Source: Nemertoderma westbladi (lineage: Eukaryota; Animalia; Xenacoelomorpha). From it: a DNA stretch of 64,000 nt. The stretch covers positions 8,932-72,931 of the forward strand of contig JAUCBJ010004773.1 in assembly GCA_032718475.1 (NCBI GenBank). Reading direction: 5' to 3'. Numbering within the stretch: the stretch's first letter is position 1; each line of letters begins with the position of its first letter. Shown here one piece after another: positions 1 through 64,000 of the stretch. A program made the translations under genes and the position numbers. A model generated the notes under the pieces. It was not told the DNA's origin and did not search any database. It was given only the letters and a program-made list of their open reading frames with translations.

Positions 1-3000
1 TACTTCTACAATGTCCCACTACCTGATATTAACAATCTCTAATGCCTTTATTATTGCTGCTACCTACCACCTGTCAGCCTGTACTTCTACAATGTCCCAC
101 TACTTGAAATTAACAATCTCTAATGCCTTTATTATTGCTGCTACCTACCACCTGTCAGCCTGTACTTCTACAATGTCCCGCTACTCGATATTAGAAGTCT
201 CTAATGCCTTTATTATTGCTGCTTCCTACCACCTGTCAGTCTGTACTTCTACAATGTCCCGCTACTCGATATTAGAAGTCTCTAATGCCTTTATTATTGC
301 TGCTACCTACCACCTGTCAGCCTGTACTTCTACAATGTCCCGCTACTTGATATTAGAAGTCTCTAATGCCTTTATTATTGCTGCTTCCTACCACCTGTCA
401 GCCTGTACTTCTACTATGTCCCGCTACTCGATATTAGAAGTCTCTAATGCCTTTATTATTGCTGCTACCTACCACCTGTCAGCCTGTACTTCTACAATGT
501 CCCACTACTTGATATTAACAATCTCTAATGCCTTTATTATTGCTGCTACCTACCACCTGTCAGCCTGTACTTCTACAATGTCCCACTACTTGAAATTAAC
601 AATCTCTAATGCCTTTATTATTGCTGCTACCTACCACCTGTCAGCCTGTACTTCTACAATGTCCCGCTACTTGATATTAACATCTCTAATGCCTTTATTA
701 TTGCTGCTCCTACCACCTGCCAGCCTGTACTTCTACAATGTCCCGCTACTTGATATTAGAAGTCTCTAATGCCTTTATTATTGCTGCTACCTACCACCTG
801 TCAGCCTGTACTTCTACAATGTCCCGCTACTCGATATTAGAAGTCTCTAATGCCTTTATTATTGCTGCTACCTACCACCTCTCAGCCTGTACTTCTACAA
901 TGTCCCGCTACTCGATATTAGAAGTCTCTAATGCCTTTATTATTGCTGCTACCTACCACCTGTCAGCCTGTACTTCTACAATGTCCCGCTACTCGATATT
1001 AGAAGTCTCTAATGCCTTTATTATTGCTGCTACCTACCACCTGTCAGCCTGTACTTCTACAATGTCCCGCTACTCGATATTGGAAGTCTCTAATGCCTTT
1101 ATTATTGCTGCTACCTACCACCTGTCAGCCTGTACTTCTACAATGTCCCGCTACTTGATATTAGAAGTCTCTAATGCCTTTATTATTGCTGCTACCTACA
1201 ACCTGTCAGCCTGTACTTCTACAATGTCCCACTACTTGATATTAGCAATCTCTAATACCTTTATTATTGCTGCTACCTACCACCTGTCAGCCTGTACTTC
1301 TACAATGTCCCGCTACTCGATATTAGAAGTCTCTAATGCCTTTATTATTGCTGCTTCCTACCACCTGTCAGCCTGTACTTCTACAATGTCCCGCTACTTG
1401 ATATTAGAAGTCTCTAATGCCTTTATTATTGCTGCTACCTACCACCTGTCAGCCTGTACTTCTACAATGTCCCGCTACTTGATATTAGAAGTCTCTAATG
1501 CCTTTATTATTGCTGCTACCTACCACCTGTCAGCCTGTACTTCTACAATGTCCCGCTACTTGATATTAGAAGTCTCTAATGCCACCTCTCAGCCTGTACG
1601 TCTACAATGTCCCGCTACTCGATATTAGATGTCTCTAATGCCTTTATTATTGCTGCTACCTACCACTTGTCAGTATGTACTTCTACAATGTCCCGCTACT
1701 CGATATTAGAAGTCTCTAATGCCTTTATTATTGCTGCTTCCTACCACCTGTCAGCCTGTACTTCTACTATGTCCCGCTACTCGATATTAGAAGTCTCTAA
1801 TGCCTTTATTATTGCTGCTACTTACCACCTGTCAGCCTGTATTACTGCAATGTCCCGCTACTCGATATTAGAAGTCTCTAATGCCTTTATTATTGCTGCT
1901 ACCTAACACCTGCCAGCCTGTACTTCTACAATGTCTCGCTACTTGAAATTAGAAGTCTATAATGCCTTGATTATTGCTGCTACCTACCACCTATCAGCCT
2001 GTACTTCTACAATGTTCTGCTACTTTATATTAGAAGTCTCTAATGCCTTTATTATTGCTGCTACTTACCACCTGTCAGCCTGTACTTCTACAATGCCCCA
2101 CTACTTGATATTAAAAGTCTCTAATTCCTTTATTATTGCTGCTACCTACCACCTGTCAACCTGTACTTCTACAATGTTCCGCTACTTTATATTAGAAGTC
2201 TCTAATGCCTTTATTATTGCTGCTTCCTACCACCTGTCAGCCTATACTTCTACTATGTCCCGCTACTCGATATTAGAAGTCTCTAATTCCTTTATTATTG
2301 CTGCTACCTACCACCTGTCAGCCTGTACTTCTACAATGTCCCGCTACTCTGATATTAGAAGTCTCTAATGCCTTTATTATTGCTGCTACCTACCACCTGT
2401 CAGCCTGTACTTCTACAATGTCCCACTACTTGAAATTAACAATCTCTAATGCCTTTATTATTGCTGCTACCTACCACCTGTCAGCCTGTACTTCTACAAT
2501 GTCCCGCTACTCGATATTAGAAGTCTCTAATGCCTTTATTATTGCTGCTACCTACCACCTGTCAGCCTGTACTTCTACAATGTCCCGCTACTTGATATTA
2601 GAAGTCTCTAATGCCTTTATTATTGCTGCTACCTACCACCTGTCAGCCTGTACTTCTACAATGTCCCGCTACTCGATATTAGAAGTCTCTAATGCCTTTA
2701 TTATTGCTGCTTCCTACCACCTGTCAGCCTGTACTTCTACTATGTCCCGCTACTCGATATTAGAAGTCTCTAATGCCTTTATTATTGCTGCTACCTACCA
2801 CCTGTCAGCCTGTACTTCTACAATGTCCCGCTACTCGATATTGGAAGTCTCTAATGCCTTTATTATTGCTGCTACTTACCACCTGTCAGACTGTACTTCT
2901 ACAATGTCCCACTACCTGATATTAACAATCTCTAATGCCTTTATTATTACTGCTACCTACCACCTGTCAGCCTGTACTTCTACAATGTCCCACTACTTGA

Positions 3001-5700
3001 AATTAACAATATCTAATGCCTTTATTATTGCTGCTACCTACCACCTGTCAGCCTGTACTTCTACAATGTCCCGCTACTCGATATTAGAAGTCTCTAATGC
3101 CTTTATTATTGCTGCTACCTACCACCTGTCAGCCTGTACTTCTACAATGCCCCGCTACTTGATATTAGAAGTCTCTAATGCCTTTATTATTGCTGCTTCC
3201 TACCACCTGTCAGCCTGTACTTCTACAATGTCCCGCTACTCGATATTAGAAGTCTCTAATGCCTTTATTATTGCTGCTTCCTACCACCTGTCAGCCTGTA
3301 CTTCTACTATGTCCCGCTACTCGATATTAGAAGTCTCTAATGCCTTTATTATTGCTGCTACCTACCACCTGTCAGCCTGTACTTCTACAATGTCCCGCTA
3401 CTCGATATTAGAAGTCTCTAATGCCTTTATTATTGCTGCTACCTACCACCTGTCAGCCTGTACTTCTACAATGTCCCGCTACTTGATATTAGAAGTCTCT
3501 AATGCCTTTATTATTGCTGCTACCTACCACCTGTCAGCCTGTACTTCTACAATGTCCCGCTACTCGATATTAGAAGTCTCTAATGCCTTTATTATTGCTG
3601 CTTCCTACCACCTGTCAGCCTGTACTTCTACTATGTCCCGCTACTCGATATTAGAAGTCTCTAATGCCTTTATTATTGCTGCTACCTACCACCTGTCAGC
3701 CTGTACTTCTACAATGTCCCACTACTTGATATTAACAATCTCTAATGCCTTTATTATTGCTGCTACCTACCACCTGTCAGCCTGTACTTCTACAATGTCC
3801 CACTACTTGAAATTAACAATCTCTAATGCCTTTATTATTGCTGCTACCTACCACCTGTCAGCCTGTACTTCTACAATGTCCCGCTACTTGATATTAACAT
3901 CTCTAATGCCTTTATTAATGCTGCTCTACCACCTGCCAGCCTGTACTTCTACAATGTCCCGCTACTTGATATTAGAAGTCTCTAATGCCTTTATTATTGC
4001 TGCTACCTACCACTTGTCAGCCTGTACTTCTACAATGTCCCGCTACTCGATATTAGAAGTCTCTAATGCCTTTATTATTGCTGCTACCTACCACCTCTCA
4101 GCCTGTACTTCTACAATGTCCCGCTACTCGATATTAGAAGTCTCTAATGCCTTTATTATTGCTGCTACCTAACACCTGTCAGCCTGTACTTCTACAATGT
4201 CCCGCTACTCGATATTAGAAGTCTCTAATGCCTTTATTATTGCTGCTACCTACCACCTGTCAGCCTGTACTACTACAATGTCCCGCTACTCGATATTGGA
4301 AGTCTCTAATGCCTTTATTATTGCTGCTTCCTACCACCTGTCAGCCTGTACTTCTACTATGTCCCGCTACTCGATATTAGAAGTCTCTAATGCCTTTATT
4401 ATTGCTGCTTCCTACCACCTGTCAGCCTGTACTTCTACTATGTCCCGCTACTCGATATTAGAAGTCTCTAATGCCTTTATTATTGCTGCTTCCTACCACC
4501 TGTCAGCCTGTACTTCTACTATGTCCCGCTACTCGATATTAACAATCTCTAATGCCTTTATTATTGCTGCTACCTACCACCTGTCAGCCTGTATTTCTAC
4601 AATGTCCCGCTACTTGAAATTAGAAGTCTCTAATTCCTTTATTATTGCTGCTACCTACCACCTGTCAGCCTGTAATTCCACAATGTCCCGCTACTCGATG
4701 TTAGAAGTCTCTAATGCCTTGATTATTGCTGCTACATAACACCTGTCAGCCTGTACTTCTACAATGTCCCACTGCTTGATATTAGAAGTCTCTAATGCCT
4801 TTATTATTGCTGCTTCCTACCACCTGTCAGCCTGTACTTCTACAATGTCCCGCTACTCGATATTAGAAGTCTCTAATGCCTTTATTATTGCTGCTACCTA
4901 ACACCTGTCAGCCTGTACTACTACAATGTCCCGCTACTCGATATTAGAAGTCTCTAATGCCTTTATTATTGCTGCTACCTAACACCTGTCAGCCTGTACT
5001 ACTACAATGTCCCGCTACTCGATATTGGAAGTCTCTAATGCCTTTATTATTGCTGCTTCCTACCACCTGTCAGCCTGTACTTCTACTATGTCCCGCTACT
5101 CGATATTAGAAGTCTCTAATGCCTTTATTATTGCTGCTTCCTACCACCTGTCAGCCTGTACTTCTACTATGTCCCGCTACTCGATATTAGAAGTCTCTAA
5201 TGCCTTTATTATTGCTGCTTCCTACCACCTGTCAGCCTGTACTTCTACTATGTCCCGCTACTCGATATTAACAATCTCTAATGCCTTTATTATTGCTGCT
5301 ACCTACCACCTGTCAGCCTGTATTTCTACAATGTCCCGCTACTTGAAATTAGAAGTCTCTAATTCCTTTATTATTGCTGCTACCTACCACCTGTCAGCCT
5401 GTAATTCCACAATGTCCCGCTACTCGATGTTAGAAGTCTCTAATGCCTTGATTATTGCTGCTACATAACACCTGTCAGCCTGTACTTCTACAATGTCCCA
5501 CTGCTTGATATTAGAAGTCTCTAATGCCTTTATTATTGCTGCTTCCTACCACCTGTCAGCCTGTACTTCTACTATGTCCCGCTACTCGATATTAACAATC
5601 TCTAATGCCTTTATTATTGCTGCTACCTACCACCCTGTCAGCCTGTACTTCTACAATGGCGCGCTACTTGATATTAACATTATCTAATGCCTCTATTATT
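1..5700. repeat. Tandem satellite, 81-bp unit, about 70 copies, runs off the window start
   Basis: Unit tacttctacaatgtcccgctactcgatattagaagtctctaatgcctttattattgctgctacctaccacctgtcagcctg; the 27-aa periodic ORFs are a by-product of the 81-bp period. Confidence 0.97.
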
Positions 5701-6384
5701 TCCATTAGAACCTCCTAATTCAAGCGCTTTCTGATTGGTAGTATATTCAAATATTTTAATCATCCAATCAGAAACTCGACTGCTTGAAATTAGGATGCTC
5801 TAACGCCCCCTCTTGACTACAATCAGTCATTTGGAAGGCGGGAGATTTGAATCACTTAGGACCTTTGTTTGTTACTTCTGTACTTGTAACTGTAAGACAC
5901 GTGGCAGATTGTGGATTTCCTTACGTTACCGGAAACCGGCAAACCAGTACTGCAGTACTTCTTTCCTTGCCAGCTTGCAATATTGCCAGACTGAATATAA
6001 TACAGTACTGCAGTAGGCTACTGTAGGCTAATTGTGGTATGGTGTCGTACCAACAGACTAACCCAATATCAGAATAGCACCTGCCTGCCTTCATGCACCA
6101 CGCACTATTCCAGCTATTCACTATTGCATTGCATCACTGACTGACTTCCCACCCCACCCCATCCACCATCCCTCTCAAATGCCAGTCTGACTCTGTTCGC
6201 TATCAAAAGCATTTGTCAATATACTAATTGTTGATGTTGTTGATAATCTGGTACCGGTAGTAGGCCTACTACTGTACTATTCAGTTAGGCCTGTGATATA
6301 AAGTAATTCAGTTTAACTTTGTTAGGTCAGTAGGCCAATTTTCAAATATTATGCTACTGGGAAACTCGAATTGTTGATTGGTCG

Positions 6385-6646
6385 ATGCTCAGTGTTGGGA
6401 TGGAGTCATTGAAATTGGTTGTATGTGGAATTATAGTTCACATTATATTGTTTATCTCCATATTCGACATATATTTTACCTCGCCGTTGGTCCATGGCAT
6501 GCCGGATTATCGTAACGATTTACCAGCCCCAGCGAAGAGAGTCGTTCTCATATCCATTGACGGAATGCGAGCTGATAAGTTCTTTGAGTTGGATACAGAC
6601 GGGGTTTCCAAGGTTCCTTTCTTACGGAATATTCTAGAAACTAAAG
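6385..6646 (+). CDS. PIGN: PIGN/MCD4 GPI ethanolamine phosphate transferase 1, coding exon 1
   Basis: SIFDIYFTSPLVHGM...PAPAKRVVLISIDGMRADKFF matches the PIGN N-terminus; donor AAAG|GTCGGT at 6647, phase 1 compatible with exon 2. Confidence 0.93.
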
Positions 6647-7197
6647 GTCGGTCTTTATTGCAATTATGGCTTTATAGCTATGCCGCTTTGTCACATGAAA
6701 TATCTTAATCCGCGTCTCTTGATCTTTACCGGCCATTTTAGACAATTTTTTGATAGATCTCAGAGCTACGGTACAGTAGTTTTCAACTATTCTAGAAAAT
6801 GGAGAACATTATCCTTAATCCTTATCCCTAAAATCATTACTACTGTAAGTTAGGGAAAATCGTAGAATGCATTGGTGTGTTATTCTAACCAAAACCATTT
6901 TATTTGAATCTAAAGTTAAGGAAACATATTTTTTATTTATAGATATAATTAACTGATGTAGAGTAGAGTATATTAGGTATATGGGGGTACAATATATTCT
7001 CTCTTAACCTAATTTCCTACGAATCTTAATGCGGACTTCGTTATTTTATTTCCGCCTTCACTCTTTTGCTACTCGAGTTTGAAAAACATGTATCAAGTGT
7101 CACTATTGCACCAGTTGCACTGCCGTTATTTTTGTCCTATTCATATTTTTATTTATTTGTATTAACCTTTTCCATTGGTACTTCCTCCGTGTTGTAG

Positions 7198-7435
7198 GTA
7201 GTTGGGGGGTTTGCCACACTCAGCTACCCACAGAGAGCCGCCCTGGCCACGTGGCGCTGGCGGCGGGAATCTACGAAGATGTGTCAGCGGTGGCGCGAGG
7301 CTGGAAGGAGAATCCCGTGGAGTTCGATTCCGTGTTCAATCGGAGTCGTCAAACCTTCGCCTGGGGAAGTCCCGACATACTCCCGATGTTTGCAAGAGGC
7401 GCAACAGGGAGCCACATTGTTACTCACAGTTACAG
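7198..7435 (+). CDS. PIGN: PIGN exon 2
   Basis: Acceptor gttgtag|; reads [48 protein letters not shown]...[11 protein letters not shown]; donor TACAG|GTTAGA. Confidence 0.95.
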
Positions 7436-8157
7436 GTTAGAGACGAACACCACTGGGCATTGTTACACACAGTTACAGGTTAGAGACGGATACCACTGGG
7501 CATTGTTACACACAGTTTCAGGTTAGAGACGGACACCACTGGGAGCCACATTGTTACACACAGTTACAGATTAGAGACGCCACCGGGAGCCACACTGTTA
7601 CACACAGTTACAGATTAGAGACGCCACCGGGAGCCACACTGTTACACACAGTTACAGATTAGAGACGCCACAGGGAGCCACACTGTTACTCACAGTTACA
7701 GATTAGAGACGCCACAGGGAGCCACACTGTTACTCACAGTTACAGATTAAAGACGCCTCAGGGAGCCACATTGTTACACACAGTTACAGATTAGAGACGC
7801 CACAGGGAGCCACACTGTTACTCACAGTTACAGATTAAAGACGCCTCAGGGAGCCACATTGTTACACACAGTTACAGATTAGAGACGCCACCGGGAGCCA
7901 CACTGTTACACACAGTTACAGATTAGAGACGCCACAGGGAGCCACACTGTTACTCACAGTTACAGATTAAAGACGCCACAGGGAGCCACATTGTTACACA
8001 CAGTTACAGATTAGAGACGCCACAGGGAGCCACACTGTTACTCACAGTTACAGGTTAGAGACGCCACAGGGAGCCACATTGTTACTCACAGTTACAGGTT
8101 AGAGACGCCACAGGGAGCCACACTGTTACTCATAGTTACAGGTTAGAGACGCCACTG
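7405..8157. repeat. 44-bp minisatellite (about 17 units) built from the PIGN exon 2/intron 2 junction
   Basis: Unit gggagccacaYtgttacWcacagttacagRttagagacgccaca; first unit lies inside the coding exon. Confidence 0.9.
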
Positions 8158-8208
8158 GGTGGCTGTTAATTATGTGATTTAAAAATGTAATGTCTACGCT
8201 TTATCTGG

Positions 8209-8559
8209 CCCATGTGAAGAATACCAGACTTTCTGCCGTTATATTTCACTTTGCAGTTACCCCCATATGAAGAATACCAGACTTTCTGCCGTTATATTTC
8301 ACTTTGCAGTTACCCCCATGTGAAGAATACCAGGTTTTCACCAAAAGCACAGGTTACAGAAGGGATGAATCTAACCAAAACAATAAACGAATTATTATAT
8401 GTACAGGTTATAAAACAGAAATAAGTGCTATAATTAATAAAGTAAAGTATTAAATAACACTTAATAAAGATAAATGAAAAAAAATAAAAAATCTTCATAT
8501 ATAAAATTCCAATAAAAAGTCGACCGAAAAGTGAAATCCTGGTATTCTTCACATGGGCG
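8209..8559. mobile_element. Small MITE-like element with TIRs and an internal ~60-bp tandem duplication of the left end
   Basis: gcccatgtgaagaatacca ... tggtattcttcacatgggc inverted termini; left-end motif repeated at about 8260 and 8315. Confidence 0.6.
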
Positions 8560-8870
8560 ACTCACCCGGATGTGGTTCAAATATAGTCCTCGGGAAACCG
8601 ATCGTGACTCACAACTACCGCCCATGAACCCAAGGTGGTCCCAAGAAACTGAAACTGTACCGGAAGTGCGAGACAAGGAGAGGAGGAAAGGCAATTGAAA
8701 AAATTACATTTTTCGTAGCCGTGATGTATAATTTCATTAGCAAGCTTTAGCGAGCGACGTCAGTTATACATCAGCCGGGAAGAAATCCGCTGTTTTATCC
8801 ACGTAATATACAAATATTTATTAACTAAAATTTAGAGTAAAGAATATTTTTAATAACGTAATTTATGAAT

Positions 8871-9911
8871 CTACGAAGAGTAAACATATTTTTCTTTCCT
8901 TCGGTAATCTCGCCACTTCTTCAAGTATTTCGTTAAAACCTTCAACCTTTCCTTGGGATGACATCGTTTTGGTTTATCGTCATTAAGATATATTTTATAC
9001 ATCATTTTACCAAAAGCAGAATTAATACAATGTATATTTTCTGGGGTGATTTTCTCATGACGATTGTTCCATTCCCTCAACCAAATATGCGTTGTATATT
9101 TTCCGATTGTCCAGTCGTAGTTGGCGTAGTATTGTATGCCGCTCTGCATCCATTTAGGGTAGACTAAATCGGTGGCTATGTGAACCAAGTGGGGAAACAT
9201 TTGGGAAAGTTCGGCTTGGAAGCCACAACAGGTGCAACTCCAACAATCTGGTTTATAGTTAATATAACCTTGGTAGAATAGATTCAAAAATAGAGAGGAA
9301 CTCCGAGCTAAAATAACTCCATTCATTAAGGAGTTCGGTTCGTGTTCATTAACTGTGTAGTCATAGTAACGTAGATTGTCCAATGGGCGTAGAGCGAATA
9401 CGTCACCGTCTAAATATATCCCCCCGTATTCCATTAATATCTGTAATCGCAACACGTCAGCTTGATGCGGGGCCGTATATTGGGTTGAAATGGAAATGTT
9501 GAAAATGTAATCCGGAGGGGTTATCTCCTTGACAACCAGTAATGGTATAGCAAGTCTCGCCCGGTCGAACCATGGTTCCGTGTTTCCATGACTACCGTTG
9601 AAACCGAGTCCCATATTAGTGTGGAAATAAATGGCGTCTGGTTTCATATTTTTGTATATTGATAGCAGACAAATGTAGTGAATAAATTCGAATTCTGGTT
9701 CATGTAGCCAAATTTGGTGAACAATATTTGGGACAACTTTATAGTTATTTGGTTTTGCTTCTATTTGGGTATCAATTTTGGGGGATTTATTGTCGTTTGA
9801 TTTGCAATTCGATGTTGGATCATTACTAGTCGAATACAATAAAACGCAAAAAATAAAAAGCGAATTAATAGTAATTAAAAATGCAAATGTGTATTTGCTA
9901 ACAATCCTCAT
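8871..9911 (-). CDS. Type II membrane DXD glycosyltransferase (GT32 / alpha-1,4-glycosyltransferase-like), intronless, nested antisense in PIGN intron 2
   Basis: N-terminal TM segment; VPNIVHQIW and ADVLRLQILMEYGGIYLDGDV motifs; 346-aa intact ORF. Confidence 0.88.
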   Translation of the reverse strand: MRIVSKYTFAFLITINSLFIFCVLLYSTSNDPTSNCKSNDNKSPKIDTQIEAKPNNYKVVPNIVHQIWLHEPEFEFIHYICLLSIYKNMKPDAIYFHTNMGLGFNGSHGNTEPWFDRARLAIPLLVVKEITPPDYIFNISISTQYTAPHQADVLRLQILMEYGGIYLDGDVFALRPLDNLRYYDYTVNEHEPNSLMNGVILARSSSLFLNLFYQGYINYKPDCWSCTCCGFQAELSQMFPHLVHIATDLVYPKWMQSGIQYYANYDWTIGKYTTHIWLREWNNRHEKITPENIHCINSAFGKMMYKIYLNDDKPKRCHPKERLKVLTKYLKKWRDYRRKEKYVYSS

Positions 9912-11296
9912 GATAGAATGAAAGTAATTTGTTTCTACTGTAAAACATTTAGACTCAGTAAAGAAAAATATATAATCTACGTTTCTTATGAAATGTTGTG
10001 TTTTATTAATAAAAGGTTAATTATGAACTTTATTGACCTTTCATCTTTCCGACATAGCTTATATCAGTTATTTGTTCATGTTATTTATTGGGTTTATAGT
10101 CCAACAATATATCGCTAGTGTGTAACACAATGTAAGAGGCGAGGCTGACACAATAGAAATATTTACAGCAAATCGTATAACCAAACAAAGTGTAGGATTA
10201 TACTAGACATTTTAATAGAGACGTGAAATGTGATATTATACTATACAGTAGGTACAATAAGTGACAAACGGCGCGTTTTAATCGGATTTGTGGAACAATA
10301 ATAACTCATACTATATGACACACCTGAACCGTTATGAAAGCGAAACACAAAGGTGTGTAGTTGAATAAATTATATTACTTTAATTACTTTATTACCTGTG
10401 TAGATAATAACCAATGTACAACACGAAATACATCCACTCGTTTTGTAACATTAATATATATTTGACAGACTACATATTCTGTGGCACTGTGGGGTGAGCC
10501 ACTTTGTTGGCGGAGCCTTAGCGAACTGACACTGATAGGAGGGGGTCGGTCAATAATGGCAAATATTTGTCGTTGTCATTGTCGTCGTATGCGTTACCAT
10601 TTTGACATGCTAATAACTTTGTCGGATTTAAAGCTATCGAGTTGAAAATTAAGACCAAAAATGTTCAGACACCATCAGTTAATCAGTGTATAGGGTTACA
10701 TATCTAAACATTAAAATGTCCTCCCATTTCTTTACTTTTGATTCGTTCAAGTAGAAACTTGGCAGATTTGTACTATACCATTAGCTGTGTCATCCAAAGG
10801 AGGCAAATTCGTCTGAGGTTCTCTAGTCTGCCGATAGAGGGCTAAATGTGTCAAAGTGAAATCCTTGACCCATTCCGTTATTTATGATCCGTTCAAACTG
10901 AAACTTCTCAGATATTGTGGGGTCCATAATCTGTATGCAGTACATTAGTCCGCCGCTAGAGGGCGAAATATTTGAAAATGATAACCTTCCTAATTTCTTT
11001 AAGCTGAATCTTGGAATAAATGTACCACCCAAAAGTATGGTCTTTTTGAGGAAGGTGATTCATCTGAAGTTATCCAGTCTACCGGCAGAATGCGAAATGT
11101 ATGAAAGTGAAAACCTTCTCCCATTCCCGTGATTTTAAATCGTTTAGGCCGAATTTTGGCATATATGTACTGTACTGTACTACTGTACTATTACTGTAAT
11201 ACTATTTACTATAATAATAGACTTTTGTTAAGGTTAATAATATTAGCAGTACAGAAGTGTATACACATAACTGAATAAATACACATTTATGAAGAA

Positions 11297-14200
11297 TTAC
11301 AAATATAAATGGTCACAATTTGTTTCGCTTGCGATAGGCTCATTATATCCATGGTCAGATAGATGAGAGCAACGCGATGTATTAGTGGTTGGCTGTTTAT
11401 TCTCTAAGCATCGTTTAATCAACCATTGCTCGCGCATGTCTGGCTTTAATAAACGGGTGGATTTAATTGCTCTTCGCTTCTTTGTTGAAAACAGACGCCG
11501 CTGCAAAACTGATTTCTTATTTACAGGAGATTTACTGAGAGGAATTACGGGTAGTTTTGGCTTTGATCTTAGAGCCGTCACAAATGGCAGCAAGGATTTG
11601 GCTTTCTCCTCAACAGAAAGGAGTGTTTCCTGGTCATTAATGGTTTCTAACTTCCCCATAACTTCATAGAAAACTTTCCCAATTCGTTCTTTTATTTCAG
11701 ATTGTGTAGATTTTCTAGATGCCGTTTCAGATAAAATTGAAAGAAATTGAAAGTCCTCAGCAAGTCTCTGATCGGATGAGCATAAGCTCAAAGGATGGTA
11801 TGCTTGAGCATGTGGACGACTTCTGTTACCTGGGATCATGGATCCGGAAGTCAGGTGAGGACCTTCGAATACGTAAGGGAAAGGCATGGGCAGCCTTGAA
11901 TAGGCTTTCCAGGATTTGGAAGTCACCGAGAATTAATCGGAAACTTAAGGTCCGATTATTTAGAGCAGCAGTAGTTCCAGTACTCCTCTATGGGAGTCCA
12001 TGCTGGGCTCTAACTGCTGAGGACACCAAATCTCTGGATGGCACATTCACAAGAATGCTACGCCGGGTTCATTGTGTCAAGTACAATGCACACATCTCCA
12101 ACCAGACACTATATAACATTGGAGGTGTCTCATTGGTTCCCCCAAGCTTGACACTAGAACAAAATCGCCTCCGCTTTGCAGGACATTGCTTTCGCCGTGA
12201 GGACCAGCCAGTGCATAATCTTGTACTTTGGCAGCCTCATGGAGTGAATAAGCATGGTGGACAGCCCATGACTTTCTTGAGACGCATCTTAAAGGACACT
12301 GGCCTTAAAGATGCGGATGATCTAGCAAATGTCATGGGTGATAGGGAGTTGTGGCGGTGCAATTTTGTTGACAAGCCGGCACAGCATTCTTAAAAATGCA
12401 GCTGCAACGCAGCATGCCGATCCTAGTAGTAGTAGTTCAGATAAAATTATGATTTCACTGGTTTCACTGATTGGAGCTTCAACAACTTCTGTCGATTGGC
12501 ATTCAATCTCTTCAATTGGGAAAGTTAAGGAAACGGACGGTTCTTCTGGTCTTGGAACGTCTATTCTGGAATGGTCTTCATTGCCAATAGTATCAAAAGG
12601 TCCCCGATTAGTGCGGGCTACTAAATGGATATGCTTACATATTGTAAGCCTCAAGGAGTTATCGGGACAACTGCAGTCGTAAGTATGACAGCATATTTCA
12701 CAGTATTTACATAGAAATGGACAAGATATATAACTGTGAACTGCATTATTGTGCGTCACAGTATATACTTCACCACTATTGGAAAGACTTTTGACATCCC
12801 AAGTATGTGCACCAGTGAACGAAACATCATAAACTCATAAACACAATATCCAGGAGGTAACCAATAGTATCTTTTACAACATTAAGAAAAACCTTCATAG
12901 CGCTCGTATCAACTTTATTACTATAGCAAAATGATGCCGGAAATCCCTCTCCATGGTCGTCAATCACGAGGAGTGTTGTCAACTGAAAGTCGTACTGGTT
13001 CAGACCGTGGGTTGAGTCCATCGCAATTTCAGATCCGGCAATTCCATATTTTTTTAACATGTAAAGTTGGAGGTCGGAGATAATAATTAACATAAAATCG
13101 TTTGAATCTAGTAATTCGCTCCCATTGTCACCTTGAAACTTTGCGAATCGGACAACATTCTCACCACTGGCTTTATTTATTTCAATCCACGCAGCTACAC
13201 TCTCTGCGTCATTCTTGTGATACAAGTAGGCACTGTTTAATCCGAAATCACGAGCAATATTTGTAATGTCTTGTTTGGTTATTAAGTGCAAACGTGAAAC
13301 GTTAGAATTATCAAGTTCCAAGCGTACTGAGTCCAGAACATCATCCATTGAAATACCGGCTGCAAGTTTACCTGCAACTTCAACTCTTTCTTGCATCGTT
13401 AACTTCAAGTGGCACAATTCAGAATCATGACCTACATGGTTCGGCTGGTAGGTAACATCAACAACTCCTAAAACAAATACAGTACAATTATTAAAGTCAG
13501 TTAGTGTAAGAAAAAAACAGTTTTTGTAAATAAGGACCTAGCATTTGACAGACCTCACGCACCCCACTTGCTCACCCCACGCACATAATACAATTACGTT
13601 GTGTTGGATATTGAGTTCCGTTTTGGAGTACTTCTTGCAGACACTAAAGTTGCAATAACTTTTGAGTACCGGTATGTGCATGGATTTTGCTCAAATTATG
13701 TGCAAACCTTTTCTACTTCGATGCACTTTCGAAAAGTGATACTTTTTTTCCTAGGGAAAAAATGGTCCTTTTTCTCCCGATTTTGGGGGATATTCTGATC
13801 AAAAAGTAACAATTTAAGAATATAAAATAGTTTTAAAAAAATAAATAATAACGCACCTGAATTATGAAAGCGTGCAGTAATTGCCCCGGGACAAAAACTA
13901 TTAATTTTACATGATCCTTGAACATTCGATTCTTTCTTAGTATTTTGGGGTTTGTAGTTTCCACTTCTAAAGCAGGTAAAGTATCTCACAACAGTTTCCT
14001 CGCTAACTATCTTTCTTGGCCCGGTATTGGAATTGTACCTCTGTTGGGTAGACGATTCTTCCTCTTGTTTCCAAATGTAAAACTCCGATTTTGACTGAAA
14101 ACTTAATTTCTGCTCTTCAAGCAACCTGCTTTCATGTTCATCGGCAAAATGCTGTATAAGATCATTTCTTCGTTTGCAGTGAAAGTTGCAACTCCCTTTC

Positions 14201-14544
14201 GCAGGACAATGTATTAAATTACGTAAAGAGCCATGATCAGCTTGAGCGATTTTGGATGATTCGCTCTTTTGTTTCCGCCCACGCGAAAACTTATTTATCA
14301 TATTGTGCACCGTTCTTCCATGTGCGTATAACGTTGAATTTCTTGTAAAACTCGATCCACAAATGGTGCAGATAATAGGCGTACGAACTGTAGTAGCGGT
14401 ACCGGTACTCGTATTGGCACCATCCGACCTTCTTCTTCCTACTTTGGCTTCTATATACGCGTTGTGAACATTACGTTGGTGGGCATTAAAGCTCGATTGT
14501 CGGGAAAAGCTTCTATTACACAATGTGCAATAATAATCGTCCAT
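11297..14544 (-). mobile_element. MULE/Mutator-type transposase gene (C2H2 fingers, WRKY/FAR1-like DNA-binding domain, MULE domain, SWIM finger), internally deleted and interrupted by an RTE LINE
   Basis: CTLC..H..H and CTIC..H..H fingers; intron 13856-13468 (G|GTGCGT...TTTTAG|GA); AMDSTHGLNQYDFQLTTLLVIDDHGEGFP; SWIM CSCPD...CKHIHLV; frame breaks right after VFMS at about 12835. Confidence 0.82.
11739..12435 (+). mobile_element. 5'-truncated RTE-clade LINE inserted in the MULE gene
   Basis: Near-identical to 21351-22035 (reverse strand); FCYLGS...LLYGSPCW; (TAG)n tail; 13-bp TSD ttcagataaaatt at 11726-11738 and 12436-12448; removal restores the MULE frame (..EIIILSE/TASRK..). Confidence 0.92.
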
Positions 14545-14692
14545 ACTCCATATATCACTGTATCAATAACATCGGTAGGCCTACAGTCTGACAGTAATAT
14601 TTCTATTACACAATGTGCAATAATAATCGTCCATACTCCATATATCACTTGTATCAATAACATCGGTAGGCCTACAGTCTGACAGTAATATT
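14511..14692. repeat. About 90-bp direct duplication covering the MULE start codon
   Basis: ttctattacacaatgtgcaataataatcgtccat...cagtctgacagtaatat at 14511 and 14601. Confidence 0.8.
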
Positions 14693-15009
14693 TACGACAT
14701 CTGGACATATCCCTGTATCCAGATATCAAGCAGATAGCTAGATAGCAGATAGTCCTAGGCATAATACAGTAATACCGCACACTGCTATACTTAACCGGCA
14801 AATATTCGAATTTCCCGCCCCGCAGCCATTTCAAAGTGTTCGGTAATGACCCGCTTGTGACTGGTAATGCAGTACACAGTACAGCACAGCAGTAACTGAG
14901 TAATGTCGGTACCGATACTACTGTACTACTGCCTGCAGTACAGCAATAGACTGATAGAGCCTAGGCCTATACCTATTTATAACGGATATTGGATAGGCCT
15001 AGATCATAG

Positions 15010-16119
15010 ATGGATATGGATAATGATTTATCTGGAAGCGACGCTGATAAACCACCAGCTCTGCCTCCAAAATTAGGTATCGGTAGGTCAACTAAACAAC
15101 AATGTAGAGTTCTGCTGAATCAACCGCAGGGCATGCATGCTCCACAAGTTCTAACGAATCGAGCCCAAGCGGCCCACGTTCCGCAAGTTCTGGTGAACCA
15201 ATCCCACGCAGCCCACGGTCCACAAGTTCTAACGAACCAACCTCAGCGTCCACAAGATCAACCACGTCAACCCCAGGGACCCTCGGGCTACTGGGTAGGC
15301 CTCCCTCCCTACTCGTCCCCGTTGCGCCGTATCGCAAAACAATCAGAGACGACGAACCAATCCAGTACCGTTACCGGTAGTAAGGGAAGTAAACTCGATA
15401 GTAATATAAACAATGCCGACACGGACAACTACAATCTATACTTACAGGAATATTTACTTATGAACGAATATAAACTGTTGGCGGAGCGAGATATCCCCGG
15501 TATGTATCTCGTCCCGTCGGCTCAGTCGCCATACTGTTGGCACGGCGTGCTGTTTGTTAGGGAAGGCTATTACCGCAGCGGCAAGTTTCGCTTTTCCCTT
15601 TTCATCCCGCGGGATTTCCCGGATGGCGGCGGTGTCCCGCGTCTAGTCTTCGATATCCCCATCTTCCATCCGCGAGTCGATCCAAAAACCGGGGAGTTTT
15701 CCTTGGGGAACGAGTTCCGATCATGGCGTCGGAATGTGAACCACATCCACGATATTGTTGAGTTCACAAGGAGTTCCTTTTACGATATCGATTCAACGAG
15801 TTTCGTGAACGAAAAGGCGACTGATTTATATCGAACTGACCGACGGCAGTTCGACTTTCTTGTCTCCCAATCAGTTCGGTTATCTAACGAACACATCTAC
15901 GAATCGTCTTCCACCACCGATATGAACTTCATTGAGTTCTCTTCACTTTCCACTGATAATCTTTCTACTTACACTAAACTTATGCTGGAATCATCCTGCC
16001 TTCTCAATCAATCCCCTTCCCATTTGGACCCCCACATTCGGGTGCCGAGATATTTGGCTTATCTTCACGAGAAAGCCATCGCTTCTACATCGAACTCCGT
16101 GCGAATTGATTCTAAATAA
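15010..16119 (+). CDS. AKTIP: AKT-interacting protein / FTS (inactive E2 variant, UEV), intronless, with N-terminal 13-aa repeats
   Basis: EYLLMNEY...PGMYLVPS...WHGVLFVREGYY..GKFRF..IP.DFPDG..PRLVFDIPIFHPRVDPKTGE...WRRNVNHI; no catalytic Cys. Confidence 0.9.
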   Translation: MDMDNDLSGSDADKPPALPPKLGIGRSTKQQCRVLLNQPQGMHAPQVLTNRAQAAHVPQVLVNQSHAAHGPQVLTNQPQRPQDQPRQPQGPSGYWVGLPPYSSPLRRIAKQSETTNQSSTVTGSKGSKLDSNINNADTDNYNLYLQEYLLMNEYKLLAERDIPGMYLVPSAQSPYCWHGVLFVREGYYRSGKFRFSLFIPRDFPDGGGVPRLVFDIPIFHPRVDPKTGEFSLGNEFRSWRRNVNHIHDIVEFTRSSFYDIDSTSFVNEKATDLYRTDRRQFDFLVSQSVRLSNEHIYESSSTTDMNFIEFSSLSTDNLSTYTKLMLESSCLLNQSPSHLDPHIRVPRYLAYLHEKAIASTSNSVRIDSK

Positions 16120-17765
16120 AACCCGATTTAATATATTTCTATCAATTATTTCGTTTTGCCTAGCAATTATTGTTAGTAACCTCTTGTAATATTTTATTGT
16201 CGTTTTAGCGACGTTTTGATTTCGTTTTCGAACTAATCCGTTTTAATGATTAAGTGCAGTTTTTCATTTACCTGCCAATTATGATGCAGAGCAGGGTAGT
16301 TTTCATGTTCTAGTGTTTCTTTATATAAGTGCACCTCAGAAAAAAATAGCCTAATTTATCTCATCATCCTCCAACAACAGCCGTTGTTAGTTCTTTTTAA
16401 TGAATTTTATTATATTTTACTTCATTATGGTGCACGTTATATGATGGCACTGTTGTTATGTTAAAGGTTCACGCAAGATTAGCTGATCCAACAGTTCTTT
16501 ATCTATACCTACTTACTTACGTTCTAATAGTTACTTTCATATTATTAAATTGCTGGGGGTTTAATATTAATTCACCATTTTATATTGTTAATTTAGAAAA
16601 GCCTTTTTATCTTGTCTTAGTTCAATTTATATTTCTTAGTGGCGAATTATTCTTTATGCTGTTGATTGAGTATGATATATTCTAACAGGTTATTAAGTGC
16701 ATTGTAATTTGTGAGGTTTGATTACGAAATCGACCGTTACGAATTAATATTTCACAGGACAACCTGAGAAATGTAGAGAGAAACGCCAAACGTTAAAAGT
16801 GACATCACAAACGGAATCACCGACTAGAAATACTCCACAGCAAAAATTAGCAGTTAGTTTTTAGTTAGTATTTATATTTTTCGACTGAAAGACAAACAGA
16901 CTGAATTATAGATAGAGAGACATACCTTACTATCGGTTCTACATTTTGAAAACTTGTAAACTATTATTTATTGCAATTGAATTTAAATCGTCGACAATGA
17001 AAACCCCGTTAGAGGAGAAAATAGTAAAGTGATGTTGCTTCTTATTTTTTGACAAACAGACAGTTAGCCAAGCCACACGGAGATCACTTTTCCACTTCAA
17101 TGCAGTAAATTTGCGACGCGAGATAGGGGATAGAGAAGACGTTACGGTTAGATAGATGCGGTGAACGGAACCCCCCCCCCCCCCCCCCCCCCCTCATTTG
17201 CCCAAACTATCGATCTAAATTGTTTAGATGTGTAATTCTCGTTCTATCATCACGAACTAGAGTATGCGTAAACCAGGCTTTGAGCCCTCCCACGACCTTT
17301 AAGGTCATAAAAAACCTGAGAGGAGTTGAAAGTTCTGCAAAAGAAATACACCTGACCTGAAGATTCATTGAAAAAAGATGAAAAAATACAATAAACTAAC
17401 AAGTAATATTCCGATGACAACACCCTTGGTGGGGAATTTCAAAACCTTCATATTTATTGCCTGAGAAATACTTTCCTTTGCTAAGAGAGACATTTTGTGA
17501 TACATTTCTCGTGAGGTGCGTAATTTATTTTGGAAGAGAAGAATACATTCATATTCACACAATTCGAACTAATTAATTGGTTCGGTAAATGCAACCTATC
17601 CATGGTTGCTTTATTGTGTGTAATAGAACACTTTATATAAGATTAAATGTGCGAGTAATTAGGACACCGTCCACGCGACTTTACATGATGGTAGTTGATG
17701 ACTTAGTTTTAATTAATTAATAATAAATAATTCCATACCTTGAATGAATAAACACGTTAAACGGT

Positions 17766-19187
17766 GTCTTCCAAATACACAATCTCCCTTATTACAACAA
17801 CCATTTTTACAAAGTCGGCCAAGTAGCCCTTTGTGTGTTTCCGATGTAAAATTTTATGGTGATTCCGAATCTGTAATCAGCTTTTCGATAAGTTGTTTTG
17901 TTCTCGAGTTATGGAAACTTTTATAATTTTCACCCAAAACTTTAACATTTGTAATTTTGATGCAGCACCACATTTGTCACCAAAAAAGACCATCAAACAC
18001 CCAAAAATTTCGAAATATTTTGTCATTTTAAGAATCAGCGCCGAAAATTTGCATATAGAGATCAAAACCGCAAAAGAATATCATTTTTGAAAAATTCTAA
18101 AAAATTGTTCACTTTTGGTGCAGTTTGGTCAGTTGTAATGATGAGGAAATGTTAATGTCATTTTTTCACGTTGGCTTCTTTGGAACTCTCTCTATCTACT
18201 TTTTAACTACTCAACCGATTTTCGTTCTGTTTCTGCAGAATTATGTAGAGGAATATTCCGCGCAAAAATTGTGTTGACAGAATTTTAAATTCTTGAAGAA
18301 TAATATTTCAAAAAATTTGATGGTCTTTTTTGTTGTCAAATGTGGTGCTGCACCAAAATTAAAAATTTGCAAATTTTGAGTTAAAATTACAGAAGTGCCA
18401 TAACTCGAGAACGAAACAACTTATGGAAAACTGATTTCAAATTCGGAATCACCATAAATTTTACATCGGAGAACACAATAAAAAAAAATGACCCCTTCTC
18501 ACGGTTGTGAAGGGGTGAACCACCCTTCCCCCTTAAATTTCACCAAAAATTGCCAAAGATATTATCAAAAGACTAAGTTGTAAATTTCGAGACGTAAATC
18601 GCTTGAATTCTAATGTTTTTGTCTTAATTCTAGAATATTTATTACGCGTAATGAAGGTGGATCATTTTAAACACTCAGCTAAATAATAATTAACTATCAC
18701 CTTTTATTTATTTTTGCTATTAATATAATCCCTAATCCCTTTTGATGCTAGCACTGAAATTTTACAATTTACCCCCCATGGGGTGTATATTCTAGAATAA
18801 AGACAAACAAAATATTAGAATTATATTGATTTACGTGACTAAATGTATAAATCTTTGATTTCTTTTAATTTTGATAATATATCCAGAAGTTATTGGTGAA
18901 ATTTAAAAATGATATCTAGATTACAATCAAAAGACGAAAAATAAAGCCGATTGAGGTGGCTAAATATTGCCAAAAATGCGTTTTTTAACGGCTTGTTGTA
19001 TCGAAATAGCTCATAAATTAAAAAATCCAGCTATGCCAGCAGTAAGAAAAGTTGTCAAACTAAAAATTTATTGTCATACCAAATTTCGTAGCATATGATT
19101 GAATTTTGAAAAAATGAGAGGGGGGGGGCTCCTCCGACTTGCTAAAAATGGTTGTTGTATTAAGGGAGATGTGTCGTTTATGGAGAT
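17766..19187. mobile_element. Non-autonomous foldback/MITE-like DNA element with nested inverted repeats
   Basis: Imperfect ~50-bp TIRs (atctcccttattacaacaaccattttt / aaaaatggttgttgtattaagggagat); inner IRs at about 17834-17998 vs 18316-18478 and 18533-18640 vs 18787-18906. Confidence 0.7.
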
Positions 19188-19286
19188 ATTTATATTATTT
19201 ACATTCTAATGGGAAGGTAATAAAAGTTTTAACTAAATATTTAATTACTAATTTATTTCTACAAACAAGCAGCAAATATAATTAAG

Positions 19287-20618
19287 TTAACCCTCTTTAT
19301 CGTAAAGATCAAGGTTATAATGTTCCCCGTAGACTTGTAAATGTTCGAATAACTCAGACTTTTGCGCTTCCAGATTCTCCGGCAGTTCCTTATAAACGTT
19401 GCTAAACAAATGCGACACTTTGGGTTTACGTTTCGCTTCGCTCTTTGCGAAAGCCTTCATTACCTTCTCTCTGGCTTTCTTCTTCCATACCTCCTCCTGG
19501 TCTTTGCTCCACAACTGGTTATTTAACATGTAGTTCCTTAGACGCGATATGGGATGGTCTGTCTGATCCCAATAGGATACCTCGTCTACAGACCTGTAGG
19601 CCGAAGAGTCATCGCTGGTGCTATGGTGGCCTATCCTGTATGTCATCGCTTCCACCAACACTGGTTTATTCTCCCGCAGACATATCTCTTTGGCAGCTCT
19701 CGACACGTTATACATGGCGAATACGTCATTACCATCAACACGTAAAGTTTGCATTCCGTAGGCTGGGCCTCTCGCCGCCACACCGTCGCTGCGATACTGC
19801 TCGCTGGTGGGCGTGCTGATTGCGTAGCCGTTGTTCCGACACAGAAACACAATCGGGCAGTCCAAAGTCGCTGCAAAGTTCATAGCCGCGTGGGCGTCCC
19901 CTTCGCTAGAGGCGCCTTCTCCGAAGAAACAAACAACCACGTTGGATTTCTTCGCTAATTTATAAGCGTAAGCGACGCCCACAGCTTGCGGCATTTGTGT
20001 GGCAAGCGGGCTCGATATGGTCGCGAAGCCATGTCGAGCCGAGCCGTAATGGACCGGCATCTGATGGCCCTGCCCGAGATCGTCTTTGTTCCCGTAGCAC
20101 TGATCCATAAACATCTCTAGCGGGTAGTCCCGCCACATAAGGACACCAGCCTCCCGGTACTGCCCAAATATAAGATCATCTGTATTCAACGCAGCCGCAG
20201 TGCCAATGTGAGTCGCCTCTTCCCCGTAGTTGGTCATGTAGAAGGAGATCCTCCCCTGTCTTTGCGATTCGTACATTATCCGGTCCATCTGGTTTAGAAG
20301 CGTCATCTTCAGGTACATCTCTATGATGGTTTTGGGTTTGAGTTTAGGGTCGTCGTCACCGACTATTTCTCCCTTTCGGTTCATAACGCGGTAGACGGGG
20401 ATTGTGGAGCTGGACGGATCGATGAACTCGAGTTTACTCGTGAAGGAGGCTCGAGCGCCGAGGAACTGGGGTGTGTCGTCGTCTGCGTAGTGTTCGGCTA
20501 CGGGTGGTTCAGGACTGTAGCGTCGGTGGGGTTGGCGACACATCGGCGTCGCGATGGGAGATAGTCGCCATCGCGAGGAAGGGAGTGCGAATCTATGTAA
20601 CCCGTGGATTAAAACCAT
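19287..20618 (-). CDS. BCKDHA: Branched-chain 2-oxo acid dehydrogenase E1 alpha, mitochondrial; intronless
   Basis: [25 protein letters not shown] motif [17 protein letters not shown]...[14 protein letters not shown] phosphorylation loop; Arg/Ser-rich presequence. Confidence 0.96.
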
Positions 20619-20885
20619 GGTGATTATTACTGTATTACAGTATTACCTGTATACAGATATATAGACCTAGGCCGGTAGGCCTACACTGATCAGCTGATAG
20701 GGATCCTACGCCTACCGCTACAATAATTCCAGCCAGAATTAGTACTGTAACTGTAGTACAAGTACAGTAGTACCGGTACTAAATGTACTACTGTACTGCT
20801 GTAGTACAGTAGTAACAGTAACAGAGTAGTAAGTTCTGAAGTTATCGAATTTCGGCAGTACAGCAGTACCGGTAGGTACTGGCAA

Positions 20886-23800
20886 TTGAAGGATCTCCGA
20901 TTTGACAACATGCACGACTGTACCACTTCGAACTTCAAACATCACTTCGAAAAATTATTGAACACAGACAACGCACGAACTGGTAGTGATGAATTTCTGG
21001 ATTCCCCATACATACCAGAGGTCGATGACCCCTTCACCGAAAGGGAACTTGCAGATGCGCTTAGCGAAATTAAAATTAATAAAGGTTATATAGGAATTGG
21101 ACTGGGGATACTCACCGCTTTACCGCGTCAATGGCTTTTGCTATTGCTATCAATTTTTAACATTGTTTTTCAGAATATATGTTATCTTAGCTCATGGGTT
21201 ATCAGTAAACTGGTGGTCCTTTTCAAATCAGGTAGTAGATCTTCTTGCGACAATTATAGAGGGATTTCAATTATGGATTCACTGGGTAAATTATATGATT
21301 TATTATTGAACTCTAGACTTCTTAGGTGGTGTAATATAGATAAATGTCAACTACTACTAGGATCGGCATGCTGCATTGCAGCTGCATTTTTAAGAATGCT
21401 GTGCCGGCTTGTCAACAAAATTGCACCGCCACAACTCCCTATCACCCATGACATTTGCTAGATCATCCGCATCTTTAAGGCCAGTGTCCTTTAAGATGCG
21501 TCTCAAGAAAGTCATGGGCTGTCCACCATGCTTATTCACTCCATGAGGCTGCCAAAGTACAAGATTATGCACTGGCTGGTCCTCACGGCGAAAGCAATGT
21601 CCTGCAAAGCGGAGGCGATTTTGTTCTAGTGTCAAGCTTGGGGGAACCAATGAGACACCTCCAATGTTATATAGTGTCTGGTTGGAGATGTGTGCATTGT
21701 ACTTGACACAATGAACCCGGCGTAGCATTCTTGTGAATGTGCCATCCAGAGATTTGGTGTCCTCAGCAGTTAGAGCCCAGCATGGACTCCCGTAGAGGAG
21801 TACTGGAACTACTGCGGCTCGAAATAATCGGACCTTAAGTTTCTGATTAATTCTCGGTGTCTTCCAAATCCTGGAAAGCCTATTCAAGGCTGCCCATGCC
21901 TTTCCCTTACGTATTCGAAGGTCCTCACCTGACTTCCGGATCCATGATCCCAGGTAACAGAAGTCGTCCACATGCTCAAGCATACCATCCTTTGAGCTTA
22001 TGCTCATCCGATCAGAGACTTGCTGAGGACTTTCAAAGTTAACTGTCAGAATTTTGGTCTTTCTGGAGTTAATAAAAAGACCAACACTAGAAGCAGCATG
22101 TTCTAATGAGCTGAGGAGCCGTTGGGCTCCCTCTAATGATTCTGAGAGTACTCCTAAGTCATCAGCAAAGTCTAGATCAGTTAGGTACTTGGCAGGATTT
22201 CCTCGACTTCTGGAGCCAGTAGGTGGAGTTATCATCACCCCATCATCATTATAATGATCTAAGGACATGCGTAGAACATAGTCAACCACAGTAATGAACA
22301 AGAATGGTGCAAGTGTGTCTCCTTGGAGGACGCCCCATAACACTTCAAATGGTTCTGTGTCACCGTCAACAGTAGACACAAATGTTGTCGAACCATCGTA
22401 TACTGATCTGATTGCTGCAATAATTTCATCAGGAATCCCATATAATGAAAGTATGCTGAACATACGTGAGCGAGAGACTGAATCAAAGGCCTTGAAGAAG
22501 TCAACAAAGATAACAGCCAGATGCCTGTCTTTCTTTTTTGATAACTCTTCAATTATCCTTCTAAGTGCCAAAATGGGCTCCATGGTCCCACGACCTTTAC
22601 GGAACCCATTCTGATTTCCACGGAGCAGTCTCTCAATGGGATCCCTGATGCGATTTAATAGAATCCTATTGTATAGCTTTGCAGCAATCTAGATCAATGA
22701 GATTCCCCGAAAAGAACCATAGAGTGTTAGGTTGCCCTTCTTGGGAACTGGCACCAACTTATTTGTTTTCATTTCTTGTGGGACTCTTGTTGTTCGGTAC
22801 ATGTCTACTACTGTATGATGGGATAGATGAGCTTTAAACACTCAGGTATTTTAAAGACCTCAGGGGGAACACCATCTACTCCACTGGCACGATTGGTCTT
22901 AATGCTCTTTGCAGCAACCTTCACTTCTGCAAAGGAGATATCGCCAATGGGAATATCTGGGAGTACAGACTCAGACACTTTTACTTCTATAAAGTTATCA
23001 GGCAATACCCTGTCATTATTGAGGAGCTTTTCAAAGTGGGCTTTCCAACCATTGAGGCGATCGGCTGGTGATTCAGCCTTAACCTTGGTGGTTGGTTGGC
23101 TTTTCCGCCCAGTAAGCAGATTGATCGATTTCCATGCCTGGGATGATTGCCTGCTGTCGTCAGCATCATTGATGGCATCAACCTGTTGGTTTATTAGCTC
23201 CTGTAGATTAGCAGAGTACTGCCTGTTCAGGGACCTAGATGCAGCCTTAACTGCATTCTTGGCCGCTGTAGTCTGTTTGAGTCGGGACTCTTTCTGCGCC
23301 TTATGAAGGTCATTTCGGCACTTTTCGGTCATTTCACAACCTTTTCAAATCAGGTAGTAGATCTTCTTGCGACAATTATAGAGGGATTTCAATTATGGAT
23401 TCACTGGGTAAATTATATGATTTATTATTGAACTCTAGACTTCTTAGGTGGTGTAATATAGATAAATGTCAAGCAGGGGGGTTAAAGAACAGAGGTTGTA
23501 TCGAGCAGATTCTAACTTTGAGGCTGCTGATTGATTTAGCTCTGTTCAAGAAAGTAAAACTTTTTCTACTTTTTGTAGATTTTAGCAAAGCTTATGACCG
23601 AGTGCCGAGGGATGCAATGGTTCAATACTTAAAGTGTCTTGGTTGTGGTAGGGTTATGTTGCTAGCGATTCAGGCAATATATCGTTGTACTAGGAGTATA
23701 TTAAAATCAGCAATAATTTTCGTTTCTATTGGAGTGCGCCAGGGCGCACCAACCAGTTGTATTCTTTTTTGTATTTACTTAAATCGATTAGTCACAATGG

Positions 23801-25158
23801 TAAAAAATGTAATAGATCGCGATGGTTTCATTGGTGCAATAAATATCCTACTTCTAATGGACGATACGGTGCTTTTGGCAACTAGTCGTGAGAATTTAAA
23901 TAAAAAGTACTTTGCGTTGTGTGAGTTTTGTAGCATATCTGGGATGGTAATAAATAAAAAGAAAACTAAGTTTTTTGTAGTCAACGGGTCAACGGACGAT
24001 AAATTACCTTTACATTGTAACGATATTATTGTAGAACACTGTACTAGTTATGTGTATCTAGGGAGCCTATTTACAGAAGATGGCAAGATGTCATCTGTGT
24101 TTAAATTATTAGAACGTAAGTTTGAAGAAACAACGAATAAATTCATAATATTTTGTACTGTAAACTCTTCAATGCCATTTATTTTAAAGAAACGTGTGCT
24201 TGAAGCTGGGGTTATGTCGTCATTGCTGTATGCGTCAGAGGGATGGCTCACAAACAACGTGAAAGTAGTTGACAAATATTATCACCGTATGGTAAAGTCC
24301 CTTTTGGGCGTCAGAGATCAGACACCAACTGATCCGTGTTTGATAGAAGTTGGTCTCCCCCCCATAATACATCGGATTCATAGATCCAGGCAGCGGTTCT
24401 ACTCCAAAGCGATGACGTACAACATTGACACCCCCTTCAGACAGGCGTTGGAGTTGTGCAGGGCTGCTAATAGTCCAGGTTATAGGTTGCTTACTCATGT
24501 AGACAAATCGAGTGGCCTAGATGCAGTGTCTAGCCGTATTTTTAATAAACCGGATAAATGTACGAAATTTTATACATATCGAACTATTTTGAATAAAGGT
24601 ATGTCCGTGCACCCGATATATTGTGTAAGTAAGCCATATATTCCTGATTACTTAAGAGTTGCTTTTACACGTATCCGTTTAATGAGTCACAAACTCAGAA
24701 TTGAAACTGGACGTTGGACACGGACGCCCTCTCCCGAGCGCGTATGTGTCTGTAATAATATTTCTATTCAAGATGAAAAACATGTTCTTATTTGTTGTCC
24801 ACTATCTACACCTTTGCGTTCTAGTTACCCCAATATGAATTTTGATAACCTTGATGCATTATTATATAACAACAACCTACTTGATTTGTGCAGTTACATA
24901 ACTAAGGTATTGAAGTTATATGAAACCTAGGACTAATTATATTGCATTATATTTAAAAATGTCTGTGAAACACATTGTTTTATATGGTTTTATTGGTAAC
25001 ATTGTTTATGGCTGAATTAGTATTATTAGTATAGTTATAGTTATAATATTAGTATTAGCAATACGATTTAGATATGATTTAAATATGATATGATTTATGT
25101 ATTATAGTATACGAAAATAAACGGCGCTCCAGGCGCTACCTAACTAACTAACTAACTA
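20886..25158 (+). mobile_element. 5'-truncated LINE (RTE-X/L2-group-like) split by an RTE insertion
   Basis: NYRGISI, FVDFSKAYDRV, GVRQG, LLMDD, YLGS, C-terminal SHKLRIETGRW..ERVC..QDEKHVL..CP; AATAAA near 25116 and (CTAA)n tail. Confidence 0.88.
21351..23339 (-). mobile_element. RTE-clade LINE, 5'-truncated, with premature stops
   Basis: FVDFFKAFDSV, GVLQGDTLAPFLF, DFADD; (TAG)n tail at 21351; flanked by an exact 133-bp duplication (21218-21350 = 23340-23472). Confidence 0.93.
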
Positions 25159-25162
25159 CCCA

Positions 25163-26280
25163 CCCATATGGTGGGGGTGTTTGAAAAAGGTGGACTGGAT
25201 ACAGAAAACATGGACAACGGACAGACCAATCATTATGTAAAGCAGTTTGTAGCAATTGGTCTGTCCACCTTTTTCAAGTTTTCGCTTTCTTAGTTACATA
25301 ATTGGGAATAAGATGTGTGTTTGAAAAAGGTGGACTGGACACATGCACAAAAACATAGATAATAGTCTAACCAATCAGAAACGTCCTAGGCGTATCTCCT
25401 AGGCGTATCTACCCCCCCCCCCCCCCCCCCCCGCGCAGTATTGCCCCCCTATAGACTTACAGCATAATAATAGTAGGTTTAGCGTACCGTACAGAACTTT
25501 AACTTGGATTTATTGGTTTATTTTTGTGGTTGGGTTAGTTGGTCAGGCCCAAACCCTAATTAAAACTGTCATTAGTAACCCTATGACCTTAAAGTCCCGA
25601 TGCTCTAGGCCTAATCTAAGACATTTTGTGGAATTTAGGATCCAAAATATTTAAGGTTGGGGTTACATGACAGTTTTAATTAAGGTTTTGGGCCTCCATT
25701 TCCACTTTGAATTAGGGTTTTGGACCGCCACTCCCAAAATATGGGGACTTATTTACCCCCCTCGCTGCGCTCGGTCGTTTAATAACAGATCTCGGGATGA
25801 ATGGTAAATAAAGCATATTATATTTCCCTCTCAGTGCAATAGGTAGTTATTATAATTAACTTTATACTATAATGAGTTAGAATATTGACGTTCCAAAACT
25901 GATGCTAAGGCTCAGCTCACAGACTTTGTGGCTCGCCCGGGACTCGCCCCATATTATTGAACTAGGCCTATATCGACAACTTCGGTTGGTCACAATAAGT
26001 ATGGGATAATAATAACAATAATAATCCATAAAAACCTTCTGAATTTTTTTGAAAAACGTGGACAGAGCTGCTATAATGTGCAAATCAATCTGATTGGTCA
26101 ATTCATTGCCTGTTCTTTCTCAACCCAGTCCAGCTTATTCGAATTTGAAAAAGGTAGACAACAAAGCTGAAAAAGGTGGACATGCTGTGTGACGCAAATC
26201 GCCCGTGATTGGTCTGTCCATTGTCCATATTTTCTGTTCTGTGTCCAGTCCACCTTTTTCAAACACTCCCCATGGTGGTC
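25163..26280. mobile_element. MITE-like element with ~70-bp TIRs
   Basis: gtgtttgaaaaaggtggactgga...ggacagaccaatca at left; tgattggtctgtcc...tccagtccacctttttcaaacac at right; motif repeated internally. Confidence 0.65.
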
Positions 26281-26398
26281 GGTTTGTAAATTTAAATTTA
26301 ATGTTCTAATTTTCAAGTTTCAACAAAAATACAGAGTCTGGCGATGACGACTCTCACACTTGACTATAATGCTGTAATGGCTACACTCTAGTTCCCTA

Positions 26399-26985
26399 GG
26401 CCAGGTTGCACACATTGACTTAGTTAAGTACTGTAGCAAACTTAAATTAAGTTTAAGTACGAGAAAAATTGGAATTGCGTTGCACAGTTTTTTTCTTACT
26501 TAAGTAGATACTTAAAATTTAGATATAAGTGTATATTTTTAAGTCTGCCAAAAACGTATCTTAGCAGGAATTTTTAGGTGAAAAATGTCAGTATTTCCTA
26601 TAAGTCTACCAATCCATCATCCTCAGAAGAGGAAATCTTACACAACATTTACGAGCTGTGTAATGAAACATAATTTTTTGACCGATTCCGGTTCTGCAAG
26701 GACAATTGTCGGTTTGGAATCTGATTCGCCCTATATCGACAGAATCCAAGCTGGTAACAAAGGCCTAACTGTTGGCAGTGACCCTACCATATTTTATGCA
26801 ATTGGGAGCTTCCTGCATCTAGCTGGGAGACAGTTCACAAATCATCCGCTAGTGGAGCCGTTCGGGATGTTTCAATCACCCTGATCCAAAAATAAGACCA
26901 GTTTGTGAAATTCCCTTCTACACTCAGCGCAATTGAAAAAGTTTAAGCAGAATTCTTTGAAATTGCTGGTTTTCCTGGAGTTTAC
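26399..26985 (+). pseudogene. Degraded PIF/Harbinger (HARBI1-like) transposase 5' fragment
   Basis: Frameshifted peptides RFRFCKD, FYAIGSF, FVKFP and EFFEIAGFPGV occur in the HARBI1 order; ggccaggttgcac terminus-like sequence at 26399. Confidence 0.55.
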
Positions 26986-27559
26986 TTCTAGGCACTAATT
27001 TTTCAATATTAATTTAACATTAAATGGAACACTAATATTTGTATACATCTTTGTTACCATTTACTTATATTGATTGTATTTAGGATAAAATCAAGACAAA
27101 GAAATCTTTCATGAGCCTCTATGCTAGGCTATAATAAACTGGCTGGGATTCCCTTTACTTGGGCGTTGATAGCTTGTTGGTGCTGTAAACTACATTATGT
27201 ACAAGATCAGTACATTGTGTGGGCACCGCCCCTTTCCTTAAAAAGGTTTCGGAATGTTAGCCCATCCCTTTGACCCTTTCACATATAGTTGGCATTCCCC
27301 CCCCCCCCCCCCCCCCCCCCAAATATGTAGATAAACCAATGCACACACACATTCTATGGTAACGGATAACCAATCTATTGTAACCTTTGTACTAGCTAGC
27401 TACGACCATGTTATTCCAATTAGTTAAAGTATTTTGGAGAGGAATGCCTTCAGCTCTCTTTGACAGGTGAATTCAATCCTGATTGGATGGTATTAATAGG
27501 AGTTGGCGTAATGTTTAAAAAGCTGAAAACGATTCTTTATGATTGGTTGATATTTCTGA

Positions 27560-27630
27560 ATTTACGTCATTGTTATGTAAGATAAGAGGTTGCCAATAAT
27601 GCGAGTGTCACAGTAAGTTATATATAAGGC
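27560..27630 (+). promoter_or_regulatory. Candidate core promoter of the UBA-methyltransferase gene
   Basis: TTACGTCA (CRE-like), CCAAT and TATATAAG about 105-170 bp upstream of ATG 27732. Confidence 0.4.
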
Positions 27631-27731
27631 AAGGGCGCGGTGTGGTGTGGAGTACTGGAGTACGGAGTAGGCCTATCTGTTTTATATCATTTTCATTGTT
27701 ATTGGTTGTTTCTGAAAAATATTTTGTGAAA

Positions 27732-29552
27732 ATGGCAGAAATTATTTGCGAATCCCCTGTTACAACTGGTATTAACTCTTATTCATTAATGCCATCCTAC
27801 GTTGCGACTTCTGAAGGCTTGGATATACTTAATGGCCATGGATTCACTCACAGCACAAAGAATGCCCATTTACTGTTAATGTTCGCTGGGGATTTACAAG
27901 TTGTATTGAAGATCCTACAAGGCCAGAGACAAAGATCAGTTAAAGAACGCGAAAGGGTGAGTCTTTATTTATAATTAATAAACGCCATGCCAGCCAGCGC
28001 CATACTGCCATACAGTACAGTTTGTTTGCGTTTCTTCATACTTACTATGTGTCATTTTATTTATGCCGATTATTTTATTACAACATTTTTACATTAGTCA
28101 GACACCTGGTACTATTAATGGCGAATTATAACTTTCGGTCCGTCTAAACAAAACACCCAACACAACAAGTCACACGAAATCACTCAAAAAAACTAGCAAA
28201 CTGTACTTAGGCAACATCATTTTAGTAAATTTGGTATTATAACTGCGGAATGCGTGGATGAAACTTTTAATATTAAATCGAAAATGTTACAATTTTTAAA
28301 TATAATTACATATGTTCTCAATATGTTCTCAGTCAAGCCATGCGTGTTGCTAATTGTAAAGTGCAACTTTTTACACAAATTATTTGCATGTACGATTTAT
28401 TTTCTTTCCCAGGACCTGAATAGAAGCAGACGTCAACGTTTCCACGAAACAATCAAACAGCTGGTGTCAGAAGGTTATCCAGACCATCAGGCCTTCATAG
28501 CAGTCTGGCACAATGATGGCGACATAGAGACAGCGAGACGGAGTCTGCAGAAGAAATTCAATCTACGGAGGACAGAGTCAGACAATGAAATAGATAGCGA
28601 GGATGTCAACAACATACAGGAGCCGCTTACAGAAAGTGTCGCTACTGAAACCGAACCTGAGGAGTACCGGTATGTGATTGAGAAGCAAGACGTTGAATTG
28701 TTGGAAAAACTTACTCTTTGTCACTACAAACATTGTGAAAAGGTTTTAGAAAAAACTAAAGATTTCGAAGCCGCTAAAACTCATCTTTGTATTTATAGAG
28801 AAACCAAATTACAATCTGTGAGAACTACAGAAGAGAGACGCGATAAAGTTAATGAGTTGATTAAAATTACAGGTTACTCCCGAGAAAGGTGTAAGAATAT
28901 TCTAGAACATTTCGGTTGGAATTTAGAGAAAACTGTTAATAAATTTAATAAACATAAATCGAAAACAGAAAGTGTTTCGGAGAATAAGGATGAGTCATCC
29001 GGTACAAACAATTCAGATTTCGAATTAACGAATTTGCCGGAACTTCGGGATAAAGAGCAATATTTCTACTCGAAGCAAACCTTGCGGGATCTAATACGCC
29101 TCCTCGCGGGGTTCGACAATCCTTGTTGTCTGAGTTGTCCTTCGGTTGGCGACGCCTTCTATCAGATGCGACGACACGTGACCGTGCTGGACATAGACGA
29201 ACGGTTTAATTATTTACCGGGGTTTCGCTACTTCGATCTCAACTCTCCCACGGTTTTGGATGACAACTTCGATATAATTCTGTTCGATCCTCCGTTCTTC
29301 CAGATTCCGATGGAGCGGTTGGTTGCCGCGGTGGACAAAGTATCAGATGGGAAGGACGAAGGTCAACCTTTTATTATCAGTTTCGTTAAACGCAAGCAGA
29401 AGACCTTGTTAGATAGTTTCCATAGATACCGGCTTAGGGCTACTAATTACTACCCCGAGTACGCGTCTGTGAAAAGCAGTAAGAGACTAAATTATCTATT
29501 TTATACCAACTGGGATGGACTTCCAAACAACGCAAAAGATCTAATCATATAA
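27732..29552 (+). CDS. Two-exon gene (27732-27956, 28413-29552; about 454 aa): multiple UBA-like helical repeats plus a C-terminal N6-adenine-MTase-fold (EEF1AKMT1/ZCCHC4-like) domain
   Basis: Donor AGG|GTGAGT and acceptor tttcccag|GAC, both phase 0; motifs EQYFYS, CLSCPS, VLDIDERF, FDIILFDPPFF; UBA-like LIKITGYSRERCKNILEHFGWNLEKTV. Confidence 0.78.
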
Positions 29553-30157
29553 CAAGTTAATATTTATTATAACTAAAGTATAGAATTTAAGTTGTGAAGT
29601 ACTTGTTTTTTATCATTTTATTTCCCTCTGATTACTTATTTACATTGCCGTATATTGATATTAACAGCAGAGTAGACCTGAGACCATTGCTTTGATTATC
29701 TTGAACCGTCCTCGTGAATAAAGTACAGACGTTGACGTGCATATATCATAAATAATTAACGTGACTGCACTAATTGCTTGGAAAGGAAACGTGCCTATTG
29801 TGTTGTTGTTGTTGTTGTTTATTGTTTTCTTACTTCTCAAATTTCATACTCTAAAATTTTTGTGTTCGTTTAATCTCATGGTCTTGTCATGTTTACTTTA
29901 CGTCTATGCATTAAATAATTACATATTATTAATATGATTTAAGATGATACATTTTAATTTATTAGTACCGGTATAATAATATGTGTAATGTGTATTAAGA
30001 TATAATAACTATTTCTATTAGTTACAACCTGCTACCGCGAATGCGGTGGTGAAATTGGAACCTGAGGGTGATGGACAATTACAGTATAATAAATGCTTCA
30101 GGCCAGGCCCTCTGATAAGAACACCATCAATTATCATCACACACATAATAAGAGCCC

Positions 30158-30311
30158 AATAATAACCAACAATAATAACCAACAATAATAACCAACAATA
30201 ATAACCAACAATAATAACCAACAATAATAACCAACAATAATAACCAACAATAATAACCAACAATAATAACCAACAATAATAACCAACAATAATAACCAAC
30301 AATAATAACCA
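30158..30311. repeat. 13-bp minisatellite (aataataaccaac)n
   Basis: About 12 perfect units. Confidence 0.95.
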
Positions 30312-30933
30312 AAAAAAGGCCAGAATCGCCTTTGTTTACTTCACCTATTTGTGTACCGTAATGATTTCCATATAACGACTATTCTTCTTCTCTCTGTTTA
30401 TAAATTTCTGTTAAGAAATATAAATTCTTCTCGATGAATTTCAAAATGACTATAAAGTAAATTTGTAATGCACAGTGTTATTTTATTTCTCACATTTACA
30501 GTGCAGCTCACCTGAGCGCATAAGCTATGCTTTGCTGAGGTTAGTACTTTGGTTGAAGTCGGAATTCGGGGGGTGCAATTGTTTTCTTTAGATTTATACT
30601 GTAGACCTACTAACTAGACTTAGTCAGTTGTAACTATTAAACAATATCGTACAGTAATTATCCTAAGGCCTCAGGGGGGTGGGTTGGGTTGGTAACACGT
30701 GCATGCTCTCATTAAATATTTTAGTTGAATCGTGTTGGGTATAGGTTTAGATTTATTACATCATTATATTGGATATTATACGAGTCCTATGGGCTCAATC
30801 AATCAGAGCGCCTGCTATCAAATAAACTACTATCATATTTATTATTTATTTATTTTTGAAGTAAATAATAATAGTATAAATTCCTTAGTTTACTTACCGA
30901 TCTGTTTATTTACCGGTAATTTATTTCCCGCAG

Positions 30934-31150
30934 TTCCGAAGAGGAAGACTTTGCCTCCGAGGATCCCTCCACATTGGACTCCTGGGTGTTCGACCGATTC
31001 TCCCAGTGGATTTCTAATGTATCCCAATCGGATTCTCTGCACCGCGATATTTCCAGAGACGGGACTATTATCTTCCTGCATTTGCTGGGAATGGACACGA
31101 CCGGTCACTCATACAGACCACATTCTGATGAATATCGACAAAATATGCAA
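30934..31150 (+). CDS. PIGN: PIGN exon 3
   Basis: Acceptor ttcccgcag|, phase 2; EEDFASEDPSTLDSWVFD...IIFLHLLGMDTTGHSYRPHSDEY; donor CAA|GTTAGT. Confidence 0.93.
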
Positions 31151-31817
31151 GTTAGTAATCCTCTCCCTTATGCAAGTATATTGAATGTATCAAATACATC
31201 ATCATATTTTGGTCCGTTATCCGCTTAACCAAAGAGTCCCTCCCTGACATGACTGCAAGGCCTTCACTTGTAGAACTCCATGCCTAGCTTCGAGCTTAGA
31301 ACTTCAAATTTCCCGCGGGAGCCATTCAGCAATAAAATCTGTAATTCATGAACCCGTCTTCAGTTCAGCTACACTCAGCTACCACATGGGCACATGGCCG
31401 TCTTCAGTTCAGCTACACTCCGCTACCACATGGGCACATGGCATATCGATTGGGTGTCGTTACATCTATTCTAAAGTACTTTAGTTACAAACCCGTAAAA
31501 ACGACATTAGTTCCAATGGAATAATAGTCTCTTAGTTCTAAACCGGACAGCATTTGTTCTAAACCGGATACATCAATAGTTCGAATCAAAGCGTCAGTAG
31601 TTCTAATTGTGAACGTCATTAGTTTCAATTGATTAGCACACACAACTAATATTAATTCCCCACCTCCGCCTGTCCCTTCCTAATTCCCAACTAAAATCAT
31701 TTCCAAGTTACCTTGCAACGTTATATAAAGTTATTTACATTTAAAGAATAGCATGAAATGCAAATACCGTTAACCTGGGCTATTGATTTATCTTTTATTG
31801 TTTTGTTAGAAAAACCT

Positions 31818-34800
31818 ACTACTGTACTACACCTACGCCACACCCCATCCTGGCCCTAACGTACTACTACTGTACTACACCTCCGCCACACTCCATCCTG
31901 GCCCTAACGTACTACTACTGTACTACACCTCCGCCACACCCCATCCTGGCCCCAACGTACTACTACTGTACTACACCTCCGCCACACCCCATCCTGGCCC
32001 TAACGTACTACTACTGTACTACACCTCCGCCACACTCCATCCTGGCCCTAACGTACTACTACTGTACTACACCTCCGCCACACTCCATCCTGGCCCTAAC
32101 GTACTACTACTGTACTACACCTACGCCACACCCCATCCTGGCCCTAACGTACTACTACTGTACTACACCTCCGCCACACCCCATCCTGGCCCTAACGTAC
32201 TACTACTGTACTACACCTCCGCCACACTCCATCCTGGCCCTAACGTACTACTACTACTGTACTACACCTCCGCCACACTCCATCCTGGCCCTAACGTACT
32301 ACTACTGTACTACACCTCCGCCACACTCCATCCTGGCCCTAACGTACTACTACTGTACTACACCTCCGCCACACCCCATCCTGGCCCTAACGTACTACTA
32401 CTGTACTACACCTACGCCACACCCCATCCTGGCCCTAACGTACTACTACTGTACTACACCTCCGCCACACCCCATCCTGGCCCTAACGTACTACTACTGT
32501 ACTACACCTCCGCCACACTCCATCCTGGCCCTAACGTACTACTACTACTGTACTACACCTCCGCCACACTCCATCCTGGCCCTAACGTACTACTACTGTA
32601 CTACACCTCCGCCACACTCCATCCTGGCCCTAACGTACTACTACTGTACTACACCTCCGCCACACTCCATCCTGACCCTAACGTACTACTTCTACTGTAC
32701 TACACCTCCGCCACACTCCATCCTGGCCCTAACGTACTACTACTACTGTACTACACCTCCGCCACACTCCATCCTGGCCCTAACGTACTACTACTACTGT
32801 ACTACACCTCCGCCACACTCCATCCTGGCCCTAACGTACTACTACTGTACTACACCTCCGCCACACTCCATCCTGGCCCTAACGTACTACTACTGTACTA
32901 CACCTCCGCCACACTCCATCCTGGCCCTAACGTACTAACTACTGTACTACACCTCCGCCACACCCCATCCTGGCCCTAACGTACTAACTACTGTACTACA
33001 CCTCCGCCACACCCCATCCTGGCCCTAACGTACTACTACTGTACTACACCTCCGCCACACTCCATCCTGGCCCTAACGTACTACTACTGTACTACACCTC
33101 CGCCACACTCCATCCTGGCCCTAACGTACTACTACTACTGTACTACTGTACTGAACCAATGAAAAATGTTCGAAATTTGGGTGCCTATTTTGACTCAACA
33201 ATGTCAATGGAAACTTTCGTTAGTCGAACATCTAGTGGTGTATCATATCACTTAAGAAATCTTCGGAAAATACGGCCATATCTTACACAATCGGCAGCAG
33301 AAAAGCTAGTTCATTCCTTGATATCAAGTCGTTTGGATTATTGTAATTCACTTTACTATGGCATCGCTGAATATCAATTAGATCGATTACAACGATTGCA
33401 GAATATGGCTGCCCGTCTCGTGACCCGTATACAAAAGTATGATCATATCACACCGATTCTAAAACGGCTTCACTGGTTGCCTGTAAGACAACGCATTGAG
33501 TTTAAAATACTGTTGCTAGTATACAAGTCTGTTAATGGTCAATCCCCAGATTATATCCAAGAATTAACCACCATATACACGAATCCATATAACAGCCGTT
33601 CTGGAAATACTGTGACGCTGGAAATTCCTACGTATAAACACAGAACGCTCGGTGAGCGCGCCTTCGCAGTATCGGGACCTACATTGTGGAATAAATTACC
33701 AACTAAAATACGTGCCGCAACATCTATTGAAATATTTAAGAAGAACCTCAAAACTCATTTATTCGATAAAGCGTTTCCAACCCCATCTTAATTAACTTAC
33801 TTTTAATTAAATACGTTATTTCTACCGAAGTATCTTAATTTCTTAATTCGCCTTGCTACGTTTTAGTACTTTCAATTAACTTCATTATTTTTACTTCGAA
33901 CTGCCTTGCTTCCACATAATGATGTAAATAGATATTACTTATTTTTTACCGAACTATTTTAATTTGCCTTCCTTGTTTTAAGTATTTTAATTATTATGAT
34001 TAATTAATTGTGAACTACTTCTTGTAATGTCATTGTTAACTCGAAAGTTGCAGCGCTTAGAGTATAATTTTAAATTTAAGTTTTTAGCGCTAAATAAATA
34101 TAATTTGATTGAATTTGATTGACTACACCTCCGCCACACTCCATCCTGGCCCTAACGTACTACTACTGTACTACACCTCCGCCACACTCCATCCTGGCCC
34201 TAACGTACTACTACTGTACTACACCTCCGCCACACTCCATCCTGGCCCTAACGTACTACTACTGTACTACACCTCCGCCACACTCCATCCTGGCCCTAAC
34301 GTACTACTACTGTACTACACCTCCGCCACACTCCATCCTGGCCCTAACGGACTACTACTGTACTACACCTCCGCCACACTCCATCCTGGCCCTAACGTAC
34401 TACTACTGTACTACACCTCCGCCACACCCCATCCTGGCCCTAACGTACTACTACTGTACTGCACCTCCGCCACACCCCATCCTGGCCCTAACGTACTACT
34501 ACTGTACTACACCTCCGCTACACTCCATCCTGGCCCTAACGTACTACTACTGTACTACACCTCCGCCACACTCCATCCTGGCCCTAACGTACTACTACTG
34601 TACTACACCTCCGCCACACTCCATCCTGGCCCTAACGTACTACTACTGTACTACACCTCCGCCACACCCCATCCTGGCCCTAACGTACTACTACTACTGT
34701 ACTACACCTCCGCCACACTCCATCCTGGCCCTAACGTACTACTACTGTACTACACCTCCGCCACACTCCATCCTGGCCCTAACGTACTACTACTGTACTA

Positions 34801-35720
34801 CACCTCCGCCACACTCCATCCTGACCCTAACGTACTACTTCTACTGTACTACACCTCCGCCACACTCCATCCTGGCCCTAACGTACTACTACTACTGTAC
34901 TACACCTCCGTCACATTCCATCCTGGCCCTAACGTACTACTACTGTACTACACCTCCGCCACACTCCATCCTGACCCTAACGTACTACTTCTACTGTACT
35001 ACACCTCCGCCACACTCCATCCTGGCCCTAACGTACTACTACTACTGTACTACACCTCCGTCACATTCCATCCTGGCCCTAACGTACTACTACTGTACTA
35101 CACCTCCGCCACACTCCATCCTGACCCTAACGTACTACTTCTACTGTACTACACCTCCGCCACACTCCATCCTGGCCCTAACGTACTACTACTACTGTAC
35201 TACACCTCCGTCACATTCCATCCTGGCCCTAACGTACTACTACTGTACTACACCTCCGCCACACTCCATCCTGACCCTAACGTACTACTTCTACTGTACT
35301 ACACCTCCGCCACACTCCATCCTGGCCCTAACGTACTACTACTACTGTACTACACCTCCGTCACATTCCATCCTGGCCCTAACGTACTACTACTGTACTA
35401 CACCTCCGCCGCACCCCATCCTGGCCCTAACGTACTACTACTGTACTACACCTCCGCCACACTCCATCCTGGCCCTAACGTACTACTACTGTACTACACC
35501 TCCGCCACACTCCATCCTGGCCCTAACGTACTACTACTGTACTACACCTCCGCCACACCCCATCCTGGCCCTAACGTACTGCTACTACTGTACTACACCT
35601 CCGCCACACCCCATCCTGGCCCTGACGTACTACTACTGTACTACACCTCCGCCACACCCCATCCTGGCCCTAACGTACTACTACTGTACTACACCTCCGC
35701 CACACCCCATCCTGGCCCTA
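31818..35720. repeat. 48/51-bp minisatellite interrupted by a LINE fragment; 150-bp higher-order repeat at about 34780-35400
   Basis: Unit tactactactgtactacacctccgccacactccatcctggccctaacg; variant ctgaccctaa recurs at 34821, 34971, 35121 and 35271. Confidence 0.95.
33153..34122 (+). mobile_element. 3' fragment of an L2/CR1-group LINE
   Basis: RNLGAYFD, SRLDYCNSL, LQRLQNMAARLV, HITPILKRLHWLPV..RIEFK; 3' end cagcgcttagag...agcgctaaataaat followed by a (ttga) tail. Confidence 0.88.
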
Positions 35721-36194
35721 TTATGGAAGTGGCATGACTTTTAGATTGTAACTTTTCGATGATCGATCTTTGTGTTTTATGCATACGGGCCAATATACTG
35801 CATAGACTAAAAAGACCCGGCAACCTTGTTGGAAGGATCCTAACCAAGTAAATCAATAGACAAATAAATCAAGTATATAAGTTATAAGTGTATCCCACGC
35901 CCACTCACGTAAAAACAACCACAATCAATTATGGTTGCTACAGTAGGTAATTACCATTGCCATTGCGTTTGGAACTACTGACGCCCTGATTAGAACAACT
36001 GACGTTTAGTTTAGAACTAAAGTATCTTTTCATTTAGAACTGAAGTCCATTGGAACTAGAGTACTTTTAACGTAAGTAACGGGATACCGGGCATATACAT
36101 ATATAATGCATGCCCCTGCATGCATATTGCATAATACATACCGTAGTACAGTAGATAACATGGTATGAAGGAATAAACGGGGTGTAAACGTTAA

Positions 36195-36793
36195 GCAGAC
36201 AGTGGTGCCGACAGTGGAGCAGACACCTGGTACGGGCAGTGGTGCAGACACCTGGTGCGGACAGTGGTGCAGACACTGGTGCAGACAGTGGTGCAGACAC
36301 TGGTGCAGACAGTGGTGAAGACAGTGGTGCAGTCACTGGTGCAGACAGTGGTGCAGACACTGGTGCAGGCAGTGGTGCAGACACCTGGTGCGTACACTGG
36401 TGCAGACACTGGTGCAAACACTGGTGCAGACAGTGGTGCAGACAGTGGTGCAGACAGTGGTGCAGACACTGATACAGACAGTGGTGCAGACAGTCGTGCA
36501 GACAGTGGTGCAGACACTAGTTCAGACAGTGGTGCAGAAAGTGGTGCAGATAGTGGTGCAGACAGTGGTCCAGACAGTGATGCAGACAGTGATGTAGACA
36601 CCGGGTGCAGACAGTGGCGCAGACAATAGTGCAGTCAGTGGGGCAGACAGTGGTGCAGACAATGGTGCAGACAGTGGTGCAGACAGTGGTGCAGACAGTG
36701 GTGCAGACAGTGGTGCAGACAGTGATGCAGACAGTGGTGCAGACACCGGGTGCAAACAGTGGTGCAGACACTGGTGCAGACAGTGGTGCAGAC
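36195..36793. repeat. 12-bp minisatellite (gcagacagtggt)n
   Basis: About 48 degenerate units. Confidence 0.93.
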
Positions 36794-36794
36794 A

Positions 36795-37068
36795 GATCTT
36801 CCTTAGCTTTCTCAACCTTGTTGATGTTGATGTTGATGTTTACGGTTGTTGGTTGTTCGGTTTTTACTTTGTAGGCTATCTTGAGATCTTCTCTCTTACA
36901 AGTAACCTCAGAGTCTTGCCTTGGCACATATTATTTTCGTTGGGGTTTCTGGGGAATATGCCTCTTGGCTGATTCCTTGTGGGCTTTTATTATATTCTGG
37001 TATATTGAAATGGTAGACTGGTCTTCGTCCATTTAAATAAGTACTTCAATGCGGTTTTGAACTTCTCC
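36795..37068 (-). pseudogene. Decayed LINE (RTE-like) linker fragment
   Basis: YQNIIKAHKESAKRHIPQK..VP....VTCKREDLKIAY with in-frame stops resembles the EN-RT linker of RTE ORFs. Confidence 0.4.
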
Positions 37069-37276
37069 TGCTGGGCTCTAACTGCTGAGGATACCAAATC
37101 TTTGCATGGCACATTCGCAAGAATGCTACGCCGGGTTCACTGTGTCAAGTACAATGTACACATCTCTAACCAGACACTATAAAACATTGGAGGTGTCTCA
37201 TTGGTTCCCCCAAGCTTGACACTAGACAAAGCCGCCTCCGCTTTGCATGACATTGCTTTCGTCATGAGGACCAGCA
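37069..37276 (+). mobile_element. Third, more diverged fragment of the same RTE family
   Basis: tgctgggctctaactgctgagga...ttggttcccccaagcttgacactaga matches 12001-12207 with substitutions. Confidence 0.85.
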
Positions 37277-38500
37277 ACTACTCGTCCGGACAAGATGTTG
37301 TAGCAACAACTCGTCCGGACGAGTTCTTGCTACAACATCTCGTCCGGACGAGTTGTTGCTACAACATTTCGTCCGGACGAGTTGTTGCTACAACAACTCG
37401 TCCGGACGAGATGTACAATGGTATGTAAATATATGTTTATACTGTATGGTAATTTATGAGTGGAGGCCTATTGTAGGTTGTCATCTTAATACCAGATTAG
37501 TGTTGTGTTTAAGGCCATGGTACCACTACCGGTACTACTATGCTGGTAGGGCTAACAAGTTTCTACAGTAGGCCTACTCCAATAAAATACCCTTACCCTA
37601 CCTACAGTATAAAATGTTTGCATAAAACATCTCGTCTGAACAAGTTATTGCTATAACATCTTGTCCGGACGAGTTGTTGTTACAACATCTCGTCCGGACG
37701 AATTGTTGTTACAACATCTCGTCCGGACGAGTTGTTGCTAAAACATCTCGTCCAGACGAGTTGTTCACATACAACATCTCGTCCGGACGAGTTGTTGCTA
37801 AAACATCTCGTCCAGACGAGTTGTTCACATACAACATCTCGTCCGGACGAGTTGTTGCTACAACATCTCGTCCGGACGAGTTGTTGCTACAACAACTCGT
37901 CCGGACGAGATGTACAATGGTATGTAAATATATGTTTATACTGTATGGTAATTTATGAGTGGAGGCCTATTGTAGGTTGTCATCTTAATACCAGATTAGT
38001 GTTGTGTTTAAGGCCATGGTACCACTACCGGTACTACTATGCTGGTAGGGCTAACAAGTTTCTACAGTAGGCCTACTCCAATAAAATACCCTTACCCTAC
38101 CTACAGTATAAAATGTTTGTATAAAACATCTCGTCTGAACGAGTTATTGCTATAACATCTTGTCCGGACGAGTTGTTGTTACAACATCTCGTCCGGACGA
38201 GTTGTTGTTACAACATCTCGTCCGGACGAATTGTTGTTACAACATCTCGTCCGGACGAGTTGTTGCTAAAACATCTCGTCCAGACGAGTTGTTCACATAC
38301 AACATCTCGTCCGGACGAGTTGTTGCTAAAACATCTCGTCCAGACGAGTTGTTCACATACAACATCTCGTCCGGACGAGTTGTTGCTAAAACATCTCGTC
38401 CAGACGAGTTGTTCACATACAACATCTCGTGCGGACGAGTTGTTCACATACAACATCTCGTCCGGACGAGTTGTTCATATACAACATCTCGTCCGGACAT
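37275..38500. repeat. Array of ~29-bp palindromic units (core ctcgtccggacgag) with a 499-bp internal duplication
   Basis: Unit acaacatctcgtccggacgagttgttgct; the spacer starting gagatgtacaatgg occurs at 37408 and 37907. Confidence 0.9.
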
Positions 38501-39306
38501 AAAACAAAACTAATTATTGTGGGGCGAGCCAACATCGAACTGTTATAATTATACTATGGCCTTTTTCTAAAAGGGGGTGTTTGTCGGAAGTCATAATTGT
38601 CGGAATCCAATATGTAACTAGCCATTAGTATAATTATAATTGTTCGCTAAGATGGCTTGCAGCTTTTTCTTCACGAAGGCCCCCACTCGTGTTTATTGCA
38701 TCATGGTTTATAATGTAATATTATTTTCACTATGCTAGAGATATATCATTTATCCGTAGCGAGGTAATAAAGAATCGACAGCATAGTGAAAATATATTCC
38801 ATTGTATTGTATCACTGTATCATTGTGGGGCCAACCACGAAGTGAGCGAAGCATTAGCATATGGGTACCATTAACGAGTTGTCTGTCGTCGTCGTCGATA
38901 ATTTTTGATCGCTAATAACTCGGTTATTCCTTGATGAAATTAACCGAAACTTGGTACGTATGTAGTCCGGCAAAAGTTTAGAAAGAATCTCAAGTTTGGT
39001 GAAAAACGAAGGAACGCAACGAGTTTACAGTGGATACGAGTATCCATCTGCCATAAATCAGCAGTTACTCTCACAGTTTCAAGACTTTGTACAGTTATAA
39101 AGGTCGTTAGTCTCCGTTTAGGGAAATTATTTTAAGACAAAACAGGACGAGCGCAACAAGGCTCATGAAGGAGAAGGGTATTGTAAAACTAAAAATGTCA
39201 TACTTAACTTAAATAGCCCTATAGTTAGAAGGTTTACAAATGACAGTTAAAGTGTGTAAGGGCAAACTGAAATGGATCTCTATTTTTACAACTAGTTTAT
39301 CACAAA

Positions 39307-41434
39307 TAGGAATTGGTGAGTGCCTGCGACGGATCATGGGCCGTGCCATGGCAGAGGCGACCGGGGACGACATCACCAACACGTGCGGAGCGGAGCAGTT
39401 GTCGGCTGGCACCTCTGCGGGTGCTGAGGCGGCTATCCACTCGATGGCGGCAATATTTGAGGATCGGCGCGATGATGGGTGGGGTGTTCTCCTGGTGGAT
39501 GCATCAAATGCATTCAATGCACTAAACAGAACGGCAGCTCTGTGGAACGTCCGCCAACTGTGGCCCCGGTGTTCACTGTTCTTGTTCAACAGTTACCGGG
39601 GTCACAGCATCCTCATAGTCCGCGGAACAGAGGAGGTGCTGTTCAGCGAGGAAGGGGCCACGCAGGGTGACCCATTAGCAATGCCGTTCTACGCGTCGGG
39701 TGCACTCCCTCTTATTCGTCGTCTAAGAAGCACCAAGACTCGCCAGAACTGGTATGCCGACGACTCCGCGACAGCAGGAAAGCTAGAATATGTTCTTGAC
39801 TGGTTCCTCCTGCTGCAGCATCACGGCCCCACACTCGGCTACTACCCAGAGCCTACGAAATGCTTCCTTGTAGTTGACGAAGCCTTTCTGGATGAGGCCA
39901 ACGGGGTTTTCGCGGGTCACCCCATCAACATCGTAACGGGACACCGCTTCCTCGGGGGGTTTATTGGTGGGACGGACGACCAGAAGACGTTTGTAGGGGC
40001 GAAGGTAGCAGCGTGGGTCGCTTCTGTCGATAAACTGTCTGAGATGGCTGAGGCCCAGCCGCAGGCCGCATTCGCAGCGATGGCCTGTTCTCTGCAAAGA
40101 GAATGGGCATATCTCCAGCGCGTCACACCTAACTGTAGCCTTGAGTTTGAGGACCTGGAGCGCGCCATCGCGGAGAAGTTCCTCCCAGCCGTTTTCAATG
40201 GAGATGTGTCAGTGAAGGAACGTAGCTTGTTCGCCCTGTCCCCTCGCACTGGCGGCATGGGCCTACGCAACCCCGTCACAGAGGCCGCCATTTCCTACAG
40301 GGTGTCACAAAGAGGAACGCGAGCCCTATCACGGGCAATCCTGGGCGATGACGAATTCTCTCTGGCGGGACATCTAGAATGCCTCCAATATGCGAGGAAG
40401 GCTGGGCGGTTAGAACAGCTAGCCCGCGAGGAAGGCCAGAATAAGGAAGCGGTGGAGGAGATGCCTAAAGACCGGCGAAGGACTATCCAACGCGCTGCGG
40501 ACTACCGCTCGGGTGGGTGGATCTCCTCCCTCCCGATATCGGAACACCAGCTGGATCTTTCGCCCCAGGAGTTCAGGGACGCGCTGGCCATCCGGTATGG
40601 CCGTCACTTAGCATCGGTTCCAAGCCGCTGTGACGGATGCGGGGCCGCCTTCGACATTAACCATGGGTTAAATTGTAAGAAAGGCGGCCTCGTAATACAG
40701 AGGCATAATGAGCTGCGGGACCTCGTGGGGAACATCGCGGCCCAGGCGTTCGGCTCACGCAACGTGGTGTTGGAACCCATCGTCCGGGAACAGGCGGGGA
40801 TTGAGGACAAGGCGGGGCTACGGTGCGACATCGGGATTCGGGGCGCGTTTGAGAGTCAGACCCAGGCGTTGACTGATATAAAGGTAATGAACCTTGACGC
40901 CGGGTCTTACTCAAGCCGCTCCCCAATGAGTGTTCTCGAGTCCGCTGAGGATGCTAAGAAGCGGCTCTATGCCGACGCCGTTTCTGATCGTCGTGGCAAC
41001 TTCTCCCCGTTTGTCGCCTCGTGCGACGGGATCGTGGCTCCACAGGCCAACAAACTGCTCCGGACCTTTGCAGAGAGGCTGCATCGCGCGTGGGGGAAAC
41101 CCTACAGTGTGGTAATGGGCTGGGTCCGGACCCGAGTCCAACTCGCCATTAGCCGCGGGGCTTCCCACTGCCTCCGTGGATCCCGGGTGAATTGGCGCAG
41201 CGGACTGGGCCTGGAGGACGGCGCCGGGCTGCCCTCAATGGCCTATTACTAGGCAACCAGCAACCGCCCCTTCAAGTAATAAAACATTTTAATATGCATC
41301 AAATACTAAATACTTGATTAACAAAGTATAGTTTTTAATTGTTTTGTGTTTGTATTCGTATTTTGTGATCTCGTCTCGTGCCTAATATTTCTTTTTTCTA
41401 TTACATTTATCAGCCAATAAAAAGAGGGAGAACC
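39307..41434 (+). mobile_element. 5'-truncated CRE-clade-like non-LTR retrotransposon (RT + CCHC finger + restriction-like endonuclease), ORF open to 41252
   Basis: DASNAFNALNR, EGATQGDPLAM, WYADD, CDGC..H..C, RHNELRD, RCDI..DIKV..KKRLY; 12-bp TSD gtttatcacaaa at 39295-39306 and 41435-41446; AATAAA at 41416. Confidence 0.88.
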
Positions 41435-41637
41435 GTTTATCACAAACTGATAACATCGCCTTCACTCATATATATTTTAGGAAAGACGGTTTTCGTATAT
41501 CTAATACAGATTAGTAAAATGTACTTTCTAATATAGGCTCTCGTGCTGCGCGAAGGCCCCACGAACGTGTATCACTAGTAGATTGGGTTAAACCGTTGGT
41601 AATGTATGCTGATGGATGATGTCTCAATTACTGATAG

Positions 41638-41883
41638 GTTGTGGACCGCGGAGTAGAAGCTGTTGAGAAACTCATGGACAAGACGTTCCCCGATGGAGAT
41701 ACGGCCTACCTTGTGGTGTCGGACCATGGGATGACAGACTGGGGGTCCCACGGTGCTGGGCATCCTCACGAGACTCTTGTTCCACTCCTGGCCTGGGGAG
41801 CAGGCGTTAATGGTCCCGCAAAGGCGAAACGGGGTGCGTTGGAGTCACATGATTGTGAGAGAAGTTCCTGGGGTCTCACTAAG
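41638..41883 (+). CDS. PIGN: PIGN exon 4
   Basis: Acceptor gatag|; VVDRGV...TAYLVVSDHGMTDWGSHGAGHPHETLVPLLAWGAGV; donor AAG|GTTGGT. Confidence 0.93.
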
Positions 41884-42187
41884 GTTGGTTGACGTATATT
41901 TGTTTGTTATTATAAGAGCAAAAGTTATATATCGTATAATACGGATGTTTTGGTATACCGGTAGTAAATTAATGTTACAATTATTATCATAAATAAATGC
42001 GGCTTTTAGGTGAGAAATAGTTTGTGGAGCGGACGCCATTTAACGTATCCTAGTTAATCAAAGATTACCAAATATAAGGCTTAATTGATTATCTTATTAT
42101 TACAATTGATTTATAATTGATGTATATATATACCCTACTAAAATAACTATTTATGGCCACGGAAATAAAATAGTACTTTATATCCCG

Positions 42188-44388
42188 TGTAAAGTCCTCT
42201 ACGGTGGGGGCTATCCTACGGCCTACAAGTCTACTAATATGAAGCTATAGAATATCTCTAACCGTGGAGTCCAGTAGTATACCGCTTACCAGATCCTAGT
42301 AACGATGTATCTTACTATGAGACTCTAGTAATGAAACGGGCTCGTACAGTATCTGACAACAAATCCCAGTCCAGGATATCTAAACAAACAGATACAATAC
42401 ACAAACTACTACTGGCGAGGAGCAGAGCCTGATGTCTATTCTATGTACGTGAGCGGGTCTAATGCCTACGTACTAGACAAAAGGATACCTGTCCTCTAAC
42501 CGGTATGGCAGATGTACAGTTACAGTAACAGACCAAACTCACGGGAAAACAATCCCCGCGCAGCGAATCCTAACTATCACTGACAGTCCTAAATACAGTA
42601 ACTTGCCGCGGTGTGATTTATATGGTTTATATACGAGCTAAGTGGGTTACAGACCTAGCGTTACAATACTGATCTCCCTGTCTGAATCAGTCTAAAAAAG
42701 GTCGTGCCTAATGTAACAATACTGCTGAGCCGAAAACAACAGTTTAATAACGAAAATGAAATACTCCCTTTGCCGTAACTAAATATCAGATCCTAATTTA
42801 CAAATACAGATAAATTCTGCCTAAAGTAATATAAAGTGCGCTATAACTAGTAGAACTCTAAGGGTAAATATGTTTTAGGGCGTGTGTGTGTGGGTGTGTT
42901 ACAATAAAACAATTTTGGTGTATATATTTTCACTAGGTTTTAGTAATTTTCTGACCGAAACGATACCGTGCGCTAGCTACTAAAATAAACTAGTCGCGTT
43001 TTGTAGAACTTTATACTTACAAATGACGTCAAAGCTCTCTCCTTCTTATCCACAACTCAAATGGGCAACCACGGTGTTAGTAACTACACCCGTGATCGGC
43101 ACAAATACCAGATTCTGGTTGTAAGATAAGAAATAGGGGTTAATCGCTACCGTACGTTAGCTGATCTGGTATACAAATTTGATTCTAGAACTTTGTTGCC
43201 GCGGTAGTTAGCAGCAAATACCTATCAGTACGTGGCAAGGCGCGGTAGGATATTAATAAAACCTCCCTAGGCCAAGCGGTGTGCCGGTAGCAGAAATACT
43301 CCTTGCCTGATCAAATAACTAACTTCAGGCAGGGGGGGGGGGGGGGGGGGGGGGGTACTAATGTATGTTCTACAAAGCGAACCGGTACCAAACAGTCAGT
43401 GCTAACAAATCACTAAATTATGGAACGTATGCTGTCCGTACCTAATATGTACTTGCGCACTGACGAACGGCAATAGTTCGCACCCGTAAGACATACAGGT
43501 AACCCAGGGATTTGCAGGACTGACAAAGGGATTCTGTCTAAATATAATTATTTGATCCTAAATTTTGCGGCGTCCAGGACGGCGTCACGCTTACCCTGAT
43601 CTATAGGTCTTACGGCGGGCAAGGGCGTCGAACAAAGTCTTACCTTCATCGGAAGTCGGGCGCTGCATGGCAAGTTGAGTATTTCGTTGGGCGAAGGGGG
43701 TGCGCGGTCAAATCTAATGTGGGCGCTAGCGTGTTGTGGACATCTTTCCCTTGCGTTGCTGACGGCCTAACGGTCTAGGCTGCCATCTTCCCGATGTTTG
43801 GCTGTCCCAAAGTTGGACCAAAAGAAAACATGTTCAGGAGTTTGCAGTGTATTTACAGTTTAGCAAAGATTTATCAAACAGAATTACAAATAGTTTCAAC
43901 AAGAAACCAACAAAGTATAACGAAATGATTAGTGCATCTAGAGTAGTGAGTTTGAGACAAGTGAAGTAAGTGATAACCGAAGGCAAACCAGCCCTTTATA
44001 TACTAAATCTGGGACATAGAATTCACTAGAACCTTCGAGAGTATTCGATGGCCTCACATTGGAGCAATAAGATATTCCATGCCTTATGATTGGCCTAACT
44101 CATCGTTCGATACTTTGTACGCACCTCATTGGCTTACCAATTTGTACCAAATGAAAATAAATGGCCCCAAAATACAAATTTCCCGACCAAGATTCGAACT
44201 CGTAACCTATGTAATGCAACCAACGCCTTAACCATCTGACCACTACGCCACGAGAGTAACTAGGGGTTTTTATGTATACAAATATGAATAGGCATATTAC
44301 ATTACTGTAACTTAATCAAAGTGCGTCGGATTTTCGAAAGTTTTTACGTTATACTACAAATGCTATTCTATAGTGAAATAATTCATCA
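42188..44388 (-). repeat. 3' LTR (2201 bp)
   Basis: Direct repeat of 59428-61653. Confidence 0.95.
44180..44254 (-). ncRNA. tRNA-derived (SINE-head-like) Pol III A/B-box cassette in the 3' LTR
   Basis: Minus strand GGCGTAGTGGTCAGATGGTTAAGGCGTTGG...CGAGTTCGAATCTTG; no proper acceptor or anticodon stem. Confidence 0.55.
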
Positions 44389-45080
44389 CCGCTCCATGAA
44401 AACAGTAAGTAAGACTGTTTTCACCAATCGAAATACAAAACTATTTACAAACTACTTCTAAATCTACTGGTGGGGCCTAAAATATAAAATAATCACTATC
44501 TAATTATTGCATACTTAATATTGCAGGTACAGCGTAAATACAATCCATCATACATACAAAATACAAATTTACCAATTAACTTTAGTGCCTAAAATACAAA
44601 AAAGGCTTTCGGTTATCAAGATAAACAAATTAAACAAATCAGAACAAAATAAATCAAAACGAATCGAACAAATAATTGCAACTCTTTCAATAAATCTTTA
44701 TATATTGTAAATATACATAATAAACTTCCACCAAATTAAATCAGTCCAAATATAAAATAAACATAAGGCGCTAAAATCTTTCAAATAAGTCTTAAAGTGT
44801 CCTCCTGACGATCTAAATAGTTCGTCCTGCTGGTCTGGATGTCTTCTCCTGAGCACTAATTGCTAACGGTAGGCTCGCAAGCCTTCCTTCTCTATCTCGC
44901 TCCTCCAAAACCAACATTCAATATAGATACCCAAATATAATATCCAAACATAAAATATCCAATGTAAATATCCAAATATAAAATATCCAATATAAAAATC
45001 CAATATAACATCCAAATAAAATATCTGAATATAAATATCCAAATCGGTAGGCTCGCAAGCCTTCCTTTCTTCTCGCTTTC

Positions 45081-48000
45081 CTAATCCTTGGCTGATCGGG
45101 CTCGTCCACGTCCTCTAATGCGACTGGGTGGTGGTCGAGATCGAACTGGACTCGGACTTCGGTGTCGAGTTGTAGGTGGTTCCAAAATGCTAGGAAAGGG
45201 GACGACGGGAGTCTCGCACATCCGTCGTGCGCTCAGTCCTCTAAATCCTCGTCCGATTCCAACTGTCGGCTTAACGTCGGATCGAGTTTCTACAACGCTG
45301 GGAGGAAGTTGAAAGGGTAGGACCGTTCCGTCCGTTGACACCTTGCTCTCTGACGTCGTTTGAATCCTAATGGGTTCCGGCAAAGCCTATCCTGTCCCTC
45401 CGCGTGGTTCTCTAGCGAGGGAAACTGTGCCCCGAGTCATCCGGATTTGCGACTTCGATGTCGTCCTCTCGGCGACATTTACTACTTTCTTTATCTCTTG
45501 TCCGGCCTTTTGGGCTCTGAGTATACGAAGTTGCGGATCATCCTGTGGGTGACGTGTCTTTTCAGCTAACGGCGTGGCCTTGAAGCCAGTCTCACGCAAA
45601 ACGTCGGTCTCGTCTAGAATGCACGAGGTTACGCGTTTGTGATAAAATGCGCTCCTGTATGCCCAAGCTATCGAATGCCAAGCTCCTCGATTCCGCTGTT
45701 CAACTCGCAATTTGTCGAATTCTCCGGCGGTAATCTTGTTCACCACAGTTTGAAAGTTCCAAGTATTCTTGTTGTCGGGGTGTACCTGTAGAAAGTAGTC
45801 CCGCACAACTTTAAATCCGCTATCCAGTGGCAATATATCCAGCACCTCCAGAAGTTTGTCGTACTGAGGCATAGCCGAAACGTATCCTTCCTTCGACATT
45901 ATGAGAGGGTTTACGGCCCAAAATCCCAAGTGGGCTCTCATAGGAAAACGGTGTCGCTGCGTTGATACATGCTCGTCTGCTAGATTCTCCCAATGGTCGA
46001 ATAGCTGTCGAACGATTTTAACTGACATATGCTCATAGGGAACATCCCTAAGTTGACATTCGGACGCCCTATGGCCTTTAATATTGCAATATGTGCACTG
46101 CGCCACAAAACGCCAGCAAGTGTAGAAAGTGTGCGAACGCTGATCCCCACACCAGTTGCATACCAAGTCCGGTAGAGATATGTGTTTCGCTCCGCATTTC
46201 TTTGCGTGGTGGCCAGTTGCCCCGCATCTGCCACAAATAGTGTTGACAGGGTACCAAACTCGCTCATAGATAAGATCTCCGATGGGGCGAGCGCTACCGT
46301 CCATGTGATAATTCTCATCATCTGGGTCAGTCGGTATGTTCGTCTCCGTGGGTTGTACACAAACCATGGCATTGCTTTTCTCCAACTCGCGTATCTCAGT
46401 TCGCGTCTTCCTCGGAAGATTCTCCTCTATTTCTATGAGTTGCCGCAACGGTTCGTCTATTAGCGCCAACTCGGTCGGATCCACATCGTCGTGATGGGCG
46501 GTAGGCTCGCGAGCCTTCCAGGATCCTTCCGGGCGTTCGAATTCCGCGTGGTGTTCCCCGTCGTAGGGTACTAACGTTAACATCGACGGTCTGTCGACTA
46601 GGCTTCCCGCGTGAGTGAGATAGACGTCCCTGAAAACGCTAAGTCCCGCTCGCGTGAAAACTTCGCAGTGCGCATCGGTGTTATAAAAGGGTTGGAGAAA
46701 TTGTCGGAATACATCCGTATGCGTCCTTCCTCCGTCGTAAAATGTATGTCCTTCACCGAGACATAACGGATGTCGCTTCAGAGTCCTAGACACAACATCG
46801 GCGATGAAGCAGACGTTGACCGAAGATTCTATCGCCAAGTAATATTGTAAGATTATTCGCGGAGGTGAAGTAATCGCCCAGTACTCGCAACCTTGCCACT
46901 TTAGCTGTGACTCGAACTCGTTTACATCGGGAGTGTCTCCCTCTCCATATACGTCCGTGTATTTGCTCCTCTTACTCTCCTTATAATCCCAACTGAACAT
47001 TAGATATGAGATATAACCCGTCCCAGTTTTTCGCGTGTTATACTCCCTAAAGTATCCTTGCTCGATAGCCCAAAGCAACAATGGTCTAGTATCCACGTAT
47101 GGTGTAGGCAATCGGTCCTCTTCTGTGGGCATCCCTGCAAAGTCGCTAATAAGGTCATCCCATACACCGGATCCGATCTTGACGATGCTTTTGTCTAACA
47201 CAATGTCTCGCACGGCCTTTGGCAACATCCTAGCTTCTATGCTACAAGCCAGGTCCATGGATTTAACTATCCGTTTTATCATCGCGTGTCTTGCGTCGTT
47301 CCTTCTGGCATAGGCATCTTTCTATCGCTTCTTTGTCGGCTGAAAACATGTAACACGCCATCTGGTGCTCTAATCTGTATAGTCTTCGAAGTGAGGCTTT
47401 GCTGGTGGCTTCCTCCTTCATTATCGTAAAACATGTAACCATTCTCCTTCAGAGATCGGCTAGTCACGTCCCAATCGTCGAGTAAATCGTCGGTAGGGTT
47501 CCAAATTCTCCCAATCGACTTTTCATCATCGAAACTAATAGGTTTTCCGGTCCAATTGGTCGCGATGTCGGTATCGGTCTCGAATGTTCCGACTCCGATC
47601 CATAATCGAATCGTTCTCGTCAGATATCCTCGCAAGATACAAGGTGCGATATCCGTCCCCGCGCGATCCACTTCCTTAAAATTCGTAATATGTGGAGGCA
47701 CATTGCGTACGATTTTCTGAACTATTGTTCTACGCAACTCGGCTGACTCTAACACATCACCATAGGTAACCGATGGGAGGAAATCCAGGTTCGAAATGAT
47801 CTCCGGGTGTTCAACTATAGGGATCTCGTAAGTTGTCTCCTTCCGGGTCGGTATACTAATAGGAAAACTAGTTGGTCTCGCAATCGGTACTATCGTTCCA
47901 GCAAAATGGGGTTGAGGTTCTCGCGTCATCTCGACATGAGGTATCTGTAGTCTCTGCGACAAATGCTGAGCAAAGGTGATACTATCGAAGAGCTCGGGTG

Positions 48001-48808
48001 TCATCTCCTTAGGTTCAGTTTGATCGTGGGATATCCAATAGAATGGTAGGCTCGCGAGCCTTCCGCCGAACTCCTCGATCTCGCCTTTCTCGTACGCCTT
48101 GTACACCCTGTAGAGGCTCAAAGCTTCCCGTTTCTCTTGCGTCGACTTATTAGATTTGTCCACTACCATGCTGTAGACATCTGGTTCGACTAATTTAGGT
48201 TCGTTAATAACGATCCCACCCGCGTTCGCTCCACTCATTTTAAACGAATGATACGGATTTGTCAAAGGGTATCCGCCTTCTTGGTAACGTAGACTTTGGT
48301 GGTATGAGCATCGCGCTAATATCGGCTCGGGGTTCTCCGAGTTCAACCGTATAGGAATCGCGTTGTCTTGCTCACGCATACACGCTCCACATTTATAAAA
48401 CAGTTTGTATATGGAGAACGCGTCCTTGGTCTCTGGATCCGCTCCTCGAGCGCGTCTATAAAGATGCATTCCTTCAAATTCGTCTCTGGCTGCAGGTAAG
48501 GGTTCATTTACCGTCAAGTATTGCAGCATATGATATAATCGGCGTATTTCGGTGTCTGGATCCTCGCAAATGTCGCTAGCATTGAACTCCGCGCGTAATT
48601 CCTCCGTTCTTTTGTTATATGCGTCCAATCGTTGTCGCGTAACATTCGGGTCCGCCTTGGATTTAGCGAGCTTGGCTGTACTCCTAGCCATACTCTCCAC
48701 TCCAAACACACTAAAGTTTTTAGCTCCATAACGATTAAATGGCGCCTGATGCTCTTGTTCCTGCGTAAACCCTTGACGTAACTCTTTATAAATCTTCTCC
48801 GCCATCAT
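45081..48808 (-). CDS. Accessory ORF in the env position (about 1240 codons; one frameshift near 47320 and one in-frame TAG at 45387-45389): DEDDy-type 3'-5' exonuclease-like domain, three zinc knuckles, Arg/Ser/Pro-rich tail
   Basis: FYDNEG..TIQI, LPKAVRDIVLDKSIVKIGSGVWDDL, YVDTR, W...LQYYLAIES; CGRCGATGHHAKKC, CNWCGDQRSHTFYTC, CTYCNIKGHRASEC; no signal peptide or TM segment. Confidence 0.7.
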
Positions 48809-49540
48809 ATACGCGTATATATGGTTACATATCGTTACGTTTCTACTAGATGAAACACAAAATAGAGGTTAGATGTGAGGTGACTTAGAGTTTGTCGGCT
48901 TTTGGCTCAACTTTGCTCTAAACCCCAACCCATTTGCCTAATGACTTCGGGTTCGCGTGATTTCGCACTGGCTCCTAATCCAAAAAAATGTGCCGATAAA
49001 AAACGAATTCCGGGTAAACTAGCCGCGAGTCTAAAATACTCACCTTTTAATTTCCCAAACTACATTCCCAAAAGAAAATAATGCAGGCGAGAATTAATTC
49101 GGTCTAAATAATAGTAGACACGACTACGTAGAACAAGGCCGGTTTTCTTTTCCAAAAAAATTTTTCGGTAGGCTCGCAAGCCTTCCATCCGCTCTTGTCA
49201 TCCCCAATTTTAATTTTTATCTAGTTGTATTCTAGAATTCGCATTCACTGGAGAATCATTTTTCTTAAATTTAAATCCAACTAAATGGATTTGTCTAATA
49301 ATTTTTGAAAAATTGTCTCACTTGTGGGTTCCAAGTGGAATTCCATTCCTACTGTACACACAATCCCGCTCCTATGTGATACATAAGGGTACTACCCTCC
49401 ATGTTCACATATAAAGACAATGGAATTCCACCGCTGTCTCTATCTACAGTGAAGAGGATTACAAATGCACATACAGTAATACAAATACTAATTTACTAAA
49501 ATACGGTAGGTCTATGTGGCGGCCAACCAAGGTCCCACAT

Positions 49541-52500
49541 CTATTTACTAATATTGGGTGGAGATTTGTAGTCTCCTGTCTCGTTTCTAGTCTCCTCAAG
49601 GAGCACGAGACGTTGTACAGGTCTGTCTACGGTACGACCGTCGATAGTCCTTACAGTAACTGTCCTCACTACACCAGATGTAGGGTGCGTGGTCAAAATG
49701 ACTCCAGTCAGCCAAAACCGTCTTTTCAGATTGGCTTCAGCCAATAAAACATGGTCACCACGTCTTAAACATCGGGTATTAAGATACCAAGAGGTTCTGG
49801 TCAAAATAGAGGGCAAATAATATTTCTGCCATATTTCCCAGAATTTATTTGCAAGCAATTGAGTGGTTTTCCAAGCCTCGTTGCCGTATCCGTCGCTATC
49901 AACGGGTACCGAAATGGGCAACAATGTCGTCGGCGCCTGCATAAGCAGGTGCGCTGGTGTCAAGGCAAACTGTGCATCGTTATTGTCTGGGATCAAAGCG
50001 ATCAGTCTAGTGTTCAAAATCGCTTCAATTTCTATTAACAACGTCGTCAGTTGGTCGTCTGTCAGTATGTGTTGCGTCGGTACGACTTTAGCCATAGCTG
50101 TTTTAATTGAACCAATCAGTCTTTCCCAAACGCCGCCTCTCCACGGACTGTCTGGAGTATTGAAATACCAAACAATACGGTGAGGACGTAGTTCCTCAGA
50201 AATCTGGTTTTTGTCCAACTTTCTCAAAGCTCTGGTTATCTCGTTCCGTGCACCCACAAAGTTTGTCCCTTGGTCGCAGTAAATGGATTTGACCAATCCA
50301 CGTCTAGCGATAAATCGCCGTAAGGCTAGGATAAAGGCATTGGTGGTCAAATCTGTCACTCGCTCTATATGGACAGCTCTGCTGGCCATGCAAGTGAAGA
50401 TCAGTCCCCAACGTTTTACCTGTACCCTTCCGCGTTTCGCGATTATGGGTCCAAAACAGTCTATCCCTGTCTCAGTGAAAGGGGGTCTAAATGCCTGTAA
50501 TCTTGCTAGTGGTAGTTCACTCATTTCTTGGTGTCCTATCCTCGCGTGCACCTTCTTACAAATCATACAGTTCCGTGTTACCGAACTCAGTGCCTTACTA
50601 GGTCTAATCAGTACAAACCTGGAGCGTAAGTGTGATAGACAGTGGTGTCTACCCACATGTTTGAGTTGTACATGTGCGTCCAGTATCATAGCGCGCTGTA
50701 ATTCATGGTGTTGCGGTATGATGATAGGATACCTAAAGTCAAGTGCAAAGTCAATGTTTTGGAGTCTGGACTTGTGACAAAGTAAGCCCCGGTAAATAAT
50801 CGGACTCCAACTCAAAATCGGTGAAGACTTAATCTGTTTACCTTGGTTGATCGCTGTGAACTCTCGTGCGAAATATCGCAATTGATAATGTCTAATGATA
50901 TCAACTTCACAATGGCCAACTTCCTTTAAGGTAAGTCTTCTAGGAAAGTCGCATTTGCCTCTGGCATATTGTCTCAAACGTTTGAGCCATGCTAACTTGC
51001 GGCACGCGTCAGTCCATGATCTAGTTAGGTTCACTATCCTGTCAACGTAAGTGTTAGTGACGTCATCAGGTAAGGTATAGTCATAGTGTGGATACTTGTC
51101 TGGACTTGGTAGGCCCACGGGCCTTCCGGTAGGTTTGTCTGAGTCCCCAAGTACGTCAATCTCTACGGTCTTACCTTTACCGTCGCTCCTAATGTGTCGA
51201 CTGGCAGTAACGGTTTCAACTCTACAGTGTCAGTGTGTTCCTGTGAGCCTGTAAGCTTCCTAACCTTAGTCACACGTTTACCTGTAGGTGGTAAGTCAAG
51301 TACTTTCTTTGAGCGGAGTGTGATCGCTGTGGCCACACCTTTGTCGTCCAAAGAAGTCAAATTCGGTAAGTTTCTAAATGTCCGCTCCAATGGGTCTTCT
51401 AGTGGAGTGTCTAGTAGACAGTCTGGTGAAGCGTCCGGTGAACAGTCTGGTGAGACGTCTGGTGAGACATAGCGCGGAACTTCCAGCGAAATGTCCTGTC
51501 GTCGGTCCCAAGGTCTGTCTGGCATATCTTCTGTCAGAAAGTCTGGTCCAAAGTCTGGTGGACAGTCTGTCGAGATGTCTGGTGGAAAGTCTGGTGAGAC
51601 GTCCGGTAGACATTCTGTCGAGAGTTCCATCAAACAGTCTGGCGAACAATCCGGAGAACAATCTGGTGTCGCTTCTGGTGAATAATCTGGCGAGTAATCT
51701 GGTGAACAATCCGGCGAAACGTCTGGTGAAATCTCCCGCGGAACATCCGGTGAAGGATTCGTACAAGCGTCTGGTCGAGTGTCTGGTGAGACATCTGGCG
51801 TAATGTCAGGTCTGGCGTCTAGGTCATCAGATTTCGTCCGTCCTTGTTTCCTCTTGACCTTGGTGTTGGCTTTCGCTTTGGACTTGACAACCTTGTTGAT
51901 TTTTATCTCGGCACCCTCTGGTATGGTATTGGTTGTCGCGTCGAATAACGGTGGCCATTCGTCTGATGGTCGCTGTAGGAAATCGGGTCCTCTAAACCAA
52001 AAGGATTTATTGTCCGGTTTACAAAAGTCAAGCGGTTGCATCCCCCGTGACGCGATGTCAGCTGGGTTCAGCTTCCCTGGACAGTGACGCCAATCTTGTT
52101 TGAGCGACCGGTCTAATATTTCAGCCCGTCTGTTGGCTACGAGAGTCTTGAACTCAAACGCTTTGTTGTTTATGTACCAAAGTACCAACGTCGCATCCGT
52201 CCAATATGTGACCTTCAAGTTAGCCTCCAGCTCGCGTTGAACTAGACTGACAATATTGGTGGATATCGTCCCGGCTTGCAGCTCCCCACGAGGTACAGTC
52301 ATATACTTCAATGGCATTGTTCTAGCTCTTGAAGTAACGAGAGACACTTCGTAGCTGTCCGATGTCACTTGTCGTCTAAGGTACAAAGTAACCCCCAATC
52401 TATCCTTGCTAGCGTCACTAAAGCTGTGAAGCTCTAAATCGTCTGGAAAGGTGGTTTGCAAAGGAAAGTATACCCTCGGTATGGTATAGTCTTGTAGGAA

Positions 52501-55500
52501 CGTCAGTTGGGCTTCCCAGTCCCTCCATTGCTCAGCTAACTTTTCTGGGATGGGATCGTCCCATTCCAGTCCGGCTTGCCAAATGCTGCGGAGTATGATC
52601 CTAGCATGTAGGATCACTGGACTAATGAAACACAATGGGTCATACAATCGACTCATGGTCGATAAGCAAGTCCTCTTAGTGAGAGGTCTAGTCTGGTTGT
52701 TGGACCTTACACGTACCCTAAAATTGTCGGTGTTAGGGTCCCAACTAAGTCCTAATACTTTGGTCGTCGGCAGAGGTTCTAGGTCTAAGTCTAAGTCACC
52801 TCCACTGCGATCCGTCGGGTCAAATGAGTTCACCAGTTCGGGTTCGTTGGAAGCGAACTTCGTCAAGTGAAATCCGCCCTCAGCGAGACAATCCTGGAGT
52901 TGGTGTGCTACAGTTGTAGCGCGCTCCAAGGTGTCACAACTCTTGAGGCCGTCATCCACGTAGAAATCTCATTCCACTGTCCGAACTACTTCTGGGTCAA
53001 ATTGGTCTCGTCTGTCCAATGCGGTCTGCTTTAAGGCGTACATGGTGCAGTTGGGGCTGTCCCTGGCTCCAAATACTCTTACCTGCATTTGGTAAGTTTC
53101 TGGCGGAAGTTCTAAGTTTCCGTCCGGATACCAAAGAAACCTCAAGCTGTCCCTGTCCCGCTCCAAAGCCTTAACCTGGTGAAACATGGCCTCTACGTCA
53201 CAGGTGAAAGCCACTTTGCGTTGTCTAAAACGCATTAGGACTCCCATGAGGTAATTGTTCATATTCGGCCCGTCCATCAGTTCGCTGTTCATAGACATCC
53301 CTTGGTAAAGCGCAGCGCAGTTGTTGACTACACGCACCTTGCCAGGTTTGTCCGGGTGTCGCACAAAATGATGTGGCAGGTAATATGTCTGGTCTGTGGT
53401 TACCTCGGGATTTAACATCCTAATGGCGTATCCCTTTTGGAGATACGTCTGAAGTTGTGCATTGTATTGCATATGGGCCGTCTCGTCTCGCAACAATCGC
53501 TGCCTTATTGATTTGAGTCGCCTCAAAGCAAGCGGGTAATTGTTAACGAGTTTAGGTTGTCCATTGCGCCACCACATACCAACCTCATAGTGGCCATTCG
53601 CGGTCTGGCGAATGGTATCTCTCATAATATTTAATGACCGTTTTTCCTGTTCTGACATAGCGGTCTCGTAACTACCGGGTTCTGCTGAGTCCTGTTCCAA
53701 CCATTGAATGGTCCGTTCAGTCAGCAGTCGGTCAAGCGCTGCTTGCACTGCGCCATGGTCCTCGTCCACGTCTTCGTTCGCTGCGGTGGCTAGTGTCAAT
53801 GCATCTGGTAGGCTCGCAAGCCTTCCGGTGTCACTAGTCGGCGTCGAATTGTCGTGCGGCGGTTTGACAACTTCTTGATCTATCGATAGGCTTGCAAGCC
53901 TTCCAAGATCAATGACCGGTGTCGAAGCCTGGTGGGTGGGGTCAATGACCTTTGGATTTTTCGGTAGGCTCGCAAGCCTTCCAAAATCCTCGTTCATCGA
54001 GTCATCCACAGCAACAACCCTTTGGTCTTCGGTAGTCAATACAACCTGGTTTACTGCAAGTAGTTGTAAGTCAGAGGTCCGTGTGGTCGTGTCCAGATCA
54101 GTTACGTCAGTATCGGTGGCGTCTGCGTTAGCGACGCAAGTCTGTCGTAGTGCCGTCCGTACAATTGGACCACGGGAGTGTGAAGGAGAGTTATCTATCG
54201 TAGTAGTCAATAAACTACACGTACTCAAAACGTCGTCCTCCTGGTCACTTACCTCTAGTGAACGTATTGGTGCTCTAGTATACCAACCTATGGGAGTTCT
54301 ACATGCGTAGGGGTTGCCCGCTGTAATAACAGATGGGCGTGTCTCCCATACCTGATGTAGGTTAAACTGGTCTGTCCCAATTAACATCGCAATGGAACGA
54401 TAATTAACAGGACATTCCGGTATTCCAAGGTGTCGGAAATACTTACGATCTTCCGGTGATTGCTCTGGCACAGGGCCGAGCAAGTTACTAAAGTCCTTCG
54501 TAGCTGCAAAGGTCAAATTTCTTACCGGAAGTAATGAGCGCTCCTCCTTGCTGTGTTCCGCTTTGGAAAGAAGAGTGTCTAAGGTTAGTTTTACTCTTGT
54601 CACAGGGATCGCTCTCTTACCATGCATGCTGCTTACAGTATACTGAGCAGTCTTACCTTGACTCATGTCCGTAACCACGTCGGCTACTTGTTCGTCGACA
54701 TAACTGTGTGATGACGCAGAGTCTAAGATAGCGTATATATGCTTGCTCCCTCGGGTTCCGGTAATCTTTATAGGAATCAAGCTAAACCCGTTCAATTGGT
54801 TCTGTGTGAGGAGCGTTACCGATGGTTGTTCCTCACCTGCATGCACGTAGAAAGTGTCGTCTTCCTCCTCGTCCTCGTCCGATGATCCTGACTGATCCAT
54901 ACAGTCCGTGTAAAACGTACGGATCTCGCGCGGCGCACGCTCTTTATATAATGCGTCGCATCTAGCCGCTTTATCTGGATGCTCTCGTCGAAAGCGTTTG
55001 GTCGGAGTATGACTGGTGGTGTGGAGTAACGCGTCATGGTTACGTCTACACTGAGGACATGTATCGTCGCTAGGGCAATCCTTCCGGACGTGTCCTGGCT
55101 TCATACATCTCCAGCAGGAATCTAATGATCGAATTTGGAGTCTTCTCTCTTCGATTCCTAACTCTTTAAAAGCGCGACATCCACGAAGTTTATGTCTGCT
55201 GTAGTTTCTGCCGTTCCGCTCGAAGTATGAGCATCCCACAAAGTCCGCCGGCAACTGTTGTCGTGGCTGCGTGGTGCTGATAGGCGTCAGAACTTTAGAA
55301 GTCTCGGTAGGGGTGGCGTAGGTAACGGCTTTCGCGTTCGTCGGAGACGGTTTAGTCCGATTCGGCGCAGAAATAGCTATCCCTTCTGCCGCGATATGGT
55401 GATCGGTGTAATTCGATCGAGTCTCGATCACGGCCTCCCGCGAAATCAGTTGATAGACGTCGGTGAGTTTTAATAGCCCGCCGGCCTCTTCACGCTGGTA

Positions 55501-58391
55501 CTCGATGCGTCGCCATTCTTGTCGGAGTCGATGATGAAGTCGACCGATTATCCTGATGAGAACCGTCGGTGCATTAGCGTACTCGAGTTGTCCAATGGAC
55601 CGTAAAGTCCCTATAGCGTTCTTGATTTCGTCCGCGAGTCGTAGAAGATCAATCGGTTTCGAAATGCTGCCTCCTCTGCAGAGGTCTTCGATAATGGATT
55701 TAGCCATGGCGACGTTACCTCCGTAAATCGAATATAAACGGTCGTACGCCAACTCAAAGGCATCGGGAACACCAATGAAGGTTTCTGCTAATCGTTTCGG
55801 CTCACCAGACAGGACTTGGAGCAAGTAATTAAACTTCTCCGTCGAGGTGAAAGCACACTTAGCGATCTGGGACTCTACGTAGTCTACCAGTGTGCGCCAG
55901 TGTTTCGCGTTGCCAGAGAACTTCGGCGGTTGCTGTGCCGGTAATCCATGTCTAGCCGCGAATTTCGCAATCTCGCTAACCAAATCCAACTGTCCGCGTC
56001 CCTGTTCGGTGGCGTCGTCCAGTTGTTCCCTTCCACGTGTTGTTCGGCGGTAAGAATTATTAACGGGATCTTCTTCTCGATGTGTCGGAATCTGTCTAGT
56101 CTCCTGTTCTCGCCTTGGTAGTCGATGTTGTCTAGGTTGTTCTAACTCCACGCTGGTTCGTGATCGATCCGATGGTTGCGTTTCGAGTCGCTCTTCTATC
56201 TGAGCTAGTCAGTCCGTTACAGGTCGCATTATTTCGGCGAGTCTGTTGGTGCTGATCGCTTCCGCTGGTTGCAACGTGGGTTTCTGCAAAGGTGTTTCTC
56301 GTGGAGGATTATCGATGTAGGGGTTTGTCGATCGTTCTTCCCGTTTGTAATCCGCTGTCTCTGCCGCTCCAGTACGGAATATTTCCCGTTCCGTCGACTC
56401 CGAGTCACTGGATGAGTCGCTGTCATTCGGATAAGGTGGCTGGCGGTTTTGCGTCCGGCGTATTACTTTTGGTCTCGTTCGCTGAGGTCTAGAATCTACG
56501 GTTCTCCGTCGTTCGGTAGGCTTGCAAGCCTTCCATGAAGTCGTAGGTCTCGTTATACGTTGTTCGATCCTGTGGGTACTACCCACATCCATCCTCCTCC
56601 GTAGTTCGGTAGGCTCGCAAGCCTTCCACGAAGTCGTAGGTTGCGTCGAACATTGTGTCAAAGGTCGAGTGAAATAGTCGGGTTTCGTAGTCGGTCTATA
56701 AATAACTGGGTTCGCACAGCACATCACAGGTTTAACTTGTAATGGTTTACTCACCTGTTTAATTGTCATAAACGCAGGTTCCTCTCTTCCTACAAGTAGA
56801 CTACGACTTACTGTAGGTGGACTAGTTATGTTACCTGCTAAAATTGGCGATGAAGTCGCCCTAGGTTGTGGTATTTCCGTCACAACAAACCTGTTGCCTT
56901 GCGTGGAACGCACAGGCGTTATTTCCTTAGGTTTCGTAACAAAGACCGGTTTTATCGAAGTCGTGGGTTTGAGCATAGGAATAACTTGGGAAAACGTTTA
57001 CAGTAATCCTCGACGAACTCCTCTCCTCGATCTATCGCTCCCACACTTCCTTCTTCGATTCGCTTCTGAATTCCGCGATATCGAGCTTCCATGCGATCCA
57101 GGGCAGACAAGTCGTGTCCAGCTCGCGATCTTATAGATCTATCTCTCGCGTCGAGTTCAAGGTCCGCTTGCGCGTTCGCTGCCTCGCGCGATCTACGATT
57201 CAGCTCGAACTGTAGTCGCATCTCCCTTTCGCGTCGATCCGCTACTTGTTGTTGTGCCGCTAACTCCGCTTCCTGTATAGCTAAACGAGTGTTTATTTGT
57301 CGCGCCTCCAACTTGGCGCGAGCGTCGGATGCTGCTTTCTTCTGTGCTAATTCGTCGGCTGCCGCCGCCGTGGCTGCTTCTTGCGCTAAGTCTTCCTCCA
57401 GTCTCCTCATCTCTGAGGATTCTAATTCGGCTTGCGCCTTGAGTTGCGCAATTCTCGCCTCATCCTCTCTATGTTGTTTCTCTCCCTCAATGGCGATCTG
57501 TGCCATCCTCTGTTGCGCTTATTCCTCGACGACTTGTTGTCGGCGTGCAACCTCCTGCTGTTGTCGAGTAATTACAGACGCTGTTCTACTCACGTCGCCA
57601 ACGTCACTCCGTACACTAATGAACGATCTATCCAGTGGTGGAATTTGGTAGGCTCGCGAGCTTTCCGTAGTAAGAACTTCCGTCATCCCTCGCGGTTCGA
57701 CTTCCGGTTCTTCGATCGGTACGCCGCTTCTACGAAGAAAATTGGTGAGCGTCTCTAACCTCCCGTCCAGTCAGTAGAGTTCTTCTTCCTCTTCGGGTTG
57801 TAACAACGCGTCCGAAACTGACTCACCTAGCAGTTGGTCGAACTGCTCCTGTTGAGCCAATCTTATTACTGACTTAAACTGAATAAGGCTTTCTCTCGCA
57901 CTTACCAACTTGTCTATTATCTTTACCTGAGTAAAGTTGTCGCCACGCAACTCTGCAAGTTCGTGTAAACCTTTCAGTTTATCTAGGGAGGCATGTACCC
58001 TACTTTCTATCCTTAACTGTAAGGTGTAGAACTCGTATCTCGACATCGGGGCGGTTAACTCGCGTAAAACGCGAAAACCTTCTCCGAGGTTCCGAGTAAT
58101 CTGGGCCATGTGTCCTCCTATACTCCTAATAACGTTCTCCTGGCTTCCAGTCGAACTTACCATGTCCGGTTCCCGCGATCTGGTCTGCGGGATGGTAAGG
58201 AAATCTTCGATTATGCCGTCGCCACGCGTTGCGGCTTCCGGTATTTCCGTTCGGGGTACCGGCGACGCACATGGTGTGACATCGGTGGAATCTCGGGTTC
58301 TCCTTCTCGGTTCGTCTACTGTCGATCTGTCCGGGTCGCACGAGTCATAGTCGGTAGGTGGGTATCGAGTCGAATGGGGTGTGTCACGCAT
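49541..58391 (-). pseudogene. BEL/Pao gag-pol polyprotein (about 2950 codons) disrupted by four in-frame stops and two frameshifts
   Basis: Gag PPKFSG..EKFNYL, CWRCMKPGHVRKDC, CPQCRRNHDALLH; protease AILDSAS; RT YLPHH, DVEAMFHQV, FGARDSP, *DFYVDD; RNase H FSDAS, PRGELQA, NPADIASRG; integrase HHCC, GIDCFGP, DQGTNF, GGVWERL, LTPAHLL. Confidence 0.93.
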
Positions 58392-59427
58392 GTCTTATTA
58401 TATACGTCAAGTACGGGTAATAAAATGTCAAAGTATCTGAATGTTGAAATGTCAAACTTACCTTGGTATATATAGTATATATATACCCTAACCGGTACAA
58501 ATAAATCAACAAAGTCAGAATGTCGAAATGTCAAAATGTCGAAATGTCGAAATGTCCAAATGTCAAACTTACCTTGATATATATATATATCATATATATA
58601 CCCTAACTGGTACAAATAAATCTAACAAAGTATATAATAAAATAAGTAATAATCTAGCCTACCGGCTAAATTTGTACGAATAAATGAGATAACGGTATAC
58701 GTTACCAAAATGTAGATCAACAAGTACAAATAATAGGCAAAACAGCAACGTCTAACGGGAAAATAAGTACCAACAACACTACTAATAGACAGTGAAACCC
58801 ACAAATTTTGAGTACTACTGTGCTTTCTTAAGTTTGAACGACACGAGTCATAAAACTTACGTTCCTTTGATCTTCCAGTCGTGCAAATTCCCAAATACAA
58901 ACCGGATGTGGGTCATTCCGTTATTCGGCGGCGCGGACGAATTTATTGTCTCCCAAACATTGCGAAAAGCGGTCTAATCCTCGAAGCGGTCCAGAAATGA
59001 GTCCTTGAGTCCTGAAAAGTCGAAGGTGAGAGTTTTACTTCTACGCTACGAAAATTCTTCCTAGGTACCGATACAACTTGGTCTTTAAACCCTATGTACC
59101 TTTTCAAGTACCAAATTGTAACACCGCACACACACGGCATAAAACAAATGCTACAAACTAACTATTAGCTAGTCAAATATTAAATACGAAAGTACTAGCT
59201 ACCCTAAAAGCCTACTGAAGCAGGGGACGTTCTACAAATTACTAAATTTACTAACCTTAAATTTTAAATATCTCCTACTTTCAATAGCTAACAATATTTA
59301 TCTACCGTTTGCAAATCGCAACTTGCAAACTAAATAATAAATATACCTCACTGTAAAGTGCGCACGCACTTTACAGAGCGTACATATCTAAACAATACTA
59401 TACACTAATTTATATAGTATGTCTCAC

Positions 59428-61653
59428 TGTAAAGTCCTCTACGGTGGGGGCTATCGTACGGCCTACAAGTCTACTAATATGAAGCTATAGAATATCTCTA
59501 ACCGTGGAGTCCAGTAGTATACCGCTTACCAGATCCTAGTAACGATGTATCTTACTATGAGACTCTAGTAATGAAACGGGCTCGTACAGTATCTGACAAC
59601 AAATCCCAGTCCAGGATATCTAAACAAACAGATACAATACACAAACTACTACTGGCGAGGAGCAGAGCCTGATGTCTATTCTATGTACGTGAGCGGGTCT
59701 AATGCCTACGTACTAGACAAAAGGATACCTGTCCTCTAACCGGTATGGCAGATGTACAGTTACAGTAACAGACCAAACTCACGGGAAAACAATCCCCGCG
59801 CAGCGAATCCTAACTATCGCTGACAGTCCTAAATACCGTAACTTGCCGCGGTGTGATTTATAAGGTTTATATACGAGCTAGGTGGGTTACAGCCCTAGCG
59901 TTACAATACTGATCTCCCTGTCTGAATCAGTCTAAAAAAGGTCGTGCCTAATGTAACAATACTGCTGAGCAGAAAACAACAGTTTAATAACGAAAATGAA
60001 ATACTCCCTTTGCCGTAACTAAATATCAGATCCTAATTTACAAATACAGATAAATTCTGCCTAAAGTAATATAAAGTGCTCTATAACTAGTAGAACTCTA
60101 AGGGTAAATATGTTTTAGGGCGTGTGTGTGTGGGTGTGTTACAATAAAACAATTTTGGTGTATATATTTTCACTAGGTTTTAGTAATTTTCTGACCGAAA
60201 CGATACCGTGCGCTAGCTACTAAAATAAACTAGTCGCGTTTTGTAGAACTTTATACTTACAAATGACGTCAAAGCTCTCTCCTTCTTATCCACAACTCAA
60301 ATGGGCAACCACGGTGTTAGTAACTACACCCGTGATCGGCACAAATACCAGATTCTGGTTGTAAGATAAGAAATAGGGGTTAATCGCTACCGTACGTTAG
60401 CTGATCTGGTATACAAATTTGATTCTAGAACTTTGTTGCCGCGGTAGTTAGCAGCAAATACCTATCAGTACGTGGCAAGGCGCGGTAGTATATTAATAAA
60501 ACCTCCCTAGGCCAAGCGGTGTGCCGGTAGCAGAAATACTCCTTGCCTGATCAAATAACTAACTTCAGGCAGGGGGGTATGTTCTACAAAGCGAACCGGT
60601 ACCAAACAGTCAGTGCTAACAAATCACTAAATTATGGAACGTATGCTGTCCGTACCTAATATGTACTTGCGCACTGACGAACGGCAATAGTTTGCACCCG
60701 TAAGACATACAGGTAACCCAGGGATTTGCAGGACTGACAAAGGGATTCTGCCTAAATATAATTATTTGATCCTAAATTTTGCGGCGTCCAGGACGGCGTC
60801 ACGCTTACCCTGATCTATAGGTCTTACGGCGGGCAAGGGCGTCGAACAAAGTCTTACCTTCCTCGGAAGTCGGGCGCTGCATGGCAAGTTGAGTATTTCG
60901 TTGGGCGAAGGGGGTGCGCGGTCAAATCTAATGTGGGCGCTAGCGTGTTGTGGACATCTTTCCCCTGCGTTGCTGACGGCCTAACGGTCTAGGCTGCCAT
61001 CTTCCCGATGTTTGGCTGTCCCAAAGTTGGACCAAAAGAAAACATGTTCAGGAGTTTGCAGTGTATTTACAGTTTAGCAAAGATTTATCAAACAGAATTA
61101 CAAATAGTTTCAACAAGAAACCAACAAAGTATAACGAAATGATTAGTGCAAGAGTGTAAGTATTGTGGAAGTACAATTGTGATAACCGAAGGCAAACCAG
61201 CCCTTTATATACTAAATCTGGGACATAGAATTCACTAGAACCTTCGAGAGTATTCGATGGCCTCACATTGGAGCAATAAGATATTCCATGACTAGAACCT
61301 TCGAGAGTATTCGATGGCCTCACATTGGAGCAATAAGATATTCCATGCCTTATGATTGGCCTAACTCATCGTTCGATACGTTGTACGCACCTCATTGGCT
61401 TACCAATTTGTACCAAATGAAAATAAATGGCCCCAAAATACAAATTTCCCGACCAAGATTCGAACTCGTAACCTATGTAATGCAACCAACGCCTTAACCA
61501 TCTGACCACTACGCCACGAGAGTAACTAGGGGTTTTATGTATACAAATATGAATAGGCATATTACATTACTGTAACTTAATCAAAGTGCGTCGGATTTTC
61601 GAAAGTTTTTACGTTATACTACAAATGCTATTCTATAGTGAAATAATTCATCA
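59428..61653 (-). repeat. 5' LTR (2226 bp) with an internal 57-bp tandem duplication at 61234-61347
   Basis: Direct repeat of 42188-44388. Confidence 0.95.
61446..61520 (-). ncRNA. tRNA-derived Pol III A/B-box cassette in the 5' LTR
   Basis: Same sequence as 44180-44254. Confidence 0.55.
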
Positions 61654-62316
61654 TCCCGCTTTCATATAGATCGATTGGGTGAAACATGACAACTAACGTA
61701 TTTTCTTAGAAATGACATCGCCACTAAAGTCTTATGAGAAAACCAACGTTAGCTCCTCTTTCCCAACCGCTCTGGATTGATAGTGAGAAAAGTTATTGAT
61801 GCTCCGGGCTCTGATAACCGCGATTATTTTTGAATGATGACCTGGTGTTAACAATGTGCTGCATGAATTGACCGGTATTTTACGAAGTGCTTGCCCCTTG
61901 GCATTGGCGGATGGTAGGTGTACCGTGCCCGAACAGTATAGCTGGAACGTCGTACTGCTCGGTACACCTGCTTCCCGTCAATAGTCAGTACGCGGAATAT
62001 ATAGTAAATTACTTTATATTTATTTATTTGTATTCTTATTCAACACTTATTCGCCGGGGTATACAAATCAAATTAATACAATATACGGAAACTTCCGCTT
62101 TAATTCTCTAAAAAAGGCAATTTTTATGAATAAAGTATATATTTACTTCAGGGCTTGGCAAGGAGTATTTTATATGATTATGGTGTAACTTTAGTAGTTT
62201 TTATGATTATGGTTAATATGGTTTTGCGAATTGTTATTCAAAATGTCCTGATATTTTTGGATCAATAGTTTGAGAAACCGACTCCTTTATTTTTATATTG
62301 TTTATTTACTTTACAG

Positions 62317-64000
62317 TTCCGTCGCATTGACGTCATGCAAGCGGATATCGCATCACTCATATCAACTCTCATTGGCCTATCGATCCCGGTAAACAACGTT
62401 GGAACTATCCCATTGGACTACATTAACGCAACAGAGGAATTCCTCGCCCAATCAATGCGAGCAAACGCACGTCAACTGGTTGCCCAATACCGACGGAAGA
62501 TGGCGCTAAAACGCGATACCACGTGGTCCTACAGGTTCTACCGTTTCCGGGGTTACCCGACTCGGTTGTGGAGGATCGTCTACGACGCATCGACTCCGGT
62601 TTAACCCGTCGCCTCCACTCGCAAACCATCGAGGAATCCCGTCAACTCATCCAACTCTCCATCCGAGGTTTGGCCTACTTCCAGACCTACGATCGTCTCT
62701 CTCTCAGCGTCTGCGTCGTCGTCAGCTTCGCTGGTTGGATCGCTCTCGTCCTCGGCACGATAACCAAACAATCGATCGGCTACTTACCTAAATCCTCATT
62801 ACAAACCGACAAATCCTTCTCCCACATTGTGTTCTCCTTGGCTGCGGCGGTGACCTCCATCGTACTATTCGCCAACGGGAGTAAGTTAACCTACTACCTC
62901 TACTACCTTCTGCCTCTGGGTTTGTGGTTCCAGGTCTCCAGGGAGGGCGTCATCGCGTCCACCGTATGGGCCTTCGTCACACAACCTCGCAACTCCTCCA
63001 CGATAATCTCCTGTCTCCTCGGCGTTCAACTCCTTGTCGGCGTCTTCTTTTACCGCGAACTTCTGTGTTTCGGCGTCGTATTCGCCGCAGTTTGGCCCGC
63101 ATTAACACCCCACCGCTCGGCCGGTTAACCGATTGCTTTTTAATCAGTTGGTTCGGTGTTTCAACCTGCATGTTGGTGTTTCCTCTGCTTCCTGTGGTTC
63201 AACGGGACTAGCAACTACTACCTCGTAGGTTTACGCGGGAGCGCTAGCGCTTCTCCTCAGGTTGTATCGGCGTGGTGCAGCTGCGACAGTTCACACATTT
63301 CCGCCTCATCCATTAGACTGCTTGTATCTCACATTAGTTATTCTGTGTCTCTCATTGGCTGTCGTCCTGCCGACTGCACTTAGTATTAACCGTAACCGAA
63401 GGGCTGCCCCTTGTCACTCAGTTGTTCAGTTGGCTGTTACTCCCTACTGCGTTTATTTTGCCTTTGTTCTCGGATACTCACTCTCATTGTTCGTCTTCCT
63501 CCTTGTCTTTCCTGTCCAGCTCTACCTATCATCACGCGGCTCCGAAGGCTCTTTTAGTCTCCTTGGTGGTTACATGACTTTGTGGTTGATGTTGGCACCC
63601 ATCTTTGAGCACGTCGTCACCCCTCCACCGTCTATTCGCATCGATTCTCGTGGCGTCCCGGCATTCGGTTCACTCTCACCACCATCTCGACTCCCTTCGA
63701 CCGCGCTCTATTCTTCGTCATTCTACTGCTCTCGGTTCTATGGCACCGGTCAACATCGCCGTGTCACACCTACGACCCCGTTCTGTATACTGTTTCGTAA
63801 CCAGTGTTCAGTCCCTTCACCATGGCATCTGCTGGTCTATCAGATGTTCACACTCCTTACTCTTCGTTCACTCTATTTTTCCACGCCATTTACGCGTCTC
63901 TGTCCATTGCTCGCTCCTCATTGGTTTCTTAGTACTTGTTCTTCGTGACGTCATGGCTATTAATTTTATTTCTTATGGGTCCGTGATTATGGTTCTTGGT
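62317..64000 (+). CDS. PIGN: PIGN exon 5 (large 3' exon, membrane domain); frame broken at about 62548 and increasingly after 63120
   Basis: Acceptor tttacag|; RRIDVMQADIASLISTLIGLSIPVNNVGTIPLDY, then after a shift GLAYFQTYDR..FAGW and TM segments; 3' boundary not determinable. Confidence 0.8.

Follow-up and report, generated by a model that had tools for sequence, protein, structure and literature searches.

Twelve copies of a self-complementary 20-nt palindrome in a BEL/Pao retrotransposon of Nemertoderma westbladi, candidate dispersed RNA pairing sites

Why should a retrotransposon carry one 20-nt palindrome at twelve separate places, in coding and non-coding DNA alike? The question arises in a 64,000-nt stretch of DNA from Nemertoderma westbladi (contig JAUCBJ010004773.1 of GCA_032718475.1, positions 8,932-72,931; hereafter the window). 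The replication of BEL/Pao elements is called poorly understood in their ICTV profile (PMC8742986), and the selection and dimerisation of their RNA is the gap on which this element may bear.

The array is carried by an unusually long BEL/Pao retrotransposon of 19.5 kb, whose features all lie on the minus strand. Its 5' LTR (59428..61653, 2226 nt) and 3' LTR (42188..44388, 2201 nt) have TG...CA ends and are 97.5-99.5% identical in three blocks, and a 5-bp target duplication, CGGGA, flanks the element on both sides. No obvious tRNA primer site, for which tRNA-Arg or tRNA-Gly would be expected in BEL/Pao, was found directly after the 5' LTR, where the adjoining bases lack an initial TGG, and the element contains no env. 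The gag-pol region (49541..58394) is split here by stops and frameshifts into six ORF pieces, and encodes in order a long N-terminal extension, a DUF1759 Gag, a knuckle, protease, RT, a Peptidase_A17/RNase H region, integrase and DUF5641. The BEL-type domains DUF1759, zf-CCHC, Peptidase_A17, Integrase_H2C2 and DUF5641 were all matched, the Gag-PR-RT-RH-IN order was found, and a search for gag-pol homologues returned 33 matches, 30 of them with PF05380; judged by these domains, the element belongs to BEL/Pao (Belpaoviridae). It shares with that family its LTRs, gene order and Pao-type domains, but falls outside the family's descriptive size range, being about twice as long as the 4.2-10 kb genomes and having LTRs of 2.2 kb rather than 0.2-1.2 kb (PMC8742986). 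Beyond pol lies a second gene (45387..48808), broken into two pieces in this copy by a frameshift near 47290.

A pattern scan of the window gave 23 matches: 12 sites, and 11 matches in which the same palindromes are read again on the reverse strand. Chance predicts 0.26, and none of 100 shuffles reached the observed count. A covariance model built from the 12 sites gives them minus-strand scores of 33.1-39.3 bits and finds no thirteenth copy, the best score elsewhere being 9.5. The scan recovers every position given in a preliminary description of this locus. The array spans 12.8 kb in one orientation throughout, with the minus strand as sense, and no match with up to 4 mismatches occurs in either LTR or in the 44.5 kb of host DNA, as that description had also held.

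Read in the sense direction, the first copy (57647..57666) lies in the Gag N-terminal extension, 1.76 kb inside the element from the 5' LTR, and has a CGCG loop and one stem mismatch; the 5' leader is without a copy. The extension holds two more, at 56608..56627 (loop UGCG) and 56515..56534 (loop UGCA), the latter a 93-nt duplicate of the former. The protease-RT linker contains copies at 53963..53982, 53885..53904 and 53807..53826, of which the middle one has two private deviations. The RNase H-integrase linker has a single copy (51108..51127, loop CGUG), in which U8-A13 is replaced by C8-G13, the sole two-sided change in the array. A copy at 49167..49186 sits in non-coding DNA between pol and the second gene; two lie within the second gene, at 48045..48064 and, between exonuclease and knuckles, at 46500..46519 (both with a CGCG loop); and the last two, at 45046..45065 and 44868..44887, are in the 3' non-coding region. 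The copies fall into eight clusters, three of them tandem duplicates, in line with the earlier estimate of about eight sites independent of local duplication. Cluster spacing is even, at 1.1-2.8 kb (P = 0.022), though this test is post hoc and the spacing is partly forced by domain lengths.

Frame assignment bears out the use of three reading frames in both coding and non-coding settings. Nine of the 12 copies are coding, the exceptions being 49167, 45046 and 44868, which lie outside the element's ORFs. Five are read in the GRLASLP phase (including 53963, 53807, 48045 and 51108, the last as GRPVGLP), three in the WKACEPT phase (including 56608, and 46500 as WKAREPT) and one, 57647, in the ESSRAYQ phase. 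All seven gag-pol copies, in three frames, lie outside profile-matched domains. The A.A mismatch is invariant in 12/12 copies, and A3 and A18 occupy four-fold degenerate positions in the commonest frame yet never vary; together with the three frames, this upholds the view that constraint acts on the nucleotides and not on the protein. A mobile element can thus keep a 20-nt nucleotide code within protein-coding linkers, in any frame.

The motif is also conserved against its surroundings. Its boundaries are sharp, with flank identity near background, and in four comparisons of local duplicates mismatches number 5/80 inside the motif and 120/229 outside, in an ungapped count that includes 53885 twice and is partly circular, the motif having been chosen as conserved. 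In four loose ends, relatives with only 60-80% flank identity still match over the motif: judged by eye, the sites homologous to 56608, 56515, 53807 and 44868 are kept where 22/30, 18/30, 21/30 and 24/30 flanking letters, respectively, are alike. The earlier proposal of a multivalent motif is supported, and the motif is specific to the element's family. Within the three protease-RT linker copies no variant reaches 5% except two letters of the 53885 copy, whereas around them such variants occur at 53850, 53872, 53874, 53882, 53958 and 53960; this comparison is weak, resting on about six sites, and read depth is not copy number. At the two exceptions, 53886 and 53893, the common letter makes up 100% and 97.8-99.8% of depth in three DNA runs. 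Both odd letters belong to this decayed copy alone. Neither the G.U pair at 53885, which had been read as a retained pair, nor the UGCA loop there is therefore a selected variant.

How the RNA folds is central to the question. The copies had been described as separate hairpins; five isolated copies with 100-nt flanks are predicted to form their own stem with a probability of 0.54-1.0. What had been overlooked is that, on the sense RNA, the 20-mer is self-complementary through its loop, and where two copies are available a copy-to-copy duplex is predicted over separate hairpins. This duplex would have 14 contiguous base pairs, an A.A on each side and then two more G-C pairs, with a folding energy of -30.7 kcal/mol for the sense homodimer vs 2 x -7.6 for two hairpins. 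The antisense homodimer of the same variant reaches -22.9 kcal/mol; the common U9 is predicted to form a G.U pair on the sense RNA and to mispair on the antisense strand. In 4/4 folded segments, including one with 1.5 kb between 48045 and 46500, copy-to-copy pairing probability is 0.97-1.0. The loops UGCG, CGCG, UGCA and CGUG are all self-complementary on the sense RNA (18/18 cells pair). A 4-nt loop is self-complementary by chance in about 1 in 7 cases, and at least one loop variant, that at 53885, is private CpG decay. The folding result is not independent proof, because any palindrome gives a favourable duplex energy. Covariation, put forward earlier as evidence for the stem, did not hold up: with the 53885 variant private, only the two-sided change at 51108 is left, and neither the covariation score (reached in 225/500 shuffles) nor the count of two-sided pairs (121/500) exceeds shuffled expectation. 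Rfam gave no match at gathering score, only one chance match off-site (E 0.13, 25 of 44 bits). A histone stem-loop mimic was dropped on differences in stem and loop, and an alternative GNRA fold is broken by the 51108 copy.

Dimerisation by palindromes has retroviral precedent in the dimer-initiation sites (DIS). Our preferred though still tentative explanation is that the twelve copies are dispersed, multivalent dimerisation or compaction sites in the element's genomic RNA, comparable to DIS or to the palindromes PAL1 and PAL2 that, in the excerpted account of PMC6844567, drive dimerisation of Ty1 RNA. Each copy is predicted to pair with any other, in the same RNA or in a second one; pairing within an RNA would compact a very long molecule, and pairing between RNAs would promote dimerisation and selective packaging with RNA of the element's own family. 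The hairpin would be the monomer state, and the Gag knuckles may chaperone its conversion to the duplex, on the model of dimerisation at retroviral DIS and Ty1 PAL. The invariant A.A might limit how long the helix grows or be recognised by a protein. A caveat is that copies within one RNA could pair in preference to copies in two RNAs. With less assurance, we suggest that the array is a family-specific code for RNA self-recognition running through the element's whole genome, in which palindromes every 1-3 kb would act as multivalent stickers, zipping family RNAs together, condensing them and packaging them jointly, with the A.A keeping each helix short and perhaps read by the exonuclease-knuckle protein.

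The alternative that survives best, possible but in our judgement doubtful, is the one first advanced for this locus: that each copy acts as a small RNA hairpin (GG/CC, A.A, a 5-bp stem and a YGYR loop) read by a protein, either the Gag knuckles, for which the copies would be dispersed packaging signals, or the product of the second gene, with candidate roles in export, protection or transport. Pure pairing would be better suited by U-A than by the invariant A.A, which is not needed for pairing and so points to a protein reader. Likewise, the change at 51108 preserves that copy's own hairpin at the expense of pairing with the other copies (-24.6 vs -30.7 kcal/mol), and the own-stem probabilities of the isolated copies fit this reading. 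The pair of letters flanking the motif is U.G in 6 copies, C.A in 4, A.G in 2 and Watson-Crick in none, a pattern that over independent clusters (4/0/0/4) gives a post hoc Fisher p = 0.029; U.G and C.A are isosteric wobbles. However, CpG decay of an outer C...G pair could yield part of this pattern, and extension of the stem by its flanks is not above that of permuted flanks (p = 0.43). The hairpin is, moreover, weak at -7.6 kcal/mol and is outcompeted by the duplex whenever a segment holds two copies. A reader sensitive to how many stem-loops an RNA carries has a precedent in Egl, as summarised in part of PMC13186709.

The element encodes a candidate for such a reader. The second gene comprises about 450 aa without a known fold, an exonuclease-like part across the break, and zinc knuckles. 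DEDDy exonucleases are recognised by D-x-E in ExoI, D in ExoII, Y-x3-D in ExoIII and an RNase H-like fold. Motif-like stretches of the second gene align with the ExoI-adjacent and ExoII parts of a homologue, P0034, that has the same exonuclease-knuckle order and lies beside PF01612 clusters in the Atlas (0.87, a lead only). Of the two activities ascribed to this protein in the preliminary description, the knuckles are borne out, and the exonuclease is likely, of the DEDDy (EXD1/RNase D) type. Pfam gives no exonuclease match in either the second-gene protein or P0034; single-sequence fold predictions have pLDDT 33-34, too low to use; and a PDB search gave weak matches only, mostly to the knuckles. 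A word search found no homologues, a full scan gave 3 weak matches that extend past the knuckles in P0034 only, and the first piece of the gene had no Atlas match. In 28 array-less BEL loci the exonuclease was found in none (0/28), two weak matches covering the knuckle part only, which counts in favour of a protein reader. Should a protein reader prove correct, the pair would still be a new retroelement cis/trans system.

It is unlikely that the palindrome is instead recognised as double-stranded DNA by a dimeric protein of the element, which would bind there to mark or de-silence copies of the family. A palindrome of 20 bp whose central 14 bp are perfect is typical of sites bound by homodimers, and the N-terminal 450 aa encoded by the second gene have no known fold. 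Against this, both LTRs, where the promoter lies, are without copies; the accessory domains that were identified are of RNA-acting types; both half-sites at 51108 are altered, complementarily; and the common U9 breaks the symmetry of the DNA while leaving sense-RNA pairing intact. The nearest model is the VANC motifs of Arabidopsis VANDAL transposons, which, in the excerpt of PMC5735166, are likewise family-specific, present in many copies in one orientation and accompanied by an accessory gene in the element. One orientation is therefore no proof of a role in RNA. VANC motifs differ, however: they are tandem, DNA-level signals of DNA transposons that lie in non-coding sequence and are short, the VANC21 motif having 9 nt (PMC5735166, same excerpt), whereas 9/12 copies here are coding.

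Least probable is a neutral or selfish palindrome surviving in tolerant linkers. Reverse-transcriptase template switching, by which it would have spread, yields direct repeats and would explain the one orientation; three clusters are tandem duplicates, and the gag-pol copies are confined to lineage-specific linkers. Reverse transcriptase also normally deletes direct repeats, so keeping twelve has a cost. Selfish palindromes are known from organelle and bacterial genomes (PMC2670323 and PMC3733652, in part), but neutrality is opposed by the sharp boundaries, by duplicates whose flanks drifted while the core did not, by homologous sites kept (by eye) in diverged relatives, and by asymmetric letters never flipped or made perfectly palindromic in 12/12 copies.

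Searches further afield place the array so far in this element. The pattern scan gave 0 matches in viral contigs, where no BEL element was confirmed either, and 26 metagenome loci were taken as chance, having one site each and no BEL protein similarity. None of the 33 BEL homologues contains the motif-encoded peptides. No array was found in the 28 BEL loci, which come from microbial genome bins, include several fragments and hold no close relative of the element: the best covariance-model match in their 285,863 bases has E 0.49, and one locus has a single 3-mismatch match. Dispersed 11-mers occur in 12 of these loci; in the 8 inspected they belong to longer satellite-type repeats or to duplicated LTRs or elements, and the other 4 have 1-2 words. 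The exact 20-mers were not found in the literature, nor was a comparable array in any retrotransposon, in a survey of mostly open-access main texts excluding Repbase.

In this element, one short motif occurs naturally in 12 copies under selection, and its number, spacing, loop symmetry and mismatch are separately testable. Its accessory gene recalls the bdelloid LTR retrotransposons Juno and Vesta, which have a DEDDy ORF3 downstream of pol; those elements are not BEL/Pao, the second gene here is much longer and bears knuckles, and the word 'hairpin' is absent from the main text of PMC5408684 as excerpted. Recognition of self and non-self RNA by palindromes is a recent hypothesis for homotypic RNA clustering (PMC13079385, in silico; the oskar palindrome, PMC13549266); in the sections that we draw on, it concerns cellular mRNAs and germ granules, and PMC13079385 does not describe a conserved multi-copy code there. 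The dispersed packaging signals of ssRNA viruses, MS2 and HBV are likewise many small stem-loops spread genome-wide, within coding regions, and proposed to act jointly, but in the excerpted review they share coat-protein recognition features with varying affinity (PMC6281560), whereas this element has near-identical, loop-self-complementary 20-mers. Ty1 PAL and DIS, from the parts of the sources used, are also self-complementary sequences in LTR-retroelement genomic RNA, with hairpin and duplex as alternatives and a zinc-knuckle Gag as a possible chaperone; they number from one to a few, differ from one another and lie close to the primer site in the 5' leader, whereas the array described here, its pairing predicted from energies, places near-identical copies throughout the body of the element, mostly in coding DNA.

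The motif array in the Nemertoderma westbladi BEL/Pao element is real and very likely under selection. A pattern search of the window recovered all twelve 20-nt copies noted in the preliminary description (here named by their window starts, from 44868 to 57647), against 0.26 matches expected by chance and with none of 100 shuffles approaching that number. A covariance model built from the copies scores them at 33-39 bits; elsewhere in the window the top score is 9.5 bits, and no thirteenth copy emerges. As had been reported, the motif is absent from both LTRs and from 44.5 kb of host DNA (up to four mismatches allowed), and it occupies both coding DNA (nine sites, in three phases) and non-coding DNA (three sites). 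All copies agree at 13 of the 20 positions, among them both A's of the A.A mismatch, and flank conservation ends one base outside the motif on each side. All seven gag-pol sites avoid the conserved blocks (window 54244-56079, 51859-53727 and 49583-51055, from a profile built on 17 full-length BEL proteins), lying instead in the Gag extension, the protease-RT linker and the RNase H-integrase linker. The eight motif clusters are spaced 1.1-2.8 kb apart, more evenly than random (P = 0.022, post hoc and partly imposed by domain lengths). The host DNA has palindromes of its own, arrays of a 29-nt unit in both orientations (window 37275-38498) that is unrelated in sequence to the 20-mer. It also carries, among LINE fragments at window 8871-29552, several host-like intronless ORFs, which by eye resemble a glycosyltransferase (8871-10016), an AKTIP-like protein (15010-16119) and branched-chain keto-acid dehydrogenase alpha (19287-20642).

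The retrotransposon runs along the minus strand from window 61653 to 42188 and is assigned to BEL/Pao by Pfam domains and homologues; its length of 19.5 kb is roughly double the size range that the ICTV profile gives for that group (PMC8742986). Its 2.2-kb LTRs start with TG, end with CA, are about 99% identical to each other and have CGGGA on both outer sides, and several stops and frameshifts disrupt the window copy. The family is abundant, with 18,616 contigs of one run matching its internal part, of which 2,242 fall below 90% identity. It occurs in sequencing data from two organisms, A (three studies) and B (one study). Priming may be unusual, judging from the sequence: no TGG-type primer site directly follows the 5' LTR (window 59330-59427, minus strand), and for the first 20 nt the longest complementary stretch within the LTR spans 8 nt. 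About 50 nt past the LTR, in the same interval, a hairpin repeats the final LTR letters and the next few bases. Both LTRs contain a tRNA-like stretch, seen by eye (window about 44180-44260 and its 5' LTR twin), in which ARAGORN calls no tRNA gene, and a 12-nt minisatellite (window 51383-51811, minus strand) codes for a linker, rich in (S/C)PD, that separates RNase H from integrase.

Four observations, taken together, make neutral persistence of the motif unlikely. Motif positions 3 and 18 fall at four-fold degenerate sites in the phase read as GRLASLP, but both are A in all copies. Local duplicates disagree at 5 of 80 motif letters compared with 120 of 229 flank letters, a comparison that offers a contrast only and no clean p-value because it allows no gaps, includes one site two times and is in part circular. 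In reads over the three motif copies in the protease-RT linker (53807, 53885 and 53963), common family variants are confined to the flanks (53850, 53872, 53874, 53882, 53958 and 53960) and rows inside the motif are less than 4% variant, two private 53885 letters excepted; resting on about six variant sites, this pattern is weak by itself. More telling are loose contig ends, at least four of which, among 18 of 60 listed, are homologous to motif flanks while their contigs align through the motif. By eye, flank identity is 24/30 at 44868, 22/30 at 56608, 21/30 at 53807 and 18/30 at 56515; these contigs passed an 80% bar, a threshold that gives no mismatch count for the motif itself.

The preliminary description treated the motif as a hairpin. 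In each of the four variants seen, the loop is self-complementary on the sense RNA as well, which makes the 20-mer palindromic over its full length save for a single symmetric A.A mismatch, and a copy-to-copy duplex is predicted instead. Predicted energies are -30.7 kcal/mol for two paired sense copies versus -15.2 for two hairpins, and just -22.9 kcal/mol for the antisense duplex of the commonest variant, in which the sense G.U becomes C.A. Copy-to-copy pairing probability is 0.97-1.0 in four of four folded segments with two or three copies, and flanks do not lengthen single hairpins beyond chance (p = 0.43). Since direct repeats of a palindrome act in RNA as inverted repeats, every site is predicted from the sequence to be able to pair with whichever of the eleven others it meets, or with those of a second genome. 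The AT-rich repeats that separate the last two palindromes (window 44888-45045, minus strand) are predicted to form one long hairpin closed by both copies; contigs in three runs from two studies join two motif matches over other, apparently shorter, spacer letters.

Stem variants contribute less than first thought. The motif does vary mostly in the loop, with part of that variation being decay of the window copy. The kept G.U pair at 53885 drops out as evidence, because its two odd letters are private to that copy: common letters make up 100% and 97.8-99.8% of read depth there, and one organism B contig agrees. This leaves 51108 with the sole two-sided change in the window copy, and pair counts on nine distinct rows give no covariation above shuffles.

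We tentatively propose that the copies are dispersed, multivalent pairing sites through which an oversized RNA would be compacted, dimerized and co-packaged in a family-specific way. Copies would pair with each other at many points along the element RNA, compacting it, and pairing between RNAs would lead to dimerization and co-packaging specific to the family, probably chaperoned by Gag knuckles. Excerpts of earlier work describe Ty1 dimerization through 5' palindromes, aided by Gag (PMC6844567), and put palindromes forward as a route to homotypic RNA clustering (PMC13079385). The main rival, a hairpin read by a protein, seems to us somewhat unlikely; in its favor are an invariant A.A mismatch, a 51108 change that weakens cross-pairing and an outer letter pair that is U.G, C.A or A.G but never Watson-Crick (p = 0.029, post hoc). 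Pairing and protein reading need not compete and can be successive steps in a single process. A VANC-like DNA site is improbable: VANC motifs, in the excerpted account (PMC5735166), are likewise arrayed in one direction, so orientation is no argument against it, but the motif copies shun the LTRs. Slightly less probable still is a neutral or selfish repeat, which accounts for the position and orientation of the copies but leaves their sharp conservation unexplained.

Downstream of pol, the second gene (window 45387-48808, minus strand) combines an N-terminal part without an assigned fold, a likely DEDDy exonuclease and knuckles. That the gene encodes such an exonuclease with knuckles is likely, though not proven, since the distant protein P0034, its sole real homologue in a search of 1.84 billion proteins (E 4.5e-5), shares two regions with it in the same order and, as a lead only, adjoins clusters of PF01612 exonucleases in the Atlas (score 0.87). 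Two runs, each from a different study, have contigs that join across window 45211-48273 and so represent a derivative without most of this gene and two palindromes. Accessory genes of the DEDDy exonuclease type are known in bdelloid elements (PMC5408684, in excerpt), and in the portions of the literature consulted this type is found only for bdelloid Juno/Vesta/Athena.

The array looks specific to the Nemertoderma element lineage, within a comparison set that contains no close relative from another host: the motif is missing from viral contigs, its 26 matches in a metagenome scan are each single and none lies at a BEL element, 33 BEL proteins of 25-48% identity lack the motif-encoded peptides, and 28 BEL loci of other hosts, several partial, showed neither the motif nor any equivalent repeated hairpin. 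Such specificity is what a self-recognition code would show. These 28 loci encode BEL/Pao proteins and sit in prokaryotic genome bins, likely as eukaryotic contamination.

A literature search of incomplete coverage found the exact motif sequence in none of about 8.4 million papers and, among the matches listed, no retrotransposon with a comparable palindrome array; the proposed mechanism is cheaply testable. Among known systems, the packaging signals scattered along RNA virus genomes (PMC6281560) and the sensing of stem-loop number by Egl (PMC13186709), both as excerpted, are analogies only. The closer comparison is with DIS/PAL sites: although the array departs from the 5'-leader location that defines them, in its proposed mode it would work alike.

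Follow-up and report, generated by a model that had tools for sequence, protein, structure and literature searches.

A third gene, here called ORF3, follows gag-pol in a BEL/Pao retrotransposon of Nemertoderma westbladi, within a 64,000-nucleotide stretch of DNA that was analysed as a whole (the window). ORF3 is a real gene under purifying selection and is not env; judged from its sequence, its product probably carries a DEDDy-type domain resembling those of WRN and EXD2. In the favoured reading, to which a probability of about 0.4 is assigned, this non-env gene encodes a likely WRN/EXD2-like 3'-5' exonuclease with three CCHC knuckles. Under this reading its likely task would be to trim or hold single-stranded RNA at the 3' end, with host small silencing RNAs as the most probable target.

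The host retrotransposon

ORF3 is borne by a complete LTR retrotransposon of 19,466 bp (42188-61653, minus strand; Table 1), assigned to BEL/Pao by its domain content and motifs. The Pfam matches of gag-pol above cut-off were DUF1759, PF05380 (the BEL/Pao RNase H, according to PMC3985635) and DUF5641, and domains and motifs together gave the order Gag-PR-RT-RNase H-IN. The LDSAS, FYVDD and DAS motifs, the Gag Cys-His boxes and the integrase triad (D257, D319 and E369, with spacing near D(62)D(49)E) agree with the BEL/Pao hallmarks described in PMC554778; the second and third Gag boxes fit the patterns given there and the first is atypical. Since BEL/Pao elements are described as typically 4.2-10 kb long with LTRs of 0.2-1.2 kb (PMC3118150), the element is unusually large, at about twice the usual length. 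The present copy is young but dead; its two LTRs differ by 17 mismatches in 2,169 aligned columns and a few indels (~99% identity), and its gag-pol is broken by four stops and two frame changes. A repeat with a 12-nt period (51383-51792), coding for PD(C/V)S units over ~140 residues, occupies the interval between RNase H and integrase.

Elsewhere in the window, host genes occur in long single ORFs at 19287-20642, 28197-29552 and 62427-63128. They encode branched-chain keto-acid dehydrogenase E1 alpha (618 bits to PDB 1dtw), a member of the N6-adenineMlase family and part of PIG-N; the host genome looks intron-poor. Repeats at 1-5900, 31816-35720 and 37273-38293 comprise a satellite of 81 bp, tandem arrays of 48 bp and a repeat family with a 29-bp period that occurs in both orientations. 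The intervals 11747-12433, 21350-24930 and 12827-14562 hold pieces of non-LTR reverse transcriptases (RVT_1, DUF6451) with a 687-nt inverted duplicate, and a transposase-type remnant with C2H2 and ZSWIM-RNaseH-like parts.

Table 1. Features of the BEL/Pao element and of ORF3 (window coordinates).
Feature	Position	Strand	Basis or description
5' LTR	59428..61653	-	2,226 bp, TG...CA
Primer-binding-site position	59417..59427	-	lacks a TGG/tRNA site; 11 nt can pair, with one G.U, to LTR 60710-60700
gag-pol, BEL/Pao type	49541..58391	-	Pfam matches and motifs
gag-pol motifs	LDSAS 54726; FYVDD 52965	-	motif scan: protease LDSAS; RT FYVDD; RNase H DAS/PF05380; integrase with DUF5641
Splice-acceptor-like site	48846..48872	-	CTAAC branch, pyrimidine tract, AG; ~40 nt before ORF3 ATG
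ORF3 first piece, residues 1-505	47292..48808	-	orphan N-terminal region, C-x2-C-x23-C-x2-H, ExoI-like D462/E464, next strands
C-x2-C-x23-C-x2-H	48391-48299	-	motif
Putative WRN/EXD2-like DEDDy-type domain, ~residues 458-661	46827..47437	-	ordered-block score and variants
FYDNEG, ExoI-like	47431-47414	-	D462 at 47425, E464 at 47419
TIQI	47383-47372	-	motif
ORF3 second piece	45390..47288	-	ExoII-like block, VDT, ExoIII-like Y656-x3-E660, acidic linker, knuckles, orphan C-terminal region of ~220 aa
LPKAV...GVWDDL, ExoII-like	47225-47151	-	D551 at 47156
VDT	47096-47088	-	motif
YLAIE, ExoIII-like	46841-46827	-	Y656 at 46841, E660 at 46829
Three CCHC-type zinc knuckles, residues 858-917	46235-46194, 46160-46116, 46097-46056	-	motif
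In-frame TAG	45389-45387	-	separates second piece from tail
ORF3 tail behind TAG	45081..45386	-	R/S/P/G-rich end; stop codon 45083-45081
Twelve dispersed copies of a 20-nt hairpin	44868..57666	-	sense strand; 2 bp, A-A mismatch, 5 bp, tetraloop
3' LTR	42188..44388	-	2,201 bp, TG...CA
Target-site duplication, 5 bp	left 42183..42187, right 61654-61658		flank sequence

Layout and reading frame of ORF3

ORF3 spans 48808-45081 on the minus strand and encodes ~1,240 residues if each of the two breaks is read as X. It lies after the integrase (which ends at 49541) and before the 3' LTR (44388), in a possible env slot. Every motif quoted in the original prediction (FYDNEG, TIQI, the LP...D block, VDT and YLAIE) was found on the minus strand where it had been placed, and the N-terminal CxxC..CxxH, the three CCHC-type knuckles and the R/S/G-rich tail were likewise present; the third knuckle matched Pfam zf-CCHC with E 0.0044, below cut-off. 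Neither a membrane segment (best 19-residue Kyte-Doolittle mean 1.48, on the ExoIII-like helix) nor an env-type Pfam match was found in ORF3. The membrane anchor or fusion peptide by which env is recognised is thus lacking, and the earlier claim that the gene is not env is borne out.

The tail had also been described correctly as in frame after a single TAG. The frame break splits the DEDDy-type domain, which makes up about one sixth of the protein, in the present copy. It had been put near 47320 and is instead placed near 47290, ~30 nt away, because the contigs from other copies differ in length at this point and all five variants listed between 47306 and 47345 are synonymous in the upstream frame only.

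The acceptor-like site before the ORF3 ATG suggests a spliced message. Upstream of gag, a duplicated unit (58422-58622) carries AG/GTAAGT donor-like sites at 58574 and 58463, which are candidate donors for such a message.

Other copies and selection

Parts of the stretch were contained in five sequencing runs from three studies of a single organism, and the element family was multi-copy in all three. In four runs, 5,536, 3,697, 2,824 and 165 contigs matched positions 44300-49600 at 80-100% likeness, contig depth over this interval not being equivalent to copy number. At the in-frame TAG, 94-100% of the depth had another letter in each of the four runs; the length difference at the frame break accounted for 96% and 77% of the depth in two runs and for 23-24% in the other two. 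Both interruptions of ORF3 thus look private to the present copy or to a minority of copies, the frame break less cleanly so.

Selection among copies, which had been put forward as a check, proved to be purifying. Among the best-supported 40 of 655 variant places, 34 were retained after five outside ORF3 and the stop site were dropped, and 21 of these 34 differences were synonymous (10.6 expected under the same mutation spectrum, p 2e-4). Behind the TAG, four of the six listed variants in the tail were synonymous. The excess was stronger in the nuclease-like core (46800-47450), where 34 of the differences at the best-supported 40 of 46 variant places were synonymous (12.5 expected, p 3e-12), and where the six listed replacements left D462, E464, D550, D551, D572, Y656 and E660 unchanged. 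Close copies are compared in this test, and the conservation it registers is that of a short time only.

Contigs in three of the four runs join 45211 to 48273, omitting 3,061 nt of ORF3, and a sub-family that has lost the nuclease-like domain by deletion thus seems to exist.

Resemblance of the domain to DEDDy exonucleases

A custom ordered-block test was built from seven blocks of 40 DEDDy proteins, with block boundaries that were set after the motifs were known. ORF3 scored 45.6 bits, and the blocks fell on the motifs of the original prediction. This score was reached by none of 5,000 whole-length shuffles, 3,000 local shuffles or 3,000 column-permuted profiles. For comparison, left-out true members scored 39-125 bits, the reversed ORF3 36 bits and the best of 25 natural ORFs of the window 25.9 bits. 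The 22-residue block holding the ExoII Asp (D551, in K-x-G...D) contributed 20.3 of the 45.6 bits, with an hhalign P of 0.0007; the ExoI D-x-E (D462, E464) was in register but added just 0.6 bits. HMMER with own-built profiles gave p about 0.001 against ORF3, and the nearest solved relatives of the profile family are WRN, EXD2 and Mut-7. The Y-x3-D of ExoIII was not found, and because the motif reads Y656-x3-E660, with Glu for the last catalytic Asp, ORF3 is classed as DEDDy-like and not as a canonical member. An alternative ExoIII register, W-x3-E, was weaker because other copies do not share its Glu.

The claim of a WRN/EXD-like DEDDy exonuclease therefore stands above chance in the ordered-block test, but no library search detects the domain: neither piece of ORF3 gave a match to PF01612 or to any other Pfam family for the nuclease-like domain, and no ORF3 homologue was found in protein libraries including Pfam and PDB, the protein being too divergent for phmmer. 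Structure prediction with a Foldseek comparison, also proposed earlier, spoke neither clearly for nor clearly against an RNase H-like fold with a two-metal site. The single-sequence model had a pLDDT of 31. A second model, forced with a family alignment, was weak and partly circular; EXD2 occupied all of its top 10 Foldseek rows (E 0.05-0.24). The predicted helix-strand-helix-strand-helix order agrees with the DEDDy family, again in a partly circular manner.

The resemblance could be due to chance or convergence. ORF3 would then be a genuine accessory protein, kept by selection and binding RNA, whose fold is a different or an unknown one. Such an explanation would accommodate the empty library searches, the lack of a confident model, the reversed protein's score, the concentration of the signal in one block and the late choice of block boundaries. 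It is rather improbable: the order of the seven blocks is correct and the distances between them are plausible, none of the 11,000 randomised controls attained the score, which lies in the range of left-out distant members, and the helix and strand order fits the family with the circularity stated above.

A WRN/EXD2-like fold could also be catalytically dead or nearly so, serving as an RNA-binding adaptor of RNA ends or host silencing factors. EXD1 and Maelstrom are described as inactive DEDD derivatives that retain RNA binding (PMC5408684), and both the Glu at the last position and the weak scores of the ExoI and ExoIII blocks would fit a protein of this kind. Nevertheless, all four positions hold an acidic residue and the Tyr is present, these being unaltered at the listed 40 of 46 variant places, and rotifer element proteins with an Asp-to-Glu variant (DEED) are judged possibly active in the same source. 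A dead adaptor is considered unlikely, and the chances that catalytic activity would survive the Asp-to-Glu change are about even.

Comparison with known systems

With the WRN exonuclease/EXD2/Mut-7 subgroup of PF01612 (PDB 2fbt, 6k17 and 7jw2), ORF3 has in common the sequence and appearance of the ExoI D-x-E, the Q-containing strand after it, the LP...D..I.K.G....D block, a D-x-R strand and a Y-x3-acid helix; it differs in the Glu for the last Asp, in two long insertions and in being carried by a retrotransposon. The bdelloid rotifer precedent cited in the original prediction is real (PMC5408684). DEDDy ORF3s with a DEED motif and a putative function are described for the bdelloid Juno, Vesta and Athena/Terminon elements (PMC5408684, PMC6431247, PMC6338049). 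As described there, the ORF3 of Juno, Vesta and Athena is, like that found here, a non-env third gene after pol, with a DEDDy-type 3'-5' exonuclease (a probable one in the present case) and an Asp-to-Glu change. The rotifer hosts, however, are Ty3/gypsy-type and Penelope-like elements with LTRs of 159-551 bp, in contrast to the BEL/Pao host and 2.2-kb LTRs reported here. Compared by description, the motif is D-E-D-E here and not DEED, the domain accounts here for just one sixth of a 1,240-residue protein with three knuckles, and ORF3 falls outside the rotifer clade as defined by DEED and a Juno/Vesta or Penelope-like host.

The Trypanosoma brucei RNase D, TbRND (PMC7797062, PDB 7c45), has the same layout of an exonuclease followed by tandem CCHC knuckles. 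In TbRND the knuckles are reported to contact single-stranded RNA at a point upstream of the 3' end, promoting the trimming of guide RNAs (PMC7797062). TbRND is, however, a cellular mitochondrial enzyme of ~375 residues that carries four knuckles and whose linker is short, and would be a functional analogue of ORF3 only.

Among BEL/Pao elements, Roo, Tas, Cer7 and the mosquito elements with chuvirus glycoproteins share the gag-pol architecture and an extra ORF after the integrase (PMC3118150, PMC554778, PMC13524379). Their extra genes are described as envelope glycoproteins, whereas ORF3 has a nuclease-like domain and no membrane segment. The word 'exonuclease' is absent from the main text of PMC3118150 and PMC13524379, and no BEL/Pao element with an exonuclease ORF was found in the freely accessible papers that the search covered. 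The BEL/Pao identity of the host element, which the original prediction did not state, is the main new point, the idea of a DEDDy ORF3 being already known from rotifer Ty3/gypsy and Penelope-like elements.

RNA hairpins and possible priming signals

The 20-nt hairpin was found in 12 copies inside the element and in none outside it (0.01 expected by chance). Coding sequence contains eight of these copies, which occupy two different frames, and the remaining four are at non-coding sites. Pairing is preserved for 83 of 84 stem pairs, and the copy at 51108-51127 carries a double change. Two of the hairpins are within ORF3 (48045-48064 and 46500-46519), which also shows ORF3 to be an established part of the RNA of the element. 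The set is a candidate for a dispersed packaging or protein-docking signal.

At the primer-binding-site position, an 11-nt complementarity to the LTR such as that in Table 1 was found in 0.25% of 2,000 shuffled LTRs. By analogy with the Tf1 type (PMC4600332), self-priming is possible. Immediately past the LTR, an 11-bp hairpin contains a second copy of the LTR end (59320-59460, minus strand; z -2.7, with 2 of 200 shuffles folding as well), and the LTR end itself folds, in the same interval, with the geometry of the repeated 20-nt hairpin. At 61445-61520, and in the 3' LTR copy, a stretch resembling a tRNA, with words similar to A and B boxes, was seen by eye; ARAGORN and Rfam made no call on the 61445-61520 stretch.

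An active exonuclease might accordingly work on the element's own nucleic acid, trimming a self-primer or an RNA 3' end after recruitment to the RNA through knuckles that bind the twelve hairpins. The 11-nt match in place of a tRNA site beside the 5' LTR and the structure-keeping hairpins on the sense strand would suit this role, and 3'-end processing of element RNA was proposed by Rodriguez et al. (PMC5408684). It is nonetheless rather improbable, as ORF3 is separate from gag-pol and has no known route into the particle, and the Cys-His boxes of Gag could read the hairpins themselves. Moreover, Tf1-type self-priming requires the RNase H of the element alone, which also counts against this role.

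Proposed function

Under the favoured reading, of a trimmer or holder of RNA 3' ends, ORF3 would be expressed from a spliced subgenomic RNA, as env is. The knuckles may grip an RNA upstream of its 3' terminus and pass it on to the active site, by analogy with the trypanosome RNase D, and the R/S/G tail may send the protein to RNA granules. Action outside the particle is proposed because ORF3 is separate from pol, soluble and R/S/G-rich in its tail. Host small RNAs would be the likeliest target because Mut-7, EXD1 and Maelstrom are described as acting in silencing (PMC5408684) and because the element family is abundant; with piRNA or siRNA as the target, the family would escape silencing. For the rotifer proteins, the options named by Rodriguez et al. 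include a part in silencing like that of Mut-7 and the processing of 3' ends (PMC5408684).

The original prediction had named counter-defence against small RNAs, trimming of primers or RNA ends, and proofreading as possible functions, and the last is the least likely of the three. A proofreading or cDNA-end-polishing exonuclease might serve the accurate copying of a 19.5-kb retrotransposon, roughly double the 4.2-10 kb typical of BEL/Pao (PMC3118150). DNA is a substrate of both WRN and EXD2, and a bacterial reverse transcriptase hybrid with proofreading activity is described (PMC12439943). The domain is, however, not fused to the reverse transcriptase, it is accompanied by knuckles of the RNA type and by an R/S/G tail, and the available text of PMC6431247 lists no exonuclease for the still larger Burro and Ogre elements. 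This function is very improbable.

A bolder combination, unlikely as a whole, would have a self-priming lineage of giant BEL/Pao elements evolve a TbRND-like trimmer, acquired independently of the rotifer elements, in which an active D-E-D-E exonuclease and three knuckles destroy host piRNAs or mature the element's own primer, with the twelve hairpins as docking sites. Its product would then be a nuclease by which a retrotransposon suppresses small-RNA silencing in an animal.

Implications

To our knowledge, the resistance of animal retrotransposons to piRNA silencing is a largely open subject, and element-encoded suppressors have rarely been identified. If ORF3, in a young and abundant BEL/Pao family, does combine an exonuclease with knuckles, its protein would be directly assayable on small RNAs. 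Nuclease cargo would then extend from Ty3/gypsy and Penelope-like elements to a third group of retroelements, which would point to repeated independent capture. Even with a dead enzyme, an orphan gene of 1,240 codons under strong selection shows that functions not yet recognised reside in the env slot of BEL/Pao elements.
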